Part shown: positions 1 to 64,000 of the stretch, in pieces
How positions within the stretch are numbered: the first letter of the stretch is position 1
Layout of the letters: every line of letters begins with the position of its first letter
Source: Candidatus Woykebacteria bacterium
GTDB lineage: Bacteria; Patescibacteriota; Microgenomatia; Woykebacterales; RBG-16-39-9b
Reading direction: 5' to 3'
DNA length: 64,000 bases
Assembly: GCA_040876265.1 (NCBI GenBank)
Contig: JBBDPN010000001.1
Coordinates: forward strand, 246,208-310,207
Position numbers and translations under genes: made by a program
The notes under the pieces: generated by a model
The model's database searches: none
Told to the model about the DNA's origin: nothing
The model's input: the letters and a program-made list of their open reading frames with translations, nothing else

Positions 1-79
1 TCGCTTTGCGATTTGCTACCACACGTAGACTAAATCGAGGCGATTATAACACGCTGCCGTGTAAATTCAATGTTACCCC

Positions 80-1123
80 TCAATCTTCCCAATATCCGTA
101 ACGCAGCCTTCGGTAGGCTCTCCTAAGCCGCTCAGCGCTTCTGTAAGCGTAATATTTAGGAGAAAGTGGGTAATCCTGGGCCCGTAGGTAACTATACTTA
201 AACCCTCCAAAACCACGCTTGAAAAGACTAAAACCGTACCAAGGGTGGCCTGGGCGAAAATTTTTATCTTTGACTACCCCCCAAAAATTGTAATATTTGC
301 AGCCGCGGCGTTTGGCCTCTTTTATTGCCGCCCACTGTAGTGAGTACCCCACGGATTGAGCTTGCTCGGGATTAGAAGCGGCGTGAAGATAATAACCCAT
401 CTCTCCGTAAAACATAATCATTGCCATGGAGAGTATTGTGTTGCCCTTCTTAGCGATAAATATTTTTTCCTGACTGTCTATGGAAAATACGGAAAATTGC
501 TTTATGTAGTAATCTTTTGGATGATTTACGAACTCTTTTCGGTCTGCGGTGGAGTAAAGTAAATCGACAAATTTCTCGATGTCCCCGGATTTATCCGAAA
601 TTTCGATTTTCACTCCTTGTTTTGGTTCATTTCTAATTAAATAGCGAGTGGTCTTGCGCATATCCGCCAAAAGCTGCTCTTCCGGTTTCTCCAAAGGAAG
701 TAACCAGGCGTCCTCTACTTGCACAAACGTGACAGCTGGTTGAAATCCTAATTTGGAAAAGATTTTTCTGTTATCTGTTGTTTCTTCAAGAAGTGGGTCA
801 AGTTTTATAAAAATGCAATTTTCTTCCGTACCAATTTTCTTTAATTCCTCAGAAATCGCTTCAAAAAGACTCACACCTTCCCAATTTAATAGCGGACCTC
901 GAGGGCAATAAAGGTAATTTCCAAATTTGGTTTCATACTTTACCATCAAGCAGATCGCGGCTAACTTGCCTTTTTCAAATGCCCCAAGCCGCCAAATTTT
1001 TCGGCCAAATCGTTTATTAAACTCTCCCCAATTCCAGGATTGCAGGAAAGTGTTTGGTGAAGCGGATAGTGAGAAATTTTCCCAGGAGTTTTTACTTTGC
1101 ACCTCTTTGATTTCGTAAGTCAT
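80..1123 (-). CDS. FemAB-family peptidoglycan interpeptide-bridge aminoacyltransferase (FemX-like)
   Basis: 347-aa ORF whose sequence resembles the FemAB/methicillin-resistance-factor family (PF02388), including a conserved W/F-rich C-terminus. It forms an operon with the downstream DegT-type aminotransferase. Confidence 0.55.
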   Translation of the reverse strand: MTYEIKEVQSKNSWENFSLSASPNTFLQSWNWGEFNKRFGRKIWRLGAFEKGKLAAICLMVKYETKFGNYLYCPRGPLLNWEGVSLFEAISEELKKIGTEENCIFIKLDPLLEETTDNRKIFSKLGFQPAVTFVQVEDAWLLPLEKPEEQLLADMRKTTRYLIRNEPKQGVKIEISDKSGDIEKFVDLLYSTADRKEFVNHPKDYYIKQFSVFSIDSQEKIFIAKKGNTILSMAMIMFYGEMGYYLHAASNPEQAQSVGYSLQWAAIKEAKRRGCKYYNFWGVVKDKNFRPGHPWYGFSLFKRGFGGFKYSYLRAQDYPLSPKYYAYRSAERLRRAYRRLRYGYWED

Positions 1124-1137
1124 GAGTTCAAAAATTT

Positions 1138-2334
1138 TTAATGAAAATTGTTTACAAATTCCACTATTTTCCTCGACTCCTCAAGGTCCATTCCCAAATG
1201 ATTTGGCAAGTTAATAGTTTGCTCAGCCGTAGTTTCGGCTACTGGGCAGTCTCCCATTTTGTAACCAAGTCTGCCTTCGTCTACTCCTTTTGGATAAACC
1301 GGAGTGTTGTACCAGTTTCCAAACCAAAACTTTCGCTTTTTAGCCTCGGAAAGCACTCTTGTGGCTTCTTTGTGCAGAGCTACCACTCTCAAATAGACTC
1401 CTTCGTGAGAGGAGAGCAACTTAAAGTCCGGATTTGAAACGTTCTCTAAATAAAATTCAGCAATTTTACGTCTGTTACTGTTGTATTTTTCCAAATTTTC
1501 AAACTCATCTGCGGCAATTTGGGCAAAAATGTTGGTCATACTTGCCGGGTACCAATTTGGTCTTTCGCCTATCTTTTCTTTTTTTGAAGTAACGACATTG
1601 AAAAAATCATATTTATTTAAGTTCTTAATTAGCTTTTCTCCGGGACCTCGAAAGTAAATCTTACGCAGTAGTAACCTCCAAGCAAAGAAATTGAAAAATT
1701 CCCCACCAGTTCGCGCGATTGGTAAGTTAGGAAGTTGAGAGGTTACTTTTATAACAGGCCTTAAAAGTTTAGTAGTTTTTACGAGAATCGCGCCACCGGC
1801 AAGAGAAGAGATCACTTTCTCTCTACCGAAAGAAACTATAGCTGCGTCACCAAAGGTACCGAGTTTCCTACCATTGTGTTTGCCGCCAAGGGCGTGAGCG
1901 CAATCTTCCAAAACCAACAAGTCGTGTTTTTTTGCAATTTCAAGTATTTCTTCTATGGGACCTGGCCTACCCATCGTGTGTTGAAGTATGACCGCACGGG
2001 TTTTACCAGAGATTTTTTTCTCTACCTCTGCCGGATCCACGTTTAAAGTATCCGATTTTATATCAGCGTAAATTGGTGTTGCCTCGGTCCAAACGACTGG
2101 ATTGGGAACGGCATTACAAGTGTAAGCCTGGATAATTACCTCATCTCCCTTGCCTATTTCCGCCGCTTTCAGAAAGAGATAAATAGCACTTCGGCCGCTA
2201 TTTACCGGGAAAACCCGAAGTGAAAAATACTGTTCCAAGATTTCTTTTAGTTTTTCGGTCGGTTCCAGAGCGCCCTCGGCATGCGGCTTGAAAGCATTTT
2301 TTAAAATATTTTTGAGGATTTGGGTTTTGGCCAT
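1138..2334 (-). CDS. DegT/DnrJ/EryC1/StrS-family PLP-dependent sugar aminotransferase
   Basis: 398-aa ORF with the family fold signature, including the SFGxxK Schiff-base lysine region (IVSFGREKVI). Confidence 0.7.
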   Translation of the reverse strand: MAKTQILKNILKNAFKPHAEGALEPTEKLKEILEQYFSLRVFPVNSGRSAIYLFLKAAEIGKGDEVIIQAYTCNAVPNPVVWTEATPIYADIKSDTLNVDPAEVEKKISGKTRAVILQHTMGRPGPIEEILEIAKKHDLLVLEDCAHALGGKHNGRKLGTFGDAAIVSFGREKVISSLAGGAILVKTTKLLRPVIKVTSQLPNLPIARTGGEFFNFFAWRLLLRKIYFRGPGEKLIKNLNKYDFFNVVTSKKEKIGERPNWYPASMTNIFAQIAADEFENLEKYNSNRRKIAEFYLENVSNPDFKLLSSHEGVYLRVVALHKEATRVLSEAKKRKFWFGNWYNTPVYPKGVDEGRLGYKMGDCPVAETTAEQTINLPNHLGMDLEESRKIVEFVNNFH

Positions 2335-2391
2335 TTGAGATTAGATTTGAGAATTATGATAGCACAAAATGGCGTTCAAGGAGAATTTGGC

Positions 2392-2460
2392 TGCCGGGCT
2401 AGGATTCGAACCTAGATAAACGGGTCCAGAACCCGTTGTCCTACCATTAGACGACCCGGC
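2392..2460 (-). tRNA. tRNA-Gln (anticodon CUG), no encoded CCA
   Basis: Reverse complement folds as a cloverleaf with T-loop GGTTCGAATCC and anticodon loop TTCTGGA. The D-arm is of the Glu/Gln type. Confidence 0.55.
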
Positions 2461-2471
2461 ACTGTCCTGGC

Positions 2472-2540
2472 TGGGGAACCAGGATTCGAACCTGGACTAA
2501 CGGCTTCAAAGGCCGCTGTGCTACCATTACACAATTCCCC
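2472..2540 (-). tRNA. tRNA-Gln (anticodon UUG), no encoded CCA
   Basis: Reverse complement GGGGAATTGTGTAATGGTAGCACAGCGGCCTTTGAAGCCGT...GGTTCGAATCC, with anticodon loop CTTTGAA. Confidence 0.6.
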
Positions 2541-2583
2541 ATTGTTTTGATTGGCTTGCCAACCGAAGCTTTATGCGAAGGTT

Positions 2584-2657
2584 GGTCGGGGTGACACGAA
2601 TCGAACGTGCGACCTCACGCTCCCAAAGCGCGCGCTCTGCCCCTGAGCTACACCCCG
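2584..2657 (-). tRNA. tRNA-Pro (anticodon UGG), CCA encoded
   Basis: Reverse complement CGGGGTGTAGCTCAGGGGCAGAGCGCGCGCTTTGGGAGCGTG..GTTCGATTC...CCCCGACCA, with anticodon loop TTTGGGA. Confidence 0.7.
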
Positions 2658-2660
2658 AAG

Positions 2661-2747
<87 letters not shown>

Positions 2748-2865
2748 AAATGAACCCAGTTATTCTACCAAACCTACGGTCTATTTTCAATTTAAATGAG
2801 AGCTGGTAAATAGTGGTTCGAAAATTTTCAACTAAGTCCAACCAACCTTATATTGACTGTCATAA

Positions 2866-2892
2866 CAAGAAAAACGGCTCATTTCTGAGTCG
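2866..2892 (-). terminator. Putative intrinsic terminator of the small zinc-ribbon gene
   Basis: On the minus strand, hairpin CGACTCA-GAAA-TGAGCCG followed by a TTTTT tract. Confidence 0.35.
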
Positions 2893-2925
2893 CTTTTCTT
2901 TTGCTTAAGTATCAAATCAAAGGTT

Positions 2926-3066
2926 TTAGCCTCCGATTTTAAACATCTTCGTTCCGCAGACAGGACAAGTACCCTTCAAGGCTTTTCTACCATTTTTCAT
3001 GGTTACTTGCTCTGGACTTGAAACTTCCCGCTTAGTTTTACACTTAACGCAGTACGCAGTCGACAT
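2926..3066 (-). CDS. 46-aa zinc-ribbon microprotein (DUF5679-like)
   Basis: Translation by hand: MSTAYCVKCKTKREVSSPEQVTMKNGRKALKGTCPVCGTKMFKIGG. It carries CxxC...CxxC and sits 14 nt downstream of a strong SD (GGAAGGAGGTG). The ORF is below the size cut-off of the supplied track. Confidence 0.5.
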   Translation of the reverse strand: MSTAYCVKCKTKREVSSPEQVTMKNGRKALKGTCPVCGTKMFKIGG

Positions 3067-3216
3067 ATTTCCGCTAGCACCTCCTTCCACATGTAAATAT
3101 TTTAACTTTCTTGTCTATTATCTTTAATCACAGCTGCTGTGTCAAACCCTTAACCAAAGCTAACTTCCTTCATTGAATTGACGTACGTAATATTCATTAT
3201 AATATAATTAAACTAA

Positions 3217-3627
3217 ATGAAATCTGATGAGGAACTACTAAGAAGTTTCAAACTTTATATTGGTGAAGATGACATTGCTTACTTGGAATTCCTTGGAGCA
3301 CAGGATGTCCCAGAAAACAATATCCGCCAAGCCGAGCTAATTCGTGACGGGTTGACTAAACTCTTAGAGGAGTCTCCGGAAAGAGACTACAACATGCTGA
3401 TTGATCTTACTGCCACGTCTGTGGTGACAAACATTCCAGATCGTTCAAAAGAGATATACGCGAAATCCCCTGTCTTTAAAAAGATGTACAAAATTGCAGT
3501 CGTCACCCCAAGCCTACTTTTAAAAATATTAACCTCCGCGGTTTCGCTCATTGGTGGCAAATACGAGGGTATAAAATCGTTTGATAACCGAGAAGAAGCG
3601 TTGGGTTGGCTAAAACCTGGCAAATAG
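3217..3627 (+). CDS. Hypothetical protein, possible STAS-like fold
   Basis: 136-aa ORF with no strong motif. The C-terminus (GIKSFDNREEALGWL) is reminiscent of STAS/anti-sigma-antagonist-like domains. Confidence 0.35.
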   Translation: MKSDEELLRSFKLYIGEDDIAYLEFLGAQDVPENNIRQAELIRDGLTKLLEESPERDYNMLIDLTATSVVTNIPDRSKEIYAKSPVFKKMYKIAVVTPSLLLKILTSAVSLIGGKYEGIKSFDNREEALGWLKPGK

Positions 3628-3628
3628 C

Positions 3629-4042
3629 TCATTTTTCTTTGTTTGGGTTGAGGGAAACGCAGTTTACACAGTATCTTTTTCCCGTTGCCTGTTTGCCGCC
3701 AGGTAAAGTTTTCGGCCCGTCATCGAAAACATGGCCCAGGTGAGCCCCGCATTTGCCGCAAGTTATCTCTGTTCGACTAATACCCAAACTTTTATCCTGA
3801 GCATATTCAACCGCGCTAGGAGTAATTGGTCCATAAAAACTCGGCCAGCCAGTACCGCTTTCGAATTTCGCCTCTTCCGAAAACAGCTCATTACCACACA
3901 CATTGCAACGATAAATCCCGTCTTTAGCAGGATCTAGAGTTTTTGAAAATGGAGCCTCCGTACCTTTCTCAAAGGCTATATGATACAGCTGTGGATCCAG
4001 TTTCCTTTTCAACTCGGCATCGCTTTTTGAAATTTTTTTCAT
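3629..4042 (-). CDS. msrB: Peptide-methionine (R)-S-oxide reductase MsrB
   Basis: Has GWPSF, the RTEITCGKCGAHLGHVF catalytic region, and two CxxC zinc pairs. Confidence 0.9.
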   Translation of the reverse strand: MKKISKSDAELKRKLDPQLYHIAFEKGTEAPFSKTLDPAKDGIYRCNVCGNELFSEEAKFESGTGWPSFYGPITPSAVEYAQDKSLGISRTEITCGKCGAHLGHVFDDGPKTLPGGKQATGKRYCVNCVSLNPNKEK

Positions 4043-4109
4043 ATCCTAAATATATATTGACACGGGAAATGTGTTTGTTCAATAACTTTTAAAAATCTAT
4101 AATGAACCT

Positions 4110-4751
4110 ATGGACTTCATTCGCGCCAACAAAGCAGCCAGTTGGTTATTTTTAGGGTTTTTAACCGCACTCCTCCTATTAACTGCATTGGTTGCGGTAG
4201 GTGAGACAGAGACTTTTGATTATAACGCACTTTCCTACGTGACCAATATAGACTCCTACCCGCTCAGCTGGTTTATGATTTTTATTTCCAGTTTTGGCGA
4301 CGGGTTTTTCCCTATAATCTTCTTCTTCGCTTTTGCCTTTGCTCTACTGCTCAAGGGTTATAAGCGGCAATCTTACTTCTCTTTTTTAACATGGATCGGC
4401 CCGCTAATATCTTTTATTCTAAAGATAGTCGTTGCCCGACCACGACCAGAAGGTTTTTTAGACGCAAATTACTTTCTACTTGCTGATTTTGGTTACCCCA
4501 GTGGTCACGTTGTCTTTTATACAGTTTTCTTTGGCTTGGTTTTTCTTTACGCTCTTAGCCTACCCAAAATAGCTAGATTTGGAAGAATACTACTTAGTGC
4601 TGTCTCGCTAAGTTTAATTTTTTTAATTGGATTTTCTCGAATTTTTTTGGGAGTTCACTACCCTACCGATGTAATTGGTGGTTACCTATTGGGGTTTATC
4701 GTCTGGTTTATGCTTGCAATCGCTTATAAAAAATTCATTTACCTAGAATAA
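4110..4751 (+). CDS. PAP2-family phosphatase (undecaprenyl-diphosphatase / phosphatidic acid phosphatase-like)
   Basis: PAP2 motifs are present: KxxxxxxRP (RPRPEG), PSGH, SRxxxxxHxxxD (SRIFLGVHYPTD). Six predicted TM helices. Confidence 0.8.
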   Translation: MDFIRANKAASWLFLGFLTALLLLTALVAVGETETFDYNALSYVTNIDSYPLSWFMIFISSFGDGFFPIIFFFAFAFALLLKGYKRQSYFSFLTWIGPLISFILKIVVARPRPEGFLDANYFLLADFGYPSGHVVFYTVFFGLVFLYALSLPKIARFGRILLSAVSLSLIFLIGFSRIFLGVHYPTDVIGGYLLGFIVWFMLAIAYKKFIYLE

Positions 4752-5111
4752 GTGCGGGATAAAAAGTATCAACCCAACAATTGCCGCGAAAAAGGACATC
4801 AGTAGCACGGCGGCAGCAGAAACATCTTTTGCCAGCCCGGCATCTGGTATCAATTTTTCCTTTACGGCTAGATCAACAACGACCTCGATAACGGTGTTTA
4901 GTAGTTCGGCAGTTAACACTAAAGCGATAGTGATAATGAGGATCAACCATTCAAAACGGCTAAAACCAAGTACCAAGGCTAGAAACACGGCAATAATCCC
5001 AATTATTGCTTGGCTTTGAAAGTTTTTTTGATGAATCAGCGCGTGAATTAAACCTTGGTGAGCTGCTTTAAAACTACTCAATCTTGTTTTGTTATTATTT
5101 TTTCCAATCAT
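4743..5111 (-). CDS. dgkA: Diacylglycerol kinase family protein (DgkA-like)
   Basis: Prokaryotic DAGK fold: three TM helices and an ELLNTxIExxVD motif. The start was trimmed to Met-38 (MIGKNNN) because the longer ORF would run into tRNA-Leu. Confidence 0.7.
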   Translation of the reverse strand: MIGKNNNKTRLSSFKAAHQGLIHALIHQKNFQSQAIIGIIAVFLALVLGFSRFEWLILIITIALVLTAELLNTVIEVVVDLAVKEKLIPDAGLAKDVSAAAVLLMSFFAAIVGLILFIPHLF

Positions 5112-5169
5112 TTTCCCTATTATACTACCAAATAATGCGCAATTTTGGTAAAATAGCTTTTCTACGAGC

Positions 5170-5256
5170 GCGGACGTGGCGGAATCGGTAGACGCGCAGC
5201 CTTGAGGAGGCTGTGGGAGCAATCCTGTGGAGGTTCAAGTCCTCTCGTCCGCACCA
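5170..5256 (+). tRNA. tRNA-Leu (anticodon GAG), CCA encoded
   Basis: GCGGACGTGGCGGAATCGGTAGACGCGCAGCCTTGAGGAGGCTG + long variable arm + GGTTCAAGTCC...CCGCACCA. Confidence 0.75.
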
Positions 5257-5334
5257 GGGACGGTTAGCTCAGTTGGCCAGAGCGCCTCGTTTACACCGAG
5301 GAGGTCGCAGGTTCAAGTCCTGCACCGTCCACCA
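5257..5334 (+). tRNA. tRNA-Val (anticodon UAC), CCA encoded
   Basis: GGGACGGTTAGCTCAGTTGG...CCTCGTTTACACCGAGG...GGTTCAAGTCC...CCACCA. Confidence 0.75.
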
Positions 5335-5335
5335 C

Positions 5336-5410
5336 GCCGGGATAGCTCAGTGGTAGAGCGTCCGCCTGAAGAGCGGAGCGTGGGCGGTTCGATTCCGTCT
5401 CCCGGCACCA
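5336..5410 (+). tRNA. tRNA-Phe (anticodon GAA), CCA encoded
   Basis: GCCGGGATAGCTCAGTGGTAGAGCGTCCGCCTGAAGAGCGGAG...GGTTCGATTCC...CCCGGCACCA. Confidence 0.8.
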
Positions 5411-5417
5411 CCAATTT

Positions 5418-5801
5418 ATGGGTAGGGTGATTAGAAACACTTACATAGTCGCAGCTCCAGTCCAAAAAGTTTGGCGCGCTCTTGTAGATCCCGAGGAAAT
5501 TGCTGGCTGGGGTGCTGGACCAGCGGTGATGAGCGAGCAAAAGGATGTAGAATTCAAGCTTTGGGGTGGTGATATTTACGGCAGAAATACTCAAGTTGTT
5601 AAAAATAAAAAAATCACTCAAGATTGGTACGCCGGTGACTGGAAACATCCTTCAAAAGTAACCATTGAGTTGGCATCTCAACAAGACAAAACTAAAGTAA
5701 CCCTCCATCAGGAAAACGTCCCTGAAGATGAATTTAAAGAAATCAATGACGGGTGGGATCGGTACTATTTTGGTGAAATAAAGAAGTATCTTGAGGACTA
5801 A
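5418..5801 (+). CDS. SRPBCC-superfamily protein (AHSA1/activator-of-Hsp90-ATPase-like)
   Basis: 127-aa ORF with the typical AHSA1-like start (IRNTYIVAAPVQKVWRAL...W). Confidence 0.55.
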   Translation: MGRVIRNTYIVAAPVQKVWRALVDPEEIAGWGAGPAVMSEQKDVEFKLWGGDIYGRNTQVVKNKKITQDWYAGDWKHPSKVTIELASQQDKTKVTLHQENVPEDEFKEINDGWDRYYFGEIKKYLED

Positions 5802-5802
5802 A

Positions 5803-6489
5803 TCATTTTTTTGCTTCAATAGTCCTTTCCACTTCCCTCCTTGCTTTATAAAATTTAAGCAGGATGTAAGTGATTAGGCTACCCAGGGTCATACCGGCAA
5901 GATTGAAGATAAAAACCAGAAGATAAAAATTTATCAACCTCTGATCGCCAGAGCTGAGTGAGATACCTACCAAAGATAGGGGTGGCGTCAAGGAGACTGC
6001 TATGGCAATTCCCGGCAATACATCGGTCAAGTCTTTATGAGCCCAAGCTAAAGTAGCAGCTATACCTGAGGAAAGAGCTACAAAAGAGTAGAGAACAAAA
6101 ATTCGGGTTGGATCGCCCTCGAGCAGAAATTTTAACTGCCCAACGCCCACAGCCTGGGCTAAAATCCAGGATATCAAAAGAACAACCAAAAACGAAATCA
6201 CCATTAAAAATCCAGCTTTTCTAATTGCTTTTGATTCTACGATAGAAAGCCCAAGTGCGAAGAGAAGAACAGGTGTCATCACTGGAGTAACCAACATACC
6301 ACCGATAACAATCGGGTTGTTGCCTAGCAGGAGGCCAGCTGAAATAATTACTGCGGAAAGGATAAGGAGGGTGTAATAAATTGAATTTGGCTGACTTTTG
6401 GATATTAATTCATCGACAGTGTGATATTGTTCGGATTTATCAACCTTTAGGACATTCCCACTGTCGCGTCTTCCTATGGAGAGAAACAT
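5803..6489 (-). CDS. DUF389 (TIGR00341) family integral membrane protein
   Basis: Multi-TM protein with GGMLVTPVM and PGIAIAVSLTPPL motifs characteristic of DUF389. Confidence 0.5.
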   Translation of the reverse strand: MFLSIGRRDSGNVLKVDKSEQYHTVDELISKSQPNSIYYTLLILSAVIISAGLLLGNNPIVIGGMLVTPVMTPVLLFALGLSIVESKAIRKAGFLMVISFLVVLLISWILAQAVGVGQLKFLLEGDPTRIFVLYSFVALSSGIAATLAWAHKDLTDVLPGIAIAVSLTPPLSLVGISLSSGDQRLINFYLLVFIFNLAGMTLGSLITYILLKFYKARREVERTIEAKK

Positions 6490-6600
6490 AAATTTATTAT
6501 AAAGTTACCTTGTTAAAAATTCCACCGCCCCTCACTTGACTGCTTGAAGTTTAGCTATTATTTTTGATAGACTTCAAAAACCTGAGAGGAGGTGGTAGTA

Positions 6601-6798
6601 ATGACTTACTCCTTTACATGTGAACAAGGACACGAACCAAAGACCTTTACAGTTGACGCCGAGAATGAAGATGAGGCTGTACAGAAACTTCTCGAACAGA
6701 CCGGTCCACACGTAGCCGAAGCTCACCCTGATATGGCAAATATGTCCCCAGCGGAAGCGGAACAGATGATAAGAAACGGCATGAAGGCTGAAGGTTAG
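6601..6798 (+). CDS. DUF1059-like small protein
   Basis: 65-aa ORF starting at the ATG that follows GGAGG at a spacing of 8 nt. The pattern YxFxCxxxGHE...DEA...H....AH is like DUF1059. Confidence 0.45.
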   Translation: MTYSFTCEQGHEPKTFTVDAENEDEAVQKLLEQTGPHVAEAHPDMANMSPAEAEQMIRNGMKAEG

Positions 6799-6826
6799 TT
6801 AGAGTTTCCGAATAGATTTTAAAGAG

Positions 6827-6858
6827 AAGCGGTCCAGCCCAGGACCGCTTTTCATCTT
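6827..6858. terminator. Bidirectional intrinsic terminator between convergent genes
   Basis: AAGCGGTCC-agccca-GGACCGCTT hairpin, flanked by a T-run on the + strand and A-rich sequence on the other side. Confidence 0.6.
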
Positions 6859-6871
6859 AGCACTCTGCTGT

Positions 6872-7141
6872 TTAGCTAAAAATAGAGGTTTGATCAAAAG
6901 CTCCAGATAAAAGACTCCAGACTACGAACCCAATCACAACCAAATAAAGAACACCCATTAAGAACCACAAAAATTTATCAAAAACTTTAGCTAAAGGACC
7001 TGGTTGGTTTATTATTTGAGGTGTTTCAGCGGACTGTGGTGAAGATACAGCTAAGTTTTGGCCAACATAGATACGATCATAGGGACACCAATAAGTATTA
7101 CTTACTCGTGTTACAGTACTACCACACACCGGGCAGTTCAT
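6872..7141 (-). CDS. Zinc-ribbon plus single-TM hypothetical protein
   Basis: CPVCG...CPYD zinc ribbon at the N-terminus and a hydrophobic helix at the C-terminus. Confidence 0.45.
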   Translation of the reverse strand: MNCPVCGSTVTRVSNTYWCPYDRIYVGQNLAVSSPQSAETPQIINQPGPLAKVFDKFLWFLMGVLYLVVIGFVVWSLLSGAFDQTSIFS

Positions 7142-7208
7142 AACACTATTTTACGTCGATTTCCAATCGATGTAAAACATCTTCTTATAGATATTCTATT
7201 TAGTATAA

Positions 7209-7295
7209 TGGTGGGGACGGTGGGAATCGAACCCACACGAGCTTTTAGCTCCCAGGATTTTAAGTCCTGTGCGTCTACCGTTCCGCCACATCCCC
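7209..7295 (-). tRNA. tRNA-Leu (anticodon UAA), long variable arm, CCA encoded
   Basis: Reverse complement GGGGATGTGGCGGAACGGTAGACGCACAGGACTTAAAATCCTG + variable arm + GGTTCGATTCC..CCCCACCA. Confidence 0.8.
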
Positions 7296-7506
7296 AGTTG
7301 GCTAAAGCCGTAGCGTATCCTTAGCAACTCTAGTTGTGCAGGATCTGAAAGGGTACTTAGCTCACAAAGTGGTCGCAAATCGCTGAAGCGATTTATTTTC
7401 AACACCCCTGCAAATTGACTTTCGGATTATACCAATTCTAGGTTTGCTCGGCAACCGTTTCTGTACCCAAATTCCCGGCTCGATATATTGCACAGTTGTA
7501 TATATA

Positions 7507-8085
7507 ATGTATTTAATGGACCAGCGTAGAATTATCCTGCTACCAGCGGGCGGGGCTTTGGTGTTCTTAGTGTTAGTCTTCGGAGTCCTTTTCTTTACTG
7601 GAGGCGCTGGTGGTGGTCGTAGTGATGAACAAGAACAGGAAATAGTTGAGCAACAGAAAAATAGCTTGATTAGTGCAAACGATAAAGATGGTGATACCAT
7701 CCCGGATAACATTGATCAATTTCCCCTTGATCACGATAATGACGGAATAAGTGACAACAAAGATCAAGATCATGACAACGACGGAATTGTCAATTCTAGC
7801 GATGCCAGCCCGTTTGATCACGATAATGACGGGATCCTTGATGGGTTGGATACAGATGATGATAACGACGGTGTCCCAGATAGCGTGGATAAAAATCCAA
7901 AGGACTATGACAATGACGGGATTCCAGATTCCCAAGATCCAGACGGTGATAATGACGGTGTCCCAGATGGGGAAGACGACACTCCACAGGGTGACGGTTC
8001 TGGAAATGGTGGGGATGGTGGTGACGATGGTTCCTCAGGTGGCTCTTCAGGCGGCTCATCCGACCAACCACTTAGGATTCCTTAA
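7507..8085 (+). CDS. Secreted or anchored acidic protein with thrombospondin type-3-like Ca-binding repeats
   Basis: N-terminal TM helix followed by at least seven tandem DxDNDGIxDxxD repeats and a G/S-rich tail. Start assigned to the ATG at 7507. Antisense and off-frame ORFs in this stretch are repeat artefacts. Confidence 0.55.
   Translation: MYLMDQRRIILLPAGGALVFLVLVFGVLFFTGGAGGGRSDEQEQEIVEQQKNSLISANDKDGDTIPDNIDQFPLDHDNDGISDNKDQDHDNDGIVNSSDASPFDHDNDGILDGLDTDDDNDGVPDSVDKNPKDYDNDGIPDSQDPDGDNDGVPDGEDDTPQGDGSGNGGDGGDDGSSGGSSGGSSDQPLRIP
7705..7990 (+). repeat. Tandem 36-39-nt coding repeats (TSP3-like motif)
   Basis: Repeated gatcacgataatgacgg(a/g)at units are visible directly in the sequence. 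Confidence 0.6.
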
Positions 8086-8092
8086 TTAATCT

Positions 8093-8809
8093 ATGTTCAG
8101 CTCCCTTTATAGTCTTTGGTTGGAGGTTCTTTATAAACCAATATACAACTTAGTAATAATTACTTATAACCTTACCCCTGGACCCAGTTTTGGGTTGGCT
8201 ATAATTGGTTTGGCACTACTTATAAGGTTTGTATTCCTTTACTTTACTCTTTTGGGCTTCAGGCATGAAGAACAGCTGGGGAGTGTCCAGCCCACTATTG
8301 CGAAAATCGAAAATGACAAGACCCTAAGTAGTCGGGAAAAACTAGGTAAGGTTTCGGCGGTTACTAAACCTTTTGGGATAAACCCGTTCCTTACGTCGCT
8401 GCCTCTTTTTGCCCAAATAATTTTCTTAGGAGTTCTCTACCAAATTATTCAGGTGGGTATATATAGTAATGGTTTTTCTAATCTATATGGCTTTGTGAGC
8501 CATCCCCAACAAATCAATACCTATTTTCTTGGTACTAACCTGGCAAATCCAAATATATTATTGGCTTTAGTCGCCGCCGGAGTACTTTTTTTGGAAAGAA
8601 TCTGGGAATACAATCAAAAAAAAGAAATTGGGCAGAGTTTCTCCCAAAAATGGGACCCGTTGATTTGGCCTCTTGGGACGTTTATAATCTTACTCATACT
8701 ACCTAGCGCGAAAGCGATATTTGCCATGACATCAGTTGCTTTTTCATTTATTATAAAGAGTATTATTCATTTAAGTAGGTCTAAGCCAGAAAAAGTGGCG
8801 GTAAGGTGA
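8093..8809 (+). CDS. yidC: YidC/Oxa1-family membrane protein insertase (short form)
   Basis: Has GLAIIGLALLIRFVFLY...QP...ENDKTLSSREKLGKVS...GINPF..LPLFAQIIF, which matches the YidC core. Confidence 0.65.
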   Translation: MFSSLYSLWLEVLYKPIYNLVIITYNLTPGPSFGLAIIGLALLIRFVFLYFTLLGFRHEEQLGSVQPTIAKIENDKTLSSREKLGKVSAVTKPFGINPFLTSLPLFAQIIFLGVLYQIIQVGIYSNGFSNLYGFVSHPQQINTYFLGTNLANPNILLALVAAGVLFLERIWEYNQKKEIGQSFSQKWDPLIWPLGTFIILLILPSAKAIFAMTSVAFSFIIKSIIHLSRSKPEKVAVR

Positions 8810-8818
8810 ACTATATAA

Positions 8819-9388
8819 ATGGCATCATTTGATCAACTAGTAATTTCCTTCCTGGTCGACGAGGTTGCTGGGGGGTTTTTTGCAGATGTTCCCCCAGGGC
8901 ACGTCGCGACCGTATATGACCGTGGTCGTGGGGTTCTGAATAAAACTTGGGGACCTGGGTTGCACTTCAAATTACCGTTCTGGCAAAAAGCAAAAATATT
9001 CAATGCCCAGACTCTCGAATATACCATTAGGGAGGGCTTTAACGCTGACAACCACAAAGAGGTGCTCGGGGATGACCCTATTAGCGCTGTTACGGCTGAT
9101 AACATTAACCTCCAAATAAAGGGGACAATCTTGGTGAGAGTAAACAAAAATAACGTTGTCTCTTTGTGGGAAAATATTGGCGAGGATTTTGTTTCAAAAA
9201 TAGTACGACCAGTTTCCAGAAGCAGAATACGTGGTGTGATATCGCAAGTAACTTTTAATCAAATTAATAGCCATCGACATGATGTCGAAGGCAAGATGAA
9301 GGAAATGCTCGAGAGTGAATTTGCTCCAAAGGGTTTGATAGTTGAAAACGTGTTGCTTTCGGATGTAAACCCCGCTCCAACTAATTAG
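8819..9388 (+). CDS. SPFH/Band-7 (prohibitin/HflC-like) domain protein
   Basis: Band-7 core: GPGLHFKLPF...Q...TADNINLQIKGTILVRV. Confidence 0.5.
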   Translation: MASFDQLVISFLVDEVAGGFFADVPPGHVATVYDRGRGVLNKTWGPGLHFKLPFWQKAKIFNAQTLEYTIREGFNADNHKEVLGDDPISAVTADNINLQIKGTILVRVNKNNVVSLWENIGEDFVSKIVRPVSRSRIRGVISQVTFNQINSHRHDVEGKMKEMLESEFAPKGLIVENVLLSDVNPAPTN

Positions 9389-9394
9389 AACACG

Positions 9395-9471
9395 TGGGGT
9401 GGCTGACGGGACTTGAACCCGCGACATCCGGCTCCACAAGCCAGCGCTCTACCAACTGAGCTACAGCCACC
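9395..9471 (-). tRNA. tRNA-His (anticodon GUG) with G-1, CCA encoded
   Basis: Reverse complement GGTGGCTGTAGCTCAGTTGGTAGAGCGCTGGCTTGTGGAGCCGG...GGTTCAAGTCC..CAGCCACCCCA, almost collinear with E. coli tRNA-His. Confidence 0.8.
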
Positions 9472-9474
9472 ATG

Positions 9475-9551
9475 TGGCGCGCCCGGGAGGACTCGAACCC
9501 CCAACCTTGTGGTCCGAAGCCACACGCTCTATCCGATTGAGCTACAGGCGC
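9475..9551 (-). tRNA. tRNA-Arg (anticodon UCG), CCA encoded
   Basis: Reverse complement GCGCCTGTAGCTCAATCGGATAGAGCGTGTGGCTTCGGACCACA...GGTTCGAGTCC..GGCGCGCCA. Confidence 0.7.
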
Positions 9552-9554
9552 ATC

Positions 9555-9630
9555 TGGAGCGCGAGAAGGGATTCGAACCCTCAACCTTCTCCTTGGAAGG
9601 GAGACGCTCTAGCCATTGAGCTACTCGCGC
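9555..9630 (-). tRNA. tRNA-Gly (anticodon UCC), CCA encoded
   Basis: Reverse complement GCGCGAGTAGCTCAATGGCTAGAGCGTCTCCCTTCCAAGGAGA...GGTTCGAATCC..CGCGCTCCA. Confidence 0.8.
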
Positions 9631-9725
9631 GCAAGGAGTAAATTATAACAAATTATGGACTGCCCTTCAATAAAAATTATTAGGCAACTAGCAGTCCATT
9701 GACAAAACTGCTAAAATAAACGCGT

Positions 9726-12107
9726 ATGGAAAAAAGAGAACCTAAACAAAAGCTTCCGCTGATCCCCGTAAAAAATGTGGTTATTCTCCCAGGTGCAAAC
9801 GTTCCGATCTCGCTAAAAAGGGAGAAATCTGTACGTGCTTTAGAAGACTCGTTATCCAAGAACAAAACTCTTTTTATGGTGATGCAAAAATCCCAAGATG
9901 TGGAAAACCCGACCACAACTGACCTATTTGACGTCGGAACTATATCCAAAGTGACTTCTGTACAAAGGCTTCCCGATGGAGTAATAAATATTTCGGTTGA
10001 TGGTCAAACCAAAGCAAAGGTACTGCAACACACAAAAATAACACCTTATTTTGAGGCTGAAATAACAGAGATAGCCGAAACGACTTACTCACAAGAAGAA
10101 CTCGAAACAATGGTACGACCAGTCATCGAGCAGTTTCGCCAAATCATTTCTCTTGGTAAAGCCGTACCCTTGGACCTCATACCCACTATTTTTGATGTTT
10201 CCAAACCCACTCAAACCATAGATATGATAATTTACAATTTGGATCTTAAATCCATTGAAAAGCAGGCTCTTCTTGAAGCTCCAAACTTTAAATCTAGAGT
10301 AAAGATACTCTCAGAGTACCTTTCGAAAGAAATTTCAATAAATAGAACCGCTCGGAGAATACAGGACCAAACAGCCGAGGAGCTTGGTAAAAGCGCAAAA
10401 GAAGCCTTTCTAAGAGAACAGTTGAAGACGATTGAAAAGGAGTTGGGGGTTAAGGAGGAAAGAGAAGAATTTGCGGGTTTGGAAAAGAAAATTAAAACCG
10501 CCGGTATGCCTGAAGAGGTTGAAGCAAAAGCATTTAAGGAACTAGATAGGCTCAGAAAAATGCCCCAATTCTCACCTGAAACCTCCTATATTCGGGCGTA
10601 TTTAGATTGGCTCGTGGAAGTGCCTTGGACCAAAAAAAGCGAAAGTAAGATTGACGTAAAAGAAGCTGAGAAGATACTAAATAAGGATCACTACGGTCTG
10701 AAGAAAGTTAAGGAAAGAATACTAGAATATCTAGCTGTTCACAAACTCACCGGTAAGATAAAGGGCCCTATACTGTGTTTTGCTGGCCCGCCTGGAACGG
10801 GTAAAACTTCAGTGGGACGCTCTATCGCCCATTCCTTGGGCAGAAAATTTGTAAAAGTTTCTTTAGGAGGTATACGTGACGAGGCTGAAATACGTGGCCA
10901 CAGAAGGACGTATGTTGGTGCCCTTCCCGGAAGAATAGTCCAAGCGATGAAAGAAGCGGGGACAAAAAACCCTGTGTTTATGCTCGATGAGATCGACAAA
11001 GTCGGTTATGATTTTCGTGGCGACCCATCCTCAGCTCTACTGGAAGCTCTGGACCCTGAGCAAAACCACTCTTTTTCCGACCATTACCTAGAAGTGGCGT
11101 ACGATCTTTCTGACGTTATGTTTATAACTACCGCAAACGTGCTAGATACTATCCCAGCTCCTTTGCGAGATAGGATGGAGATAACTGAATTCCCGGGCTA
11201 TACCGAGGAAGAGAAATTTCATATTGCAACCGGCTACTTATGGCCAAAACAACTCGAAACCCACGGCTTAGAAAAAACTAAACTGGCTATTAGTGACAAG
11301 GCCTTGAAAGAGGTTATTTCGAAATATACGCGAGAAGCTGGGGTGAGAAATTTGGAAAGAGAACTTGCGGCTGTGTGTCGTAAAGTAGCCAAAGAACTCG
11401 CCGAAGCAAAAATTAAAAAAACTGAAGTGACACACAAAAATATTAGAAAATACTTGGGCCCTGAGAAATTTGAGCCGTGGGCTGCGGAGAAAAAAGATGA
11501 GGTAGGTGTTACCACTGGCCTAGCTTGGACAGAAGCCGGAGGCTCGGTTCTTGGTGTCGAGGTCACTGCTATGCCTGGTAAAGGTTCATTGATATTAACC
11601 GGTCATCTTGGAGAGGTGATGAAAGAGAGTGCCCAAACTTCGTTATCTTATGCAAGGAGTCGGGCAAATTCGTTCGGTATAAAAGAGAATTTCCTTAAAA
11701 ACAAAGACGTTCACATTCATGTACCAGCTGGTGCGATACCAAAGGATGGTCCTAGCGCTGGTGTTACAATGGCTACAGCTTTAGTAAGCCTATTTACTCA
11801 AACTCCCGTCCGTCGTGACGTTGGAATGACTGGGGAAGTTACCCTAAGGGGTAAGATACTTGAAATAGGTGGAGTAAAGGAAAAAATCTTGGCGGCTCAC
11901 CGTGCCGGACTAAAAGAAGTGATATTGCCTAGGAAAAACAAGAAGGATCTAGAGGATATACCAGCAAAAACTCGTCGGGAGTTAAAATTTTCCTTTGTAG
12001 AAAGTATGGATGAGGTGCTAAGGGCCTCACTAACCCGAGATCCGTTTAAATACGGCTCCACTAGACCGGCTGCTCCAATAAGCTCTCCCCCACTCCCAGC
12101 CGCATAA
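9726..12107 (+). CDS. lon: ATP-dependent Lon protease
   Basis: LON N-domain, AAA+ domain with Walker A GPPGTGKTS, and S16 protease domain with PKDGPSAG. Confidence 0.95.
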   Translation: MEKREPKQKLPLIPVKNVVILPGANVPISLKREKSVRALEDSLSKNKTLFMVMQKSQDVENPTTTDLFDVGTISKVTSVQRLPDGVINISVDGQTKAKVLQHTKITPYFEAEITEIAETTYSQEELETMVRPVIEQFRQIISLGKAVPLDLIPTIFDVSKPTQTIDMIIYNLDLKSIEKQALLEAPNFKSRVKILSEYLSKEISINRTARRIQDQTAEELGKSAKEAFLREQLKTIEKELGVKEEREEFAGLEKKIKTAGMPEEVEAKAFKELDRLRKMPQFSPETSYIRAYLDWLVEVPWTKKSESKIDVKEAEKILNKDHYGLKKVKERILEYLAVHKLTGKIKGPILCFAGPPGTGKTSVGRSIAHSLGRKFVKVSLGGIRDEAEIRGHRRTYVGALPGRIVQAMKEAGTKNPVFMLDEIDKVGYDFRGDPSSALLEALDPEQNHSFSDHYLEVAYDLSDVMFITTANVLDTIPAPLRDRMEITEFPGYTEEEKFHIATGYLWPKQLETHGLEKTKLAISDKALKEVISKYTREAGVRNLERELAAVCRKVAKELAEAKIKKTEVTHKNIRKYLGPEKFEPWAAEKKDEVGVTTGLAWTEAGGSVLGVEVTAMPGKGSLILTGHLGEVMKESAQTSLSYARSRANSFGIKENFLKNKDVHIHVPAGAIPKDGPSAGVTMATALVSLFTQTPVRRDVGMTGEVTLRGKILEIGGVKEKILAAHRAGLKEVILPRKNKKDLEDIPAKTRRELKFSFVESMDEVLRASLTRDPFKYGSTRPAAPISSPPLPAA

Positions 12108-12135
12108 AATTACCCGCTTCTGTTACAATTTTAAT

Positions 12136-13101
12136 ATGCAAGAGGAGCTAGGACCAACTGGTGAAGATATAGAACAATACCTACCCCAGAACGAAGTTAT
12201 TTCATCCCCTGAGCTTGCAGACAATAAGTTAGCTGGGATGTGGTCTGGTCAAATTGATATTGAGAGGTTAAAAAGCCAATTTAAATCGCGGGCGGAGAAA
12301 CAAATAATAGAAACCGCTCAAGAGGACCCATTTTTAGGTTCAGTCACTTCTCCCACTGGAAATGTCGAGGTAGAACCATTCGATCGAATAATCTTAGCCA
12401 CATCTTCTCCGATTAAACAGACAATAGCTGCCGAAGTCGCGGAGGAAACTGGTGTTAATATTCAACCTACTCTACAGACCGAGATAACTACTGAAAATAA
12501 GTTAAAGGAGTTCCTCGTTGGAGCACAAACCGGTCCAGAAATAAAGGCTATTGATATCGCTGAGTTAAAACCCCCTGAACTTCCGGATCAAAAGGCACCA
12601 GTACTTTCTATGGATACTATTGTTATTAGTTCCTATAATCGGGTCTTAGAAAAACCAGAGGACCAGGAACAAGCTGCGGATATGCTCAGATCTATGTCGG
12701 GTCAAAACATCCGAATAGTTACTGCTCTTGTTATGCAATATAATTTGCCTTCTGGGAAACGATTGACTTTACGTGAGGGTGTAGAAATAGGACTAAAACT
12801 TCGCCGCTTGCCAGACGAAGAAATTAAAGAATATTGTGAGACACAGAAAGATAGAATGCTGAAAATTGCGGGTGCAATAGATTTTGCTAGTAATGAAGGA
12901 AGGAATTTAATTGATGATACAGAAGAGATAGTGGTTAAATCAGTCCAATTACCTGGTATCTCTGGTATTACCCCTCAGAATCTGCGATTATCTGTCTCCG
13001 CAATCCAGGCTTTGGATACATATTTTCGCGGTGCTCCAAAACACCCAATTAGGTTTTTGATTGAAGAATTAAAACAGATATCTGAAGGTTTTAACTGGTG
13101 A
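12136..13101 (+). CDS. Maf-like nucleoside-triphosphate pyrophosphatase with N-terminal extension
   Basis: ILATSSPIKQ..., ...DTIVIS...EKPEDQEQAADMLRSMSGQNIRIVTALVM matches the Maf/YhdE core. The first ~80 aa have no assignable function. Confidence 0.45.
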   Translation: MQEELGPTGEDIEQYLPQNEVISSPELADNKLAGMWSGQIDIERLKSQFKSRAEKQIIETAQEDPFLGSVTSPTGNVEVEPFDRIILATSSPIKQTIAAEVAEETGVNIQPTLQTEITTENKLKEFLVGAQTGPEIKAIDIAELKPPELPDQKAPVLSMDTIVISSYNRVLEKPEDQEQAADMLRSMSGQNIRIVTALVMQYNLPSGKRLTLREGVEIGLKLRRLPDEEIKEYCETQKDRMLKIAGAIDFASNEGRNLIDDTEEIVVKSVQLPGISGITPQNLRLSVSAIQALDTYFRGAPKHPIRFLIEELKQISEGFNW

Positions 13102-13170
13102 GCCCGGAGAGATTCGAACTCTCAACCCACTGCTTAAGAGGCAGTTGCTCTGCCATTGAGCTACGGGCCC
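13096..13170 (-). tRNA. tRNA-Lys (anticodon CUU), CCA encoded
   Basis: Reverse complement GGGCCCGTAGCTCAATGGCAGAGCAACTGCCTCTTAAGCAGT...GGTTCGAATC..GGGCTCACCA. Its 3' end overlaps the stop codon of the upstream CDS. Confidence 0.75.
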
Positions 13171-13196
13171 GTACTTGTGCGCAGTTAGCCGAATTA

Positions 13197-13273
13197 TGGC
13201 GCGCTTGGTGAGACTCGAACTCACAACCTGCTCCTTAGAAGGGAGCTGCTCTATCCGATTGAGCTACAAGCGC
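13197..13273 (-). tRNA. tRNA-Arg (anticodon UCU), CCA encoded
   Basis: Reverse complement GCGCTTGTAGCTCAATCGGATAGAGCAGCTCCCTTCTAAGGAGCAG...GGTTCGAGTC..AAGCGCGCCA. Confidence 0.75.
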
Positions 13274-13413
13274 TCGCAAAACTCTCAACTTCCCACGTAA
13301 CTTAGCCTTCGGCTGCTCTATAGATCGCTCCATACTTCGAAACCTCCTAGTTTCTCAGTATTCTTGCGCTCTGCGTCCACTAAAGTGGTCTACCGATCGA
13401 GTTACAAGCGCCT
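13274..13413 (-). pseudogene. Decayed tRNA-Arg-like remnant
   Basis: Fragments GGCGCTTGTAACTCGATCGGTAGACC, ..ATAGAGCAGCCGAAGGCTAAG.. and ..GTTGAGAGTTTTGCGAGCGC lie in the same order as the intact tRNA-Arg(UCU) next to them, but they cannot fold into a cloverleaf. Confidence 0.3.
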
Positions 13414-13448
13414 AGGAGCCTTAAATTATACCAAAGTGAGGTAAAATT

Positions 13449-13706
13449 TTAAATCTTTTGCTGCTTTGATTCTTCAATTATAAGTTTGAACAGCTTTGTT
13501 ATAAATTTGGTACCCAACCCAAGTTGTTTGGCTTCTACCGCAATATAATTAAAAATCTCTTTCTCCCTCTCTAGATCTTCCAAAGGTAAATTCTTTATTC
13601 GCTTCCATTTTCTAACCTTGGCAGCAGTATTAAATCGCCTCCTCAGGATCTTTATTAACTGCCCATCTATCCTATCTATCTCATTTCGCAAAGAATCGAT
13701 ACCCAT
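13449..13706 (-). CDS. Chorismate mutase (AroQ class)
   Basis: 85-aa all-helical ORF with LRNEIDRIDGQLIKILRRRFNTAAKV....K....P..D..RE.E, the AroQ pattern. Confidence 0.55.
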   Translation of the reverse strand: MGIDSLRNEIDRIDGQLIKILRRRFNTAAKVRKWKRIKNLPLEDLEREKEIFNYIAVEAKQLGLGTKFITKLFKLIIEESKQQKI

Positions 13707-15288
13707 GTTCTATCTCCCAATTTCTATAGGAATTAAACCTATCAGACGTGAAAGCGAAATTTGTTAAATCAATGCCACTTACCTTATCTGATACCGACCA
13801 TATATACTGCGGATAGTAAAGAAATATTGCTGGAGCCTCATCTAAAAGTAGAGTCGTAAACAATTTATACTCCTCTTTTCTTTTTTCTTGAGAAGAACTC
13901 TTGCGCGCTTCTTCAAGAAGTTTATCTAGCTGCGGACTGGCGATCGCAGTGATATTTGCTTTTTGTTGTTGGGTTGTGTGCCAAAGTACGTATTGATCTG
14001 GATCCAGAGGGACTTTCTGGAAGTTAATTAGCACTTCGAAATTTCTATCGGGTATTGTGTTATCCCTTAGAGTATCTATTTCGGTAATTTTGACCGATAC
14101 TTTTATCCCTAGTCTGCCCCAAAATTCTTTCAGCAGATTTGCTATTGAATTTAGCTCAGGATCGTCAGCAGTAACTATAGTTAATACCAAAGGCCCTTCT
14201 TTATTTTCCCAAGTTTCTTCCCCCTTGCTATAACCAGCTGCTTCCAAAGCGCGGCGAGCTTTATTGAGGTTATAGGTGTATCTTTCTTTAGAAACTCCCA
14301 CCCAACTCCCAAGGGCCAGATGATTTGATGCTAATTTCGCTGTCGCGCCACCAACCAATTCCCGTACAGTTTTTTTATCAACCGCAAAGCTAAGGGCCTG
14401 ACGTACATTTTTATCCCTTAGGGCTCGATGTTTGGTGTTAAAAAACACCACAACTTGTCTAAAAGGAAGTACGTGGCTATAAAAATTTTTACCGCCAAAT
14501 TTTTTAATCATTTCTATCTCCTGTGGAGATAAACCACCCAAAGCATGGATCTCACCCAATTTTAAGGCTGTTCTTGCTTCCTCAAACGAAGGGTAAAATC
14601 TAAATTTTAAGTTCATTTTCGGGTTCGTCAAAATTATTTCTCGATCGCCAATCTTGACTACTCTAAAGTCACCAGTACCAATTGGCTTATACCCACTTAG
14701 GGGTATATGCTCGGGGATTATTCCAACAGCAGTCGAGTAGGGAAACGGTGTAAAAGCTTCGTTAAGTCCGAACCTTACTGTGTATTGGTCTATCTTCTCA
14801 ATTTCCACATCCCTAAAATTCTCAACTAATATACTGTCGTAGTCGGGGTTTTGGGCCAGCTTTACCGTATAGACCACGTCGTCAGCAGTAAATTTCTCCC
14901 CGTCATGCCAATAAACATCCTCACGTAGATAAAAAATAAATTCAGTTTCGCTTTTCTTCTCGTAACTTTCAGCTAAGTCTGGTAGCAAATTTCCGTCTGC
15001 TCCTATTCTTGTTAAACCACGAAAGATCAAACTACTTATGTCTCTTTGGGTTTCTGTTGAATCGAACAACGGGTTCGGATGAGCTGGGTTCCCAACCACA
15101 CCTTCGATGAAGGTGGCCTTACCAGTTTCCCGATAGACTGATAAAACACTCGGTGCTAAGGACGGTATTAGAATTTTTACGGCAAAGATTACAAGTAAAA
15201 GTGCTATAAACGAAAATGTGGCGTACTTTCGGTTTCTGTTTAAAAATACTGAGCCCAGTACCAAATAGAACCTAATTTTTTTAAACAT
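13681..15288 (-). CDS. ABC transporter substrate-binding protein, family 5 (Opp/Dpp-like)
   Basis: Signal anchor plus SBP_bac_5-type sequence over about 500 aa. Confidence 0.7.
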   Translation of the reverse strand: MFKKIRFYLVLGSVFLNRNRKYATFSFIALLLVIFAVKILIPSLAPSVLSVYRETGKATFIEGVVGNPAHPNPLFDSTETQRDISSLIFRGLTRIGADGNLLPDLAESYEKKSETEFIFYLREDVYWHDGEKFTADDVVYTVKLAQNPDYDSILVENFRDVEIEKIDQYTVRFGLNEAFTPFPYSTAVGIIPEHIPLSGYKPIGTGDFRVVKIGDREIILTNPKMNLKFRFYPSFEEARTALKLGEIHALGGLSPQEIEMIKKFGGKNFYSHVLPFRQVVVFFNTKHRALRDKNVRQALSFAVDKKTVRELVGGATAKLASNHLALGSWVGVSKERYTYNLNKARRALEAAGYSKGEETWENKEGPLVLTIVTADDPELNSIANLLKEFWGRLGIKVSVKITEIDTLRDNTIPDRNFEVLINFQKVPLDPDQYVLWHTTQQQKANITAIASPQLDKLLEEARKSSSQEKRKEEYKLFTTLLLDEAPAIFLYYPQYIWSVSDKVSGIDLTNFAFTSDRFNSYRNWEIEHGYRFFAK

Positions 15289-15299
15289 AAGTAGTAGAC

Positions 15300-15518
15300 C
15301 TACTTAATAAAGATCAAGGAAAAGGAGACTAATGAGAAAAGGGCCGCCAGAAATATAGTCAGACGGTGGAAGATTTTTTCGACGCCGCGCCTGCTTCGGT
15401 AGACCTCACCGCCTCCTCCGAAAACTGCTCCAGCTCCGCCGCCGCGTTGTTGCGCTAAAACTAAAACAATTATGGAGACAGAAATTACTATCAAGAGGAC
15501 TAACATTGCCAATCTCAT
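15300..15518 (-). CDS. secG: Preprotein translocase subunit SecG
   Basis: Two TM helices flank LAQQRGGGAGAVFGGGG, a canonical SecG Gly-rich loop. Confidence 0.7.
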   Translation of the reverse strand: MRLAMLVLLIVISVSIIVLVLAQQRGGGAGAVFGGGGEVYRSRRGVEKIFHRLTIFLAALFSLVSFSLIFIK

Positions 15519-15559
15519 CGGGGCAAAATTTTACCACAAGTGGATGATAATTGTAAACG

Positions 15560-15958
15560 TTAGGAGAAGATCCAGAAAAACGTAGATGACAAAAATCCAA
15601 GCAACACTGATGCCGCCGCTGCACTAAAAAACGCATTTAAGTCGGTGCCAGTGAGTTCAATACTAAAAACACTTAGCCCAGAAAAGCGATAACCGACTAT
15701 ATCAAATCCCGGCACAAAATAAGCTATTAAATACAAAATACCGACGTTTAAAATTAAGCTGAAAAATCCAAAAGTAAGAAAATTCAATGGTAGGGAAAGG
15801 ATAGAAAATATTGGTCTTACAAACAAGTAAATAACTGCAAATACCAGTGTAGCAACCAAAATCGTCTTTGGCTCCGCAAACTGAAAGCCAGGGTAGCTGT
15901 AGGCAAGTATTAGAAAGGAAAGGCTAGCGTAGAACGCATTACGAAACCTTTTTCTCAT
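15560..15958 (-). CDS. Phage-holin-4_2 (PF04020/DUF360) family membrane protein
   Basis: Has RPIFSILSLPLNFLTFGFFSLILNVGILYLIAYFVPGF, matching the family. Confidence 0.5.
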   Translation of the reverse strand: MRKRFRNAFYASLSFLILAYSYPGFQFAEPKTILVATLVFAVIYLFVRPIFSILSLPLNFLTFGFFSLILNVGILYLIAYFVPGFDIVGYRFSGLSVFSIELTGTDLNAFFSAAAASVLLGFLSSTFFWIFS

Positions 15959-17222
15959 TAGCTTTTAGATTATCAAAGCCGCTGACAACAGTCAAAAAAT
16001 CCCGGTTGCGAAGATTCCTGTGGTATGTTATAGCAAATCGATGAGACTCGTCTCTCATTCTCTGGACAAGTTTCAAAGCCGGATTACTACGATCCAGCCT
16101 CAAGGGATGAGGCTTACCTACTTGGTAAATTTCTTCTAACCTCTTTGCTAATGAAATTACCGGAATATCCAAATGGTTTTTCCCCAAGACTCCAATAGCA
16201 GAATTTAATTGGCCTTTGCCACCATCTATGACGATCAAATCCGGTCTCTGCCAATCGTTTTTAAACCGCCTCGTCAAAACCTCTGCGATCATTGCCGTAT
16301 CATTTATACCCTTCACTGACTTTATTCTGAACCTTCTGTAACTATTATGATCGGCGATTGCCTGGGAAAAAACAACCATGGACCCAGTTGCCTCTTTTCC
16401 ACGAATATTTGAAATATCGTAACACTCAATTCTCTCAGGGTCCTCCGAAAGATTTAAAACAGCAGCCAACTCTTTCAGCTCTCGTTCTCTGGTCTCCTGT
16501 AACCCTAGCCCCAAATCTTCTATATCTCGGTAAACTTTAGTCACATAGTTTAGGGAATCGAGTTGCTTTTGAATTTGTCCTGCCTTTTCAAACTCCAGGT
16601 TTCTTATAGCGCTTTGCACTTCTTGCATCAGACTTCTCGTTACCTTGCTAGTTTCTCCCCTTAGAAACATAACCAGCTTTCTGATATTCTTCCGATATTG
16701 CTCTGGTGTAGTAAGGCCAACACAAACACCTGGACAAAGACCCAAGTGATAGTAAAGACAAGGCCTTTTTTGATTGGGGCTACAGTTACCAAAGCGAAAT
16801 ATTTTTCGTAAAATCTTAATTGTCGTTCTGACCTTTGTTGCCGATGGGTAGGGCCCAAAATAAATCTTGGCGCCTTTTAAATCGCGTTTTCTAGCTGCTT
16901 TTACCTTTGCATATTGGTCGTCAGTAATTTTAATATAAAGGTAGTCTTTATCATCTTTTAGTTGGCTATTAAAGGCGGGTTTAAACTTCTTTATTAGGTT
17001 GGACTCAAGTATAAGGGCCTCTATATCAGAATCAACGCTTATAGTTTCAATCTTCTTTACCTTAGAAAGCATTGACATGTTTCTCGGATCTGTGTTGTTC
17101 TGCCTAAAATGGGATTTAACTCTGTTTTGGATGTTAATTGCTTTACCTATGTACACAGAATTTCCTTCTGCGTTTTTGAAAATGTAAACTCCAGAGTTTT
17201 TTGGTAGATCGGCTACTCTCAT
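15939..17222 (-). CDS. uvrC: Excinuclease ABC subunit C (short form without C-terminal HhH)
   Basis: GIY-YIG start (GVYIFKN..YIGKA), Cys-rich CLYYHLGLCPGVC, a UVR domain, and an RNase-H-like endonuclease domain. Only 427 aa. Confidence 0.8.
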   Translation of the reverse strand: MRVADLPKNSGVYIFKNAEGNSVYIGKAINIQNRVKSHFRQNNTDPRNMSMLSKVKKIETISVDSDIEALILESNLIKKFKPAFNSQLKDDKDYLYIKITDDQYAKVKAARKRDLKGAKIYFGPYPSATKVRTTIKILRKIFRFGNCSPNQKRPCLYYHLGLCPGVCVGLTTPEQYRKNIRKLVMFLRGETSKVTRSLMQEVQSAIRNLEFEKAGQIQKQLDSLNYVTKVYRDIEDLGLGLQETRERELKELAAVLNLSEDPERIECYDISNIRGKEATGSMVVFSQAIADHNSYRRFRIKSVKGINDTAMIAEVLTRRFKNDWQRPDLIVIDGGKGQLNSAIGVLGKNHLDIPVISLAKRLEEIYQVGKPHPLRLDRSNPALKLVQRMRDESHRFAITYHRNLRNRDFLTVVSGFDNLKANEKKVS

Positions 17223-17247
17223 ACGTCTATTTTAACATGAGGGTAGG

Positions 17248-19134
17248 TTATTTTTTGCGGTTTTTTAATAGTTTTGGGGCCCAAAAACCACCTAGAAGTA
17301 ACATAACTAATATGAACAATAGGGCTTGCTGAAACCCGAAAGTGAAAAACGCCTTAACGAGTACTTCAGTATCAGCAGATTTATCCACTTTTGTTGCTCC
17401 ACCAGTTAGATTTAGTTTGACATTAACACGACCTTTTGTGGAGTTAAACAAATCACCGGCTCGAATCTTAAATTTAAAAATTCTTTCCTCAAACGGAAAA
17501 ATCAATGGTAGATTCACTTCTGCCCTACCAAGCAGATCTATTTTTTCTCCAGCCAAAGTCAAACTGCCGCCTGTAAAGGTAATGCCACTTTCATTTTTTA
17601 TAGTTACGGTAAGTTCGACTGGAAAACCGGCAAATGCTTGGTCAGCTTCAACTTTGAGTCCAACATCTGGTTTAAATTCCACTGCCTCTTTTACTGCAGT
17701 AACTTCAATATTTTCGGCTAAGGAGGCTAATTGACTCAGATTATCCAGGTTATCCCCTGAGTTGCTGTAAAAAAGAGCTACTCTATCAGAAAAATTTTCA
17801 CTTCTATAATCGGCGCCGGTAGTTCTTGACCAGGTAGGGTCAATGTTGATCCAAATTTTCTTGTCAGTATCGTATATTTGCGCCCAAACGATCATCTTAT
17901 CTGTATTCAATGGGTCACCAACAAAAACCGGGGTACTCTGGCTAGAAGACTCAATTGTAAATCCTAAAACCTCTCTTGATGGGATACCGGCTGCTTTTGT
18001 TAAAGCAGTAAATAAATCAACAAATCCCAGGTTTGTTGTTCGTCCACCAGCACGAAGAAGTTTTGCTGCGCCTTTTCTTTGCTCCTTACCTGAGTTGAAG
18101 GCCGCCGTATCGAATTTCAAATACTTGATGACAAATTCGTGGATTGCCTGTGCGTTTTTTAGTTCCTTGGCCTTTTGCTGAATCAATACATCCTGGGCTT
18201 GAACATATTTCCCGCCTTTTTTATATAGTTCGACTTCTGCTTCTGTGAGGGCGCCTGGAAAGGTGAACCTACCATCAGCTCCAATAACCTTCGCGATACC
18301 TTCAATCTCAACTTGTTGGAGAGTCCCAGATCGCACTACGTAATGAGCTGAAATATTATCCTCGTTATCAACGCTCATTTTCGTTGGCCGAGGATTTAAT
18401 GCCCTAAATAAAATTTGTTGCTTTTGGGACTCTGGAGGTATAAAAATGGTAAATTCCTTACTAAGTAAATTCTTATTTTCAAAAGGTACTTTTAGTTTAA
18501 ATTTTATTTCCTGCTTGTCACCAAAATTTACCAAAATATTCTTTCCAAAAGCGCCCGACTTGTTGTAAGAGATACGGGTCTGGTTTTTACCATAGCTTAT
18601 TTTTTCAGCTGTCGGCTCGATTGTAAATATTTTTCCAAAATCTTTTGGTGCAGTAATTGTAAGTTTGTACGATGTTACTTTCTCATCCGTAGCAATCTGG
18701 GGAACGGTTACATACCAGATTAATCCTTGTCTTTCAGCCAAATCTTCAATTGTGTATGAAAGGTTAAGAACTGCGGTCTTGTTTTTACCAATAACCTCAT
18801 TATTGATCTTGGCGACTATTAACGAAGAAGGTTCACTCTTGACCACTTTTATCGCCATATTTCCGAGCGAATCCTTTCCAGATACTCTCTTTATCTTGGT
18901 AGAGTTTATTCGCAAGCTGTATTCCGAAGCAAAACAATCGCTAACCAAATTTTTCAAACTTACTATTTGAGACACTTTGGCGTCACCCTTTTTATCGAAG
19001 GAAAAGGTGAGTTTGTACGAACTGGAAAAGATTTTAGAGGCGTCGTCACAGCTCGCACTGAGAACTGACTGAAGTGGCGCAAGTGTAAAAATGAATAAAG
19101 CTGAGGTTAGGAGTGCAAAAACCGCCTTCTTCAT
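17248..19134 (-). CDS. Signal-peptide- and C-terminally anchored surface protein with a degenerate transglutaminase-like region
   Basis: Signal peptide and C-terminal TM. The central stretch ...TTNLGFVDLFTALTKAAGIPSREVLGF... is like the transglutaminase core, but the catalytic Cys is absent. Confidence 0.35.
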   Translation of the reverse strand: MKKAVFALLTSALFIFTLAPLQSVLSASCDDASKIFSSSYKLTFSFDKKGDAKVSQIVSLKNLVSDCFASEYSLRINSTKIKRVSGKDSLGNMAIKVVKSEPSSLIVAKINNEVIGKNKTAVLNLSYTIEDLAERQGLIWYVTVPQIATDEKVTSYKLTITAPKDFGKIFTIEPTAEKISYGKNQTRISYNKSGAFGKNILVNFGDKQEIKFKLKVPFENKNLLSKEFTIFIPPESQKQQILFRALNPRPTKMSVDNEDNISAHYVVRSGTLQQVEIEGIAKVIGADGRFTFPGALTEAEVELYKKGGKYVQAQDVLIQQKAKELKNAQAIHEFVIKYLKFDTAAFNSGKEQRKGAAKLLRAGGRTTNLGFVDLFTALTKAAGIPSREVLGFTIESSSQSTPVFVGDPLNTDKMIVWAQIYDTDKKIWINIDPTWSRTTGADYRSENFSDRVALFYSNSGDNLDNLSQLASLAENIEVTAVKEAVEFKPDVGLKVEADQAFAGFPVELTVTIKNESGITFTGGSLTLAGEKIDLLGRAEVNLPLIFPFEERIFKFKIRAGDLFNSTKGRVNVKLNLTGGATKVDKSADTEVLVKAFFTFGFQQALLFILVMLLLGGFWAPKLLKNRKK

Positions 19135-19147
19135 AAATGTAGTAGTG

Positions 19148-19540
19148 TTAATTCTCTTTTGTCCAGGTTTTAACTTTCGCCGAAATATCTTCAGGGGTAA
19201 ACTGGGACTTTATAAGGTATTCGTTGGCACCTAAGGTAAGACCTTTTTCAATCAAATCCTCCTCATCAAAATTTGACAAGATAATGATCGGTGTCGATTC
19301 TGTCTTTGGATTTTTTCGCAATTTTTTAAGTACATCAAAACCGTCCATCTCCGGCATTTTTATGTCTAAAAAAATTAATTCAGGGCTTTCCTTAAACGCT
19401 TTATCCAACCCTAACTGTCCTCGATCAGCCACTAAAACCTCGTACCCATCCAACCCAAGTTTCAGCTTGTAAAGCTGAGCAACCTCCTGTTCGTCCTCAA
19501 TTAAGAGTACTTTTATTTTATCTTCTTTTCCCTCTGCCAT
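19148..19540 (-). CDS. Response regulator, receiver domain only (CheY-like)
   Basis: Has DD..D phospho-acceptor (LIFLDIKMPEMDG) and the conserved K. Confidence 0.8.
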   Translation of the reverse strand: MAEGKEDKIKVLLIEDEQEVAQLYKLKLGLDGYEVLVADRGQLGLDKAFKESPELIFLDIKMPEMDGFDVLKKLRKNPKTESTPIIILSNFDEEDLIEKGLTLGANEYLIKSQFTPEDISAKVKTWTKEN

Positions 19541-19567
19541 AAGCGGAAGTTAGTCTATCACAAAAAT

Positions 19568-21832
19568 TTATTTACCCGCAACCAAGGGAATATAAAAATT
19601 AAATGTTGTACCTGCACCCACCCTGGAATCAACCCATATTTTGCCGTCGTGAAGCTCGACTAAAGACTTGACTATAAACAAACCAAGTCCAGTCCCTTTA
19701 TTTTCCTTTAAATATGACCCCGGGACTTGCTGAAATTTATCAAATATTCTGGAACGCATTTTTTCTGGAATCCCAAACCCGCTATCCTGGACACTAAAAA
19801 AGACCTTACCGTTGCTTTTATAACAGCCGATACGTACATCACCCCCATTTCCGCTGTATTTAATTGCATTGTCGATTAAGTTTACTAAAATCTCTTTGAA
19901 CCTATTTCTATCCACTTCGACTAAAAAACCGTCAATTTTGCTATTGATCTGCGAATCCAGATTGAGTCTTACACCCTTCATAGCAGCTATGGGGGTAAAC
20001 TCTTCCCTCACTTCATTAATAATGTTCAGTACTGAGACTTTGCGTAAATTCAATCTCAACCTACCCTCTTCGATTCTGGAAACATTAAGTAGCTCCGCAA
20101 CTAGTTTTGTTAGCCTGGTAGTCTCATTTTGAACCTTTTGTAGTACTGTTAGAAAATTTGTCCGGGCGTTTTCGTTTTTTAAATCTCCCAGATCTCCATT
20201 TAGCAACAGGCTTAAGTAACCATTGACGATAGTTAAAGGGGTTCTAAGTTCGTGGCTGGCCATGGATACAAACTCACTTTTAGACTTTTCCAATTCTTTA
20301 ATCGCAGTGATGTCCCGGACAATACTAATAACTTGTTCGATGTTGCCTTTCGCGTTGAATATTGGGTTGTAACTGACGCCAACCCAAATCTCCTTTTTAT
20401 CTTGACTCGTATGTAAGTGCTCGTCATAAGGAACCGCTTCGCCTGTAACAAACACTTTTGTAACTGGGTCAAAATCTGGATAGTAGTGACCAAATCTATC
20501 GTGACATTTAAAAACGTCATGGTAGTATTTGCCGACCATCTCTTCCTCACTAGAAGCTGCCATTAATTCGCAAGCGCTGTTTGTTCTAATTATTTTTAGA
20601 CTTTGGTCAAATATAAATACCGCCTCTTCAACGTTTTCAAATATAGCCCTCATTCTGTTTCTCTGTCTCTCGACCTCCAAAAGCTGCCTAGATATTTTCT
20701 CGGCTTGGTTTTTCAGAAGAGTGACGTCTCTAAAGCTTGCGCTCATCGCAACAACAGTACCCTCCTTATCTTTGATTGGAACGTAATTGGCTTCGATATA
20801 TTTTGGTGGTTTTGAGTGCAGCTTCATCAGGATATTGGACACTGGTTTTCCAGAATAAACTCTTTCTTGAGTTTTCAAAGAATTGTCGTACCTTTCTAAA
20901 TAGTATTTAAAATATTTACGTCTATTTTTTACTATTTTTTCTCTAGCCACACCAACCAAATTAGTTTTAACCGAAAACAATTTTTTAAGTGAAGGGTTCA
21001 TGAATAAAACCCGACCGTCCTTATCATAGAGAGCTAGACCTTCCTTCACTGTTTTATAGATAGCGTCTAGCTTTTTCTTCTCCTCTTGCAAATCCAGTTC
21101 TGCTTCATGGCGCTCCGTTATATCCCTGATCAGAGCCATAATCGCTTTTCGGCCCCTATGATTTATTAATGACGCACTTATTTCAACTGGCACCTTCTTC
21201 CCCATTTTTGTCAAAAGATCAACTTCGTAGGTCTTGGGTACCGGCTTACCGGACAACCTTTTTTTGTGGATCTGCAGTGCCAAGCTTCTAAACTCAGGCG
21301 CGATGAATTTGGTAAACTGCTTCCTAATTGCATCTGAGAGCTTAAAACCGGTCAGTTTTTCCATCCTTGTATTTGCAAATTTCAAAAGACCATCCTGAAT
21401 TATTACAATTCCATCATTACCTTTTTCTACTAAAGTCGCATACCTCCCCTGAGACTCCATTAGCGCTCTCTCAGTCTTTTTGTGAGCTCTTAATTCTTTT
21501 CGTAAGGCCTTACCACTAAGAGTAGTTTTCTCTGTACGAGCCTCAATTTTTTTAGTGAGCTTTTTATTAAGTTCTTTTAGTTCGCCAACATTTCCTCTAA
21601 TAACCTGCAGTATTTCGTTGACACCAGTGAAAACTGACGTGAATTCGTTTTCTTTTCCGGGTAGTTTGAGTCGTTTTGAGAAATCTCCTACTGCAGCTTT
21701 CGAGAAAACCGGAAATAATTTAGCAATTTGCTTTGCAACGAAGTTTTTGTATTTTTTTAATTCTTTATTTTTGGGCTCATATTTATTATCAACCATCTTT
21801 ACTTTAGTAACCTTTAAAATTGTATTCCTCAT
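19568..21832 (-). CDS. Sensor histidine kinase with PAS/PAC domains
   Basis: HisKA H-box ASHELRTPLT, then N, G1 and G2 boxes (DSGFGIP...GTGLGL), and at least two PAS repeats. The track ORF begins at a TTG. The start used here is the first ATG (MRNTILK). Confidence 0.85.
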   Translation of the reverse strand: MRNTILKVTKVKMVDNKYEPKNKELKKYKNFVAKQIAKLFPVFSKAAVGDFSKRLKLPGKENEFTSVFTGVNEILQVIRGNVGELKELNKKLTKKIEARTEKTTLSGKALRKELRAHKKTERALMESQGRYATLVEKGNDGIVIIQDGLLKFANTRMEKLTGFKLSDAIRKQFTKFIAPEFRSLALQIHKKRLSGKPVPKTYEVDLLTKMGKKVPVEISASLINHRGRKAIMALIRDITERHEAELDLQEEKKKLDAIYKTVKEGLALYDKDGRVLFMNPSLKKLFSVKTNLVGVAREKIVKNRRKYFKYYLERYDNSLKTQERVYSGKPVSNILMKLHSKPPKYIEANYVPIKDKEGTVVAMSASFRDVTLLKNQAEKISRQLLEVERQRNRMRAIFENVEEAVFIFDQSLKIIRTNSACELMAASSEEEMVGKYYHDVFKCHDRFGHYYPDFDPVTKVFVTGEAVPYDEHLHTSQDKKEIWVGVSYNPIFNAKGNIEQVISIVRDITAIKELEKSKSEFVSMASHELRTPLTIVNGYLSLLLNGDLGDLKNENARTNFLTVLQKVQNETTRLTKLVAELLNVSRIEEGRLRLNLRKVSVLNIINEVREEFTPIAAMKGVRLNLDSQINSKIDGFLVEVDRNRFKEILVNLIDNAIKYSGNGGDVRIGCYKSNGKVFFSVQDSGFGIPEKMRSRIFDKFQQVPGSYLKENKGTGLGLFIVKSLVELHDGKIWVDSRVGAGTTFNFYIPLVAGK

Positions 21833-21924
21833 ACAAATACCACCCAACGTATTGAGTAGATTAAATACTAATCAAACTTTAAGTAAATATTATAGTAGTA
21901 CTATAAAGTGGCTTTTGAGGAAAA

Positions 21925-24774
21925 TCAAGAGGCAGCTATACGATCGGCCGCCAATAACTTCTTGAGGTAACCACCAGTGTAAGATTTTTCGTTCCTAGCC
22001 ACGGACTCGGGCTGGCCGCTAGCAACCACCTGACCACCAGAGTCTCCTCCATCAGGGCCCAAGTCAATAATCCAATCGGCGGTTTTTATAACTTCTAAAT
22101 TATGCTCTATCACGACCACAGTGTTGCCAATATCCACAAGACGATGGAGAACGTTTAGGAGGTTTTCTATATCGGCAAAATGCAACCCTGTCGTCGGTTC
22201 GTCAAGTATGTACAAAGTTTTCCCGGTACTTTTTCGAGACAGCTCCGTGGAGAGTTTAACTCTTTGGGCTTCCCCTCCAGAAAGAGTTGTGGCTGGCTGG
22301 CCCAACTTCATATAGCCTAGACCAACATCATAAAGAGTTGAAAGTTTATTTTTTATTGCCGGAATGTTTTTGAAAAACTTTAATGCCTCGGAAATAGTCG
22401 TATCTAAAACATCGGCAATTGTTTTGTCCTTGTAGAATATTTCTAAAGCTTCGCGGTTGTACCTTTTTCCGCCACAAACCTCGCAGGTAACGTAAACGTC
22501 AGGTAAAAATTGCATCTCAATTTTTACAGCTCCGTCACCCTGGCATGCTTCGCACCGACCCCCCTTAACATTAAAGGAAAATCTCCCTGACTTGTAACCT
22601 CGAATTCTAGCGACAGAGGTTTTCGCGAAAAGCTCTCTTACATGAGAAAAAGCCCCTGTGTAGGTAGCTGGGTTTGACCGAGGTGTCCTTCCAATGGGTG
22701 ACTGATCAATATCAACGACTTTATCGATAAATTCTATACCAGTTATTTTTTTAAACCTACCGGGTTTTATTTTAGAGTTGTAAAAATAATTGGAGAGAGC
22801 TTTATGCAGTATGTCCTCGGCTAGACTGGACTTACCACTACCAGATACACCAGTTATGCAGACAAATTTGCCCAAAGGGATACTTACGTTAATATTTTTT
22901 AAATTATTCTCCATTGCCCCGATAATTTGCAGGTCCTTGCCGATACCACTTCTGATTTTTGCTTGCCTCATTACTTGACGTTTTCCAGAAATATATTCTC
23001 CTGTAAGCGAGTTTTTGCTCTTTACAATTTCAGCCGGTGGCCCGGAGTAAATTACTTCACCGCCCTTCTCTCCAGCAGCCGGACCGATATCAACTAGCCA
23101 GTCCGAAGATTCTATAGTCTCTTTATCATGCTCAACTACGACAACACTGTTACCGAGACCTCTAAGATTTTTCAGCGTACTGATTAATTTGAGGTTATCT
23201 TTTTGGTGCAAACCAATTGAGGGCTCATCTAGGCAATAAAGTACCCCAGAAAGACCCGAACCTATTTGACTTGCCAATCTTATTCGTTGGGCCTCACCAC
23301 CAGCTAAAGTTGCGCTTGTTCTATTTATGGCCAGGTAGTCCAGACCAACGTCGACAAGAAATTTAAGCCTAGCCTGTATTTCTTTTAGTACCTGTTTTAC
23401 TATTTGCTGCTCTTTTTCGGTTAAAGTTAGAGACCAAAACCAACTCTTCACATCTGAAATTGACATACCCGAGATCTCTCCAATTGATTTCCCATTCACA
23501 CTTACATATTGGGCTTCTTTTTTCAATCGACTACCTAGGCAAGTGCCGCAGATTTCTTCCCGCATGTATTTTTGAATTTCCCGTCTGGTCCAATCACTAT
23601 CGGTTTCTTTATATCGACGCATCAGCTCTGGGATCACCCCCTCAAAGCTTGTGTTAAAACTTATCTGTTTTCCAAACCGATTTCTCCCTGACACAACAAA
23701 GGCTTCCGAACTTGATCCGTAAAGAATTACCTTTAATGTTGTCTCGGGAAGTTTACCCAACGGACTACTTAGAGAAAAACCCAAATGATCTGCCAGCGCT
23801 TCCAATCGTCGACTTGTCCAAGTATCGTGAGCCAGGAGTCTTTGCCAAGGAATAATAGCCCCTTCTGTGATTGAAAGCTTTCTATTTGGGATGACTAAGT
23901 CTGGATCAACTGTAAGTTTTGTGCCAATCCCTTGACAGCTTTCGCAAGCTCCGCGAGGAGAATTAAAAGAAAAGGTTCGTGGTTCTAGTTCCGGAAGAGT
24001 GACTTCGTGATCAGGACAAGAGTACTTCTCGGAAAACGTCCGATCTTTTTTTAACGTTGGGCCGCTTACTACTACCACACCGTCGCCCAAACGTAAAGCA
24101 GTTTCGACTGATTCGGTGAGCCTTTGTCTATCCACTGGTAGTTCTATCCTATCGACAACTACTTCTATATCATGTATCTTGTATCTATCCAAGGATGGCA
24201 CTTCACCTATCTCGAAAACTCGACCATCTACCCTCACTCTAACAAACCCCTTTTTTCTCAAATCGCTAAAAATCTCCTCGTAAATACCTTTCCGACCTTT
24301 AATAACCGGCGCTAAAATTACTACCTTTAATCCTTTTTTACCACCGATTTTCATTATTTGATCAACAATCTCTTGCGGGGACTGGGCCTCGATCTTCTTA
24401 CCATCGACTGGGCAATGTGGTGTGCCTATCCTGGCCCAAAGCAATCTCATGTAATCGTAGATTTCAGTGATCGTACCTACGGTAGATCTGGGGTTTTTTG
24501 AAGCGCTTTTCTGGTCAATAGAAATTGCTGGCGAGAGGCCCTCAATTTGATCCACATCTGGCTTTTCCATGAGACCTAGGAACTGCCTGGCGTAAGCGGA
24601 AAGAGACTCTACATAGCGTCTTTGGCCTTCGGCGTAGAGGGTATCGAAAGCTAGGGAACTTTTCCCGGAGCCGCTAATCCCGGTTATAACTACGAGTTTA
24701 TTTTTTGGGATTTCTAAACTGATATTTTTGAGGTTGTGCTCGCGGGCACCTTTTATAATTATCTTATCCTGCAT
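21925..24774 (-). CDS. uvrA: Excinuclease ABC subunit A
   Basis: Two ABC ATPase modules ([10 protein letters not shown] / [10 protein letters not shown]), zinc fingers and an LSGGE signature. Confidence 0.95.
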
Positions 24775-24871
24775 CTTTACTCCAAATAGTGATCAGTTAG
24801 TTTACTACGCTTTGCAAATTTTGACAAGAGTAGTAGAATACTCCTCACGAAAAAAGGAAGGAGGGATTACT

Positions 24872-25171
24872 GTGGACACCATCGAGAAACAGTGGTCGCT
24901 AGTATCTGGTCACGGCTCTGTTCTTTTCTACATCGCCGTGTGCCCTGGTTGTACCACCAAAGACATTGCTGACGCCATGTCGCTGACCCGTCGGACTGTC
25001 TGGGGTGTAATCGGAGATCTTCGCCGTAAGAAGATGATTAACGTCCGGAAGGAAGGTCGCCGCCATCACTACACAGTCAACCTGAATGACGAGTCAAGGT
25101 TCACCCACCCTATCATGGATTGGCCCATGAATCTTGTCCTGGGCGGGATAGTTCATCAGCACTCTAAATAA
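24872..25171 (+). CDS. Winged-HTH DNA-binding protein (MarR/wHTH-like), foreign GC-rich
   Basis: GTG start 7 nt after AAGGAGGG. Sequence ..TTKDIADAMSLTRRTVWGVIGDLRRKKMINVRKEGRRHHYTVNL.. About 52% GC, against roughly 38% for the flanking genes. Confidence 0.5.
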   Translation: MDTIEKQWSLVSGHGSVLFYIAVCPGCTTKDIADAMSLTRRTVWGVIGDLRRKKMINVRKEGRRHHYTVNLNDESRFTHPIMDWPMNLVLGGIVHQHSK

Positions 25172-25760
25172 ACTAAAGATAGGAGATGATCCGTGATATA
25201 ATCTAAACACCAGAGAGACATCATTCGAACTTCCTACTCATGGAGCCGAGCCCAGGCTTGGTAGCCTCTATCTTCGAAAAGAGATTCCCTGAAGGGTGTC
25301 TGGGTTGGGCTCCACCATACCGACTCCGGGGTGAGACTGGGTCCAAGCTCGCGACATTGTGGGCATCCACCACGGGGTCGGTTCCAAAACCTTGAAGAAA
25401 GTTGAGATATCATCATGGACGTGAGAGACAGGAAAACCCCTGTCTCACTGAGGGAAAAGGCACAGTTACCTCAGGTCGCAGACGGCCCCCCTTGCGGTTG
25501 ACCTCCTCTCACGTCCTCCAAACTTTGGGTTCCATCGCGTTGTCCGCAACGACAGAGTAGGCCAGTGGCAATGTGGGACCACCGGCGGGAGTGTTGGGAG
25601 CTTTGGTTCTCAGAAGATGCACCTTCAGTGCCTGGGCTCAAGACTCTCCCGCTCCAAATCGGCTTCAAAACCGTTCTCCTGGGAGTGCCCAACCGGCATA
25701 ATGGAGGAGATGGTTTTGAGGAGTCAACAACGGGTTTAACGGTGGACACACTAACGCTAA
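25172..25760 (+). ncRNA. Candidate large structured RNA or structured 3'UTR, class unknown
   Basis: About 590 nt at roughly 55% GC with no credible ORF. Many strong local hairpins (for example GTGAGAGACAGG..CCTGTCTCAC) and long-range complements (GAGCCCAGGC at ~25246 against GCCTGGGCTC at ~25640). Same strand as the wHTH ORF. Ends at an intrinsic terminator. Confidence 0.3.
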
Positions 25761-25800
25761 GGTTCCAGTATCGCCTCCCTACTGGAACCTTTCTCTATTT
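25761..25800 (+). terminator. Intrinsic terminator closing the GC-rich unit
   Basis: GGTTCCAGTA-tcgcctccc-TACTGGAACC followed by TTTCTCTATTTCT. Confidence 0.55.
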
Positions 25801-27822
25801 CTAAGTAATTTTATTAGCTTCTTTTGCTGTCACAGTTTTTGGAACTTTGAGTTGTTGGTTTTTTAGCTCTAGCATTTGATCGCGGAGGATCGCGGCGCGT
25901 TCAAAGTCCGTTTCTTTAGCAGCCGCCATCATCTCTGCTGTCAAATCTCGGATAAGCCTTTTCACCTGATCTTTCGGTACTTTTGTTAGATCTAATTCCT
26001 GCGTAGTCTCTGCTTCAGGCTGCAATTCCTTTAATCTTTCGCCGATATCGCGAATGGTTTTTTGGATAGTTGCTGGAGTGATATTGTGCTTTCTGTTGTA
26101 AGAGAGCTGAGTTTTTCTTCGACGACTTGTTTCCTCTATTGCCCCCTTCATAGATTTGGTAACTTCGTCTGCATACATGATTACTTTTCCCTCCACGTGT
26201 CGTGCGGCTCTACCAATGGTCTGAACTAGTGAGGTCTTGCTGCGTAAAAACCCTTCCTTATCCGCGTCAAGAATGGCAACTAAAGTAACCTCGGGAAGGT
26301 CTAAACCCTCTCGGAGTAAATTAATTCCCACCAAAACATCGTATTTACCAGTCCGTAAATCTCTGAGGATGTCGATTCGCTCCAATGTATCAACCATATG
26401 ATGAATGTACATAACCTTCATTTCTCTCTCCTGAAGATATTCAGTAAGATCCTCAGCCATTCTTTTTGTTAGAGTAGTAACCAAGACACGCTGGCCCCTT
26501 TTCACTCGGGCCCGAATTTCTTTTATCAAATCTGGAATTTGCCCTTCCGTATCCCTTATTTCTACCTCCGGATCCACAATTCCAGTTGGACGGATGATTT
26601 GTTCTGCAACTTGCTTTGAGATTGAAAGTTCATAGTCCCTAGGGGTAGCTGAAACATAAATAATCGGGCCGATTTTTCGCATCGCCTCCTCAAACGTGAG
26701 CGGCCTATTATCCATGGCAGAAGGAAGCCTAAAACCGTTCTCAATTAGCAACTCTTTGCGTTTTTTCTCCCCATGCCACATCCCTCTTATCTGAGGAATA
26801 CTCATGTGCGATTCATCAATGAACGTAATAAAGTCTTTTGGAAAATAATCTAGTAGGGAAAAGGGGGGCTCGCCCGGTTTTCGACCGTCAAAAAACCGAG
26901 AGTAGTTCTCTATCCCCTTAACAAAGCCCACCTCACGCAGCATCTCAAGATCATAATTAACCCTGTTTGTAATTCTCTGAAGCTCAACCAATTTGTTTTG
27001 CTTTTTTAAACGACTGCCCCACTCATCGAACTCTTCTTGTATTTTTGCCAGGGGATCGTAGGAAAGATCGACCGGGGCGTTATAATGGCGGGCCGGAAAA
27101 ACCATCAACTCGTTCATTTCTTCGATTCTTTCGAAGCTAATCGGGTCTACCTTAGTAATTTTCTCCACCTTATCACTAAGTAGTGAAACTCTGACGGCGA
27201 ACTCTTCGTAGGCTGGATGCAACTCCAACGTGTCTCCCTTTACCCTAAAGGTGGATCTTTTCAAATCCTGATCGTTTCGCTCATACTGCATGTGAGCCAG
27301 GGTTTCTTTGATTTTTTCTATTGGTATTATTTGATCCTTGAACAACGTGAGCGTACTTTGTCGATAGGCATCAGGCGAACCAATATTGTAGATACAGGAG
27401 ACGCTGGCGACTATCAAAACATCTCGTCGGGTAAGCAAGGATTTTGTTGCGGCAAGTCGCAGTCTATCAATCTCTTGGTTTATATCTGAATCCTTTTCAA
27501 TATAAAGATCGATCTGTGGGACGTATGACTCGGGCTGATAATAGTCGTAGTAAGATACAAAATATTCCACAGAGTTGTTTGGAAAGAACTCGCGAAATTC
27601 GGCAGCAAGTTGGGCTGCCAATGTTTTATTGTGAGCAATAATAAGGGTGGGTTTGTTTAGATTGGCCACTATATTGGCCATAGTGAAGGTTTTTCCAGTA
27701 CCGGTAGCACCAAGTAGGGTCTGGTGTCGCAAACCCCTCTCTAGACCGTCTGAGAGCTTTACAACGGCTTCAGGTTGGTCACCTGTCGGTGGCCAAGGAG
27801 CTTTTAATTCAAACTTAGACAT
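25801..27822 (-). CDS. uvrB: Excinuclease ABC subunit B
   Basis: Helicase motifs (GATGTGKTF), beta-hairpin, and a C-terminal UVR domain. Confidence 0.95.
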   Translation of the reverse strand: MSKFELKAPWPPTGDQPEAVVKLSDGLERGLRHQTLLGATGTGKTFTMANIVANLNKPTLIIAHNKTLAAQLAAEFREFFPNNSVEYFVSYYDYYQPESYVPQIDLYIEKDSDINQEIDRLRLAATKSLLTRRDVLIVASVSCIYNIGSPDAYRQSTLTLFKDQIIPIEKIKETLAHMQYERNDQDLKRSTFRVKGDTLELHPAYEEFAVRVSLLSDKVEKITKVDPISFERIEEMNELMVFPARHYNAPVDLSYDPLAKIQEEFDEWGSRLKKQNKLVELQRITNRVNYDLEMLREVGFVKGIENYSRFFDGRKPGEPPFSLLDYFPKDFITFIDESHMSIPQIRGMWHGEKKRKELLIENGFRLPSAMDNRPLTFEEAMRKIGPIIYVSATPRDYELSISKQVAEQIIRPTGIVDPEVEIRDTEGQIPDLIKEIRARVKRGQRVLVTTLTKRMAEDLTEYLQEREMKVMYIHHMVDTLERIDILRDLRTGKYDVLVGINLLREGLDLPEVTLVAILDADKEGFLRSKTSLVQTIGRAARHVEGKVIMYADEVTKSMKGAIEETSRRRKTQLSYNRKHNITPATIQKTIRDIGERLKELQPEAETTQELDLTKVPKDQVKRLIRDLTAEMMAAAKETDFERAAILRDQMLELKNQQLKVPKTVTAKEANKIT

Positions 27823-27858
27823 AAGCTCCCATTTTATCTTAAATCAACCAATTAATAA

Positions 27859-27875
27859 AACCTCAGGTGTAGGTT
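27859..27875. promoter_or_regulatory. Candidate operator (AACCT-N7-AGGTT inverted repeat) in the divergent uvrB-lexA region
   Basis: The inverted repeat aacctcaggtgtaggtt lies about 35 nt from the uvrB start. It is proposed only because of its position. The SOS-box consensus for this lineage is not known to me. Confidence 0.2.
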
Positions 27876-27979
27876 GATATACTTTTACCCAGTTGACAAA
27901 TAACCGAAAATTTGACGATAATATAACCAGAAAAAAGACGAAGAAATTACTTATTAGCTCTTAAAGGTAATTTAATTAT

Positions 27980-28597
27980 ATGGCCCCAGTAATTTACAAA
28001 AGAGAACGTGACCTTCTAAATTTTATCTCCCAATTTATGCAAAAGCGTGGTTTTGCGCCTACTCTTGCTGAAATCTGTGATGGCTTGGGTTTAAGATCTC
28101 CAGCCACTGTCCATGAACACATCCAAAATTTAATCGATAAAGGAGTTTTGAAAAAAGATGAAGGCGTTAGAAGAGGTTTGGAGATCGTAGATCAGAAGAT
28201 CATGGGTTGGGTACAAAATATAGTCGAGATTCCTTTGGTGGGTAGGATCGCGGCTGGCGAGCCAATTGAAGCAATTAGCGACCACACTTCGGTCGTAAAT
28301 GTCCCACCCGAGATGGTTGGGAAAAAGAAGTGTTTTTCCCTGCAGGTACGCGGTAACAGTATGGTTGAGGCGGCCATACTCGACGGTGATTTCGTAATTT
28401 GTGAAGAAACAAGCGAGGCTAATAATGGTGAGATCGTTGTGGCGCTGCTCAATGAAAATTTTGCAACTCTGAAAAGATTTTTTAAAGAGCCTACTCACAT
28501 CCGACTGGAACCAGCCAACTCCTCCATGAATCCGATTATTACCAAAAATGTCACTATTCAAGGAAAGGTAGTTGGAGTAATCCGTCGGTACCACTAG
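27980..28597 (+). CDS. lexA: LexA repressor (S24 peptidase)
   Basis: N-terminal wHTH, Ala-Gly cleavage site (RIAAGEPIEA), and Ser/Lys dyad (RGNSM ... KR). Confidence 0.9.
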   Translation: MAPVIYKRERDLLNFISQFMQKRGFAPTLAEICDGLGLRSPATVHEHIQNLIDKGVLKKDEGVRRGLEIVDQKIMGWVQNIVEIPLVGRIAAGEPIEAISDHTSVVNVPPEMVGKKKCFSLQVRGNSMVEAAILDGDFVICEETSEANNGEIVVALLNENFATLKRFFKEPTHIRLEPANSSMNPIITKNVTIQGKVVGVIRRYH

Positions 28598-29841
28598 ACA
28601 AAGATCAAGCCTACCACAGCAGCTGTCATTATCACGAAAGTGATCGTCCCAAGTGTATTTGAAATAATCCCATTAGTATTAACACCCATAATAGATTTCT
28701 GATTTCCCATGTGTAAAATCAGCAATATAATGACCGGCGAGATAAATCCATAAATGACCGCCGTGTAAAAAAGGGCATCAAATGGGTTGATGTTTAGTAG
28801 ATTCATAAAAAATCCTAATATAGTTGACGCAATAATAATCAGATAAAAAGCTTTTGCCTCGCGGAATTTTTTATTCAGCCCTTCCGACCAACCAAACGCT
28901 TCACTCAAAGCGTAGGCGGCACTTCCAGCCAAAACCGGTATGGCTAGCAACCCAGTTCCCACTATCCCTAAAGTAAACAGCAGCCCTGAAGCATCGCCAG
29001 CCAAGGGCTTGAGCGCTACTGCAGCCTGATCGGCTGTCTGGATATCGTGAATACCGTTGGCAAAGAGAGTTGAAGCGGTTGTGGCGATAATAAAAAACAT
29101 CACTAAGTTCGAAAAAAACATACCAGTTGTAACATCACCTCTCATATTTTTTAGCTCGTGCTTGGTCACAATATGCCGTTTTAATTTTCTTATCCTTTTT
29201 TCCTCATCTACTTCTTCAACTTCCTCACTAGCTTGCCAGAAGAAAAGATAGGGAGATATAGTGGTACCAAAGATAGCGACAATTAAAATTATGTATTCGG
29301 GCTTAAAGCTAATCTGCGGCAGTATCGTGTCTCGTATTATTTCCAGCCAATCCTGTTTGGTAATTATCGCTGCTAAAACATAGGTGAAAAGGGCGAGTGT
29401 AAGCCACTTCAGATACCTAGAAAAAATGTGATAGGGAACAAAGAGCATCGTCAAGACGATAAACCCAGTGTAAAAAATTCCGTAGATCAGGGGATTTATA
29501 TCTAAAAGAAGCTTACTAGCTGCCGCCATACCTCCAAGATCTGCACCAATGTTTATTGTGTTGGCTACTACCACCATTGATGCAATGGCGTAGAGGAAAA
29601 TCTTGGGGTAATGAAGCTTCATGTTCCCAACCAACCCGCGATCTGTAACCAACCCAATTCGAGCACTCATTTCTTGAACAGCACTCATCAAAGGAAAGGT
29701 AAACAAAACAGTCCAGAGGGTGGTGTACCCGGACTGGGCTCCGGCTATGGAATATGTGGCTATACCAGATGGGTCATCGTCACTTGCTCCCGTTATTAAA
29801 CCTGGACCAAAAGAGGAAAAAAATTTTTTAATTTTTCTCAT
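28594..29841 (-). CDS. mntH: NRAMP-family divalent metal (Mn2+/Fe2+) transporter
   Basis: Has GPGLITGASDDDPSGIATYSIAGAQSGYTTLW ... MSARIGLVT, the Nramp consensus. Confidence 0.85.
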   Translation of the reverse strand: MRKIKKFFSSFGPGLITGASDDDPSGIATYSIAGAQSGYTTLWTVLFTFPLMSAVQEMSARIGLVTDRGLVGNMKLHYPKIFLYAIASMVVVANTINIGADLGGMAAASKLLLDINPLIYGIFYTGFIVLTMLFVPYHIFSRYLKWLTLALFTYVLAAIITKQDWLEIIRDTILPQISFKPEYIILIVAIFGTTISPYLFFWQASEEVEEVDEEKRIRKLKRHIVTKHELKNMRGDVTTGMFFSNLVMFFIIATTASTLFANGIHDIQTADQAAVALKPLAGDASGLLFTLGIVGTGLLAIPVLAGSAAYALSEAFGWSEGLNKKFREAKAFYLIIIASTILGFFMNLLNINPFDALFYTAVIYGFISPVIILLILHMGNQKSIMGVNTNGIISNTLGTITFVIMTAAVVGLIFV

Positions 29842-30213
29842 TTAAACTCCAAGTATAGACCGTACTTCGGCCACTACTTGAGCTGGGGTATATAAACTTT
29901 TTATAATGTAAGCTTTGGCACCAATTTGGAGAGCCTGTTTTATCAACTCATCTTGGCCCAAGTTACTTAGAACAATAACATCTATTTTTTTGGTAGAAGA
30001 GGATGACTTAATCTGTTTTAGGACCTCAAGACCATCAATTTTTGGTATCATTATATCCAAAAGCACTACGTCAAACTGCTCTTCCTTAATAGAATTTAGA
30101 GCGGCTTCCCCATCGGCAGCTGTTTTTGTATCAAATCCGTGCTTGGAAAATTGGTGGGTGTAAAGTTCGGAGACAAAATTGTCGTCTTCAACAATCAATA
30201 TCTTTTTTGCCAT
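29842..30213 (-). CDS. Response regulator, receiver domain only
   Basis: Has ILIVEDD..., DVVLLDIMIPKIDG, and K near the C-terminus. Confidence 0.75.
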   Translation of the reverse strand: MAKKILIVEDDNFVSELYTHQFSKHGFDTKTAADGEAALNSIKEEQFDVVLLDIMIPKIDGLEVLKQIKSSSSTKKIDVIVLSNLGQDELIKQALQIGAKAYIIKSLYTPAQVVAEVRSILGV

Positions 30214-30272
30214 ATCCTAATTCATTATACCGATTTACCAGGGGCCGATGTCAAACCAATCTTTAAGAGAAC

Positions 30273-30854
30273 CTAAACTTTCTTTTTTAAAAGCTGGTTA
30301 AATAGGTAAAGACCGCCTACTAGAAGTATTACGATGCCAATCGTAAATATTTCAAAGTACTCCGACAAATATCTTTGAATTGTTGGACCAAAAATAAATA
30401 TGAGAGTCGCGATAAGAAAAAACCGCCCCGCCCGTCCTATAAAAGACGCGATAATAAATCTCTTTAAATCCAAATCAAAAAGGCCCGCCGAAATAGTAAA
30501 TATTTTATAAGGTATAGGACTAAAAGCCGCGATTAGTATGGCCCAGACGTCATAACGGTGGTAATATAGCCTAACTTTATATAACTTTTCTTCGCTGATA
30601 AAGCGCTTGACTAAAGGCTTACCTCCTTTATTACCTAAAAAGTAGCCAACTAAACCCCCAGAAAGCGAAGCGACGGTGGTAATTAAGGCTAATAGAAATG
30701 ACAGCGGGGGGTTTAGTAAAGCTAAGGGAATTAAGAAAATATCCGGAGGTAATGGCAGAAATATTGATTCAGAGGCCGCTACCAGCGCCAAAAGAGCTAC
30801 ACTATAATTTGAGTTTACGACAGAATCTATGGAAGGACCAAAAGCTTCAAACAT
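30273..30854 (-). CDS. DedA/YqaA (SNARE-associated, PF09335) family membrane protein
   Basis: Has ESIFLPLPPDIFLIPLAL....GGLVGYFLG...RYDVWAILIAAFSPIPYKIFTISAG. Confidence 0.6.
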   Translation of the reverse strand: MFEAFGPSIDSVVNSNYSVALLALVAASESIFLPLPPDIFLIPLALLNPPLSFLLALITTVASLSGGLVGYFLGNKGGKPLVKRFISEEKLYKVRLYYHRYDVWAILIAAFSPIPYKIFTISAGLFDLDLKRFIIASFIGRAGRFFLIATLIFIFGPTIQRYLSEYFEIFTIGIVILLVGGLYLFNQLLKKKV

Positions 30855-30908
30855 TTAAATTGATTTACAAGAATAACTTGGGCCAATGAATATGATATCA
30901 TAGTCACC

Positions 30909-31580
30909 GTGTCGACTCTGTACCTAGTTTCAACACCAATTGGAAATATGGGCGATATCACTCTAAGGGCTTTGGACATTCTATCGGAGGTAGATTTGAT
31001 TTTGGCTGAAGACACAAGGAAAACAGGGCAACTATTATCTAAACACAGTATTAAAAAACGGCTCGAGTCTTTTCATGAACATAACGAAGAGATAAAAATT
31101 GACTCTATTCTCACCAAATTAAAATCCAAACAAGATATTGCTCTTGTTTCTGACGCTGGCACTCCCCTCATATCAGATCCCGGGTATAAACTAATCCGGG
31201 AAGCGATAAAAATAGGTATAAAAATCGTGTCTGTACCAGGCGCAAGTGCAGTCACCGCAGCCCTTATTGCTTCTGGTCTGCCGACTGATAAATTTATTTT
31301 TTTAGGGTATTTCCCAAAAAAGAAATCAAAACAGGAACAGACTCTTAAACTTTTACAGAGCTTGTGGAGCCAGGTACGTATCACAGCTGTTTTTTTCGAC
31401 TCTCCATTTAGAGTGCGTAAAACTTTGGATACAATAAACGCTATGTTTCCAGAAATCGATGTGGTTCTGGCCAGAGAAATAACTAAAATTCACGAGGAGT
31501 TCGTCAGAGGAAAGGTAAAAGATGTCGTCGCCAAAAATCTAAAAACCAAAGGGGAATTTACGCTACTGTTGAAGCAATAA
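30909..31580 (+). CDS. rsmI: 16S rRNA (cytidine1402-2'-O)-methyltransferase RsmI
   Basis: Has LYLVSTPIGNMGDITLRALDIL..LILAEDTRKTGQLL, the tetrapyrrole-methylase fold. GTG start. Confidence 0.85.
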   Translation: MSTLYLVSTPIGNMGDITLRALDILSEVDLILAEDTRKTGQLLSKHSIKKRLESFHEHNEEIKIDSILTKLKSKQDIALVSDAGTPLISDPGYKLIREAIKIGIKIVSVPGASAVTAALIASGLPTDKFIFLGYFPKKKSKQEQTLKLLQSLWSQVRITAVFFDSPFRVRKTLDTINAMFPEIDVVLAREITKIHEEFVRGKVKDVVAKNLKTKGEFTLLLKQ

Positions 31581-31593
31581 ATTTCGGTTGCAA

Positions 31594-32859
31594 TTAGTAG
31601 TTGGCTCCAGCTATTTCCCTCTCAATTTCGAGCAAACGATCGTACTTTACTTTCCTTTCTTTTTTTAACGGCGAGCCTATTTTAATATGATCAGCGTTTA
31701 TCGCTACAGCTAAGTCACAAATGAACGTATCATCTGTTTCCCCGCTTCTGTGGGAAACAGCTGTTTTCAACCCAGCTTGTTTTGCCACTGTAATAAAATT
31801 TAGAGTTTCCGATAAAGTACCGATTTGGTTAGGTTTAATGACCACCCCAGTTACTGACTTTCGCGAAATAGCGATCTCCAATCGAGCCGTGTTTGTGGTC
31901 GTCAGGTCATCACCGATAACAAGAGTTTCGGGCGATAAATGTTTTGTCAATCGAGACCATCCATCCCAATCGTCATCTACGACAGGATCCTCAATTGAAT
32001 ACAATTTATATTTCTTGCTTATTTTTTCAACAAAATCAAGGTACTCATCCTTTCCAACGGCTTGTGTAAAATCTTGCGTTTGGTAACCACTTTTCCCGAA
32101 AATATTTGTTGCGGCGATATCCAGGCCAAAGCCAAAACCTTCTTTATACAATTTTACCTCATCTATTGCCGCTTCTATCAACTCTATAGCGTCGGTATTT
32201 TTGCGAAGGTGGGCAGCAAAACCTCCCTCCATACCCAAGGAGTGATTTAGACGCTTTTGCTTGATCTTTTCCCGCAAGCTATCGATTAATTTTTTTATGT
32301 TCGTATAGCCTTCACTGAAAAATCTAAATCCTTTTGGTAGCACAAGAAATTCTTGGAAATCCAACCCGTGAGTGACGTGCTGCCCGCCCTCAATTACGTT
32401 CGCCATTAAAAGCGGGAGGTCGAACACCTTATTTGGATCGTTTAAAATGTTTTTCCGGATGTGGCGATATAGAGGAATCTGTTGATTATTTGCTTGCGCG
32501 ACAGCGTTGGCCAGCGAAACTGACAACATCGCATTTGCCCCGAGCCTCATTTTCTTTTCTGTCCCGTCCAATTCAATAAGGGATTTATCAACTCTTTTTT
32601 GATCGGAAGCCTCTAAACCGCGCACAGATTGAAGTATGACCCCTTGTATATTAGCAACTGCCTTTTGGACTCCAAGACCGGAGTAATGCTTCGGATCGCG
32701 ATCACGCAACTCGTATGCTTCATGAGCCCCAGTAGAAGTTCCTGAAGGAACAGAAGTCTCACCAATCGCACCTCCTTGGAGAAAGACGGAGGTCTTTAAA
32801 GTAGGAACACCTCGACTATCTATTATTTCCTCGCTTTTTATATTCTCAATCCGGGCCAT
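31594..32859 (-). CDS. eno: Enolase
   Basis: Has IIDSRGVPTLK, SGTSTGAHEA, and the Mg-site DDDW. Start trimmed to MARIENIK. Confidence 0.95.
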   Translation of the reverse strand: MARIENIKSEEIIDSRGVPTLKTSVFLQGGAIGETSVPSGTSTGAHEAYELRDRDPKHYSGLGVQKAVANIQGVILQSVRGLEASDQKRVDKSLIELDGTEKKMRLGANAMLSVSLANAVAQANNQQIPLYRHIRKNILNDPNKVFDLPLLMANVIEGGQHVTHGLDFQEFLVLPKGFRFFSEGYTNIKKLIDSLREKIKQKRLNHSLGMEGGFAAHLRKNTDAIELIEAAIDEVKLYKEGFGFGLDIAATNIFGKSGYQTQDFTQAVGKDEYLDFVEKISKKYKLYSIEDPVVDDDWDGWSRLTKHLSPETLVIGDDLTTTNTARLEIAISRKSVTGVVIKPNQIGTLSETLNFITVAKQAGLKTAVSHRSGETDDTFICDLAVAINADHIKIGSPLKKERKVKYDRLLEIEREIAGANY

Positions 32860-32963
32860 TAATTTTATCTTAGCCGCTAGCGCGAACATTTTACAAGTGT
32901 AACTAAAACTTCTCAGAAAGACCCCTAGACAGTACTTGAAGTCTTTGTTAATATATTTCATTC

Positions 32964-33329
32964 ATGAAAATTTCGCACAAGGCTAAAGCCTTAGTAATTT
33001 CTTGTATAGATTTTCGATTTGTAAGTAAGGTGAGAGACTTTCTAGTGGAAAAAGGGTTAAAGAATAGCTATGATTTAATTACCGTGCCTGGAGCTTCTTT
33101 AGCGCTTGATAGCATAGCGGCTAATATTTTAACCTCATTGGAGCTCCACGATCCAGATGAAATCCACATATTCGATCATGAAGAATGTGGGGCCTACGGA
33201 AAAAGCAATTCGAAAAAGGCCCACGTTGGTAATTTGAAGAGAGCACAACAAATACTCTCACAAGGCAGCCCAGGTAAAAAAATTAAAACCTATATTGCCG
33301 GTTTCGAAAATATCGAGGAGATAAATTAA
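32964..33329 (+). CDS. Small beta-carbonic-anhydrase-like protein (putative)
   Basis: C-x-D-x-R (SCIDFRF) and H-x-x-C (HEECG) zinc-ligand spacing as in beta-CA, but only 121 aa. Confidence 0.3.
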   Translation: MKISHKAKALVISCIDFRFVSKVRDFLVEKGLKNSYDLITVPGASLALDSIAANILTSLELHDPDEIHIFDHEECGAYGKSNSKKAHVGNLKRAQQILSQGSPGKKIKTYIAGFENIEEIN

Positions 33330-34070
33330 ATGGAAGTTACCCTTTTCGCTGAGAAATTACTTAGTATTGGTCCTGTCCCAATAACAAATACTCTTTTGAC
33401 TACAGTAATTACTACTTCCATATTAGCTTTTTTTGCGGTCGCTGTATCTGGCAAAGTGTCACTGTTGCCAACCAGCAAGCTTCAGCTATTTTCAGAAATT
33501 ATAATTGAGTTTATTTTTAATACAATTGAAGGCCTGTCCGACAGAACCCGGGCCTACAGATTTTTTCCAACCGTGGCGACTTTTTTTCTTTTTATCATCC
33601 TCGCAAACTATTTGGGTCTTTTCCCTGGGTTTAACACGATAGGTATCCGTGAGATCCATCACGGTAAGGAGGTGCTCGTTCCAATTCTACGTAGTATCAA
33701 CAGCGATTTAAACGTCACCCTGGCCTTGGCTCTAATATCCGTTGGTATGACTCACTACTACTCAATCTCGGCTCTAGGCCCTGTAAATTACCTAAAACGT
33801 TACTTTAGTTTAAATCCAGTTAATCTGTTTGTTGGTTTGCTGGAAATAATTGCTGAAATTACGAAAATTATTTCCCTATCTTTTCGTTTATTTGGTAATA
33901 TTTTTGCCGGCGAGACGCTACTGGTAACCATATCAGCACTTTTCGCCTTTGTACTACCACTACCATTCTTGTTTTTGGAAATAATTGTTGGTTTTGTGCA
34001 GGCGGCTATTTTTATGATGCTTACATTAGTATTTATGGTGATCCTGACGGAAAAGTCAGCCAGCCACTAA
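33330..34070 (+). CDS. atpB: F-type ATP synthase subunit a
   Basis: Multi-TM protein with ..LSFRLFGNIFAGE.. (essential Arg). Confidence 0.9.
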   Translation: MEVTLFAEKLLSIGPVPITNTLLTTVITTSILAFFAVAVSGKVSLLPTSKLQLFSEIIIEFIFNTIEGLSDRTRAYRFFPTVATFFLFIILANYLGLFPGFNTIGIREIHHGKEVLVPILRSINSDLNVTLALALISVGMTHYYSISALGPVNYLKRYFSLNPVNLFVGLLEIIAEITKIISLSFRLFGNIFAGETLLVTISALFAFVLPLPFLFLEIIVGFVQAAIFMMLTLVFMVILTEKSASH

Positions 34071-34086
34071 GAGAGGAGGTGTATTT

Positions 34087-34293
34087 ATGGAATTTTCAGT
34101 TACTGGTGGTCTAATAGTTGCTCTTGGGGGTGCTACCCCAGCCTTGGCGGTTGGTCTCATCGGAGCTAAGGCGATGGAAGCGATTGGAAGAAATCCCGAA
34201 GCCCAGGCGAAAGTACTACCGGCCATGCTTTTGGGAATGGCGTTTGCAGAGGCAATCGCAATCTACGCATTAGTTCTAGCATTTACTGGCTAA
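34087..34293 (+). CDS. atpE: F-type ATP synthase subunit c
   Basis: 68-aa hairpin proteolipid with AIGRNPE..., ..AFAEAIAIYALV. SD GAGGAGG upstream. Confidence 0.9.
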   Translation: MEFSVTGGLIVALGGATPALAVGLIGAKAMEAIGRNPEAQAKVLPAMLLGMAFAEAIAIYALVLAFTG

Positions 34294-34294
34294 A

Positions 34295-34798
34295 ATGGAA
34301 ATTTTGAAGAGTTTTGGTGTGGAGCCAATTTTACTTTTGGCTCAAATAGTAAATTTTGTAATACTCTTGTTTTTATTGCAACGGTTTCTTTACAAACCAA
34401 TACTTAAAGTTTTGGAGGAAAGACGGAAAAAAATTGAAGCCTCGATAAAGCAAGCTGAGGATATTGAAAAACGTTACGAAGAAAGTTCTAAAAAACAGGC
34501 AGAAATACTGATCAAAGCTCGCGGGGAAGCTGCCGAGATAGTGGATAGCGCTAAAAAGGAGGCTAAATCTCTATCAGAACAAATGCAGGCTGAAGCCAAA
34601 AAGTCAATTGATGAAACCATAAAACGTACCCAAGAATCTTTGACACTAGAGAAGCAAAAAATCATCGCCGAAGCCCGCAGCAATATTGTTGATTTAGTCG
34701 CTACCGCCACCCAGAAAGTAGTGTCCAAGACTCTTAAAGGAGTTGAAAAAGAGAAATTAATAAAAGAGGCTGTGCAAGAGGTAGGACATGAAAATTAA
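34295..34798 (+). CDS. atpF: F-type ATP synthase subunit b
   Basis: N-terminal TM helix plus a long charged coiled coil. Confidence 0.85.
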   Translation: MEILKSFGVEPILLLAQIVNFVILLFLLQRFLYKPILKVLEERRKKIEASIKQAEDIEKRYEESSKKQAEILIKARGEAAEIVDSAKKEAKSLSEQMQAEAKKSIDETIKRTQESLTLEKQKIIAEARSNIVDLVATATQKVVSKTLKGVEKEKLIKEAVQEVGHEN

Positions 34799-35189
34799 TA
34801 AAAAAGAAGTTGCGCAAAGGGCCAAACAGCTTTACTCTACCAGTTTCGTTAGGGAAGAATTAGATATAAAAAAAATCAGGGAAAATATAAATATGGTGAA
34901 AAAAACTTTCAAAAGCAGGGCTCTGGAGGTATTAAAACAATATTTATATTTAATAAAAAAACACTTAAACAACGATACTCTGGTGATAGAGTCTGCCCAA
35001 AAGCTACCGACAACTTTCTTGAAGCAAATAGAGAAACATTACTCAAAGAAAGCTGGACGAAAGATAAAAATTGAAACAGATGTTAACCCCGAGATTATCG
35101 GCGGTTTAAGATTACGTCTGGGAAATAATGAGTGGGATTACTCTACTATTGGCCGAATTAATCAATTAAAGGAGGCGTTGCGTGGCTGA
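34788..35189 (+). CDS. atpH: F-type ATP synthase subunit delta (short OSCP-like)
   Basis: Called from its position between the b and alpha genes. Short and divergent, with [11 protein letters not shown] near the C-terminus. Confidence 0.5.
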
Positions 35190-36699
35190 TATCGTGCAGG
35201 AGCTAACAAGAGAAATAGAAAAAATTAAAATTAGTCCAGGACAAAAAAACATTGGCGTAGTAACCGAAATCGGTGATGGGGTCGCCCGTATCGAAGGTCT
35301 TTCAGATGTTGCCTACAACGAACTTGTCCAGTTACCTAAGGGCCTGTACGGACTGGCTCTAAACTTGGAGGAAAATGGCGTTGGTATTATCATCTTTGGC
35401 GACTACAAACTGATAAAGGAAGGCGATAGCGCAAAAACTACAGGCAAAATTCTTTCTGTTCCAGTTGGTGAGAAGCTCCTAGGTAGGACAGTGGATGCAT
35501 TAGGCTCCCCGAAAGATGGTCACGGATCGATTGCTTCTACAAAAACCTACCCAATCGAAAAGATAGCTCCAGGGGTCATAACCCGCCAATCAGTAAACAC
35601 CCCTTTGCAAACAGGGTTAAAAGCAATCGACTCGATGATTCCAATCGGCCGTGGTCAGCGAGAACTAATTATTGGTGATCGCGGACTTGGGAAAACAGCA
35701 ATTACCCTTGATACCATTATTAATCAAAAAGCTTCTGGCGTAATTTGCATTTACGTTGCCATTGGTCAAAAAACCTCAAAGATTGCCCAAGTAATAGGCA
35801 CTTTAGAAAAACACGGCGCTATGAAGCACACGGTTATAGTTTCTGCCAGCGCTGATGATACTGCTGCTATGCAGTTTGTAGCTCCATACGCTGGCTGTAG
35901 CATTGGTGAGTATTTCATGGACGCAGGCAAAGATGCTCTTGTGATTTACGATGATCTTTCTAAACACGCCTGGGCCTACCGACAACTATCGCTAACTTTG
36001 CGGCGGCCGTCGGGCCGAGAGGCCTACCCCGGTGATATTTTTTATCTTCACAGCCGTCTCCTAGAGAGAGCAGCAAGACTTAATAAGGATTACGGTGGAG
36101 GCTCACTTACCGCTCTACCCATCATCGAAACTCAAGCAGGAGATGTTTCCGCCTACATACCAACCAACGTTATTTCAATCACAGACGGGCAAATTTATCT
36201 TGAAAGCGATCTCTTTTTTGCTGGTACCAGACCAGCGGTAAACGTTGGTTTATCTGTATCCAGAGTTGGCGGTGCCGCCCAAATAAAGGCAATGAAAGCT
36301 GTAGCAGGCAGTTTAAGACTCGATCTGGCTCAATATCGAGAGCTGGCTTCTTTTGCCCAGTTTGGTAGCGACCTCGATGAAGCGACCCGAAATAGACTCG
36401 AACGTGGTAAAAGAATTGTTGAAGTCCTCAAACAACCTCAATACGTCCCCATGCCAGTGGAGCAACAAATTGTCATCATCTGGGCAGCTACAAAGGGACT
36501 TTTGGATGATATACCAGTTGAAAATATCGAGGAATTCGAGGAAAAATTTATCGATTTCCTCAAAACAAGAAAGGAAAAACTACTCTCACAAATAGCTAAA
36601 GAAAAAATGCTCGATGAAAAAACATCTAGAGAAATTGAAAAAACAATCGTAGAGTTCAGAAAAAATGTTAAGTTCACAGTAAGAAGTAAGGAAGCTTAA
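35182..36699 (+). CDS. atpA: F-type ATP synthase subunit alpha
   Basis: Walker A GDRGLGKT, plus the alpha signature. Confidence 0.95.
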
Positions 36700-36702
36700 T
36701 CT

Positions 36703-37563
36703 ATGGCCAGTTTAAGAGAAATCAAAAGAAGAATAGGCTCTGTTCAAAATACAGCCAAAATCACTCACGCGATGGAGCTTGTTGCTGCTGCCAAGATGAA
36801 GCGGGCTCAGGATCTAGCCAACTCGGGTAAACCTTATTCTCAACTGGTTAACGGTCTTATCCGCTCTATCGCCAATTCGATCGACCCCTCAGCACATCCT
36901 CTACTTACGCAAAACGAAGGACCAAAAAGTTTAATTTTGGTATTTTCAACTGATCGAGGTCTGGCCGGCCCCTTGAACAGCAATTTATTTCGAGAAATCG
37001 AAAAATTCAGCACGGATGTGAGATACGTCAGCCTGGGGAAAAAATCTCGCCAGTTCCTAGTTAAAACTGGTCGAGAATTGGTTGCGGATTTTACACTCAC
37101 CGAAAGGCCAGATCTAGCTTCTTGCCGACCTGTATCCAAATTGCTAATTGACGGGTTTCTAAATGGAGACTTTGATCAGGCGCATGTACTATACACGGAA
37201 TTTATATCTACCTTGCGCCAAGTAGCTGCTGTAAAACAACTTTTGCCGATCATAGATAAAGAAATTTTGGAAGAATTGATAAAGGAGGCCGAAGAGGACT
37301 TTCGTTTGGAGCCCCTATTTGAACCGGGCGCTGATACAGTCTTGGCAGAAATACTTCCTCAGTATATTTTGATGGAAGTTTACCAAATCATGCTTGAAAC
37401 CAAAGCCAGTGAACACTCTGCCCGAATGGTTTCGATGAAAAATGCAACCGATGCTGCTGATGAACTATCTGAGGATCTAACTCTCGCTTATAACGGCTTG
37501 AGGCAAGAAGCAATTACAAAAGAAATACTTGATATTAGCACTGCCGCAATTGCACTAGAATGA
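36703..37563 (+). CDS. atpG: F-type ATP synthase subunit gamma
   Basis: Has MASLREIKRRI..TAKITHAMELVAAAKM. Confidence 0.9.
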   Translation: MASLREIKRRIGSVQNTAKITHAMELVAAAKMKRAQDLANSGKPYSQLVNGLIRSIANSIDPSAHPLLTQNEGPKSLILVFSTDRGLAGPLNSNLFREIEKFSTDVRYVSLGKKSRQFLVKTGRELVADFTLTERPDLASCRPVSKLLIDGFLNGDFDQAHVLYTEFISTLRQVAAVKQLLPIIDKEILEELIKEAEEDFRLEPLFEPGADTVLAEILPQYILMEVYQIMLETKASEHSARMVSMKNATDAADELSEDLTLAYNGLRQEAITKEILDISTAAIALE

Positions 37564-37629
37564 GGAAGTTATAACTAATGAATAAAGGAAAAATTTTACA
37601 GATTGTAGCCTGCTTATCGCACGATGTAA

Positions 37630-39021
<1,392 letters not shown>

Positions 39022-39026
39022 TTTGA

Positions 39027-39431
39027 ATGAAAATTGAAATTGTAACACCAGAGAAAATCGCTTATTCTGATGAAGCTGATCTGATCAGCTTACCCACCCC
39101 TGAGGGCGAAATTACAGTACTACCCGGACACGTTTCGCTGGTTACGCAACTTCTCCCTGGAGAAATCACCGCAAAAAGAGGTTCGCAATACATTATTTTG
39201 GCTAGTGGGGGTGGTTTTGCCAAAATATCTAAGGACAAGGTGTCGGTCGTGACAGATCTGGCTCAGCGACCGGAAGAAATAGATGAGAGAGCTGCTGAAG
39301 AGGCTAGAAAACGGGCTGAAGAAGCTCTTACAGAAAGAGAGAGACTTTCAGAAGAAGAATTTGCTCTTGTTGCTGCCAGTTTGCAGAAAGCCTTGGCACA
39401 GCTACGGGTAAAGAGGCGACATAGGCACTAA
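39027..39431 (+). CDS. atpC: F-type ATP synthase subunit epsilon
   Basis: Beta-sandwich N-terminus and helical C-terminus. Last gene of the operon. Confidence 0.85.
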   Translation: MKIEIVTPEKIAYSDEADLISLPTPEGEITVLPGHVSLVTQLLPGEITAKRGSQYIILASGGGFAKISKDKVSVVTDLAQRPEEIDERAAEEARKRAEEALTERERLSEEEFALVAASLQKALAQLRVKRRHRH

Positions 39432-39432
39432 G

Positions 39433-39774
39433 TTAATCACTATTTGCAAGCTCTGTTTCAATAAGAGACTGGGATCCCCCTAGTTGTATTACACCCTGGT
39501 GTTTCTTACCGTTAATAAAAAACGTTGGTGTAGCCGTAACCCCCAGTTTACTCTCCTCGTCCATGTCCAGGAAAACTTTATCCTTAAACTTACTTGATTT
39601 TAAGGTCGTCTCAAGCTTGTCCATATCTAGACCTAATTCCTTTGCGTACCTTATTAGATGTTCTTCTTGTAAGTTCTTTTGATTGGCAAATAAAATATCG
39701 TGGTATCCCCAAAATTTACCTTGCTCAACGGCCGCCTCAGCAGCTTTTTTAGAAAGGGGATTATTTAGTTTGAA
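39433..39774 (-). pseudogene. Truncated DsbA-like thiol-disulfide oxidoreductase (C-terminal half only)
   Basis: Open frame encodes ...AAEAAVEQGKFWGYHDILFANQ...GVTATPTFFINGK..., the DsbA helical insert and C-terminal thioredoxin half. The CxxC-containing N-terminus is missing. The frame runs straight into the 3' end of the HigA-like gene. Confidence 0.5.
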
Positions 39775-40033
39775 TTATCAGTTCGGAATCTACTGCATTA
39801 GTCACTTTTTCAAGAAATTCAAGAGATGGATTGGCGTTACCAGATTCCAGTCTAGCAATAGCAGATTGTTTGGTTCCAATCTTTTTCGCAAGCTGTTCTT
39901 GGGTGACACCTTTATTTAATCTTGCCTCAATCAGTTGAGAGATGATTTGGTAGTGAGGTTTCAAACTTTTGTATTCGCCAGAAACCTTTTTATCCTGAAG
40001 TAATTCTTTTTTTAGAGTTCTCCAACTTTTCAT
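39761..40033 (-). CDS. XRE-family HTH antitoxin (HigA-like)
   Basis: Has LNKGVTQEQLAKKIGTKQSAIARLESG, the Cro/C1 HTH. It lies downstream of the toxin gene, as in higBA. Confidence 0.7.
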   Translation of the reverse strand: MKSWRTLKKELLQDKKVSGEYKSLKPHYQIISQLIEARLNKGVTQEQLAKKIGTKQSAIARLESGNANPSLEFLEKVTNAVDSELIIQTK

Positions 40034-40062
40034 AGTGAGATAAATATAACATATATGTTATA

Positions 40063-40395
40063 TTAAGTCAAACTGCTTAGTCGTTTCAAAGCAATATCAA
40101 TTTCTTTCCTGGGCGTTTTTTGTTGCTTTTTAATAAATCCATGAAGCAGATAGATATCTTTTCTAATAAAACTATATAAAATTCGTACCTCTTGTTTCCC
40201 TCGCACTCTTAACTCATATAAACCTGAAGTTAATTTCTTTGAATGCGGCATCCCAAGCTGGTTACCATATTTTTCTAATAAATCGATTATGTGAATTGTT
40301 TTGGCGATAGTTGACTTATCTAAAGACGCAATGAGTTCTTCAACAGGTTTTTCATCACGAGAGGTTTCAAATAAGATAATATTCCAAGGCATCAT
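40063..40395 (-). CDS. Type II toxin, RelE/ParE superfamily (HigB / phage Gp49-like, PF05973)
   Basis: Has ...LYELRVRGKQEVRILYSFIRKDIYLLHGFIKKQQKTPRKEIDIALKR, the Gp49/HigB consensus. Confidence 0.65.
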   Translation of the reverse strand: MMPWNIILFETSRDEKPVEELIASLDKSTIAKTIHIIDLLEKYGNQLGMPHSKKLTSGLYELRVRGKQEVRILYSFIRKDIYLLHGFIKKQQKTPRKEIDIALKRLSSLT

Positions 40396-40570
40396 TAATT
40401 ATTTTAACAAAGTTGAAACCTTAAGAATAGTTTGATTTATCAGTGCAATTTTTGGTGAACCTTAGTTTAATGCTGACAAACGAGATTATAGATCAATTGG
40501 TGGAAACTTTCAAAGGCTGGAGTACAGTTTTCAAGGCTTACCCTCTGCAAAACTCCGCTTGCTAGCTCAC

Positions 40571-40807
40571 CTAAGTGGTAGTAATTCCATCATTCCTGGT
40601 GGCTGATCTTATTTTCTCAACTAAGTCTTCTGTCGAGGTACCAGGTCCATATTCTACATCTAAATCTTCTGCGATGGACTTCAACTTCTCCTGTGCTTCA
40701 GGACTATCGTCTTTTGCAAGGGATTGGAGATATTCAAAATCCGGTTGGCCGTGCTCATTTCGCCAATCTTCCATCTCTTCTATTTTTTTATCATTATTTT
40801 GTTGCAT
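40571..40807 (-). CDS. Small acidic hypothetical protein
   Basis: 78-aa frame from the internal Met (MQQNNDKK...). No recognisable domain. Confidence 0.3.
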   Translation of the reverse strand: MQQNNDKKIEEMEDWRNEHGQPDFEYLQSLAKDDSPEAQEKLKSIAEDLDVEYGPGTSTEDLVEKIRSATRNDGITTT

Positions 40808-41153
40808 ATTTTTTAATATTATAACACCAAAGATAGAATTCTTACTTTGATATAACGGTTGTTTTTCTTTAGGTTCAAAGTTCGAATCAACAATGGTTGT
40901 AGTCTTTTTTGGCGAAAAACAGAGGCTAAAAATCTGCAAAAATTTGGTGAGCCTGCTGCCCCTAGAATGAAACTCGCTCGAGGCTCATTTACTTAAAGTT
41001 TACCACACTTTCAGGCAATATAACGTCGCTGCCTGACCAATCGGCATTTAAGTTGAATTTTCGCAAAAGAAAAACGACCATTAATAATAACCTATAATTT
41101 TACTTATAAGAATATTTTTGGTATAATTAGCTCTAATCTGCCCAAGTAAAATT

Positions 41154-43001
41154 ATGTTATTTGGGTTGAGCGCATTTCTTTCAGCTGCCTTTTTATACAG
41201 TTCTTTTGGCTTTGCTTTTGCAATTGTTCTTATCGCGATCCGTAACCTATACCGTACTAATTGGACTCTAAGTAAAGAACTTACTCTTTTGCTGCTTTCT
41301 CAAATAGGCTCACTAGGGTTTAGTTATCTTGCGGTCCAACATTTAGGTTTGTCTCTATTGTTTCCTTTATCAATAAATATAATATTTCTACTTGTTACGG
41401 TCAGATTTCTGTCAAATTATTCTTGGATTGGTAGATATTTTCTTATTTCCAATTTCTCCCTTCTTTTTTTTGGATTGCTGTGGAGTATTTGGTTTATTTA
41501 TTCGATACCAATAAGCCCTCTGACTCGTATGCTAATTCTTTTAGCGGCTCCACTTGCTGTACTAACTATTCCTAGTGCTATAGTTCAATTCATCGAACAA
41601 TTTGAAGTCTTGTGTCGTAAAAACTGGATTAGACCGAGAGAAAGCTTGCCAATTACTCCAAGAGATTATTATCCTAAAGTTTCCCTGCAGGTGCCGATTT
41701 ATTCTGAGCCACCTGAAATCGTGATAGAAACCTTAGAGGCTCTATCTAAAATAGATTACCCAAACTTCGAGGTATTGGTAGTAGATAACAACACAAAAGA
41801 TTTAAACCTCTGGAGACCTGTTAGGGAGCATTGTCAAAAGCTAGGGGATAAATTTAGGTTTTTCCATCTTGATTCCTTGCCAGGTGCAAAAGCGGGTGCA
41901 TTAAACTTTGCCTTGATGGTTGCCGCACCTGATGCGGAAATAATCGGGGTGATTGACGCTGATTATCACGCTCAGCCAGACTTTTTAAAATCGCTCATCG
42001 GTTACTTTGATGATCCTAAAATAGGTTTTGTGCAGGCTCCACACGACTACAGAGACTGGGAGAATAACGCCTATCTACGTATGTGTTATTACGAATACAA
42101 AATTTTCTTTCACACTACCATGGTAGCTATTAACGAACGTGATGCTGCCATGACAGTCGGGACGATGTGTTTAATTAGGCGTCAAGCATTAGAAGAGGCT
42201 GGCGGTTGGGCTGAGTGGTGTGTGACTGAAGATTCGGAACTAGCTATTCGTATTCATGCCGTTGGGTACTCCTCAGTTTATCTGACCGAGTCTTACGGTA
42301 AGGGGCTTATTCCCGAAACTTTCGAGGGTTACAAAAACCAGCGTTACCGCTGGACGGCTGGCCCTGTACAGGAATTTAAACACCATTTTAATCTTTTGAT
42401 GCTTTGGCCCTGGAAGAAACCTTCTTTGTTGACTCTAGTGCAGCAGACACACCACCTCAATCACGGTTTAGATAGGGTTACAGTTGGTTTGGGGTTTTTA
42501 CTTATTCCTTTAGGGTTTGGTGTTATAGCTTCAATGGTTTTCCACCGCGAGGTGGTCCAAGTACCTTTTGAACTGTGGCTAGCTGCCACTGTACTTCTGA
42601 TATCAGGAGTTTTTTTAAATTGGCTTCTCTACAAAGTTGTCCTGGGTGCTTCCTTGAAAGATACAATTGGGGCACTTATAGCAAGTAAGGCCTTAAGTCA
42701 CACTATTTCTTTGGCTAGCTTTAGGGCAATTTTCAAAGAAAAAATGCCTTGGAATAGAACCGACAAGTTTAAGGCTAGTTCAAGGCTACTTAGAGCATTA
42801 GAAACTACGAAGGTCGAATTGTTACTAGGCTCAGGCATTTTTGTATTTATAGTCTTTGCTTTTCTGTTAATGCCCTTACCAGGGTTGTTATTAATGTTTT
42901 TGATCGGGATGGGTTATAAAGGTTTTGATTACTTATCTGCTTCACTAGTAGCTGTTTTATCTGAATTAAGTATAAACAAAGATAAAACCAAGGTAATTTA
43001 G
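41154..43001 (+). CDS. Membrane-embedded family-2 glycosyltransferase (processive beta-glycan synthase-like)
   Basis: TM N-terminus and C-terminus around a GT-A core with the D, DAD, and Q(R/Q)xRW (QRYRW) motifs. Confidence 0.8.
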   Translation: MLFGLSAFLSAAFLYSSFGFAFAIVLIAIRNLYRTNWTLSKELTLLLLSQIGSLGFSYLAVQHLGLSLLFPLSINIIFLLVTVRFLSNYSWIGRYFLISNFSLLFFGLLWSIWFIYSIPISPLTRMLILLAAPLAVLTIPSAIVQFIEQFEVLCRKNWIRPRESLPITPRDYYPKVSLQVPIYSEPPEIVIETLEALSKIDYPNFEVLVVDNNTKDLNLWRPVREHCQKLGDKFRFFHLDSLPGAKAGALNFALMVAAPDAEIIGVIDADYHAQPDFLKSLIGYFDDPKIGFVQAPHDYRDWENNAYLRMCYYEYKIFFHTTMVAINERDAAMTVGTMCLIRRQALEEAGGWAEWCVTEDSELAIRIHAVGYSSVYLTESYGKGLIPETFEGYKNQRYRWTAGPVQEFKHHFNLLMLWPWKKPSLLTLVQQTHHLNHGLDRVTVGLGFLLIPLGFGVIASMVFHREVVQVPFELWLAATVLLISGVFLNWLLYKVVLGASLKDTIGALIASKALSHTISLASFRAIFKEKMPWNRTDKFKASSRLLRALETTKVELLLGSGIFVFIVFAFLLMPLPGLLLMFLIGMGYKGFDYLSASLVAVLSELSINKDKTKVI

Positions 43002-43297
43002 GCTTTAACTTTAGCCATATTTTCTTGATGTGTCGGTCTATTTACATTACCACATTTTTTTGAAGTGCCGGCGTAATGGTCCTCCCATAGGTTCATTTAA
43101 CTATAAACCTCTGCTTCAAGTTCCTTGCCAAGTTGAACTTTAAGAAGAGTTGTAAACCACTCTACGGCAGCCTCGCCTTGCTTTTTTTGGGCTTATATTC
43201 CAGGTGGCACCGACCTATCAAGAGCTGATCAATGGAACACCTAGATTAGCCTGTCTTTTCAGGCTAAATGACGCCTATAAAACCTCACCAAAACAAA

Positions 43298-43372
43298 TGG
43301 TGAGCCCGGTGGGATTCGAACCCACAACGCACAGCTTAAAAGGCTGTCGCTCTACCGTTGAGCTACGGGCCC
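43298..43372 (-). tRNA. tRNA-Lys (anticodon UUU), CCA encoded
   Basis: Reverse complement GGGCCCGTAGCTCAACGGTAGAGCGACAGCCTTTTAAGCTGT...GGTTCGAATCC..GGGCTCACCA. Confidence 0.8.
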
Positions 43373-43538
43373 AAGATCAGCCTATCTTACCAAATTAGCC
43401 TTAAACTTTCAATAAAATTGATGTAATCCTAGCATTTTTGGTGTAAGATACAAAATTTTTTGTTCCAGGTGGTATAATCCCATAACAAACTGGGTAGGCT
43501 GGGATGAATTCATATCACAACAACTGGAGGAAGAGATC

Positions 43539-44036
43539 ATGTCCGAATCGGTAAGGGATGTGTTGCGGAAACTCGCGCAGAGACAAGCAAGGCTAGAACG
43601 CCTACGCAACCTTGGAGCCCCAGACTTCGTTCTAAAGAACGAGGAAGAGCTCGTTAAGAGGTCCGAGAGGAAACTCTGGGAAATGATGGACCCAGCCATA
43701 AGTACGGAAAATCAGGAAACGCCACCTATGCTTGGCATCCTTGGTAGAGAAACTCTTTTCGCAAGGTGCGAGGCTCTGATAGAAGAGCTTCTTGATGAAC
43801 TACTTCTAAGCAACCTAATCCAAAAGATGGACGAGATGCTGGAGAAGAGGGTACGAGAAGCGGGGATGGATGTACCGATGGAAATAGTTGGGACTGATGA
43901 GGAAATCACGCTGTTCCAAGAACATGCACCCCAGCTCTTTGAATTCCGTGAGATGACGTGGGAGGTCTACTTTAATCTAAAGGAGAGACCTCTCACCCAA
44001 AAGTGGGAGGAAGCACGAAAGCTCCTTAACTTGTAA
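43539..44036 (+). CDS. GC-rich hypothetical helical protein (foreign composition)
   Basis: 165-aa ORF at about 49% GC. SD GGAGGAAG lies 6 nt upstream, and a TGgTATAAT extended -10 sits at ~43483. No known domain. An antisense ORF at 43409..43699 was rejected. Confidence 0.45.
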   Translation: MSESVRDVLRKLAQRQARLERLRNLGAPDFVLKNEEELVKRSERKLWEMMDPAISTENQETPPMLGILGRETLFARCEALIEELLDELLLSNLIQKMDEMLEKRVREAGMDVPMEIVGTDEEITLFQEHAPQLFEFREMTWEVYFNLKERPLTQKWEEARKLLNL

Positions 44037-44227
44037 CGACAACCCGCACAACATTAGCTTTGGAGAGGGTTTCAATTCCTGCCCTTTCCTTCCTTTAAAC
44101 CTTAAAGGTACGAGAACTTTTTGGCCAAACAACTTAAACTGTGTTACAAACTCCTTAAACCTGAACAAAAACTTTCGTGGATCCCCAACCTTATAGTTAT
44201 CAAAACTATTCCCCAACGAACTATAAA

Positions 44228-44257
44228 TGTATCAAGTTGACATATCTTATAGTATTG
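44228..44257 (+). promoter_or_regulatory. Sigma70-like promoter (TTGACA-18-TATAAT)
   Basis: Consensus TTGACA at 44228 and TATAAT at 44252. An AAGGAG SD follows, then the ATG at 44302. Confidence 0.45.
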
Positions 44258-44301
44258 GTGTATAATAATGTTCCAGTAGGGCCTGCTGGTAAGGAGAAGC
44301 T

Positions 44302-44640
44302 ATGGAAAAGAGAAGGCAGGATTACTACAAAGGAAGATGGAAACGATACGTAGTTGCCACCCTATATGCCCTATTGTTACTCGCCGAAGCCGGCGAGTTT
44401 TTTGTAGCCAATGAGACTCACTACCCTCAGAACCAACACACTGAAGCCGTCCACACTATGGATATACCCGACCACCTACCCGAAGGTAATGAAAAAAAGG
44501 AATTAAAGGCGGTAAAAGTTTGTACTATCAACAGAGCATACCGTGTCCACAGTGTCTCTGCAAATAAATCTTGCTGTATGGAAACCATTTTCACAGATAC
44601 CGAGCTTTCAGCTAATACCCTTGCGGAAAATATCGCTTGA
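44302..44640 (+). CDS. Small signal-anchored hypothetical protein
   Basis: Served by the consensus promoter and SD upstream. One N-terminal hydrophobic helix. Confidence 0.35.
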   Translation: MEKRRQDYYKGRWKRYVVATLYALLLLAEAGEFFVANETHYPQNQHTEAVHTMDIPDHLPEGNEKKELKAVKVCTINRAYRVHSVSANKSCCMETIFTDTELSANTLAENIA

Positions 44641-44687
44641 TTACCTATTGACAAATAATAATCGAAAAAGGTATTGTGGAGAAAGCT

Positions 44688-45233
44688 ATGAGGTTTACCA
44701 GATATTTCAAAAAATTCCAATCAAAGCTGGTTTTACCGATGATAGCCACTGCTATTTTACTCGTCCTCTTAGCTGTCAACCCATCCAGTACTAATCCGAC
44801 TAACGCAGGGAAAATGATTAATTCTGAAGATACAAAAGTCTTGGCAGAACAATCGGAAGAAGCCTCGTCGCAATCAACCAAAAGTTCTACAGAAAGCCAA
44901 AACATCAATTCAGAGGTCGATGAACAATCCTCCCGATCTTCTACAAACTCAAGTTTTAGTCTTTCTATAAACGCCAGCTCTTTCACCACTAACGGTGAAA
45001 CTACAGGGTCCACAGATATCTCTGCAAAAATTAACGAAAACAATCTAGGTGACGTATTCGACGAGTGTATGGAAAATGGTGATGTGAAAATAAACGCGGA
45101 CAGAACAAAGGTCGATTGTGAGTATAATGATGGAACGTTAGAAATAGATTTTAGGTCAGACAACCGGACAAGAACAAAAAATAAAAGCGAGTTTAGTTCA
45201 AAGATAGAAACTAAGAACAATCACGACGATTAA
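44688..45233 (+). CDS. Secreted Ser/Thr-rich low-complexity protein
   Basis: Signal peptide, S/T/N-rich middle, Cys-containing C-terminus. The opposite-strand ORF 44645..45220 was judged less protein-like. Confidence 0.3.
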   Translation: MRFTRYFKKFQSKLVLPMIATAILLVLLAVNPSSTNPTNAGKMINSEDTKVLAEQSEEASSQSTKSSTESQNINSEVDEQSSRSSTNSSFSLSINASSFTTNGETTGSTDISAKINENNLGDVFDECMENGDVKINADRTKVDCEYNDGTLEIDFRSDNRTRTKNKSEFSSKIETKNNHDD

Positions 45234-45286
45234 ACCACAAATCTTCTTTTTGACTTTTTTCCTAGTTTAAAAGATAATAATTTCAA

Positions 45287-45793
45287 ATGGCAGACCCTGC
45301 CCCGGACAGAGATATAGAATTTCTAGGACCAGAGTTCTCTAGCCCAAAGGATATCTTCAGGCAGATAGATCCTTCTGTCTACAAGCAACTTCTCATTTTT
45401 TTGGGAATATCCATATTACTCGCTGCCGGATTTTATATTTACCTTCAAATTAGCCAGAACGCACAAGTAAATAGGGAAACTGGTAGACCCCAAAGCCAGG
45501 TCCAGACAACAAATAAAGAAGCAGAAGAAGTGATAAAGCAGATTTTTAGTCGGGATCAACAGCGAAAAAATGACGTGGCGACAATAAATTCCGCGTTGAA
45601 AAGTTTCTTTTTAGATAATAAGAAAGCACCAGAAACATTAGATGAACTTGTTCCTGAAATTCTTGCCCAGCTGCCAACGGACCCCGAGACCAGTGAGAAC
45701 TATAAGTATGAGCCGGCGGCTGATCTCACCAACTGGAAAATTTCGGCGATACTGTCAAAAGATAAAATGTTTGAAGTAGAAGGCCCTAGATAA
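45287..45793 (+). CDS. Type IV pilin/pseudopilin-like protein with non-canonical N-terminus
   Basis: FSRDQQRKNDVATINSALKSFFLDNKKAPETLDEL...LPTDP matches the pilin globular-domain start, but the canonical G|FTLIE leader is absent. Confidence 0.4.
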   Translation: MADPAPDRDIEFLGPEFSSPKDIFRQIDPSVYKQLLIFLGISILLAAGFYIYLQISQNAQVNRETGRPQSQVQTTNKEAEEVIKQIFSRDQQRKNDVATINSALKSFFLDNKKAPETLDELVPEILAQLPTDPETSENYKYEPAADLTNWKISAILSKDKMFEVEGPR

Positions 45794-45794
45794 A

Positions 45795-48089
45795 TTACGC
45801 TGAACGCTTACCGACTAGCTCTTTTTCCGCCTCGTGAACTATCTTCCGGGTTTTTTCAATTGCATCGGGCGATACCGAAACTGAAGATATACCCCAACCT
45901 ACTAATTTTTTAGTCAACTCTGGATAAACTGAAGGGGCTTGACCGCAAATACACGAATAGAGCCTTCTTTTCTGGCATTCCTTTATCACCCGCTCAATGC
46001 TAGCTAAAACAGATGGATCCAGCTCATTGAACTCTCCGGAAATTTTAGCATTATCTCTATCCAGACCTAAAAGCAGCATTGTCAAATCATTGCTACCAAT
46101 GGAAATACCGTCTATCCCCAAATCTAAAAACTTATCGATCAAAACTACGTTCGAGGGTATTTCGACCATCATCAGCAGTTTAAAGCTACTGCTGCGGTGT
46201 AGACCGGACGCGGAAACAAGTTTTTTTACCTTTTCCATCTCATCGACAGTTCTCACAAAGGGTATCATGAGCCATATATTTTTGAATCCTTTTTTGTTCC
46301 GGACGATTTTGATGGCCTCTAGTTCCATTTCGAAAACCTGTGGATCAGAGACGTACCGATAGGCTCCCCGATATCCCAGAAGTGGATTTACCTCATCCTC
46401 TTCATACTTTTCCCCACCTTTTAAATTTTTGTATTCGTTTGTCTTAAAATCTGTTGCTCGGTAGATAACTGGCCGGGGCTCAAAGGCAGAAGCAAAAAGT
46501 TCTAAACCTTCTGCTAGTTTATTGATAAAAACTTTTTGTTTTCCATCGCTTATCATTTTTCTTGGGTGGGTACCGATTTCGGCAATCATAAACTCGGCTC
46601 TCAAAAGCCCCACTCCATCCACATGCCTAGTGGCTACTTCTTGAGCGAGCTGTTTTTCGCCAAGATTTACGAGCACCTTAGTAGCTGTTTTCAAAAATCG
46701 AGTTTGAGCTCCTTCTTTCTTCTCAGCAAACTCCATCGCGGCAAGCCGATTTTGACTTAAAGCGCCCTTGTAAACCAAACCCGCTTCCCCATTAACCGTT
46801 ACTACACTTCGGTTATTGTGTAATAATTTCGTAGCTGTATCTGTACCGACCACACAGGGTATCCCTAGCTCTCGTGAGACGATAGCAGCGTGGGAAGTAC
46901 GGCCGCCTTTGTCCGTTATTATCGCCGCTGCTTTTTTCATAGCCGGTACGTAGTCTGGGTCGGTCATTGTTGCTACCAGTACATCACCGTTTTTAATTTT
47001 ATGAATTTCCTTTGCGCTCTTGAGGATTTTTGACGTACCAACACCAATCCCTGGCGACGCTGGTGATCCTTTTAGCAAAATCGGTAGATCAATTGTTATA
47101 CTCTGCCGACTACCCTCTTTTGTTTTACCAATTGTGGTGACTGCTCTTGCTTGAACTATATAAAGTTTTTCTTCCTCCAAGGCCCACTCAATATCCTGAG
47201 GAAAACCATAGTGACTTTCAATTTTTTTGCCAAGTCTAGCCAGTGACTTTATGAACCTGTCGGGAAGTTTTTGGACAGAGCGGTATTTTTTACCAACCAA
47301 AATTTCTTTATTGCTCTTCCCAATCTTTATCAGTTGCTTATCCTGAGCCGCAATTTGTTTTTCAGTGAGCTTTAAATCCTCTTTATCAAGCTCGTAGTGA
47401 TCAGGGTTTACTGTACCCTGAACCATAAACTCCCCCAACCCCCAAACGGCCTCAATAATTACTTTCTTTTTATTATTCTGGACTGGGTCAACAGTAAACA
47501 TTACCCCTGATACCTCAGACTGAACCATTTCCTGAACAACAACCGCAATACCAACTTTGAAATGATCAAATTTTTTCTCTTCCCGGTAAAAAATCGCCCG
47601 TGGCTCGTATAATGAAGCCCAGCATCTACTTACAGCGTCAAGCAATTCCCTCTCTCCCTGTACATTAAGAAAAGTCTCTTGTTGACCAGCGAAAGAAGCA
47701 TCGGGTAGATCCTCAGCGGTAGCAGAAGAACGAACCGCTACTAGAGCTGGCCCTTGTTTAGATAATTTTCGATAATTGGTAACTATTTTGGTGGTTAATT
47801 CTTTTGGAACTGGCGATTTTCTTATTAAATCTTTTATTAGTGAGGAGGCTTCGTTGAGAAGTTCGGACTCGTTTGGATCTACTTTATCCAGTAACTTTTT
47901 GAACTTACTTTTTAGGTCAGCCTTTTCTAAAAAATCAAAATAGGCACCGGCGGTAATAGTAAAGCCATCAGGAACAGGAACGTTTATTTTTGCAAGTTCA
48001 CCAAGATTGGCGGCTTTACCACCAACCAAAGGAACGTCCTCTTTATCGGTTTGAGAAAACCAAAGAATAGATTCGGGCATGTAAAGCAA
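45795..48089 (-). CDS. ppsA: Phosphoenolpyruvate synthase (pyruvate, water dikinase)
   Basis: ATP-grasp N-terminus, mobile His domain (GGRTSHAAIVSRELGIP), and PEP-utilising C-terminus with a catalytic Cys (CGQAPSVYPE). Confidence 0.85.
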   Translation of the reverse strand: MLYMPESILWFSQTDKEDVPLVGGKAANLGELAKINVPVPDGFTITAGAYFDFLEKADLKSKFKKLLDKVDPNESELLNEASSLIKDLIRKSPVPKELTTKIVTNYRKLSKQGPALVAVRSSATAEDLPDASFAGQQETFLNVQGERELLDAVSRCWASLYEPRAIFYREEKKFDHFKVGIAVVVQEMVQSEVSGVMFTVDPVQNNKKKVIIEAVWGLGEFMVQGTVNPDHYELDKEDLKLTEKQIAAQDKQLIKIGKSNKEILVGKKYRSVQKLPDRFIKSLARLGKKIESHYGFPQDIEWALEEEKLYIVQARAVTTIGKTKEGSRQSITIDLPILLKGSPASPGIGVGTSKILKSAKEIHKIKNGDVLVATMTDPDYVPAMKKAAAIITDKGGRTSHAAIVSRELGIPCVVGTDTATKLLHNNRSVVTVNGEAGLVYKGALSQNRLAAMEFAEKKEGAQTRFLKTATKVLVNLGEKQLAQEVATRHVDGVGLLRAEFMIAEIGTHPRKMISDGKQKVFINKLAEGLELFASAFEPRPVIYRATDFKTNEYKNLKGGEKYEEDEVNPLLGYRGAYRYVSDPQVFEMELEAIKIVRNKKGFKNIWLMIPFVRTVDEMEKVKKLVSASGLHRSSSFKLLMMVEIPSNVVLIDKFLDLGIDGISIGSNDLTMLLLGLDRDNAKISGEFNELDPSVLASIERVIKECQKRRLYSCICGQAPSVYPELTKKLVGWGISSVSVSPDAIEKTRKIVHEAEKELVGKRSA

Positions 48090-48148
48090 ATTTTAACACG
48101 CTCCTTAAGCGCTAATCAATGTCTATTACAAGAGAGACGCTACCTTAT

Positions 48149-48835
48149 CTATTCCAAGATTCGATCGAAGAATTTCTTCAGAACTTTTTCGGCAGTCTCC
48201 TTACCGCCAAGTCCAAAAGCGAGACCACCAGAAAGAGCAAGCATAGCGACTAGACCGGTAAAGAGTATTCTTATAAGGTCGGTAGCAACCCCAAGTTGGT
48301 TTAAAGCAGCCAGGAAGGAAAAGATAATTATCGCCCACCTTGCTACCTCACCAACGATCTGGGAAAGTTGAGCTCCAAGACCTGTAGCTGTCGCCGTAAC
48401 AAAATCACGGGCGATCTTCGCAAAAATCGCTCCAATTGCGACAATGATAACGGCAACTACCACGTTAGGAATATACAAGAGCAATGATTTGAGTATGTCG
48501 TTTACCTCGCCTAGCCCCAGTTGATCTACCGCTGGTATTAAGAAGATTAGGATCACAAACCAACGCAGTAATTCCCCAAGCAAGCTAGAAATTGTAAGTG
48601 AAGTTTCCGTTTTTTTTAGAGCATGAGTAATTCCGGTGGTTGACAGAGCTTGTTCGAAATTGACCGTCTCCAAAATCCTTAACAAGATCCTACGCAGTAT
48701 CGAAGCAACAATTACGCCAACTATAAAGATAACAAACGCAGCGAGCAGATTTGGCAAAAAGTTGGCTGTTGCTACCAAAGAATCGCTTAGAGCAGAGGTC
48801 ACACTACTTCCAATGTCGTTTATCAAGATTTTCAC
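48149..48835 (-). CDS. TM-helix-repeat (PF05552-like) membrane protein, paralog A
   Basis: Repeated amphipathic TM pairs. About 35% identical in architecture to the neighbouring paralog. Confidence 0.45.
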   Translation of the reverse strand: MKILINDIGSSVTSALSDSLVATANFLPNLLAAFVIFIVGVIVASILRRILLRILETVNFEQALSTTGITHALKKTETSLTISSLLGELLRWFVILIFLIPAVDQLGLGEVNDILKSLLLYIPNVVVAVIIVAIGAIFAKIARDFVTATATGLGAQLSQIVGEVARWAIIIFSFLAALNQLGVATDLIRILFTGLVAMLALSGGLAFGLGGKETAEKVLKKFFDRILE

Positions 48836-48945
48836 CTCCCATCTACCATATAGTATATTAGTAAATCCATTATTATGTCAACATAAAAACACAGCCCCGC
48901 TCTTTTCGCGGGACCATGTTTAAATTTTTGAGAGAGTCTCTTATG

Positions 48946-49620
48946 TTACTTGGCCCTATCCATGAATCTTTTAACTAGATCAGCAGCTGCATCTTTGCCA
49001 GCCAAACCAAAAGCTAAAGCACCAGCGGCAAGAGCAGCAATTATAAGTAGTCTTACCACTTCGACTGTTACTCCTAAGGCGCTAAGTGACTTCAAACCAG
49101 CGAACACTAGGATAGCTACGTAGGCAACATTAGCAATAATATGGGCCGGATTAGTTCCAACTATCATGCCTACAGATGCTATTACACGATGGATAAACCA
49201 AGCAATGACGAACCCGAAAAGTAGGTACAGTGCTGCGATTATTACGCTAGTTATGTAACCAAAAACTTGCGAAAAAACGACGTCGGCCCCTCCGATCTGA
49301 AGGCTACCAACCGCTGCGACCAAGAAGACAACAATTGCAATCCAGCGCACTGCCTCCCCAATAAGAGTTGTTACGTCAGTGTTTTCATGCGACTTAACCA
49401 CCGCTGAGTAGAAAGGTAGCCCTGATAGAGCTCTTTCTAGGCTGACTGCCTTGGAAACCTCTTCCACTACTCTCTTTAACACCCAACCGACGATAACACC
49501 GACAGCAACGGCGATAATTGCAGCAATTATGTTGGTGAGTGTGGGTACGAAATTATCGAAGAAGTTAGAAACGGAAGACTGGGATAGTTCAATATATTCT
49601 TGAATGGTCAATTTTTTCAC
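48946..49620 (-). CDS. TM-helix-repeat (PF05552-like) membrane protein, paralog B
   Basis: Tandem paralog of 48149..48835, with the same domain organisation (...LGEAVRW..IVVFL... / ...LGELLRWFVILIFL...). Confidence 0.45.
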   Translation of the reverse strand: MKKLTIQEYIELSQSSVSNFFDNFVPTLTNIIAAIIAVAVGVIVGWVLKRVVEEVSKAVSLERALSGLPFYSAVVKSHENTDVTTLIGEAVRWIAIVVFLVAAVGSLQIGGADVVFSQVFGYITSVIIAALYLLFGFVIAWFIHRVIASVGMIVGTNPAHIIANVAYVAILVFAGLKSLSALGVTVEVVRLLIIAALAAGALAFGLAGKDAAADLVKRFMDRAK

Positions 49621-49737
49621 CCCCTTTCATGCAATCTCGGACTTTGTATCTGTCTGCGCACCCGGGGGCAGATAAATTTCACTTTTAGTCTACAAACAAA
49701 ATCTAATATTGTCAAATTTCACAAGAAAAATCAGTCA

Positions 49738-50850
49738 CTACATCTGTTCAACATTTTCCCAGGGGAATATATCCCTGCCAAAGTGTCCATAGGCGGCCGT
49801 TCTTTGGTAAATGGGACTTCTTAGTTTTAAGCTATCTAGTATTCCTGGAACAGATAGGTCTATTAAATCTTTGGCGAATTTTTCGATAGAAGTCAATTTG
49901 GTTTTCTCGGTCCCAAATGTCTCAATTGAAAACGCCACCGGCCGCCTCTGCCCAATCGCATAAGCTATCTGAACCTCTGCTTTATCGGCCAATCCTTGAG
50001 CGACAATGTTTTTCGCAATATATCTAGTTGCATACGCACCGGATCTATCAACTTTGGTTGGGTCTTTTCCGGAAAAACAACCTCCGCCTACACGCGCTTG
50101 ACCACCGTAAGTGTCAACTACAATTTTTCGTCCAGTTACACCGGTATCTGACTGGGGACCTGGTGTTGTCCAGTTTTCACCAGCTCCGTTAATAATTACC
50201 CTACTCTCGGATATCTTATAACCAAACTCATCCAACACAGGCCTAATCAAAAGCCTAAGTAGATCATTTTTTAATTGCCCACGTCCCAATTTTGATGAGG
50301 CAGCCACTGCCATCACTACGTTTTCTACTCTGATGGGACTGCCTTCCTCATAAGAAACTGTTACCTGACTTTTACCATCTGGATAAAGGTAATTTAATTT
50401 TCTGGTTTCTCTTAAGCTATCCAATTTTTCTACCAAAAGGTGGGCGATAGCAATTGGGGCAGGCATCAACTGCTTTGTTTCGTTTGTCGCATAGCCAAAC
50501 ACCATACCTTGATCACCAGCTCCACCTGCTTCGACTCCATGACTTATCTGTGGTGACTGCTCATGAACATATATATCTATAGGGGAATTGCTACCAAAGT
50601 TAAACTCTCCCTTAGTGTAGCCAAGTTTCGATATCGTCGCCTTGGCAATATTTGTGTAATTTAGCTTTGATTTACACGTGACTTCTCCAGCGATAAACAC
50701 CCGATTTTTGGTCACCATTGTTTCTACTGCCACACGTGAGTTTGTATCCTCTCTTAAGGCAGCATCTAGGATGGCGTCGGAAACCTGATCACAAATTTTA
50801 TCGGGGTGGCCGGCAGCGACTGATTCTGAGGTAAAAAGTTTATAATTCAT
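49738..50850 (-). CDS. metK: S-adenosylmethionine synthetase
   Basis: Has GHPDKICDQVSDAILDA, GAGDQG, and DTYGG. Start trimmed to MNYKLF, which carries SD AGGAAA. Confidence 0.9.
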   Translation of the reverse strand: MNYKLFTSESVAAGHPDKICDQVSDAILDAALREDTNSRVAVETMVTKNRVFIAGEVTCKSKLNYTNIAKATISKLGYTKGEFNFGSNSPIDIYVHEQSPQISHGVEAGGAGDQGMVFGYATNETKQLMPAPIAIAHLLVEKLDSLRETRKLNYLYPDGKSQVTVSYEEGSPIRVENVVMAVAASSKLGRGQLKNDLLRLLIRPVLDEFGYKISESRVIINGAGENWTTPGPQSDTGVTGRKIVVDTYGGQARVGGGCFSGKDPTKVDRSGAYATRYIAKNIVAQGLADKAEVQIAYAIGQRRPVAFSIETFGTEKTKLTSIEKFAKDLIDLSVPGILDSLKLRSPIYQRTAAYGHFGRDIFPWENVEQM

Positions 50851-50965
50851 TGGATTTCCTTTTCGTCTCAAAGGACGTATCCCCCACACATGGTGGGATG
50901 GCACCCTACTCCAAAAGGGTTGCCGGTCCGATACCAAATCGGACTCTCCTGATACTTGGGAAGTA
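50851..50965 (-). promoter_or_regulatory. SAM-I (S-box) riboswitch in the metK leader
   Basis: The minus-strand RNA has AAGUAUCAGGAGAG (P1/P2), a UCCGAUUUGGUAUCGGA hairpin (P3), CCGGCAACC, GGUGCCAUCCC, a CCCAC..GUGGG hairpin (P4), and GGAUAC closing P1. A UCCUUU anti-SD can pair with the SD AAAGGA. Confidence 0.55.
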
Positions 50966-51024
50966 TTTTGACAAGCGGGAGCACCCTTGTCAAGGTGAGA
51001 AATATATTGTAAGTTTATCCAGAC

Positions 51025-53061
51025 ATGGAAATCGCTCCGGTTCAAAATCTCGTTATAGCCGCTGGTTTTGCTGCTTTGATTTACGCAGTTATCCTTACAA
51101 TTTTGGTGCTAAGAGAACCCTCTGGAGACAAAATAATGCAGGAAATTGCCCTTGCCATCCAGCAGGGGGCCGCTGCTTATTTGAACAAGCAATACACAAT
51201 TATCTCCTTGGTCGGAATTGTAATTTTCCTACTTCTTTGGTTCGTGTTGGGAAAACCACTCACAGCGGCCGGGTTTGCTACCGGAGCAATATCTAGTGCT
51301 CTTGCTGGCTACATTGGTATGAATGTAGCTGTTCGCGCTAACGTCCGAACTGCCCAGGCTGCAAAACGCGGCGTCGCAAAGGCACTTTCAGTGGCTTTTC
51401 GAGGAGGTGCTGTTACCGGTTTAGCAGTGGTGGGCCTAGCTCTACTTTCAGTTTCAATTTTTTATTTCCTCACTAAAGATCTTCAGGCTCTAGTCGGTTT
51501 AGGCTTTGGTGGTAGTTTGATTTCAGTCTTTGCCCGTCTGGGTGGGGGAATATATACCAAGGGAGCTGACGTAGGAGCTGATTTAGTTGGGAAGTTAGAG
51601 GCTGAAATTCCAGAGGATGATCCAAGAAATCCGGCTGTCATTGCCGATAATGTTGGTGACAACGTGGGCGATGACGCTGGTATGGCCGCCGATCTTTTCG
51701 AAACTTACGCCGTGACCGCGATAGCCGCTATGCTTTTGGGGTCTCTAGTTTACCCGGGAAGTGAAAACGTACTTATCTATCCGCTTGCTCTTGGCGCGGT
51801 CTCAGTTGTTGCTTCAATAATTGGAACCCTCTTTGTTCGAATGGTCGGGAACAGCATTATGGGAGCATTATACCTAGGACTCATTGTTTCGGGTATTTTG
51901 GCAGCTGTTGGCTTTTTCTTTGTAAGTGTACAACTACCCATTCTATTTACAAGCACTGACATCAGTTCAGGACTCCAAATCGTACACTCTGACGGACCAG
52001 ATCTAAGATTTTTCTTTGCCTCTTTAATTGGATTATTTGTAACACTTGGAATGGTAGTCATTACTGAAATTTACACCTCAAAGGGCTTTGGATCTGTAAA
52101 AAATATCGCTAAGGCTTCTGAAACGGGGCACGCCACTAACATTATCTCTGGATTGGCAATTTCAATGAAATCTACTCTTCTACCTATTCTCCTTATCTGT
52201 ACTGCTATTTTAATCTCCTTCAATTTGGCTGGACTCTACGGAATTGCCGTAGCTGCAATGAGCATGTTGTCGATGACTGGAATAATTGTGGCGATTGACG
52301 CTTTTGGCCCTATAACTGATAACGCTGGTGGAATTGCAGAAATGAGTGGTTTAGATGCAAATACCAGGAAAGTCACCGACGCCTTGGATTCGGTAGGTAA
52401 CACGACAAAAGCAGTTACCAAGTCTTACGCGATTGCATCGGCTGGGTTGGCAGCCTTGGTTTTATTTGCTTCCTACTCAGAGGAGTTGGCTGCCGCTGGA
52501 AAGAACTTAGCTTTCAAACTTGACGATCCAAGAGTAATTGTGGGTTTATTCATCGGTGCGGCCCTACCTTACATTTTTGGAGCCTTGGCTATGGAAGCAG
52601 TTGGTAAAGCAGCTGCTGCCGTAGTAGAAGAGGTGAGAAGGCAATTTAGACAAATAAAAGGGATAATGAGCGGCGAGTCAAAACCTGATTATGCGAAGGC
52701 GGTTGCTATCGTTACTGCTGCGGCTCAAAGGGAGATGATACTACCAGCTCTTATCCCAGTAATTTCCCCGATCGTAGTTGGCCTATGGCTCGGTCCAGAG
52801 GCGCTAGGTGGTTTACTGGTGGGAAGCATCGTCACTGGCCTTTTTGTGGCTATTTCCATGACCACCGGAGGTGCCGCCTGGGATAACGCTAAAAAGTATA
52901 TCGAGGAAGGAAATCTGGGAGGGAAAGGAAGCCCCGCCCACAAAGCGGCTGTAACTGGCGACACGGTTGGAGATCCCTATAAGGATACAGCAGGACCCGC
53001 AATTAATCCTATGATTAAGGTAATAAATATTGTTGCTCTTTTACTAGTACCTTTCCTTTAA
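51025..53061 (+). CDS. hppA: Membrane-bound proton/sodium-translocating pyrophosphatase
   Basis: About 16 TM helices, with DNVGDNVGD and GGxxKG motifs. Confidence 0.95.
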
Positions 53062-53597
53062 CCACTTGACAGAAATTTCCTGTAAGCTTTCTCCAAAGCC
53101 TCTTGCTCACTAGTATTTCTCGTGTCCATTACCAAGTGAAAGTATTTGGGATTTTCGTAATTGTCGCTGCTGTAAAGTTTTTTAAATTTGTCCCTAAGTT
53201 GCTTTCTCCTCTCCTCAATTTCTTCTGGAGTTTCTTTGTGAGTGTGTTGCCTTTCTAAAATACGTTTAGTAGCGGTGTCCTTATCGCAAACCAGAAGAAT
53301 TCGAAATACACCCGGTAGATCTCTCCCAAACCAACCACCATAGTGGCTGTCAAATACGATATTTTTTTCTACTCTCATTTTTTCGTAGGATTCTTGATCT
53401 ACTTTTTTATCCAAGTCATCAGGTATCCCTGACTTATTCCAAAGCGGGATATTGTGTTTTCGGTGGTACTCTCTGAATATTTGGCCAGCGCTAACATGTC
53501 CCCAACCAAGCTTTTTTGCCAACCCTTCTGAAAGGGTGGTGGTACCGGTTCCTACGTCACCACAAACCACTATATTTTTGAATTCTCCGGTGCTCAT
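53058..53597 (-). CDS. P-loop kinase, cytidylate-kinase-like family
   Basis: Walker [11 protein letters not shown], with an AAA/CMP-kinase-like arrangement. Confidence 0.45.
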
Positions 53598-53815
53598 CTT
53601 TTGAAAATAAAATCCAGTAAAAATGTCAGGATGATCGAGATTATAATTGAGCTAGTAAACGGAAAGGCAAAAATAAAGCCGGGTTTATGAATTATTATAT
53701 CACCAGGTAGCTTTGGCCACTTCAAACCCAAAGCTATAGCGGTACCCAGAAGGCTGAACATTATAACTGCTGTAAGAGAAAGTCTTCCCAGGTCCATATA
53801 AAAATTATACCTCAT
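53594..53815 (-). CDS. DUF2905-like small membrane protein
   Basis: Two TM helices around LPGDIIIHKPGFIFAFPFTSSI. Confidence 0.4.
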   Translation of the reverse strand: MRYNFYMDLGRLSLTAVIMFSLLGTAIALGLKWPKLPGDIIIHKPGFIFAFPFTSSIIISIILTFLLDFIFKR

Positions 53816-53864
53816 GGAATTAACATGATGGAGATAGTAGTTGGCCCACGGCAGAAAGAGCCAA

Positions 53865-54518
53865 CTACCAAAGGTCAGTCCTCTCCTCTTCTCTCCTGGC
53901 CATACGTTTGACGTTGTCTTTGTGCATGATCACTATGTAAGCGCTTGCCAAGAGTGCAGCCAGACCATACCACCAAGAAATTTTCCGGCGGGCAGCCAAG
54001 CGTACCGCGTAGTAGCCGCCGACAATGGATCCAGTGATAGAACCCAGGGACACAATCCGGCTCGAGGCGATTACACCGGTAAACACTCCGACTGCCAGCT
54101 GGATGATATCCCAGAGTCTTCTTTCCCGGTGGGCGGCTGCGAAGAACGTCCCCGCCGTGGTCGAGACTGCTTTCCCACCTTGGAACTTCAGGAAAATCGG
54201 TTTTGTATGTCCAAGGGTTGCGGCGCCTCCAACAAGAAGATGCAACCGGTGATCATTAGGACGAAGCTTTATGGCTACTCGGACCGGTATGTATGCTTTG
54301 GCAACGTCGCAACCGGCCGCAACGATAGCCCAGAAAAGGGCCCGACGAGTACCTAACTTGTACCGTAGCACCCGGAATACGTTTGTACCACCGGTTGCGC
54401 CACTTCCATTCTCTCGAAGATCAGTGCTAGTTAGGATCTTGGTTATGATCCACCCAAAGGGGATGGAACCAAGAAGATATGCACTGGCCAGAAGCATAAT
54501 TCGACCCACTCGAACCAC
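53865..54518 (-). CDS. plsY: Glycerol-3-phosphate acyltransferase PlsY
   Basis: Has GSIPFGW..., GSGATGGTN, and H..KPIFLKFQGGKAVST. About 54% GC, well above the local background. Confidence 0.8.
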   Translation of the reverse strand: MVRVGRIMLLASAYLLGSIPFGWIITKILTSTDLRENGSGATGGTNVFRVLRYKLGTRRALFWAIVAAGCDVAKAYIPVRVAIKLRPNDHRLHLLVGGAATLGHTKPIFLKFQGGKAVSTTAGTFFAAAHRERRLWDIIQLAVGVFTGVIASSRIVSLGSITGSIVGGYYAVRLAARRKISWWYGLAALLASAYIVIMHKDNVKRMARREEERTDLW

Positions 54519-54558
54519 TCCCCTTTCCGTTGAGATTTGCGGTATTGTATGCTAAAAT

Positions 54559-54609
54559 AGGTTGCTTTGCAACCTGCGTTAAGAAACAAACCTAAGGTTG
54601 CTTTGCAAT
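54559..54609. repeat. Duplicated hairpin element (AGGTTGC-TTT-GCAACCT, then a partial copy)
   Basis: Perfect 7-bp-stem hairpin at 54559-54575. The unit aggttgctttgcaa repeats at 54595-54608. Confidence 0.4.
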
Positions 54610-54654
54610 TTGAATCTTCGTATCTTTAGAACTTTGAATTTTGAACTTAAACTC

Positions 54655-54731
54655 GGCCCCGTCGTCTAGTGGCCTAGGATACCTGGTTTTCATCCAGGAG
54701 ATCGCGGGTTCGAATCCCGCCGGGGTCACCA
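54655..54731 (+). tRNA. tRNA-Glu (anticodon UUC), CCA encoded
   Basis: GGCCCCGTCGTCTAGTGGCCTAGGATACCTGGTTTTCATCCAGG...GGTTCGAATCC..GGGGTCACCA. Confidence 0.8.
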
Positions 54732-54734
54732 ATA

Positions 54735-54765
54735 CGAACACCTTGAGGTGTTCGGGGTGCTTAAA
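54735..54765 (+). terminator. Putative terminator after tRNA-Glu
   Basis: CGAACACC-TTGA-GGTGTTCG hairpin followed by a weak U-tract. Confidence 0.3.
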
Positions 54766-54913
54766 TTAGCCTCAACGGTCTTGCAGTATCTCACTTTTCT
54801 AATCCCAATGTTCGAACCAAAATCGGCCACTTTGCTTCCTTTCCAGCTTCAAATCTGCTAAAATGGACAGGCTTTATCTTGCCTGAACGACATAAAATTT
54901 CTTACTAGTTAAT

Positions 54914-57900
54914 ATGAAAGAGTTCTTAGAGAACTATATAAAATCAATTTCAACTAAATTTTCCCACGAGGAAACCAGTGAAATGGGTTACCGTTCAGAC
55001 TTTGAGACCCTACTCAAAAAGATATTTGAATCTATTAATGTTAAGCGGATAGATCACGACGCACGGGCCAGGGAAGGCAATAAACCTGATTTTATTGTTA
55101 TCAAGGGAGAGGTGCCTATCTTATATATTGAAGCAAAAAATATCGGTACTTCTCTAGACCAAGTGGAAAAATCAGAGCAGATGGCCCGATACTTTGGTTA
55201 TGCCAATCTGGTGCTTACGGATTATGTGGAGTTTCGCTTTTATAGAAACGGTATCCGCTATGGCGAACCGGTAAAAATTGCTAATTACGATGTAAAAGGC
55301 AGAACAATTATCCCTTTACCAAAAAATTACGAATATCTTGCTAGGACACTACTAGATTTTACTCAAACACATAAGGAGCCTATAAAATCCGGTGAACATC
55401 TTTCCAAAATAATGGGTGGTAAAGCGCAAAGAATCCGCGATAATGTCCGCCAGTTCTTAGCGACAGAATCGGATAAAAACGCGGAACTTACTCGAGTTTA
55501 CGAAACTATCAAAAAGCTTCTTGTGCATGATCTAACCAAAGAATCGTTTGCCGATATGTACGCTCAAACCCTCGTTTATGGACTTTTTGCCGCCCGCTAT
55601 CACGATAAAGAGCCGGAGACTTTTTCTCGCCAGGAAGCGCGAGATCTCATTCCAAATTCTAACCCACTTCTTAGACATTTCTTTGATCACATAGTAGGTC
55701 CCAACTTTGATAAACGACTCGAACACATCGTTAACGAACTTTGCGAAGTCTTTTCCCACGCTGATGTAAACCAGCTAATGCAGGAATACTTTAAAAATGG
55801 GTCTAAAGAAAAAACCCAAAAAGGCGTAGACCCTGTTATTCACTTTTACGAAGATTTCCTAAAAGAATATAATCCTGCACTACGGAAAAGAATGGGAGCC
55901 TACTATACACCGCTTCCGGTGGTACAGTTTATAGTACGCTCTGTTGATTATTTACTTAAAAAAGAGTTTGATTTGCCTGGTGGTCTTGCTGACACCTCAA
56001 AGACAACCGATGGTCTCCATAAAGTTCAGATACTTGATCCAGCATGTGGCACCGGCACCTTTATCAGCGCAGTCATCGGCACAATTTACGCGGAGCTAAT
56101 AAAGAATGGGCAAAAAGGTCGTTGGCCGGCTTATGTCCATCATGATTTATTACCTCGTATATACGGGTTTGAGCTAATGATGGCTCCCTATACGATAGCC
56201 CATCTAAAGCTTGGAATAGCTTTCAGACAAACAAAGTTCTGGGACTTCCACCGGCGTCTTGGGATTTATCTTACAAATTCCCTTGAAGAAACTCCAATCC
56301 AAGAAGATTTATTTACGGCCTTTGGTTTTGCTGAAAGTATTGCTGAGGAGTCGAGAGAAGCTTCAATCATAAAGAACGAAACTCCAATTATGGTAGTTAT
56401 CGGCAATCCTCCATATGCTGGTATAAGTAGCAACGAAACCCCATACGCTAATAGTTTGGTTGAGCGTTACAAGGTTGAACCCGGTGGTCAGCAGAAGTTG
56501 CAAGAGCGTAAGCACTGGCTTAATGATGATTATGTGAAATTTATTGGTATGGCCGAGAGCATGATCGAAAAGACTGGTATTGGTATCGTTGCAATGATTA
56601 CCAACAACGGTTATTTAGATAACCCAACTTTTAGAGGAATGCGTTGGCATATTGCAAAAACATTTGACAAGGTTTTTTTACTGGATTTACATGGTAATTC
56701 AAAGAAAAAGGAAACTGCTCCTGATGGTACTAAGGACGAAAATGTTTTCGATATTATGCAGGGGGTTGGTATTATGCTAGCGGTCAAGATGAGTAGAAAA
56801 AGTCCTGATAAATTAGGAGAAATCTATCATGCTGAACTCTATGGAACACGACAACATAAATTTAAGGAGCTGTCAAAATCGCCGAATTGGGAAAAAATTA
56901 CCCTCGATTCCAAAATGGCCTATTTCGTACCAAAGAATACCAAGGGACAAGGTGAATACGAAAAAGGCATTAGACTTGAAGAATTGTTTTCTGTTAATAG
57001 TGTCGGGATAGTCACAGGTAAGGACAAGATAAACATCGGCTTTAGCAAGAATGAAATTATTGAACGCTTTAGGTTCATTTCAGAAAACGGCGAACAATCA
57101 ATAAGGGATAGATTTCACTTGTCGAGCAAGGACGCTCGGGATTGGACAGTATCTACTGCAAAAAGAGATGCAGAGAATAATTTTTCGGAGAATAAAGTAG
57201 TTAAGTGTTCATACAGACCTTTCGATGACAGATACACCTTTTATTCTGGAAATTCGCGAGGGGTATATGCAAGCCCACAAAGAACGGTAATGCGACATTA
57301 TTTACTAGGCGAAAACTACGGCCTCTTGTTCAGTAGAATGACAAAAGGAAAACCTTTTGCTCACGCATTTATCACTAGTCATATCTCAGAGGTGATTTTT
57401 CTATCCCCACTAACTGGAACCAATGCTTTTAATGCCCCTCTCTATATCTATTCTGAGGATGGTTTACGAACAACTAATCTAAAAAAGGAAGTTGTTTTGG
57501 AGATTGAAAAGATTGTTGGAAAATCTTCCCCGGAGGATATTTTTGACTATGTTTATGCTGTTCTTTACTTACCTAATTATCGTGAGAAGTACCAAGAATT
57601 TCTGAAAATTGATTTTCCGAGAGTTCCGTATCCAAAAGATAAAAAACAATTTCAATCGCTAATTAAACTTGGAAGAGAATTAAGAGCGTTGCATTTACTT
57701 GAATCACCAAAGTTGAATAAATTTATCACCACTTACCCTGAAAGTGGCGATGATGTCGTAGAAAAAGTTGAGTACAAGGATGGTAATGTATTTATCAATG
57801 CAAAACAGTATTTTGGGAAGGTACCGGAGGTAGCTTGGAACTTTTGGATCGGTGGTTATCAGCCAGCCCAAAAATGGCTAAAGGATCGCAAAGGTAGAAC

Positions 57901-57997
57901 CCTCACCAATGAAGATATAGAACATTATCAGAAGATAATAGTTGCACTAACGGAAACAGGTAAGATAATGGGGGAGATAGATAAAGTAGTTCAGTAA
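54914..57997 (+). CDS. Fused Type IIG (MmeI/PglX-like) restriction endonuclease / N6-adenine DNA methyltransferase
   Basis: 1027 aa. N-terminal PD-(D/E)xK-like motif (PDFIVIKG...YIEAK). Gamma-class MTase motif I DPACGTGTF and motif IV NPPY (VIGNPPYAGISS). C-terminal WNFWIGGYQPAQKWLKDRKGR..L...D..HY region, typical of this family. Confidence 0.55.
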   Translation: MKEFLENYIKSISTKFSHEETSEMGYRSDFETLLKKIFESINVKRIDHDARAREGNKPDFIVIKGEVPILYIEAKNIGTSLDQVEKSEQMARYFGYANLVLTDYVEFRFYRNGIRYGEPVKIANYDVKGRTIIPLPKNYEYLARTLLDFTQTHKEPIKSGEHLSKIMGGKAQRIRDNVRQFLATESDKNAELTRVYETIKKLLVHDLTKESFADMYAQTLVYGLFAARYHDKEPETFSRQEARDLIPNSNPLLRHFFDHIVGPNFDKRLEHIVNELCEVFSHADVNQLMQEYFKNGSKEKTQKGVDPVIHFYEDFLKEYNPALRKRMGAYYTPLPVVQFIVRSVDYLLKKEFDLPGGLADTSKTTDGLHKVQILDPACGTGTFISAVIGTIYAELIKNGQKGRWPAYVHHDLLPRIYGFELMMAPYTIAHLKLGIAFRQTKFWDFHRRLGIYLTNSLEETPIQEDLFTAFGFAESIAEESREASIIKNETPIMVVIGNPPYAGISSNETPYANSLVERYKVEPGGQQKLQERKHWLNDDYVKFIGMAESMIEKTGIGIVAMITNNGYLDNPTFRGMRWHIAKTFDKVFLLDLHGNSKKKETAPDGTKDENVFDIMQGVGIMLAVKMSRKSPDKLGEIYHAELYGTRQHKFKELSKSPNWEKITLDSKMAYFVPKNTKGQGEYEKGIRLEELFSVNSVGIVTGKDKINIGFSKNEIIERFRFISENGEQSIRDRFHLSSKDARDWTVSTAKRDAENNFSENKVVKCSYRPFDDRYTFYSGNSRGVYASPQRTVMRHYLLGENYGLLFSRMTKGKPFAHAFITSHISEVIFLSPLTGTNAFNAPLYIYSEDGLRTTNLKKEVVLEIEKIVGKSSPEDIFDYVYAVLYLPNYREKYQEFLKIDFPRVPYPKDKKQFQSLIKLGRELRALHLLESPKLNKFITTYPESGDDVVEKVEYKDGNVFINAKQYFGKVPEVAWNFWIGGYQPAQKWLKDRKGRTLTNEDIEHYQKIIVALTETGKIMGEIDKVVQ

Positions 57998-58019
57998 GAA
58001 AAGTGGTTCCGAAGTAAAT

Positions 58020-59318
58020 TTAGTTTATGGTTGCGGTTTCTCTATCTATCGGTATTTCAGGTTTGCTTTCTTCAACTATCTTAGTTTTTACCCGTGCCTT
58101 TTCATCTTTAGAAATTTCATCTGCCATATCATCAACTATCGAAAAGACTTCCAGCTTTAAATCTTCAAGATTACCTTTTGTTTTTTCTATCCCAGTACCA
58201 ATACTAGATAGAGAACTTTTTATAGATGAAATCGAGTTTATCTTACTTCTTATTTGTCCTAGATAACCTTCCAATTTAACTAGATTAACCTTTTTATCTT
58301 CGGTTTTTATTTCGTTGAGCGCTTCCAACCTAGCAAACTTATAGGCAACCTCTAGGGCGGTGGAATCCTTGGTTTCTTTATCAAAAACGCATAATATTCT
58401 TCCACCTGGATAGGCTCTAAAGTTTCCACTCTCTCCAGGAGCGTTTTCTAATTTACTAAAGACTCCTATCGCGACTTGAGCATCCCTATTTTGTTTAGCT
58501 TCATCTAGTTCTTTCAAAATTGAAGGAAGGGTTTTCTGTTGATCCTTCGCTTCCAGTACAATACTCAAACTGTTTCCACCTGAATGGTGCGGATTTATCT
58601 TCGACAGCACATCACCCGTCTTAGAATTAAGAATTTTTCCATTTATGTTACTAGTATCAATGACATTATCATCTAAAATTTTTGCTATATTGTTGATAAT
58701 CTGTAACACTAAGTCTTGATAAACAACACCCTTAGCCGTTCCTTTTTCTTCAACCTCTGCCACAGCCTCTTTAATTTTGAGAGCTTTTTCGATATTGTCT
58801 ATTTTATCCGTCAATTCTTTTTTTAATCTAAATATTGGACTACCTGGATCTGAACTATCTAGTAGTTTATATATTACAGATCCGTCACCTTCAAAGTGCC
58901 TTTTGAAAATATCGGAAAGCTTACCTAGGGCGCTGTTCCTTTGGTTCTCATCAAAAAGATCCTGTAGCTTACCACCTTCGCCAAGATACTCTTTTAAAAC
59001 AAGAGGCATAACACCGTTTTCGCTAAAAATTTTATCTAGTCTATTGTCTATTTCTGTGGTGGTATCCTCTAAAAGTTTTTCAACGTGATTTTTTACCTTG
59101 CTAAATTCTTTTTCTACATAATCTACATTTTCAGTTACGCCCACATTTTTCATAGCAATCAAACCCACCTTTAGGGCCTTCCTTACTGTTTCTGCCTTTT
59201 CCTTTTCGGCTAAACCTTCAACTATTGAGGCTACTTCAGCATCCTCAATAATCAAATCTGAAATATATACCTGATTTTTCTCGACTTTTAATTTCATAAG
59301 GTGTTTATTATAAGACAC
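58020..59318 (-). CDS. RmuC-like coiled-coil protein with PD-(D/E)xK-type C-terminal domain
   Basis: 432 aa. Coiled-coil N-terminal half. The C-terminus (KGVVYQDLVLQIINNI..., GDVLSKI...SIVLEAKDQQ, VAIGVFSKLENAPGE) resembles the RmuC nuclease-like core. A TTGAAC-16-TTATAAT promoter lies just upstream. Confidence 0.35.
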   Translation of the reverse strand: MSYNKHLMKLKVEKNQVYISDLIIEDAEVASIVEGLAEKEKAETVRKALKVGLIAMKNVGVTENVDYVEKEFSKVKNHVEKLLEDTTTEIDNRLDKIFSENGVMPLVLKEYLGEGGKLQDLFDENQRNSALGKLSDIFKRHFEGDGSVIYKLLDSSDPGSPIFRLKKELTDKIDNIEKALKIKEAVAEVEEKGTAKGVVYQDLVLQIINNIAKILDDNVIDTSNINGKILNSKTGDVLSKINPHHSGGNSLSIVLEAKDQQKTLPSILKELDEAKQNRDAQVAIGVFSKLENAPGESGNFRAYPGGRILCVFDKETKDSTALEVAYKFARLEALNEIKTEDKKVNLVKLEGYLGQIRSKINSISSIKSSLSSIGTGIEKTKGNLEDLKLEVFSIVDDMADEISKDEKARVKTKIVEESKPEIPIDRETATIN

Positions 59319-59453
59319 TTAAGCCAGGCGTTCAATAGCCAGCACAGTAACACTTCACAATCTTGACAGTCTCTTTTAGACTTTCCATTAATGCGCTATC
59401 TCAATGACGAGCCAATAATGAATGGTGAAAAAGGGCCAATTTATTAGTCTGGG

Positions 59454-59609
59454 CTAGTCTTTCCAGACATATTTGTATCCTATTGGCGCAATCGGTTTTA
59501 TAGGCCGAATTGGTTTAATCGGTTTGATTGGTTTGATTGGCTGGATTGGCCTAATCGGCTTTATAGTCTTTATTTTGAATTTATTATCCCTTACCAGTTT
59601 CCACGGCAT
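59454..59609 (-). CDS. 51-aa (KPI)n tripeptide-repeat micropeptide
   Basis: Translation by hand: MPWKLVRDNKFKIKTIKPIRPIQPIKPIKPIKPIRPIKPIAPIGYKYVWKD. A GGGGGTGA SD-like sequence lies 8 nt upstream. Same strand as the lexA-like and DUF3892 genes, and directly downstream of them. Confidence 0.35.
   Translation of the reverse strand: MPWKLVRDNKFKIKTIKPIRPIQPIKPIKPIKPIRPIKPIAPIGYKYVWKD
59481..59570. repeat. Ten tandem 9-bp repeats (consensus aatcggttt/gattggttt)
   Basis: Directly visible in the sequence. These units encode the KPI repeats on the minus strand. Confidence 0.75.
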
Positions 59610-59636
59610 AACTTATTCACCCCCAACCCAAATTCG

Positions 59637-59930
59637 TTAGATGGGACATTCGTCCAAAGCAAGTAAATTGTTTGGATAATCTCCATCAGCGGTTGTTTTA
59701 ATGTATTTATTCCCTTTAGCACTAATAGCAACGATGACTTTCACAGGGTCGTTGTTAACATCAACGTAAAAATCATACTTACCGTTTTCTATGTAGTTTA
59801 TTGCTTCCTGTTGGGTAATCTTCCATCGACTACCGTCTGGATTTACACCTCCAACATGGGTAATTGCCTCGTATGGGCTGTTTCTATTGTCTTTGTGGAT
59901 ACAAGATATTCTTACTGACATCTGATACAC
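59637..59930 (-). CDS. DUF3892 domain protein
   Basis: Has ITHVGG....G..W..T..EAI..IE.G...FYV......V.V......G..Y..T..DG...NNLL.L.EC, the DUF3892 consensus. Confidence 0.65.
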
Positions 59931-59937
59931 TTCCTTA

Positions 59938-60564
59938 TCAATCTAAATTTGGAATAGTTGTAACGACTACCCCCTGAATTCTAAAGTTGCCTTCTAAAAT
60001 TATTGGCTTGTGAGATTTGTTTGACGATCTGGGTTTCAAAACCACCACATTTCCAGTACGTTGAAATTCCTTGATTGTTGCATCATCATCAATAAGGGCT
60101 ACAACTTTATCCCCGTCTTTTGCTACAGCTTGCTGTCGGATTAGTACCAGGTCGCCATCTTTAATTCCAACCTCATCCATGGAATCACCACTTACCTTTA
60201 GCAAGAAGTACTTAGATCCAGGTTCTGCTATGGTCGTGGAAACAGGTAAATACCCTTCAACGTTTTCCTCTGCAAATAGTGGATTACCACATGAAACCAT
60301 ACCAACTATCGGTACATCAATTGTTTGATATATGTGCTGTCCCAGATCCGGGTTTAAAACTAGTTTGTAATGCCCGTCTTCAAATTTTTTGATGATGCCT
60401 TTTTGTTGCAGGGTAAAGAGTATCTCCTGAACAGATTTTATTGATTTCGACTCCAAAAGCCCCATCAGCTCCCTTATTGAGGGGCTTCTTCCCTTATGAA
60501 CTGTGTGGTTTCTAATATGTTTTATTGCCTCTATTTGTTTCGGCGTGAACTCATCGGGGTTCAT
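59938..60564 (-). CDS. Second LexA-like S24-peptidase repressor (UmuD-like Cys-Gly cleavage site)
   Basis: N-terminal wHTH (about 75 aa). Cleavage region ...VSCGNPLF with Cys-Gly, as in UmuD, in place of the Ala-Gly of the housekeeping LexA. Ser nucleophile in SGDSM and Lys in ATIKEF. Confidence 0.8.
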
Positions 60565-60566
60565 AT

Positions 60567-60582
60567 TGGTACGATTGTACCA
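60567..60582. promoter_or_regulatory. Palindromic operator TGGTAC-gatt-GTACCA directly upstream of the lexA-like start
   Basis: 16-bp near-perfect palindrome located 3 nt upstream of the ATG, overlapping a TACAAT -10-like hexamer. The GTAC-N4-GTAC architecture resembles the cyanobacterial-type LexA box RGTAC-N3-DGTWCB. Confidence 0.45.
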
Positions 60583-60748
60583 TAGAAGTCAAATTTTGGG
60601 AAGTAGCATTTTTTATACTGTCTCATTTGTCTCACTTCGGTATCCTCAGTGTAAACACTTCGACTTCACTCAGTACAAGCATTTAGCCTTGACAATGAGA
60701 CACTATTCCTGCGACTATAGATGCGGAAGGGTTCAACACCCATATGCT

Positions 60749-61117
60749 TCACCAACCAACTGCGGCGTTTTGGATGATTTCTTTTCGTGTCACTTTGCCC
60801 TGGATACCCATCTCTATTGCAACTACGTCAATTCTGTGAGCCTCAGGCAAACTGCCTTTGTGCGACATCCGAAAATATTCTCCCACTTTTTGGATAGAGT
60901 GTAGCTTACGTTTGCCAACAGCCTCTTCTGGCAACCCAAATTCCTTACTCCAACGGGTTTTTACCTCTACAAATACCAAGGTGTCTTTATCTTGAGCGAT
61001 TATATCTATTTCGCCCAGGCGGCAACGAAAATTTTTTACTAAAATTTTATAACCTTGGCAGCGCAGCAGTGAGACTGCAATGGCCTCGCCTTTAGCACCC
61101 AAATCTTTCTTATCCAT
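60749..61117 (-). CDS. yraN: YraN-family (UPF0102) endonuclease
   Basis: Has GE.IA...L...GY.IL..N.R...GEIDIIA......LVFVEVKTR. Confidence 0.8.
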   Translation of the reverse strand: MDKKDLGAKGEAIAVSLLRCQGYKILVKNFRCRLGEIDIIAQDKDTLVFVEVKTRWSKEFGLPEEAVGKRKLHSIQKVGEYFRMSHKGSLPEAHRIDVVAIEMGIQGKVTRKEIIQNAAVGW

Positions 61118-61727
61118 TTAAGTACGCCGACAGGTTGAAAGACTTGCGGTGAATTTTAGAAAGTTTGTAATGAGCAATTGCCTGCTGATGCGCTTTAGTA
61201 CCATAACCTTTGTGCCTGTGTAGTTCGTACATCGGAAATCTAGTAGCGAGACGCTTCATCAAATTATCTCGGTAAACCTTGCCTACTACTGAAGCTGCGG
61301 CTATCGAAGCACAGTATTTATCCCCACTCTTTAATGCGATTTGGATATCCCTTGGCCAATTTTTAATATAAAATGCATCTATCAGATACCTGTCACAATT
61401 CACGACAAGATTTTTGACTGCGTACTTAAAGGCTTTTTGAGTAGCATTGCCAATACCAATTTTATCAATCGTTGGCACCTGGACTACTCCAATGCCAATC
61501 TTACCTACTGCTCGGATTTTTTTAGCTAATTCTTCCCTAGCGTGTGGGAGTAAAAGCTTAGAATCAAAAATCTTAAAGTGGGGCTCAAACATAGAAGGGA
61601 AAATCACCGCTGCTGCTACCACTGGTCCGGCCCAAGCTCCTCGGCCGACTTCGTCAATACCAGCGATTTGCCTGGCACCATCCTGCCAAAGCACTTTTTC
61701 GTAATCAAAAGTGGCCTCTATTTTCAT
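61110..61727 (-). CDS. rnhB: Ribonuclease HII
   Basis: Has IAGIDEVGRGAWAGPVVAAAVIF, DSK, and the rest of the RNase HII active-site series. Confidence 0.9.
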   Translation of the reverse strand: MKIEATFDYEKVLWQDGARQIAGIDEVGRGAWAGPVVAAAVIFPSMFEPHFKIFDSKLLLPHAREELAKKIRAVGKIGIGVVQVPTIDKIGIGNATQKAFKYAVKNLVVNCDRYLIDAFYIKNWPRDIQIALKSGDKYCASIAAASVVGKVYRDNLMKRLATRFPMYELHRHKGYGTKAHQQAIAHYKLSKIHRKSFNLSAYLNG

Positions 61728-61747
61728 AAAGCTGCTAACTACAGTTA

Positions 61748-62077
61748 TTATAGCGCAGCGCCAGTGGCTTCTTTACCAGTAAGTTTTCGAATGTAGTAGA
61801 GTTTGGCTCTTTTTTGCGGCCTTTTTTTAATTATCTTTATTTCGGCAATTGAGGGAGAATTAAGTGGCCAGATTCTTTCAACCCCGATACCGCCGGCAGC
61901 AATTTTCCTTACCGTGAAAGTACGGGAGTTTCCAGAACCTTTTGTGGCTATTACAGTGCCTTCAAAGGCTTGAACTCTTTCTTTGCCACCTTCGCGAACC
62001 TTAGCACTAACTCGGACTAAGTCACCTGGTGAAACAATGTTTTTCTGTATCTTTTCTTCTGCAACCGGTTTTTCCAT
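61748..62077 (-). CDS. rplS: 50S ribosomal protein L19
   Basis: Has ..GDLVRVSAKVREGGKERVQAFEGTVIA.KG.G...TFTVRKI..G.GVERIWPL.SP. Start trimmed to MEKPVAEEK. Confidence 0.85.
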   Translation of the reverse strand: MEKPVAEEKIQKNIVSPGDLVRVSAKVREGGKERVQAFEGTVIATKGSGNSRTFTVRKIAAGGIGVERIWPLNSPSIAEIKIIKKRPQKRAKLYYIRKLTGKEATGAAL

Positions 62078-62123
62078 AAATTTAGAAGTCAAAATTTTAA
62101 CTTGAGCAGCGTACTTTGTCAAA

Positions 62124-62429
62124 TCATCTAAAAATAAAAACGAACGCAAGGCCAAGTAATATTAGCAGACTCACCACTAAATACTCCACGACATGAGAGC
62201 GGGTAAGATTTTTTTCTTCAAAGTGGTGCCAGAGACCCCAGAAAAAATAGAAAACTGGGAACAAAAATATGGCAACAAGTCTCAAAGTAAAATTCTCCAA
62301 TTGGAGTAATATGGTAACCGAAAAAACAAATATTAATATTAGGAACCCGTATTGAAGGAAATGCTCCCGACGGTGCTTGCCAGCGTTTTCAATTTTCTGG
62401 TTTTTACTAAATGGTTGTTCCTCTTCCAT
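62124..62429 (-). CDS. Small 3-TM hypothetical membrane protein
   Basis: Hydrophobic helices only. No recognisable motif. Confidence 0.3.
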   Translation of the reverse strand: MEEEQPFSKNQKIENAGKHRREHFLQYGFLILIFVFSVTILLQLENFTLRLVAIFLFPVFYFFWGLWHHFEEKNLTRSHVVEYLVVSLLILLGLAFVFIFR

Positions 62430-63381
62430 ACAAAAAGCTTACAATTATAAGCAGAACTATCATCGTCGCGTGGGCTAGTGAGTGACTCCCTTTTCGCACG
62501 TGTCTTTTTCGAAATACAACCACCGAATCTAGGATAAAAAGTAGTGCTATCATTGCTAAAAGGGAAATAGTTACCTTCTGACTTGTAGTGGAATCCCTAA
62601 ATAAAGATAGCACAGAGATATTATCTGCACCCAGGTTTGTACTTACCACCGGGCCAGCTAAACTGGTCTCACTTCCTTCCTGAGGAGGCTCTGCAATTTT
62701 TTCCGGAACATTGGCTTTTGCTTCGATTTTCGCTGGCTGCGCTCCGCTCGTTTGGTTATTAGGAGATGCTTCTACTGCAGCAGCGGCCACAACCGGTTTA
62801 GCGAATAGTTGAACCACCAAAGTAGTGTCTTCCCCCTGAAGGTTTCCATTCGCTACTGCAACACCAATCTCGGTAAAATTTCCATTCAAAATGTTGGCCC
62901 TATGCCCGGAGCTATCCATCCACGCTGAAACAACACCAGAAGAAGTGGCAAAGTCTCGAGCTAAATTTTCCCCCGCCCAAGTATATTTGTATCCAACCAA
63001 CCCAAAAAAATACCAAGGAGATGTGCCGTCGGGAGCGAAATGATCCCAATAGTCATCTTGGAACATATCTTTAGCCTTGAGAGCCGCCGCCTGACTCAAA
63101 GCCGAATTTGCTTTCAAAGAAGAGAGATTATTAACTTTCCTTTCTGAGTTGGTGAGATGGATAACGTCGCTAACAGTAATGTTGGTTGCAAAACCTAACA
63201 CCGAACCACTTTTAGTTGTAATATTGGCTATCGCTTGGGCTAAGATCAAGATAACTAACATTGCTACCAAGCCGTAGCTTTGTAGTGCCCATGGCCGATG
63301 ATTATTATGCTCGTGAGGATAGGTAATTTTGAGAACTAGCCTACCAAATTCATCAAAATATTTTTCAACATTCGAAATCAT
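62407..63381 (-). CDS. CAP/SCP/PR-1 (YkwD-like) domain protein with N-terminal and C-terminal TM anchors
   Basis: Has LTNSER...L..L..N..L...A...A.DM......HF......SPW....G.......GEN.A........V..WM.S.GHR.NIL...F.EIGVAV, the CAP-domain pattern. Confidence 0.65.
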   Translation of the reverse strand: MISNVEKYFDEFGRLVLKITYPHEHNNHRPWALQSYGLVAMLVILILAQAIANITTKSGSVLGFATNITVSDVIHLTNSERKVNNLSSLKANSALSQAAALKAKDMFQDDYWDHFAPDGTSPWYFFGLVGYKYTWAGENLARDFATSSGVVSAWMDSSGHRANILNGNFTEIGVAVANGNLQGEDTTLVVQLFAKPVVAAAAVEASPNNQTSGAQPAKIEAKANVPEKIAEPPQEGSETSLAGPVVSTNLGADNISVLSLFRDSTTSQKVTISLLAMIALLFILDSVVVFRKRHVRKGSHSLAHATMIVLLIIVSFLYGRGTTI

Positions 63382-63387
63382 AGTCAG

Positions 63388-64000
63388 CTAACCTTTTTCC
63401 CAACAATCAGAGATATGAATATCTACTTTTACTGGAACTTTTTTCAACAACTTTTCTCCGCCTCTTATCATCTGCTCCTCAATCATTTTTGCCACGTCTT
63501 CGACTATGTCCTCCCTAGCTTCAGCTACAATTTCGTCGTGAACAGTATGGATTAAATGAGCATCAAGCTTTTTCTCTCGAATTTCCCGGCTGATATAGGC
63601 AAGAGCATATTTTGTAATATCAGCACTAGTACCCTGAATGGGCATATTCTTTCCTTGTCTTTCTATTGAAGATATAAGCCTTTCGTACTCTGGATGGGCT
63701 CGATCGGGTACGGAAAAAAGTCTTCTCCGCCCTCCCAAGGTTCTTACTCCTCCATTTCTGATAGCCGAATGGCCAACATCATCCAACCACCTTTTCACTT
63801 TCTTGTAGCTATTAAAATAAACCTCTAATAGTTTTCTCGCTTCATCTACCGACAAACCTATTTGAGCGCTCAGCGAAACCGGTCCGCGACCATACATCAA
63901 ACCAAAATTTATTGATTTGGCTTGAAATCGTTTATCTTTATCTACTTTGTCTTGTGGTACCCGAAACATCTGACTAGCTGTAAGGGTATGCAAATCGAGG
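63388..64000 (-). CDS. polA: DNA polymerase I, C-terminal polymerase domain (partial; 5' end beyond the window)
   Basis: Family-A motifs B and C: ...RRRAK.INFG..YG...L..., ..QGTSADI.K.A., ...HDE.V.E. Confidence 0.85.
   Translation of the reverse strand, partial: LDLHTLTASQMFRVPQDKVDKDKRFQAKSINFGLMYGRGPVSLSAQIGLSVDEARKLLEVYFNSYKKVKRWLDDVGHSAIRNGGVRTLGGRRRLFSVPDRAHPEYERLISSIERQGKNMPIQGTSADITKYALAYISREIREKKLDAHLIHTVHDEIVAEAREDIVEDVAKMIEEQMIRGGEKLLKKVPVKVDIHISDCWEKG

Follow-up and report, generated by a model that had tools for sequence, protein, structure and literature searches.

Between uvrA and uvrB of a Candidatus Woykebacteria MAG, a member of the CPR, the plus strand at about 25209-25797 probably carries a stand-alone gene for a large folded non-coding RNA. 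Positions are those of the window, the whole 64,000-nucleotide stretch of DNA that was analysed. The RNA would belong to an uncatalogued family that has been inherited vertically in Woykebacteria and always occupies the uvrA-uvrB slot. We give roughly even chances to a bolder reading, in which the family represents a new, Woykebacteria-specific class of large ornate non-coding RNAs assembled from exchangeable modules, one of them shared with a likewise uncatalogued small RNA (~230 nt) of GC-rich contigs that are probably Chloroflexota. Such a class would perform a job that no RNA of these minimal-genome bacteria has so far been given, for example as a ribonucleoprotein (RNP) or ribozyme core, as an RNA-only assembly or as a sponge mimicking the 16S anti-Shine-Dalgarno sequence. 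That the family is new is suggested by negative results in Rfam 15 and in the literature searched, which describes no such RNA in Woykebacteria or the CPR. The first-pass annotation had proposed a structured RNA here, and its central claim holds: the locus specifies a non-coding plus-strand RNA with a terminator, which folds, covaries and is conserved in place.

Apart from rRNA, RNase P RNA and tmRNA, bacteria have, to our knowledge, yielded few RNAs that are both large and highly structured; examples are OLE, GOLLD, ROOL, raiA and HEARO. Each of these has led to unexpected biology, such as RNA-only cages and RNA-guided nucleases. CPR genomes are about 1 Mb and hold little spare DNA; in so small a genome, an RNA of 0.5-1 kb that stays at one locus under near-consensus promoters is thus likely to be important for its host. 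The homologues found at this locus fall into type A (loci L001, L081, L082 and L059; 500-800 nt, including the window RNA) and type B (L023/L074, L080, L061, L064 and L066; ~950 nt, with an extra module of ~90 nt), and the size of the family varies from 500 to ~950 nt by module insertion.

The slot between uvrA and uvrB

The segment 24775-25800 is the GC maximum of the 64 kb and contains, in order, the open reading frame (ORF) of a 99-aa winged helix-turn-helix (wHTH) protein, ~590 nt without a reading frame and an intrinsic terminator. The GC content is 52.0% in the HTH ORF, 53.3% in bases 25172-25800 and 55.1% in the RNA body, against 43.3% in uvrA, 43.6% in uvrB and 41.7% over the window; the most GC-rich 600-nt segment starts at 25201 (0.542; mean 0.417, s.d. 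0.035). The GC-rich island described at first is real, but its flanks have ~43% GC rather than 38%, and its boundary is not the stop of uvrA: this gene lies on the minus strand (21925-24774), and its start adjoins the island. At the other end, uvrB is convergent on the RNA and has its stop codon at 25801-25803. A second GC-rich patch, at 53865-54518, is plsY and was rejected as another RNA.

Decayed coding sequence, inert DNA transferred from a GC-rich donor such as Chloroflexota, or an assembly artefact could in principle leave such an island. Both the HTH gene and the non-coding part lie above the GC content of the genome; the closest homologues of the HTH protein outside its Woykebacteria subfamily (60-67% identity) are, where labelled, from Chloroflexota; and the RNA module of type-B relatives has a stretch of 21 identical nucleotides in GC-rich, probably Chloroflexota, contigs. 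However, a Logan contig from an independent assembly agrees with the window at 100% identity from 23872 to 26171, across both GC boundaries, and the slot is filled likewise in nine related contigs. The layout uvrA(-)/HTH(+)/GC-rich non-coding/uvrB(-) recurs in L001, L023, L074, L080 and L082, and partially in L059-L066, despite UvrB identities of 78-84% among the Woykebacteria that share it. In addition, helices are maintained by compensatory substitutions, promoters and terminators are retained, translated similarity to anything is absent (tblastx against 58 HTH loci; Pfam), and indels and ORF frames vary without conservation. These data argue strongly against all three variants, which we consider extremely improbable. 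The identical contig and the synteny in L001, L023/L074, L080 and L082 dispose of the assembly chimera that had been envisaged, and an arrangement inherited across Woykebacteria is not the recently acquired foreign island that had been supposed. A remote Chloroflexota origin is possible for the HTH gene and for one RNA module of the type-B relatives.

A probable RNA gene beside an HTH gene

The HTH gene (24872-25171, plus strand) starts with GTG, follows the Shine-Dalgarno sequence AAGGAAGGAGGG at 24856-24866 and encodes 99 aa with weak wHTH matches, in agreement with the initial reading. The product (MEX0621657) is annotated by NCBI as BlaI/MecI/CopY family. Among Pfam models, Penicillinase_R matched residues 32-74 only (24.4 bits, cutoff 22.6), and HTH_Crp_2, MarR_2 and HTH_24 scored under their cutoffs; NCBIfam CopY_TcrY gave 18.1 bits (cutoff 121.95) and an ArsR/SmtB model 19.3 bits (cutoff 55). 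The protein has the N-terminal wHTH of the BlaI/MecI/CopY family but falls outside it at the family (equivalog) level. The nearest solved structures are the DNA-binding domains of NtcA/Crp and MarR (E about 1e-4). Homologues number more than 370, many of them labelled Dehalococcoidia or Chloroflexota, and the family, mainly from Dehalococcoidia, is tight (38 invariant residues across 26 sequences). Like BlaI/MecI/CopY, MarR and Crp-type regulators, the protein has a single wHTH DNA-binding domain; unlike BlaI, it matches in the wHTH core only and is without the BlaI-type C-terminal dimerization region and an effector domain. It is predicted to be an ordinary, separate wHTH DNA-binding regulator, whose nearest relatives are Chloroflexota proteins without such an RNA nearby.

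A promoter scan placed overlapping divergent promoter-like sites at 24799-24839 (both strands; block TTTGCAAATTTTGACAAG..TAGTAGAATA), namely TTGTCA-17-TAAACT on the minus strand for uvrA and TTGCAA-16-TAGAAT on the plus strand for HTH. This control block is near-invariant in L001, L023, L059, L061, L080, L082 and the HTH-less L081. The HTH gene would be transcribed from the promoter that overlaps the divergent uvrA promoter, and read-through from it probably also feeds the RNA, because no terminator lies between them here.

The RNA gene itself is of type A (25209-25797, plus strand; ~590 nt, 55% GC) and is supported by its fold, its homologues, the absence of an open frame and the lack of an Rfam match. 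An extended -10 element, TGATATAAT at 25194-25202, was read from the sequence, and transcription would start at about 25209. L081 (TGTGGTATAAT) and L082 (TGTGCTATAAT) have a matching element at the equivalent position; type-B relatives have, in its place, a near-consensus sigma-70 promoter, TTGACA-17-TAAAAT, after the HTH terminator. The plus-strand terminator reported at first was confirmed at 25761-25800: GGTTCCAGTA (25761-25770) pairs with TACTGGAACC (25780-25789) around a 9-nt loop in a stem of 10 bp or more, which the minimum-free-energy fold extends to 12 bp, and the pyrimidine tail TTTCTCTATTTCT runs up to the uvrB stop codon. A consensus scanner missed it because its loop limit is 8. 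Both transcript ends are deduced from these signals. All full-length relatives have a comparable hairpin and U-rich tract beside uvrB; among the relatives of the RNA, an own promoter is usual and a terminator universal. The ~620 nt after the HTH gene had been read as lacking a credible coding frame, and rightly so: all six frames of 25172-25800 are broken (3-10 stops each), also when UGA is read as sense, and the six longest ORFs have no Pfam match. Small ORFs over helix H1 (see below) lie in different frames from one relative to the next, which makes a conserved one unlikely.

The same stretch could be imagined as a cis element, either a long structured 3′ untranslated region (UTR) with a stabilizing or regulatory effect on the HTH mRNA, or a buffer and terminator against collision with, or read-through into, the convergent uvrB. 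No terminator separates the HTH stop (25171) from the RNA in the window or in L001, and the terminator of the RNA lies right next to the stop codon of uvrB, as such an element would have it. However, L081 has kept the RNA and lost the HTH gene, and in the type-B loci L023, L061, L064, L066 and L080 a terminator and then one or two consensus promoters stand between the two. When the island was compared with 58 HTH loci by blastn and tblastx, only the HTH coding sequence was matched; outside Woykebacteria, the HTH gene is not accompanied by the RNA. In 56 GC-rich HTH loci, almost all labelled Chloroflexota or Dehalococcoidia, neither DNA nor translated similarity to the region 3′ of the window HTH gene was detected, and in L002 a SAM-riboswitch-like leader and thrC take the place of the RNA. 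A covarying structure of 500-950 nt with invariant loops also far exceeds the needs of a terminator or stabilizer, and the RNA is no riboswitch or other cis-regulatory leader, as it ends at the convergent uvrB stop with nothing downstream on the plus strand. We regard the cis element as quite unlikely. The RNA gene is independent of the neighbouring HTH gene, and the notion of an RNA class linked to the HTH protein finds no support. A metagenome scan of JGI data with a back-translated pattern of the HTH subfamily gave 0 matches; the lineage appears to be absent from the reach of this pattern in these data.

Conserved helices and relatives of the RNA

The plus strand of the non-coding stretch folds with -240.5 kcal/mol (z = -4.8 against dinucleotide shuffles; minus strand, z = -3.4). 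The RNA is assigned to the plus strand because the G-U pairs of H1 would be A-C if read on the other strand, and the orientation of promoter and terminator agrees. At least four helices, H1, H3, H7 and H8, are kept by compensatory substitutions in the homologues, which bears out the dense secondary structure noted in the first-pass annotation. With only ~5 sequences of type A and 6-7 of type B, some of which are partial, the covariation statistics are thin, and a MAFFT alignment of the full-length type-A RNAs was too poor for a whole-molecule consensus.

The 5′ end carries the purine-rich motif CCAGAGAGACAUCAUUCG (25210-25227; consensus GGAGAGAAAUCA), present in L081, L082, L059 and the type-B RNAs. 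In the minimum-free-energy fold its AGAGAGA (25212-25218) pairs with UUUCUCU (25790-25796) of the terminator tail, and end duplexes of 6-9 bp can be drawn in all six RNAs; these are weak evidence because the sequences are of low complexity. The two segments may pair, and the purine-rich 5′ end would then close the molecule with the pyrimidine-rich tail.

Hairpin H1 (25241-25317) is formed by UGGAGCC...GGCUCCA. It contains a smaller hairpin, CCC-UGAA-GGG, on the inside as well as the conserved motif CCCUGAAGGGUGUC, and ACCA comes after it. Across five sequences, 11 of its 21 pairs have changed on both sides and 89.5% of cells are paired; slid registers gave 29-60%, and 0 of 500 shuffles were as good, in a test that related sequences inflate. 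The H1 covariance model (R2) scored 93 bits in the window, which is among its training sequences, and matched neither the type-B RNAs nor L083 and L084. A long-range complement had been pointed out in this region: GAGCCCAGGC (25248) and GCCTGGGCTC (25630) do each occur once in the window, but their pairing is not conserved in L081, L082 or L001; GAGCCCAGGC pairs locally within H1, and this local pairing is the covarying one. Hairpin H2 (25320-25381; CCGACUCCGGGG...CCACGGGGUCGG) was taken from the minimum-free-energy fold; it has an equivalent in L001 (CCGGCUCCAG...CUGGGGUCGG), is missing in L081 and is less well supported than the other helices.

Domain H3 (25417-25520) is a four-way junction, in which an 11-bp stem of GGACGUGAGAG (25417-25427) and CUCUCACGUCC (25506-25516) surrounds three small hairpins together with a conserved C-rich loop, GGCCCCCCUUGCGG, and UCCA follows. 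The stem is kept in eight RNAs; three of its 11 pairs are compensatory, with A-U, G-C or G-U at pair 3 and U-A or C-G at pair 6. The family feature, a GGRCGYGAGRG/CYCUCRCGYCC stem around a C-rich CCUUGCG loop, is found in the window. A covariance model of H3 built from type-B RNAs only (R3) matched the window at 25406-25530 on the plus strand (28.6 bits, E = 6.6e-6), as well as L081 (8e-9), and did not match L001 or L082; the match to the window is not circular because no type-A sequence entered the model.

The following bases, 25521-25583, have little comparative support. Beyond them, the 3′ domain (H7, a YCAAAUYGG junction and H8 with a UGGGAGU loop) is common to the window, L001, L081, L082, L080 and L023. 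H7 (25584-25653) pairs GGCGGGAG (25584-25591) with CUCCCGCU (25646-25653) around a variable interior; in these six RNAs it is a stem of 8-9 bp whose positions show 2-5 pair types each, and the conserved junction follows it directly. The single-stranded junction CCAAAUCGG (25654-25662) leads into H8 with the family consensus YCAAAUYGGCUUCA; CAAATCGGCTTCAA is identical between the window and L001 and has near variants in L081, L082, L080 and L023. Hairpin H8 (25663-25721; CUUCAAAACCGU...AUGGUUUUGAGG, with the conserved loop UGGGAGU) folds independently at an equal position in six RNAs, in which the CUUC/GAAG closure is constant and the inner pairs differ. The invariant unpaired motifs of the family are the 5′ GGAGAGAAAUCA, CCCUGAAGGGUGU, CCCCCCUUGCGG, YCAAAUYGGCUUCA and UGGGAGU. 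We favour a role in trans, in which the molecule would act as a compact RNA or RNP scaffold and its conserved junctions and loops would engage in tertiary contacts or serve as binding sites for proteins or RNAs. The C-rich loop of H3 (CCCCCCUU here, ACCUCCUU in L061 and L064), which is complementary to Shine-Dalgarno sequences, would be a candidate interaction site.

The sequences that follow the helices raise the alternative that the RNA gives rise to a tRNA array or has evolved from one. RNase P and 3′ trimming would then release stable tRNA-like minihelices, which might serve as decoys or as substrates of tRNA-binding enzymes. Several GC-rich helices are followed by N-CCA, as acceptor stems are: H1 by ACCA in the window and UCCA in L001 and L081, and H3 by UCCA in the window and GCCA or ACCA in L059b, L061, L064, L066 and L080. 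Each of the 15 tRNA genes in this genome has its CCA end encoded, the four-way junction of H3, with a closing stem around three hairpins, invites the comparison, and the slot of L083 (Woykebacteria RBG_13_40_15) holds a promoter-driven array of four tRNAs and two degenerate units with a T-loop. The CCA is nevertheless variable, being present after H3 in six of eight sequences (GUUA in L081, ACCG in L023) and after H1 in three of five (UCCC in L082, UCCU in L059a). The RNAs differ from tRNA arrays and minihelices in lacking a cloverleaf as well as T and D loops, and neither ARAGORN nor the tRNA model of Rfam (RF00005) detected anything in them; their closing stems have 11-15 bp rather than 7 + 5, and the 3′ domain of H7, junction and H8 has no tRNA-like feature. 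The tRNA-array alternative is in our judgement unlikely.

The ~90 nt that type-B RNAs have in addition make up a three-way-junction module. GC-rich contigs, probably from Chloroflexota, carry an uncatalogued small RNA of ~230 nt with this module as its core, for example in L078 at 2580-2860. The model of this core module (R1) gave 62-100 bits in type-B RNAs and GC-rich contigs and nothing above 7.7 bits in the window, filters off included; the module is absent from the window, and its RNA is therefore the shorter type A. A scan of viral contigs with the type-B motif gave 0 matches. In L083 and L084, from more distant Woykebacteria, the uvrA-uvrB slot has other content that models R1-R3 do not recognize, and no homology between the GC-rich RNAs there and the window RNA emerged with these models. 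The second uncatalogued small RNA, through the common three-way-junction module, offers a compact target for biochemistry.

Comparison with known RNAs

A cmscan of 24600-26000 with all 4227 families of Rfam 15 at E <= 10 returned three chance-level matches to snoRNA and lncRNA families (best E = 6.7). At the gathering thresholds only tRNAs were found over the whole window, and 10 related loci gave no match at E <= 1 or 0.1. No family matches the island RNA, and two of the identities first entertained are set aside: the window is unmatched by the models of ROOL, GOLLD and OLE, as by those of HEARO and raiA, and an ORF-less intron remnant finds neither an intron model nor an intron context, the element lying between complete uvrA and uvrB genes with its own promoter and terminator. 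The initial failure to recognize tmRNA or RNase P RNA was repeated by cmscan (RNase P models, no match in the window region at E <= 10) and by ARAGORN, which found no tRNA in the RNA and no tmRNA in the window or 11 related loci.

These results could in principle hide a highly divergent representative of an established large family (RNase P RNA, tmRNA, the remnant of a group I or II intron, OLE, ROOL or GOLLD) that Rfam models miss in CPR bacteria. Three likenesses speak for it. The junction CAAAUCGGCUUCA is similar to what we take to be CR-V of RNase P (ACAGAAnnCGGCUUA), as is the stretch AAGAAAGUUGAG (25396-25407) to the presumed CR-I; GUUCAC and UUGCGGG of the type-B module presumably resemble the group I R and P elements; and the shared locus has tRNA genes in L083. 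ROOL and GOLLD often share loci with tRNA genes (PMC5737381). In the six RNAs with the 3′ domain, however, GGCUUCA belongs to the local covarying H8 and not to a long-range P4 of CR-I and CR-V, and no P1/P2-type closure follows it. A P4-like pairing of AAGUUGA or UUGAAG (25393-25405) with UCGGCUUCAA, with apparent compensatory changes in L001, L023 and L059a, was tried and dropped because the 3′ strand forms the local H8, whose covariation is better and more consistent. Most sequences have A-U as the third pair of H3, as opposed to the G3:U70 of tmRNA, and there is no split gene, reverse transcriptase or homing endonuclease. A divergent member of a known family is, on this evidence, very improbable.

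The RNA is like RNase P RNA in being GC-rich, multi-helical and strongly promoted in a housekeeping style, and presumably in its CR-V-like strand; it differs in the placement of that strand in H8, in lacking P1-P4 and an Rfam match, and in length and module order. With the CsrB/RsmZ and CrcZ sponges it has in common a motif, (U/A)CCAAA(Y), that recurs in the linkers after H1, H2, H3 and H7 (25314-25319, 25383-25390, 25517-25523 and 25653-25659; likewise, by eye, in L001, L081 and L082), but this motif is neither GGA nor A-rich and has no known partner protein, and the hairpins are long and individually conserved rather than generic. To tRNA arrays and minihelices it may be likened through the variable N-CCA after its helices, the genome-encoded CCA and the array in the L083 slot. 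From OLE, ROOL, GOLLD, raiA and HEARO it is set apart by the absence of an Rfam match and of an OapA-type or IscB-type partner gene, and by a fixed chromosomal position in the uvrA-uvrB slot rather than on a prophage. It is like these RNAs in its 500-950 nt, its many covarying helices and its invariant junction and loop nucleotides, and, as they do, it stands out as GC-rich against an AT-rich genome, is confined to a single lineage and has its own promoter and terminator.

The uvrA-uvrB island and its non-coding stretch

The island is bounded by uvrA (21925..24774, minus strand), the start of which faces it, and by uvrB (25801..27822, minus strand), the stop of which faces it. The 99-aa winged-helix-turn-helix (HTH) gene (24872-25171, plus strand; 52.0% GC) begins with GTG and is preceded by AAGGAAGGAGGG, and the bases from 25172 to 25800 are 53.3% GC in a window of 41.7% GC. 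The 600-nt stretch from 25201 is the GC peak of the 64 kb (0.542; mean 0.417, sd 0.035). The first-pass annotation, which had described a GC-rich island with a winged-HTH ORF, a non-coding stretch and a terminal terminator, was correct in these observations; the GC jump also stands, whereas the island borders on the start of uvrA, not on its stop, and GC in the flanks is close to 43%, not 38%. The sole other GC-rich patch in the window (53865-54518, minus strand; GC 0.53-0.58) contains overlapping ORFs on both strands, and an RNA reading of it was rejected because it is plsY (glycerol-3-phosphate acyltransferase; TIGR00023, 131.6 bits, just under the cutoff of 137.2).

Downstream of HTH, no open frame was found on either strand: every frame holds 3-10 stops, or 2-5 when UGA is taken as sense, and the six longest ORFs gave no Pfam match. 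The plus strand folds at -240.5 kcal/mol (z = -4.8), with z = -3.4 for the minus strand. The terminator stem pairs 25761-70 with 25780-89 over at least 10 bp, lengthened to 12 in the minimum-free-energy fold, and its U/C-rich tail reaches the uvrB stop codon.

Exact protein look-up identified UvrA, HTH and UvrB as MEX0621656, MEX0621657 and MEX0621658, respectively. Over 23872-26171, a span that takes in both GC boundaries, the window matches a Logan assembly (run SRR27977662) exactly, and the order uvrA(-), promoter block, HTH(+), GC-rich non-coding stretch and uvrB(-) recurs in the related loci L001 (JAUYHE010000053), L023 (DASVHF010000023), L074, L080 and L082 and, in part, in the short contigs L059-L066; an assembly chimera, considered earlier, is therefore excluded. 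As these syntenic relatives have UvrB proteins 78-84% identical to that of the window, the proposal of a foreign island is not supported, and its recent acquisition is unlikely. The contig DASVHF010000023 (L023/L074) is labelled Candidatus Nanoarchaeia archaeon, probably a misclassification, since its uvrA and uvrB are bacterial and share 78% identity with those of Woykebacteria.

Covarying helices, signals and forms of the RNA

The RNA is encoded on the plus strand, as fixed by the G-U pairs of helix H1 and by the polarity of promoter and terminator, and it combines several covarying helices with invariant unpaired motifs. H1 (25241-25314) has 21 pairs, 11 of them changed on both sides, and 89.5% of its cells are paired across five sequences; none of 500 shuffles matched the observed values, and sliding the partner by 1-3 columns lowered pairing to 29-60%. 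H3 (25417-25516) is closed by an 11-bp stem kept in eight RNAs, with A-U, G-C or G-U at pair 3 and U-A or C-G at pair 6. Within the stem lie three hairpins and a C-rich loop that is conserved, GGCCCCCCUUGCGG (L061 and L064: ACCUCCUUGC). A covariance model built only from the H3 domains of the longer, type-B RNAs, which served as a non-circular homology check for the window RNA, recovered 25406-25530 (plus strand) at 28.6 bits (E = 6.6e-6) and scored L081 at 38.6 bits. Six RNAs share the 8-9-bp stem H7 (25584-91 with 25646-53), each position of which shows 2-5 pair types; the invariant junction YCAAAUYGG (25654-62) follows immediately on its 3' side. In six RNAs, H8 (25663-25721) forms an independent fold at the corresponding position, with its CUUC/GAAG closure and UGGGAGU loop conserved and its inner pairs variable. 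CAAAUCGGCUUCA has what we take to be a resemblance to RNase P CR-V, a reading that was dropped because this strand forms H8.

Weaker features include H2 (25320-25381), common to the window and L001 only, and the linker motif (U/A)CCAAA(Y), repeated 3' of H1, H2, H3 and H7. The molecule may also be closed by a helix, seen in the minimum-free-energy fold, in which the 5' motif AGAGAGA (25212-18) pairs with UUUCUCU (25790-96) of the terminator tail; comparable 5'/3' duplexes occur in six of six RNAs, but in low-complexity sequences. The long-range complement 25248/25630 noticed earlier does exist; it lacks conservation, and its 5' half belongs to H1.

The window, L001, L081 and L082 have the shorter, type-A form, of which L059 carries a mini version of ~300 nt; type B, with an extra module of ~90 nt, is represented by L023/L074 and L080, by the partial L061/62, L064/65 and L066 and, as a second copy, by L059. 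Both forms are thus possible in one locus, and in L059 an AT-rich ORF of ~128 aa (925-1338) lies between the mini type-A RNA and the self-promoted type-B RNA. An extended -10 element (TGATATAAT, TGTGGTATAAT and TGTGCTATAAT in the window, L081 and L082, respectively) stands just past HTH in the window and L082 and just past the promoter block in L081; type-B loci have an intrinsic terminator 3' of HTH followed by one or two TTGACA-17-TAAAAT promoters, and L001 has the RNA without a separate promoter. Every full-length RNA ends in a hairpin and U-rich tract adjoining uvrB. In L081 the HTH gene has been cleanly lost and the RNA kept, which argues against the suggested link of the RNA class to HTH. 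The RNA is promoted separately, terminated, vertically inherited, modular and independent of the adjoining HTH.

The HTH protein and the type-B module in GC-rich genomes

All Pfam matches of HTH are winged-helix DNA-binding domains, Penicillinase_R alone exceeding its cutoff (24.4 versus 22.6 bits), and among solved structures the DNA-binding domains of NtcA/Crp and MarR come closest (E about 1e-4). The family has at least 372 members by single-sequence search and 899 by profile, and it is tight, with 38 invariant residues among 26 aligned sequences; the window protein falls in a small subfamily marked by WG[IV][IV]GDLR[RH]K and FTHP, of which about ten sequences were counted, all from Logan or ENA assemblies. 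The HTH promoter TTGCAA-16-TAGAAT (24812-24839, plus strand; promoter scan) overlaps a divergent uvrA promoter, TTGTCA-17-TAAACT, face to face within 24799-24839. This block, TTTGCAAATTTTGACAAG..TAGTAGAATA, looks like an operator, since it is almost invariant across Woykebacteria loci, the HTH-less L081 included. It contains no LexA box of the Gram-positive type (GAAC-N4-GTTC), the sole near match in the window being at 40457. We infer that HTH binds the block as an unexceptional transcription factor.

Of 58 genome loci retrieved with the HTH profile, 56 are 60-68% GC, with record titles almost throughout of Chloroflexota, Chloroflexia or Dehalococcoidia. Their ORF layout around the HTH gene is mostly alike; the one translated, L002, reads resB-like, lgt-like, HTH, SAM-riboswitch-like leader (by eye) and thrC. 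The HTH-thrC gap (L002 ~4290-4760) holds a putative SAM-I riboswitch, recognised by eye (CTCTTATCCAGAGGGGTGGAGGGA...), and such an element is probably also present in the other GC-rich loci of the same layout. No GC-rich locus among these resembled the sequence 3' of the window HTH, either as DNA or in translation.

The 21-nt type-B motif GTTCACCRGTTGCGGGRCTGG occurs in 12 metagenome contigs: one Woykebacteria locus (L074), one chance match inside a gene (L070) and ten contigs of 59-70% GC, which are probably Chloroflexota (L068, L069, L071, L072, L073 and L075-L079). All ten carry a conserved small RNA of ~230 nt, with promoter and terminator at its ends, adjoining a crotonase-like gene (for example, L078 2580-2860); it has no counterpart in Rfam 15. 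Type-B RNAs and the small RNA share a three-way junction of ~90 nt, the P1 and P3 helices of which covary (compensatory changes in 14 of 25 pairs), with P2 and the junction strands GAUUCUCUCAGUU and UCGGGGUGCGUGCAC almost invariant; the 5' GGUGAAC of the small RNA is complementary to GUUCACC of its junction core. A covariance model of this module scored 62-100 bits in type-B RNAs and GC-rich contigs and found nothing in the window, even with filters off, so the window RNA is the shorter form lacking the module. It is conceivable that HTH and the type-B module came from Chloroflexota long ago. About 150 nt downstream of the small RNA lies a second element, GCGCUCACGUUAUGUUAUGAGCCGC...GGCGACGGCUNGUCGCCGGUUUUU (L069, L071, L072, L076 and L078; for example, L076 ~640-800), bounded by a TTGACA..TATAAT-like promoter and a terminator and without an Rfam match.

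tRNA arrays, proposed mode of action and known RNA families

In the more distant L083 (RBG_13_40_15; UvrB 76% identical), the uvrA-uvrB slot lacks HTH and holds, at 6990-7720 on the minus strand of the locus, a terminated GC-rich segment of ~300 nt, then a tRNA array behind a TTGACA promoter. Four tRNAs of the array have unusual anticodons: Ile-tat, two Asn-gtt, one of them weak at 35 bits, and Val-aac, which ARAGORN alone detected; its two further units are degenerate but retain a T-loop. The slot of L084 (UvrB 71% identical) holds only a GC-rich segment of ~290 nt with the 3' end GGCUCC-A-CCA, and the covariance models of H1, of H3 and of the type-B module recognised neither GC-rich segment. 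In the window, all 15 tRNA genes encode the 3' CCA (2388-2747, 5170-5410, 7209-7295, 9395-9630, 13096-13273, 43298-43372 and 54655-54731), several being tightly clustered with spacers of 1-7 nt. The encoded CCA, the array in the same slot of L083 and a helix-NCCA pattern 3' of H1 and H3 would fit an RNA derived from a tRNA array or processed into tRNA-like hairpins; however, the CCA after the helices is not invariant and the RNA has no cloverleaf, and we consider such an origin or processing improbable.

We are confident that the region is a real, conserved gene for a structured ncRNA whose family has not been catalogued, and we lean, with distinctly less assurance, towards the fuller statement that this RNA also acts in trans. 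It would do so as a compact scaffold, alone or with proteins, with its conserved loops and junctions as putative interaction surfaces; one candidate is the C-rich H3 loop, which is complementary to Shine-Dalgarno sequences. Such specific interactions are put forward far more tentatively than action in trans itself.

Rfam 15 (4227 models) returned nothing beyond three chance-level matches over 24600-26000 at E <= 10, and over the whole window the 15 tRNAs and nothing else; the relatives gave no match at E <= 1 or 0.1, ARAGORN detected neither tRNA nor tmRNA in any of the RNAs, and we found no report of such an RNA in the literature searched. The earlier suggestion of a large ornate ncRNA outside the known classes was therefore right in kind, and the RNA is new at the family level.

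Follow-up and report, generated by a model that had tools for sequence, protein, structure and literature searches.

An autonomous DrdV-like Type IIG restriction-modification enzyme and a convergent DUF2130-related nuclease, probably independent of each other, beside a tRNA-Glu gene in a Candidatus Woykebacteria genome

Next to a tRNA-Glu gene in a Candidatus Woykebacteria genome we found two convergent genes which are, in our judgement, probably two independent units: an autonomous Type IIG/IIL restriction-modification enzyme and an independent nuclease related to the DUF2130 family. Positions given below refer to the window, meaning the whole stretch of 64,000 nucleotides that was analysed. 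The tRNA-Glu gene (anticodon TTC; 54655-54731, plus strand, ARAGORN) is followed directly on its 3' side by a perfect 8-bp hairpin read from the sequence (CGAACACC-TTGA-GGTGTTCG; 54735-54754, plus strand) and, 182 nt from its end, by the gene for a 1027-aa enzyme (54914-57997, plus strand), in keeping with a preliminary description of this DNA that had placed the ORF immediately after the tRNA. The second gene, which encodes a 425-aa DUF2130-related PD-(D/E)xK protein (58020-59297, minus strand; 432 aa if a GTG at 59318 is used), is oriented tail-to-tail with the first, as had also been described, and the convergent stop codons are 22 nt apart; no terminator-like hairpin was found in this intergenic spacer (57998-58019). 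Beyond it lie a DUF3892 gene (59637-59930, minus strand) and a LexA gene (59938-60564, minus strand; TIGR00498), 7 nt apart, and this pair completes a 6-kb segment between the tRNA-Glu and a yraN/rnhB/rplS housekeeping block. The enzyme gene therefore has tRNA-Glu and PlsY on one side and the nuclease gene, DUF3892, LexA and YraN on the other; a Pfam scan of PlsY, DUF3892, LexA and YraN showed none of them to be a separate methyltransferase, PglZ or BrxC, in line with the earlier statement that these are missing.

Judged by its sequence, the first gene encodes a fused, solitary Type IIG restriction-modification enzyme in which all catalytic motifs are intact. The ORF, Pfam, PADLOC and structure-sequence matches all pointed to this class: the PADLOC model REase_MTase_IIG (PDLC03631) aligned to residues 3-993 with 916 bits in total over two stretches, so the single-polypeptide enzyme originally proposed was upheld. 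The domain order along the chain is PD-ExK nuclease, connector, gamma-class N6-adenine methyltransferase and Type_ISP_C. The nuclease motif is P58-D59...E73-x-K75 (55085-55138, plus strand); HSDR_N over residues 29-112 scored below the Pfam cut-off (21.7 versus 25.1 bits). The methyltransferase domain occupies approximately residues 309-600 (55838-56713, plus strand; Pfam N6_Mtase, Eco57I and MmeI_Mtase), and conservation together with alignment to the solved structure 7lo5 placed in it motif I, DPACGTGTF (residues 375-383; 56036-56062, plus strand), and motif IV, NPPY (residues 498-501; 56405-56416, plus strand). Across the 135 relatives P58, D59, E73, K75, D375, G379 and N498-P-P-Y501 are each 100% conserved, and the two methyltransferase motifs are invariant apart from a variable Cys378; the motifs that had been named at the outset are therefore present, with neither a lost catalytic residue nor a degenerate NPPY. 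[quoted passage not shown] This C-terminus had been likened to those of MmeI and PglX; the motif behind that comparison, WIGGYQPAQKWLKDR, does lie at residues 978-992, but the Pfam domain is Type_ISP_C and no MmeI specificity model matched.

The best solved relative of the enzyme was 7lo5 (E=2.3e-50), followed by the Type ISP enzymes LlaBIII and LlaGI. The 1029-residue chain of PDB 7lo5/7lvv is, from its length, presumably DrdV. It has nearly the same length as our enzyme and the same domain order, and the two align over residues 311-928, where they have both NPPY and the DPAxGTGTF core of motif I in common; the N-terminal 310 residues gave no phmmer alignment. DrdV has been analysed as a single-chain enzyme (mechanism described in the preprint 10.1101/2021.01.06.425610). 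In LlaBIII and LlaGI the methyltransferase and specificity domains are homologous to those of the enzyme (E=1.4e-36 and 7e-44), but the matches begin only at their residues 833 and 669, past the helicase part. The enzyme is some 400-550 residues shorter than these proteins and lacks their RecA-like ATPase/translocase domain; with no Pfam match to a helicase, ATPase or translocase domain anywhere in it, we rejected the Type ISP class. The NCBI name, 'type ISP restriction/modification enzyme', is thus a misnomer, and the translocation-collision mechanism would not be usable by a protein with no such motor. With the MmeI family and BREX PglX the enzyme shares a fused nuclease-methyltransferase or methyltransferase architecture and, by analogy, one-strand modification. 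Membership of the MmeI family was rejected, since apart from a borderline MmeI_Mtase match (27.0 bits, cut-off 27) no MmeI model was found at E<=0.01, and so was BREX PglX, which scored only 18.6 bits, confined to the methyltransferase core, with PglZ and BrxC not among the neighbours.

A more distant member of the same family is encoded on Borrelia burgdorferi lp56 and aligns with 99% of the enzyme at 36% identity; we read this match as bbq67 from its plasmid location rather than from a locus tag. BBQ67 (lp56) and BBE02 (lp25) are single-gene systems that limit transformation, and their loss raises its efficiency (PMC4466376). The enzyme is 61-68% identical to proteins of Patescibacteria, Shapirobacteria, Actinobacteria and Bacteroidota. 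Its family is very large, with thousands of members, and the enzyme itself is ordinary. The claim that nothing of the kind had been described in a CPR-type genome does not hold for it, given that existing annotations of Patescibacteria and Shapirobacteria include homologues which match it over the full length at 61-65% identity. In this sense it adds little, being one more intact DrdV-like Type IIG enzyme.

If it behaves as DrdV and the homologues from Borrelia do, the enzyme would use its C-terminal domain to read a short asymmetric site and its methyltransferase to mark one adenine on one strand, which would protect host DNA. After several enzyme molecules bound to the DNA had come together, unmodified foreign DNA would be cleaved at a constant distance from the site, and the same homologues suggest that the enzyme acts without a partner protein.

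The enzyme gene was probably gained horizontally, at a tRNA-adjacent position typical of its family. A tRNA gene lies within about 3.7 kb upstream of the enzyme gene in 14-15 of 73 dereplicated loci, compared with 4 of 73 downstream, which agrees with the initial view of the tRNA as a common integration site, and serine recombinases were found upstream of the enzyme gene in five loci. When the last 25 and the last 16 nucleotides of tRNA-Glu were used as queries, with at most three mismatches allowed, no relevant repeat was found, the only other match being an unrelated tRNA-Lys at 43298; a general repeat search found no flanking repeats, inverted ones included, and no integrase or recombinase ORF is present between 54.7 and 60.7 kb. 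The integration scar that the preliminary description had suggested looking for, a repeat of the tRNA 3' end, was accordingly not seen, and a tRNA-integrated genomic island, as defined by an integrase and a tRNA 3'-end repeat, was rejected.

One reading of the 6-kb segment, which we consider possible though not likely, is that everything from tRNA-Glu to lexA (enzyme, nuclease, DUF3892 and an S24-type repressor) is what is left of a single integrated mobile element whose recombinase is gone. Besides the recurrence of tRNA-adjacent insertion, a serine recombinase lies between the tRNA and the enzyme gene in three loci (L020, L043 and L044), in L031/L033, L074 and L093 the enzyme homologues are closely followed by S24/LexA-like genes, DUF3892 matches the phage family phrog_8224 (E=3e-14), and the GC content at 57-60 kb falls to 0.357-0.376 against about 0.42 for the window. 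Set against a remnant are the missing recombinase and repeats described above, a LexA whose score of 156.6 bits (cut-off 110.95) marks it as a genuine LexA equivalog and the codon usage of the enzyme gene, which agrees with that of the host (GC3 0.353; window 0.377±0.031). A genome scan through LexA returned only loci from Nitrospira, Bacteroidota, Vogelbacteria and Hyphomicrobiaceae, at 43-56% identity, and none from Woykebacteria; in none of the LexA loci fetched was DUF3892 seen as a conserved LexA partner.

The start of the nuclease gene bears on the promoter that had been assigned to it. A promoter-like TTGAAC-17-TATAAT is indeed present (59307-59335, minus strand; consensus match only), but the GTG start at 59318 falls within it, so that at least one of the two, the 432-aa ORF or the promoter, must be wrong. 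Such sites are no more frequent in the region than in shuffled sequence (18 found, 16.1 expected). An ATG at 59297, giving 425 aa, fits better as the start: it is NCBI's call and homologues begin there. The promoter-like site stops 9 nt short of this ATG and would imply a nearly leaderless mRNA. We keep the 432-aa numbering for residues below.

Family alignment and an AlphaFold model of the core place the nuclease in the PD-(D/E)xK superfamily. The predicted core spans residues 196-337 (58308-58733, minus strand) and carries the motif D236...E256-x-K258 (58545-58613, minus strand); K196, G197, D217, E256, K258 and R278 are invariant in the family alignment and D236 is near-invariant. The core-only model (pLDDT 91.3) has the topology helix-three strands-helix-strand, and its top fold matches were the PD-(D/E)xK nucleases BamHI, EcoT38I, Cap4, BbvCI, DdmD and Can2, all at E>=0.026. 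The protein is therefore a predicted metal-dependent PD-(D/E)xK DNA nuclease. It had been called a coiled-coil protein, and both of its ends are helical, but most of its length is not a classical long coiled coil.

Its proposed likeness to RmuC fared less well. The core is real, and RmuC (PF02646/COG1322) belongs to the same superfamily, but RmuC gave no match to the window nuclease even at E<=10 and was absent from the 25 families most matched by the 45 nuclease family members; the signal was to DUF2130, matched by 11 of these 45 (best E=1e-07). In RmuC, too, a helical region at the N-terminus precedes a nuclease domain at the C-terminus. The DUF2130 Pfam model had no direct match from the window nuclease itself, while hhalign of its family against canonical DUF2130 gave 98.8% and E=5e-17 over 230 columns (core and C-terminal helices). 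The two share the GD...ExK motif, a similar size and helical regions flanking the core, and differ in the N-terminal 190 residues of the nuclease. DUF2130 (PF09903/COG4487) is a PD-(D/E)xK family of unknown function, listed separately from RmuC (Steczkiewicz et al. 2012, PMC3424549). On this sequence evidence the nuclease stands for a large, unannotated family that is a remote relative of DUF2130 and not RmuC. The family seemed rare when a first search gave 46 matches; an exhaustive profile search overturned that impression with 3589 representatives in more than 1000 clusters at 50% identity. Members occur in CPR bacteria, Firmicutes, Chloroflexi and archaea, an Mrr_cat signal came from archaeal plasmid relatives, no Pfam model covers them and every source name inspected was hypothetical protein. 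A phage origin of the family was rejected, since neither IMG/VR nor the GenBank phages yielded any relatives.

The neighbours of some family members would fit a recombination role like that of RmuC, and one could read the window nuclease as a host DNA repair or recombination nuclease, an RmuC analogue working with helicases, with the enzyme gene inserted between the tRNA-Glu and the nuclease gene. In contrast to canonical DUF2130, whose neighbours are those of defence islands, this family is found notably near SF1 helicases and replication or repair genes: a 5'-3' exonuclease gene lies 45 nt upstream of the member in L011; in L114 a 1513-aa SF1 helicase (AAA_11/AAA_12 plus a Top1-type zinc ribbon) lies 24 nt upstream, with FtsK downstream; a helicase of the same type lies 78 nt downstream of the member on a Halobaculum plasmid; L001 has a Top1-type zinc-ribbon protein downstream and glycosylases nearby; and in L111 a PCNA gene is divergent from the family member. 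In the window itself the LexA operon lies upstream of the nuclease gene. However, in compact CPR genomes housekeeping genes adjoin almost everything, the distribution of the family is sporadic, the two closest relatives are not syntenic for the nuclease gene, distant relatives are found on archaeal plasmids and also close to an integrase and an OLD ATPase, and the GC3 of the nuclease gene (0.282) falls short of the window mean by about 3 SD, so that we hold a host repair role to be very unlikely. Nor is the nuclease a universally conserved housekeeping RmuC, the outcome that would have undone the original proposal. A candidate LexA operator, GGTACAATCGTACC, was found only at the lexA promoter and not upstream of the nuclease gene; on this basis we rejected the idea that either the nuclease gene or the enzyme gene is under SOS control.

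Do the two genes belong together? It is unlikely that two particular genes are adjacent by chance, with about two neighbours out of several hundred genes. The preliminary description had proposed a pairing of restriction-modification enzyme and nuclease, and this was partly sustained, for canonical DUF2130. Genes for canonical DUF2130 lie beside the enzyme in 8 of 30 loci (7 of 26 dereplicated) of the subclade to which the window enzyme belongs (at least 60% identity), and beside the sister clade (<60%) in 0 of 53 (0 of 47 dereplicated; Fisher p=4e-4, dereplicated). The loci are scattered across the subclade, of which DUF2130 is the most recurrent neighbour. The distant Borrelia enzymes fall outside this subclade, as do the plasmid homologues of the enzyme, all <45% identical. 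The window's own nuclease family behaved differently. Of 9 other contexts, sampled from a family of more than 1000 clusters, 0 contained a Type IIG gene and 0 had a stand-alone DNA methyltransferase gene next to the family member, and the family HMM detected a member in 0 of 83 other enzyme loci; the co-occurrence of the 432-aa gene with Type IIG genes, which the preliminary description had proposed as a check, did not appear in these samples. Together with the convergence of the genes, the separate promoter-like site and the differing GC3, these counts argue for two independent units. On this reading the nuclease would be an independent accessory DNA-processing or defence-type enzyme which shares a variable segment with the restriction-modification enzyme and is neither its subunit nor its obligate partner.

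The enrichment of canonical DUF2130 is also what speaks for a functional restriction-plus-accessory-nuclease module, in which a DUF2130-superfamily nuclease would support or extend the enzyme, for instance by degrading the DNA that it has cut or by stepping in where restriction is blocked, and of which the window would be a divergent, convergently arranged form, without the ATPase, of enzyme-ATPase-DUF2130 cassettes. The DUF2130 gene is co-directional with the enzyme gene in all eight loci, often after an ABC/OLD-type ATPase gene, and in L032 it stops 23 nt upstream of the enzyme gene. The gene in between varies (OLD/AriA-like, PDC-S46, PDC-S06/AAA_13, SocA, or unknown) while enzyme and DUF2130 are constant, and one cassette, in the order enzyme, OLD ATPase, DUF2130, comes from a CPR genome (Shapirobacteria). 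The window nuclease family is homologous to DUF2130, most directly to the type in L061 and L022, whose partners its core HMM detects (E=2.6e-5 and 3.7e-4), and L022 is the nearest relative of the window enzyme among the fetched loci (67.6%). On a Methanomethylovorans plasmid, the gene for a protein with the N-terminal region in common comes after methyltransferase and helicase genes. A borderline match in L051 was discarded as an SMC-type ATPase with coiled-coil similarity only. Weighing against cooperation in the window are the counts of 0 of 9 and 0 of 83, the convergent arrangement where all eight canonical cases are co-directional, the absence of the ATPase gene, and the single-chain or single-gene nature of DrdV and the Borrelia homologues. 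Moreover, canonical DUF2130 also lies beside Gabija-like, reverse transcriptase and NB-ARC genes without this enzyme, so the linkage may be defence-island co-location rather than cooperation. A working module of the two window genes is therefore, in our view, unlikely, although such a pair, if it cooperates, would be a simple system of two genes in which to ask how restriction is extended by accessory nucleases. The broader proposal, that the DrdV-like subclade and a DUF2130-superfamily nuclease, often with an ATPase between them, form an accessory defence module with the window pair as a divergent, ATPase-less version, is more tentative still and seems to us rather improbable; no description of an enzyme-ATPase-DUF2130 accessory module was found in the searchable literature.

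Whereas the enzyme is of a familiar kind, the window nuclease represents a large unannotated DUF2130-related family that is sometimes encoded beside SF1 helicase genes. DUF2130 itself is absent from the PADLOC version searched. No neighbour of one Type IIG subclade is commoner than DUF2130, whose genes adjoin OLD-, PDC-S46- and PDC-S06-type ATPase genes in an operon-like way; this makes it a candidate defence component, and a testable one.

The 1027-aa ORF (54914-57997, forward strand), which begins 182 nt past tRNA-Glu(TTC) (54655-54731), solidly reads as a Type IIG restriction-modification enzyme on sequence grounds. The window derives from a metagenome-assembled genome of a Candidatus Woykebacteria (CPR) member, and a 532-kb contig is the recorded source of this protein and of its convergent neighbour. 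The PADLOC Type IIG model matched its product with 916 bits and Pfam Type_ISP_C covered residues 690-1020 (279 bits), accompanied by N6_Mtase and Eco57I, a borderline MmeI_Mtase match, and an HSDR_N match (residues 29-112) under the Pfam threshold. Among 135 aligned relatives P58-D59...E73-x-K75, D375 and G379 of motif I, and N498-P-P-Y501 were 100% conserved, and the C-terminal GGY..KWLKDR block 96-100%, so the fused restriction-modification call made in the preliminary description was right. The top solved relative was the 1029-residue chain of 7lo5 (E=2.3e-50), which we take to be DrdV. The next ones, the Type ISP enzymes LlaBIII and LlaGI, did not align ahead of their residues 833 and 669, indicating that the translocase that defines Type ISP enzymes is absent here, and the NCBI name 'type ISP restriction/modification enzyme' is therefore a misnomer. 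NCBI gives this name, apparently because of the Type_ISP_C domain, to many helicase-less homologues as well, and 'predicted helicase', used by JGI for some of them, is also misleading. DrdV shares the architecture of the 1027-aa protein, has an asymmetric site of which one strand is methylated, cuts at a fixed distance and only once several DNA-bound molecules assemble, and has methyltransferase and specificity domains 'highly similar' to their Type ISP counterparts (10.1101/2021.01.06.425610); by homology, the 1027-aa enzyme would work by a DrdV-like mechanism. A homologue on Borrelia burgdorferi lp56 shared 36% identity with the 1027-aa protein across 99% of its length, and the Borrelia genes bbq67 and bbe02 each limit transformation as a single-gene system (PMC4466376).

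The enzyme is an ordinary one. Nearly all scored candidates (7998/8000) reached E≤1e-30, and of the 120 clusters listed the 119 others were 61-68% identical to it, in almost every case along its whole length, those named by organism coming from Patescibacteria, Shapirobacteria, Actinobacteria and Bacteroidota. Several CPR copies were already annotated, and the proposed novelty in a CPR-type genome fails for the enzyme. Since identity was alike across phyla, the sequences point to horizontal spread of the family. The suggestion of a tRNA integration hotspot fits the family too, because a tRNA gene lay up to about 3.7 kb upstream of the enzyme in 14-15 of 73 dereplicated loci versus downstream in 4; serine recombinases were directly upstream in 5 of the 83 fetched loci. 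At the window's enzyme locus no recombinase was found, the tRNA-Glu 3' end, searched for as an integration scar, had no repeat copy in the window, and the GC3 of the enzyme gene (0.353) was in line with that of the window (0.377±0.031).

The 432-aa ORF (58020-59318, reverse strand) converges on the enzyme gene, their stop codons being separated by a 22-nt spacer that holds no terminator. The consensus promoter attributed to it is present as a promoter-like TTGAAC-17-TATAAT (59335-59307), which overlaps the GTG start of the ORF. Because of this overlap, and because NCBI and the homologues begin at the ATG at 59297 (425 aa), the ATG is the likelier start, and the transcript would therefore be nearly leaderless. 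Searches with the protein against Pfam (even at E≤10), PADLOC and NCBIfam gave no match, the sole PHROGs match (phrog_5553, E=0.062) was insignificant, and the sole PDB match, an engineered helical-bundle protein over helical regions, was spurious. Across 45 homologues K196, G197, D217, E256, K258 and R278 (432-aa numbering) were invariant and D236 near-invariant, so that D236, E256 and K258 form a D...ExK arrangement. DUF2130 was matched by 11 of these homologues (best E=1e-07), and profile-profile comparison with eight canonical DUF2130 (PF09903) proteins gave 98.8% probability (E=5e-17, 230 columns). RmuC gave no signal in Pfam to E≤10, and the label 'RmuC-like' should be replaced by DUF2130-related PD-(D/E)xK. 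As an observation, the preliminary description was largely correct. DUF2130 and RmuC are separate PD-(D/E)xK families, the function of DUF2130 being given as unknown (Steczkiewicz et al. 2012, PMC3424549). Archaeal plasmid relatives showed a weak Mrr_cat signal over the same core, and a core-only AlphaFold model (pLDDT 91.3; helix, three strands, helix, strand) had BamHI, EcoT38I, the Cap4 nuclease domain, BbvCI, DdmD and Can2 as top PDB fold matches, individually non-significant (all E≥0.026). The family is large, since an exhaustive profile search recovered 3589 representatives with E≤1e-3, of which 1188 reached E≤1e-30; it is also taxonomically broad, with all inspected source names 'hypothetical protein', and no members were found in phage collections.

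The most interesting result was a by-product, namely a clade-specific association of DrdV-like enzymes with DUF2130, often with an ABC/OLD-type ATPase. In 8 loci the enzyme gene had a canonical DUF2130 gene next to it, without exception on the same strand, and all 8 were scattered across the enzyme subclade at least 60% identical to the 1027-aa protein; after dereplication such a neighbour was present in 7/26 loci of the subclade versus 0/47 of a more distant clade (Fisher p=4e-4), and no neighbour family of the subclade was more recurrent. The window's nearest enzyme relative among the fetched loci, L022, has such a neighbour, and a core HMM built for the window's nuclease family picked up the L022 and L061 proteins directly. 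The intervening gene differed from locus to locus, encoding an OLD/AriA/GajA-like ATPase in L021 (a Shapirobacteria genome), PDC-S46 in L040, PDC-S06/AAA_13 in L039 and L066, a SocA antitoxin in L038, or else proteins of unknown function. We also observed a recurrent co-directional order of Type IIG enzyme, ABC/SMC-type ATPase and canonical DUF2130 (L021:8001-14153; L040:9965-16457; L039:264-6942, L066 being identical; L022:8001-13941; L032:635-4961), with OLD/AriA-like, PDC-S46 or PDC-S06/AAA_13 ATPases whose gene the DUF2130 ORF overlaps or abuts. DUF2130 went unmatched in the version of PADLOC that was searched, and none of the papers found for DUF2130/COG4487/PF09903 deals with restriction or phage defence. 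On annotated plasmids canonical DUF2130 lay beside a Gabija-like pair and a methyltransferase, a reverse-transcriptase-like gene, or an NB-ARC protein and an ATPase, contexts from which the Type IIG enzyme of this family was absent.

That the window's two genes genuinely cooperate in function nevertheless seems to us rather unlikely, even though two particular genes would hardly adjoin by chance and the neighbour comes from a superfamily enriched beside this enzyme subclade. The window's nuclease branch showed no such link in the other contexts covered: neither a Type IIG gene nor an adjacent stand-alone DNA methyltransferase gene occurred in any of its nine distinct contexts, which include both closest relatives (65% and 61% identity), and its HMM placed a family member in none of the other 83 enzyme loci, relaxed thresholds included. 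The proposed pairing of restriction-modification enzyme and nuclease is supported in part. Moreover the two genes are convergent rather than co-directional, the ATPase gene is absent at the window locus, enzymes of the DrdV-like family work alone, and canonical DUF2130 behaves as a general defence-island resident. For these reasons we favour, with some reserve, two independent accessory genes in a small tRNA-adjacent variable segment.

Elsewhere members of the nuclease family neighbour a 5'-3' exonuclease, an SF1 helicase plus FtsK, PCNA, glycosylases, a Top1-type zinc-ribbon protein (after the nuclease-family gene in L001) or ribosomal operons; in one case the neighbours are an integrase and an OLD ATPase. 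That the nuclease is a host repair or recombination protein we consider very unlikely. On a Halobaculum plasmid the nuclease relative is followed by an SF1 helicase of the same type. Family members directly adjoin an AAA_11/AAA_12-type SF1 helicase gene there (L104:6968-10449) and in a CPR genome (L114:566-6375), and nuclease and helicase may form a pair.

Upstream of the nuclease gene a DUF3892 gene (97 aa) and a true LexA gene (59637-60564, reverse strand) form an apparent operon with a 7-nt gap, beyond which yraN, rnhB and rplS start a housekeeping block; plsY and a membrane pyrophosphatase-like ORF lie on the far side of tRNA-Glu. The DUF3892 protein has a match in the phage family phrog_8224. 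Seven LexA loci of other genomes lacked the pairing, and the closest LexA among the recovered genome matches was from Nitrospira (56%), not CPR. A perfect palindrome, GGTAC-N4-GTACC (60568-60581), overlaps the lexA -10 box and is a candidate LexA operator; its exact GTAC-N4-GTAC core has no second copy within the 64-kb window. As in the window, several unrelated loci have an S24/LexA-like repressor gene downstream of the Type IIG homologue, at a distance of 0.4-1.3 kb (L031:11431-12258; L074:4938-5681; L093:13525-14301), which suggests that the enzyme gene travels on elements carrying S24-type repressors. A different question, one of origin, is whether the 6-kb segment as a whole is a single decayed mobile element, which we regard as less likely than not.

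The composition of plsY (53865-54518) deviates strongly (GC 0.535, GC3 0.541; window 0.417 and 0.377±0.031). Just upstream of tRNA-Glu, at 54559-54608, lie two copies, 36 nt apart, of a perfect 14-nt direct repeat, AGGTTGCTTTGCAA, beside a promoter-like TTGAGA-17-TAAAAT (54530-54558). The 318-nt spacer between the DUF3892 and nuclease genes contains a tandem repeat of ATTGGTTTG (59494-59560; 4.6 copies), nested within an 18-nt period (3.7 copies). Finally the window's GC minimum (0.344-0.372) falls at 40001-42000, a stretch that may be another foreign segment.

Follow-up and report, generated by a model that had tools for sequence, protein, structure and literature searches.

We sought to identify what kind of system is encoded by a short stretch of a Candidatus Woykebacteria genome in which a second LexA-like repressor gene, lexA2, is followed by a gene for a DUF3892 protein and by a gene for a Lys-Pro-Ile repeat micropeptide (KPI). 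The window, as we call the whole stretch of DNA that was analysed, comprises 64,000 nt (assembly GCA_040876265.1, contig JBBDPN010000001.1, positions 246,208-310,207, forward strand), and its relevant features are collected in Table 1. On balance we think that the three genes and their promoter probably form a self-contained, horizontally mobile, DNA-damage-inducible unit in a defence island, with LexA2 as the switch. The cassette resembles a defence-island module triggered by DNA damage or by phage, a variation on a known theme rather than a new kind of system.

Table 1. Features of the lexA2-DUF3892-KPI cassette and of related genes, in window coordinates.
Feature	Position	Strand	Description
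Conserved portable cassette	59409..60626	-	promoter/operator, lexA2, DUF3892 gene, KPI gene, ~45 nt 3' tail
lexA2	59938..60564	-	208 aa; LexA-family repressor, N-terminal winged HTH and C-terminal S24 peptidase
DUF3892 gene	59637..59921	-	94 aa; SD AAGGAAG; ATG 16 nt past lexA2 stop codon
KPI micropeptide gene	59454..59609	-	51 aa; start 27 nt past DUF3892 stop codon; preceded by GGTGAATAAGTT
Putative LexA2 operator	60567..60582	.	perfect 16-bp palindrome TGGTACGATTGTACCA (TGGTACAATCGTACCA on the coding strand)
Promoter-like site	60574..60602	-	TTCCCA (60602-60597), 17-nt spacer, TACAAT (60579-60574), TG (60582-60581)
Conserved upstream motif	60615..60635	-	GTGAGACAAATGAGACAGTAT (tandem TGAGACA); upstream edge of the cassette
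Canonical lexA (lexA1)	27980-28597		Ala-Gly site; divergent from uvrB
432-aa orphan gene	58020-59318		neighbour of the cassette

The co-directional three-gene unit described in the original prediction, an earlier reading of the letters of this DNA, was present, with all three genes on the minus strand, tight spacing and the block kept in another metagenome. The intergenic gaps measured 16 nt (lexA2/DUF3892) and 27 nt (DUF3892/KPI), each with a Shine-Dalgarno-like motif, and terminator prediction returned none between the three genes and no clear one past KPI. By blastn, window positions 59409-60626 aligned with positions 233-1446 of the metagenomic locus L088 at 80.7% identity over 1219 nt, covering the entire cassette. 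The lexA2-DUF3892 pair was also found in two other contigs, L087 and L084, and the homology of L087 covered window positions 59639-60637, ending exactly at the DUF3892 stop codon. Synteny in other genomes, proposed earlier as a check, was therefore observed for the full trio in L088 and for the lexA2-DUF3892 pair in L087 and L084. A second LexA-family/DUF3892 pair, very likely from the same genome, was found in L001, with the regulator divergent there.

The cassette sits in a low-GC island adjoining a Type IIG restriction-modification gene (PADLOC match 8e-276), and its surroundings include yraN, rnhB, rplS, the orphan 432-aa gene and the restriction-modification gene. No recA was found in the 64-kb window, and an Rfam search of positions 59000-61200 gave zero matches. 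Integration of the island at a tRNA-Glu gene was considered and dropped; no tRNA-derived direct repeat bounding the 54.7-60.7 kb region was found, and att sites can therefore not be claimed. The 432-aa gene was likewise rejected as a fourth operon member and is counted merely as a neighbour, because it is served by a separate TTGAAC-17-TATAAT promoter, falls outside the block shared with L088 and has no homolog among the fetched loci; the 431-aa gene that precedes DUF3892 in L002 gave no phmmer match to it.

LexA2 matched both domains of a LexA repressor in Pfam, LexA_DNA_bind (PF01726, 2.5e-8) and Peptidase_S24 (PF00717, 7.2e-30), and scored 156.6 bits against the NCBIfam lexA equivalog TIGR00498 (cut-off 110.95). 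These matches bear out the claim of a second winged-HTH and S24 repressor besides the canonical lexA, which was itself confirmed at 27980. The identity between LexA2 and this lexA1, on the uvrB side, was ~29-32%, and LexA2 is the second or third LexA paralog in its genome. When LexA2 was aligned with E. coli LexA (1jhh, E 2.7e-26), its Cys92-Gly93 corresponded to Ala84-Gly85, Ser128 to Ser119 and Lys165 to Lys156, and G93, S128 and K165 were invariant across 116 sequences. LexA2 is thus predicted to cleave itself at Cys92-Gly93 by means of Ser128/Lys165. The Cys-Gly site had been singled out as a special, UmuD-like trait. This part of the argument did not hold, since 92 of 115 members of the LexA2 clade have Cys-Gly, making it the norm there, and L087 encodes a close ortholog with Ala-Gly; Cys and Ala interchange at P1 among orthologs. 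The UmuD model NF007621 gave LexA2 66.7 bits (cut-off 110), and PADLOC returned just weak AbiEi/CARF noise. At the level of sequence, these data support the view that LexA2 has all the features expected of a LexA-family repressor that cleaves and regulates itself.

If LexA2 represses its own operon, then an operator would be expected at its promoter. The 16-bp palindrome that had been placed 3 nt upstream of the lexA2 ATG exists, at a distance of 2 nt. A promoter scan identified TTCCCA-17-TACAAT with TG, that is, an extended -10, so that the reported overlap between the palindrome and a -10-like TACAAT proved correct: TG and TACAAT both lie inside the palindrome, and the palindrome is conserved in L088 and L087. 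The -35 (TTCCCA) is weak, and a conserved TTGACT lies just 7 nt from the -10. Since TACAAT ends 9 nt ahead of the ATG, we infer that the lexA2 mRNA is leaderless or nearly so. In clade relatives the promoters read TTGACA-17-TAnnnT, followed by 7-11 nt and the ATG.

The motif GTAC-N4-GTAC occurred once in the 64-kb window against 0.25 expected, and 23 of 100 shuffles contained at least one match, so the single site is not significant by itself and its significance rests on position and conservation. The palindrome was found at the same position in the orthologous loci, as TGGTACAATCGTACCC in L088 and as TGGTACACTTGTTTCA in L087, and a TACAATYGTA core abuts the ATG in L109 and L114. More broadly, the clade shares an ATAC/GTAC palindrome that abuts the start codon: [AG]TAC-N3-5-GTA[CT] lay at most 40 nt from the start codon in 11 of 24 clade members, where 0.18 were expected and none of 2000 shuffles reached 11. 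For this relaxed motif over the whole window, a mononucleotide shuffle gave 14 expected against 4 seen, a null that overestimates, and the comparison was therefore kept out of the evidence. Neither the lexA1/uvrB promoter nor that of uvrA contained the operator, and within the 64 kb it occurred only at the lexA2 promoter, a single site rather than one of many at unrelated positions. Upstream of the promoter, GTGAGACAAATGAGACAGTAT precedes lexA2 in the window, in L088 and in L087, and it forms one arm of a ~110-nt element that recurs in L001. The conservation of the palindrome supports its assignment as a putative LexA2 operator, over the promoter and beside the start codon, through which LexA2 would regulate itself. 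The layout of an autoregulated, cleavable repressor is thus borne out as far as letters can tell, with the operator over the promoter, the Ser/Lys dyad and the Cys-Gly bond.

The relatives of LexA2, a clade of roughly 2,700 members, front a range of other genes. CBASS cyclases (2e-142, 4e-69 and 1.5e-23) and a SAVED-HNH effector (1e-128) were found directly downstream of clade members, and the genes in that position also included a 2TM effector (9e-47), PDC-M30A, PDC-M48B and DUF2188, which is the PADLOC candidate PDC-S16. Methyltransferases, Y-family polymerases and a UmuD-like gene (from a UmuD-like/UmuC pair) also occurred as cargo, and one clade member was followed by a MazE-type antitoxin gene. 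The Y-family polymerases and the UmuD-like gene behind clade members fit a classical SOS/mutagenesis role as well as defence. Because the clade spans phyla with varied defence cargo, these neighbourhoods suggest that the regulator-plus-cargo unit moved by lateral transfer, and some clade members may be the sole LexA of their organism. As a fixed system, the combination of genes in the original prediction fared poorly: a LexA2-like neighbour was found in 1 of 80 genomic DUF3892 loci (L084), none of 80 metagenomic LexA2-clade loci contained DUF3892, most DUF3892 genes had no LexA neighbour, and most KPI occurrences had neither a DUF3892 nor a LexA partner. The three genes are modular.

The DUF3892 protein matched PF13031 (2.8e-19, 69.8 bits, gathering threshold 22.3), and residues C7, G24-G25, Y73, K75, D79 and C92 were invariant in 21 sequences. 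Its start is the ATG at 59921, which has AAGGAAG ahead of it, rather than a GTG at 59930. Since the model of DUF3892 found no structural relative in PDB or BFVD, its fold yields no mechanism. Its distribution is patchy, and the loci examined provided no housekeeping context for it, so that the original prediction was not refuted on this point. Of 76 genomic DUF3892 loci, about 10 had a neighbour with an XRE-type HTH and HExxH peptidases close by, and Pfam confirmed HTH_3 or Peptidase_M78 beside DUF3892 in L031, L055 and L053, in agreement with the published CapH/CapP-DUF3892 operons. The DUF3892 promoter of Cohnella xylanilytica carries two LexA boxes of the Gram-positive type that straddle its -35, and judging by these boxes host LexA appears to control DUF3892 there. 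Two other LexA boxes, the E. coli type (CTGT-N8-ACAG) and the alphaproteobacterial one, were also sought upstream of DUF3892 genes and neither was enriched; the signal came from the Gram-positive box only.

The 51-aa Lys-Pro-Ile repeat ORF was present at 59454-59609, as had been reported, and its product carries a net charge of +11.5 with 10 Pro and 11 Ile. A profile search recovered 46 matches at E<=1e-10 among 1.84 billion representatives, and 27 homologs share the conserved ends MxWxL and PIAPIGYxYxW. KPI genes elsewhere adjoin restriction-modification genes, GmrSD, DUF2188 and Prok-E2/ThiF systems, and also stand beside an HTH-M78 fusion with Beta_protein. Judged by its conservation and substitution pattern, KPI is an unannotated family of ~50 full-length micropeptide clusters that evolves like a coding gene.

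In the mechanism that we propose, a LexA2 dimer would sit on the 16-bp palindrome in the unstressed cell and cover the extended -10 and the transcription start, as the layout and its conservation indicate. While bound, LexA2 would thereby keep the near-leaderless lexA2-DUF3892-KPI mRNA low and autoregulated. RecA-coated single-stranded DNA, arising from DNA damage or from phage replication, would stimulate LexA2 to cut itself at the Cys-Gly bond via the Ser128/Lys165 dyad, and the cut protein would leave the operator, as expected from the conservation of these residues and from what is established about LexA chemistry. Both DUF3892 and KPI, a strongly cationic peptide rich in Pro, would then be co-produced, and these two proteins would be the output of the module. 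They are most likely a minimal anti-phage or stress effector/adaptor pair. We favour this view by analogy, because the same LexA clade is wired alike to CBASS cyclases/effectors, DUF2188 and other defence genes, and also because DUF3892 and DUF2188 are cargo of the analogous CapH/CapP damage switch. Neither DUF3892 nor KPI nor the 432-aa neighbour matched PADLOC-DB 2.0, and they are therefore not recognised defence genes.

The cassette could instead be a classical SOS damage-tolerance or checkpoint module, a possibility that we take seriously and yet regard as rather unlikely. DUF3892 and KPI would then be SOS effectors of the DinI/SulA/YneA type, acting as RecA modulators or as division or replication brakes, and LexA2 would be a diverged paralog left by duplication with a single operon to control. 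The two LexA boxes over the Cohnella DUF3892 promoter fit such a role, as do the Y-family polymerases and the UmuD-like/UmuC pair behind members of the clade. For LexA paralogs it is documented that the motif diverges and the regulon shrinks after duplication, and small lineage-specific SOS effectors are said to lie often beside lexA, yneA of B. subtilis being an example. The setting argues against it, however: the cassette, which is mobile, has a low-GC island as its setting and a restriction-modification gene as its neighbour, KPI genes are found in defence islands, and the same clade fronts CBASS, PycTM-like, SAVED-HNH, PDC-M30A and PDC-M48B genes. CapH/CapP regulators, moreover, are common to DUF3892, DUF2188, CBASS and DISARM, and the patchy distribution of DUF3892 is unlike that of a core repair function.

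The remaining explanations are less probable. An addiction or toxin-antitoxin-like module of a mobile element, in which KPI or DUF3892 is toxic and LexA2 acts as the transcriptional gatekeeper that stabilises the island, would account for a compact, mobile and autoregulated cassette and for the MazE-type antitoxin gene after one clade member. KPI is also extremely basic and Pro-rich, as are the proline-rich antimicrobial peptides, which target the ribosome. Yet DUF3892 and KPI belong to no known toxin or antitoxin family in Pfam, NCBIfam, PADLOC or PHROGs, they usually occur apart from each other and from LexA, and a proteic antidote is not evident, so that we consider this reading quite improbable. 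If the cassette were the remnant of a prophage or satellite immunity region, with LexA2 as a phage repressor resembling CI and the small genes as morons, then phage genes should accompany it. LexA2 does match PHROG 4, a transcriptional repressor family, and DUF3892 matches phrog_8224, of unknown function, and is present on 37 viral contigs; one member of the LexA2 clade also lies on a viral contig (L172). However, integrase, phage structural or replication genes and att repeats were all missing around the cassette, LexA2 scores as lexA and not as CI-type, none of the 37 viral DUF3892 loci had a LexA/S24 neighbour, and 2.9 million viral contigs contained a single full-length close relative of LexA2. 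A phage origin is thus very unlikely. Least credible of all is that the KPI ORF is not a gene and that a 9-bp tandem DNA repeat, serving as a binding-site array or produced by slippage, is open by chance. The ORF is indeed built from a 9-nt tandem repeat (a period-9 array in Tandem Repeats Finder), its antisense strand is also open as a 55-aa (IGL)n frame, and its Pfam matches are sub-threshold low-complexity noise. Between the window and L088, however, 21 codon differences were synonymous and 8 non-synonymous (9/4/23 by codon position), a third-position excess that resembles that of the flanking genes, and a stop breaks the antisense frame in L088. The ribosome-binding region and the non-repetitive ends of KPI are kept across unrelated loci, and the family numbers ~50 full-length clusters.

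A bolder version of the damage-inducible defence cassette holds that the LexA2 clade is a third portable damage/phage sensor family beside CapH/CapP and CapW/BrxR, and that DUF3892 and KPI form a minimal two-protein dormancy effector; as a whole this is unlikely. A leaderless design, with the operator on the start codon, would connect RecA* directly with CBASS, DUF2188, DUF3892 and further cargo. KPI would work intracellularly, for example on the ribosome or nucleic acids, like proline-rich antimicrobial peptides, and the effector would impose dormancy on infected or damaged cells.

Should the defence-switch reading be correct, LexA self-cleavage, the oldest damage sensor, would have been taken up by bacteria, the reduced genomes of the Candidate Phyla Radiation among them, as a plug-in switch that travels with its defence cargo, in parallel to CapH/CapP and WYL regulators, and it would offer an inducible promoter design that is very compact, leaderless and run by a single protein. 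Three damage switches would converge on DUF3892, namely host LexA in Cohnella, dedicated LexA paralogs in the cassette and HTH/M78 pairs elsewhere, and the proposal that DUF3892 is a DNA-damage-induced effector would therefore become directly testable for a widespread protein. KPI would be a conserved, unannotated ~50-aa family at the ends of such cassettes, often missed by gene callers, and the peptide is inexpensive to synthesise and assay.

Among known systems, canonical LexA (E. coli LexA, TIGR00498) resembles LexA2 in domain architecture, cleavage site, Ser/Lys dyad and, as an operator, a palindrome across its own promoter; LexA2 differs in having Cys at P1, in its mobile 1.2-kb cassette and in a putative operator that the 64-kb window contains once, at the lexA2 promoter. 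An SOS network of Patescibacteria is reportedly the subject of work by Sanchez-Osuna et al. in 2017. In Pseudomonas putida, a LexA2 is said to accompany an imuA-imuB-dnaE2 cassette, and LexA paralogs in Xanthomonas and Geobacter reportedly use a private motif and control a one-operon regulon. A duplication-divergence model has been put forward for LexA paralogs (PMC8565304). The present LexA2 is similar in being a diverged copy that would regulate essentially just its own operon through its own motif, and it differs in its cargo, which is DUF3892 and a micropeptide instead of a mutagenesis cassette. UmuD (Cys24-Gly25) shares the Cys-Gly scissile bond and the S24 fold. It lacks a DNA-binding domain and acts together with UmuC; LexA2, by contrast, possesses a full wHTH and has no umuC/Y-family polymerase neighbour. 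The cyanobacterial LexA box RGTACNNNDGTWCB (PMC3091678) has a similar GTAC-N4-GT(A/T)C geometry, and the window site GGTACAATCGTACC fits 13 of its 14 positions. LexA2 is not cyanobacterial, however, and its clade mostly has ATAC-N3-5-GTAT, so we treat the resemblance as a lead.

The closer parallels lie among regulators of defence. CapW/BrxR are WYL-domain regulators of CBASS and BREX (PMC9122588, PMC9122601) and, like the LexA2 clade, are portable transcription factors that front many different systems in defence islands; their fold and sensing are unrelated, with WYL ligand or ssDNA binding in place of the self-cleavage predicted for LexA2. CapH/CapP-regulated DUF3892 and DUF2188 operons have been published (Lau et al., bioRxiv 10.1101/2022.04.27.489752, citing Burroughs & Aravind 2020), and the same regulators serve CBASS and other defence systems including DISARM (10.1101/2022.04.27.489752). 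The assertion that no such system had been described therefore fails for damage-switched DUF3892 operons. In the literature searched it stands for the LexA-paralog version and for the KPI family: our search for a link between LexA paralogs and CBASS, LexA and DUF3892 or LexA and DUF2188 found nothing, although such a link may have been described before, and the CapH/CapP paper (10.1101/2022.04.27.489752) does not mention the KPI peptide. In CapH/CapP a separate M78 metallopeptidase (IrrE/ImmA-like) cleaves an XRE-type HTH repressor, whereas the cassette has one wHTH and S24 protein of the LexA family, which would act as both sensor and repressor, and no HTH_3 or Peptidase_M78 gene in it or beside it. 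The CapH/CapP pair is also divergent from its cargo, as is the regulator of the paralogous L001 locus, while lexA2 precedes DUF3892 and KPI, runs in the same direction and would share their transcript. What the two have in common is a repressor that senses DNA damage and is inactivated by proteolysis, as predicted for LexA2, beside small DUF3892/DUF2188 cargo, with HTH and M78 neighbours of DUF3892 confirmed in the three loci given above, and the same type of cargo, DUF3892 in the cassette and DUF2188 and CBASS in the relatives of LexA2.

LexA2, the product of lexA2, carries LexA_DNA_bind and Peptidase_S24 domains (Pfam), scored 156.6 bits on the NCBI lexA equivalog model (cut-off 110.95) and could be aligned end to end with E. 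coli LexA structures. In this alignment Cys92-Gly93, Ser128 and Lys165 of LexA2 lie opposite Ala84-Gly85, Ser119 and Lys156. The Ala-Gly bond (Cys-Gly in UmuD) and the Ser-Lys dyad have an established role in RecA-stimulated self-cleavage. By these features LexA2 is predicted to be a complete LexA-type self-cleaving repressor, and the defining traits of the LexA family were present wherever they could be tested, so that we assign it to that family. The original prediction of a second LexA repressor besides the canonical one was borne out: LexA2 passes the lexA model and is only ~29-32% identical to lexA1, which has an Ala-Gly site, scored 199.5 bits on the same model and is divergent from uvrB in a neighbourhood that also holds uvrA and uvrC. 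LexA2 is a true paralog alongside canonical lexA1. Its Cys-Gly site had been put forward as distinctive, a view that did not survive a wider comparison. Cys-Gly is the normal site (92/115) in the closest homologs, which are 55-89% identical and ~208 aa long and come from MAGs of Omnitrophota, Saccharimonadales, other Patescibacteria and Deltaproteobacteria; the other 23 have Ala-Gly, as does the close ortholog on metagenomic contig L087.

Coordinates of the features in the window
Feature	Position	Strand	Details
lexA2	59938-60564	minus	208 aa
DUF3892 gene	true start ATG at 59921	minus	94 aa; AAGGAAG ahead of ATG
KPI (Lys-Pro-Ile repeat) ORF	59454-59609	minus	51 aa; GGGGGTGAATAAGTT ahead of start
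Antisense (IGL)n ORF	59473-59640	plus	55 aa
Palindrome, putative operator	60567-60582		perfect, TGGTACGATTGTACCA; coding strand TGGTACAATCGTACCA
TTGACT hexamer	60589-60594	minus	
Upstream element	60614-60719		~110 nt; inverted arms ATACTGTCTCATT / AATGAGACACTAT
Orphan gene	58020-59318	minus	432 aa; own promoter TTGAAC-17-TATAAT (59335-59307)
tRNA-Glu	54655-54731		followed by 1027-aa Type IIG / Type ISP-like restriction-modification enzyme
tRNA-Glu with restriction-modification gene	54655-57997		
lexA1	27980-28597		
lexA1/uvrB intergenic region	27823-27979		
uvrC, uvrA, uvrB clustered with lexA1	15939-28597		nucleotide-excision repair

The palindrome predicted ahead of lexA2 is indeed 16 bp long and overlaps a TACAAT -10, at a distance of 2 nt from the ATG rather than 3 nt. 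On the coding strand it includes an extended -10 (TG-n-TACAAT), and a promoter scan of lexA2 returned TTCCCA-17-TACAAT with the TG. TACAAT ends 9 nt ahead of the ATG, which would leave the transcript with little or no leader. A conserved hexamer (TTGACT in the window, TTGACA in L087 and in a second metagenomic contig, L088) lies upstream of this -10, and at only 7 nt away it is too close to be its -35. GTAC-N4-GTAC had a single occurrence in the 64-kb window, where 0.25 would be expected; alone this is not significant, whereas its position and conservation are. The counterparts in L088 (TGGTACAATCGTACCC) and L087 (TGGTACACTTGTTTCA) are each followed by 2 nt and then ATG. Among the 24 LexA2-clade loci with a definable start codon, 11 carried an inverted repeat [AG]TAC-N3-5-GTA[CT] at most 40 nt from that codon (0.18 expected; none of 2000 shuffles reached 11), and the window core TACAATYGTA is common to L109 (GTATACAATTGTATAC, then ATG) and L114 (GTATACAATCGTATAC, then ATG). 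Many LexA2 relatives show TTGACA, a 17-nt spacer, TAnnnT and 7-11 nt before the ATG, a shared layout that makes an operator placed on a leaderless start the probable family design. More distant, canonical LexA genes in the same scan had GAAC-N4-GTTC boxes of the Gram-positive type instead. Within the window the LexA2-type motif was absent from the lexA1/uvrB and uvrA promoters, and the lexA1/uvrB intergenic region held no GTAC-type palindrome. The scan, which covered 64 kb of 532 kb, points to a private LexA2 regulon. As read from sequence, a conserved palindrome overlies lexA2's own promoter and start codon.

The three cassette genes are co-directional on the minus strand within 59440-60600, with 16 nt between the lexA2 stop codon and the DUF3892 ATG and 27 nt between the DUF3892 stop codon and the KPI start. 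The closest DUF3892 homologs (84-85% identical) lie directly downstream of 208-aa LexA2 orthologs on L087 and L088. In L088 the homology spans window 59409-60626 (blastn, 80.7% identity, 1219 nt) and includes the same peptide, MPWKLIKDDPFKIKPIRGIRPIQPIKPIKPIKPIRPVKPIAPIGYKYVWKD, with GAGGAGG ahead of it. Homology to L087 (window 59639-60637) ends exactly at the DUF3892 stop codon, past which an SNase-like ORF stands in place of KPI. In a Margulisiibacteriota genome (L084), a LexA2-clade gene is followed by a divergent DUF3892-like gene and then a standard DUF3892 gene. These tandem genes behind one LexA2-clade gene (L084 1360-1927; 69 aa, PF13031 4.6e-5, and 93 aa) recall the CapH/CapP operon published for Sulfitobacter, with its "two DUF3892 proteins". 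From 534 relatives in many phyla, 80 genomic DUF3892 loci were taken, and of these L084 alone had a LexA2-like neighbour; DUF3892 was absent from 80/80 metagenomic LexA2-clade loci. The predicted lexA2-DUF3892-KPI synteny thus held in part: the block is kept in L088 and the pair in L087 and L084, but it is rare, and lexA2, DUF3892 and KPI are modular. Sequence comparison shows three tightly linked genes conserved as a block, though such cases are few.

A second DUF3892 paralog, P0006 (74% identical to the window protein), was found in L001, a locus very likely belonging to the same genome. There its gene is divergent from a third gene of the LexA family, whose 206-aa product has an Ala-Gly site and scored 160.6 bits on the lexA model. 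Alongside the window cassette, this pair argues that the LexA-family/DUF3892 pairing arose at least twice, very likely in one genome. The L001 stretch adjoins Alw26I-type restriction-modification genes, and its intergenic palindrome, GAAACTGTTTC, is unlike the LexA2 operator. After the second DUF3892 gene come 104-aa and 61-aa orphan ORFs and then two degenerate LexA/S24 fragments (L001 5248-7292, fragments at 6884-7292).

Directly downstream of LexA2-clade genes we found CBASS cyclases (L096, 2e-142; L122, 4e-69; L118, 1.5e-23), a SAVED-HNH effector (L110, 1e-128), a 2TM/PycTM effector (L116), DUF2188 (PADLOC candidate PDC-S16; L092, L095, L097, L119), the PADLOC candidates PDC-M30A (L101) and PDC-M48B (L106), DNA methyltransferases (L099, L109), a MazE-like gene (L094), a ResIII helicase (L121) and Y-family polymerases (L107; L108, with a UmuD-like gene). 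The placement of LexA2 relatives directly upstream of CBASS, effector and PDC genes points to a portable regulator of the LexA type that serves defence systems.

An XRE-type HTH gene lay nearby, usually divergent, in ~10 of 76 non-redundant DUF3892 loci, with HExxH peptidases clustering alongside; by Pfam, L031 has HTH_3, and L055 and L053 have Peptidase_M78. This is the arrangement of CapH/CapP, a damage-responsive HTH repressor and M78 peptidase pair, reported earlier for DUF3892 and DUF2188 operons (bioRxiv 10.1101/2022.04.27.489752). HsdM-type methylases were nearby in 12 DUF3892 loci. The DUF3892 promoter of Cohnella xylanilytica (L049) reads CGAACATACGTTC-TTGACA-GGAACGAATGTTCGGAA-TATGCT; two canonical Gram-positive LexA boxes, CGAACATACGTTC and GGAACGAATGTTCG, lie over the -35/spacer region and flank the -35 (L049 4890-4935). 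This implies that DUF3892 would fall within the host SOS regulon in this Firmicute. With the LexA pairings and HTH/M78 neighbours counted in, DUF3892 appears to be under three different damage switches: LexA of the host, dedicated paralogs of LexA, and pairs of HTH and M78 proteins.

The KPI ORF (MPWKLVRDNKFKIKTIKPIRPIQPIKPIKPIKPIRPIKPIAPIGYKYVWKD) overlies a period-9 tandem repeat. Of its codon differences between the window and L088, 21 are synonymous and 8 non-synonymous, and its differences by codon position (9/4/23) follow the same pattern as those of DUF3892 (8/9/45) and lexA2 (18/6/77). We judge it from these patterns to be a real gene. The antisense (IGL)n ORF is open in the window; because a stop codon breaks the frame in L088, this ORF is most likely a side effect of the repeat. 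A database search returned 27 KPI homologs of 49-82 aa, with the family consensus MxWxLRKKPxGIK..(KPI)n..RPIKPIAPIGYxYYWKD and invariant M1, W3, L5, G44 and W49. When 1.84 billion representatives were searched with a profile, 46 matches reached E<=1e-10, or roughly 50 full-length clusters, the other matches being repeat-only. In Pfam, NCBIfam, PHROGs and PADLOC the peptide had no match that passed the threshold. The peptide (pI 10.7, net charge +11.5, 10 Pro, 11 Ile) has no hydrophobic segment. Its ribosome-binding region, GGTGAATAAgTT-ATG, is kept even in unrelated contexts. Elsewhere the gene follows a 128-aa DUF2188 gene by 5 nt (L261 3610-4153), an HTH-Peptidase_M78 fusion together with a Beta_protein gene (L262 1587-4186) or, beside a Prok-E2/ThiF-JAB system, an HTH gene with a 300-aa gene (L259). 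In L252-257 it is flanked by an HTH-Panacea gene and by an MmeI-like Type IIG restriction-modification gene, and in L258 by a PD-(D/E)XK gene on one side and GmrSD and EcoRI-methylase genes on the other. KPI is repeatedly the final small gene in cassettes that open with an HTH or M78-type regulator or carry DUF2188.

The window comes from a 532,215-bp contig of a Candidatus Woykebacteria MAG (Candidate Phyla Radiation). The cassette stands between the housekeeping genes yraN, rnhB and rplS, the orphan gene and the Type IIG gene that follows tRNA-Glu (PADLOC match, 8e-276), a setting that reads as a defence island at the sequence level. The cassette stretch has a GC content of 36-39%, against 42-45% nearby, and by this lower GC the 54.8-60 kb stretch looks like an acquired island; a search for direct repeats flanking it found none. 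The orphan gene matched nothing in Pfam, NCBIfam, PADLOC or PHROGs, and none of the retrieved loci held a homolog. Its probable true ATG is at 59297, only 9 nt past its -10, so it also looks leaderless. The ~110-nt element just upstream of the cassette has a second copy in the second DUF3892 island at L001 11526-11632 (75% identity), where a PIN-domain toxin-antitoxin-like operon lies ~140 nt downstream of it. It had no Rfam match, and the 166-nt intergenic stretch gave a folding z-score of -2.5. Possible identities of the element are a repeated regulatory element, a small RNA and a MITE-like scar.

In the mechanism we propose, the lexA2-DUF3892-KPI operon would be repressed by LexA2. RecA-ssDNA filaments arising from damage or phage replication would lead to cleavage at Cys92-Gly93, after which DUF3892 and KPI would be co-produced as the output. 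The claim that no such system had been described needs narrowing: damage-switched DUF3892 operons are published (CapH/CapP), while in a literature search of partial coverage we found no described LexA paralog fronting CBASS, DUF2188 or DUF3892, and no description of the KPI peptide family. Among the by-products of the analysis, the most interesting are this undescribed family of micropeptides and the LexA clade with its linked cargo. The LexA2 cassette would work like the CapH/CapP module yet is not a member of it, having no M78 peptidase and a LexA2 gene that is not divergent from its cargo. LexA2 is similar, too, to LexA paralogs that have a motif of their own and control a single operon, of which P. 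putida LexA2 is an example. Duplication and divergence, with a private motif and a one-operon regulon, is a pattern described for LexA paralogs (PMC8565304).
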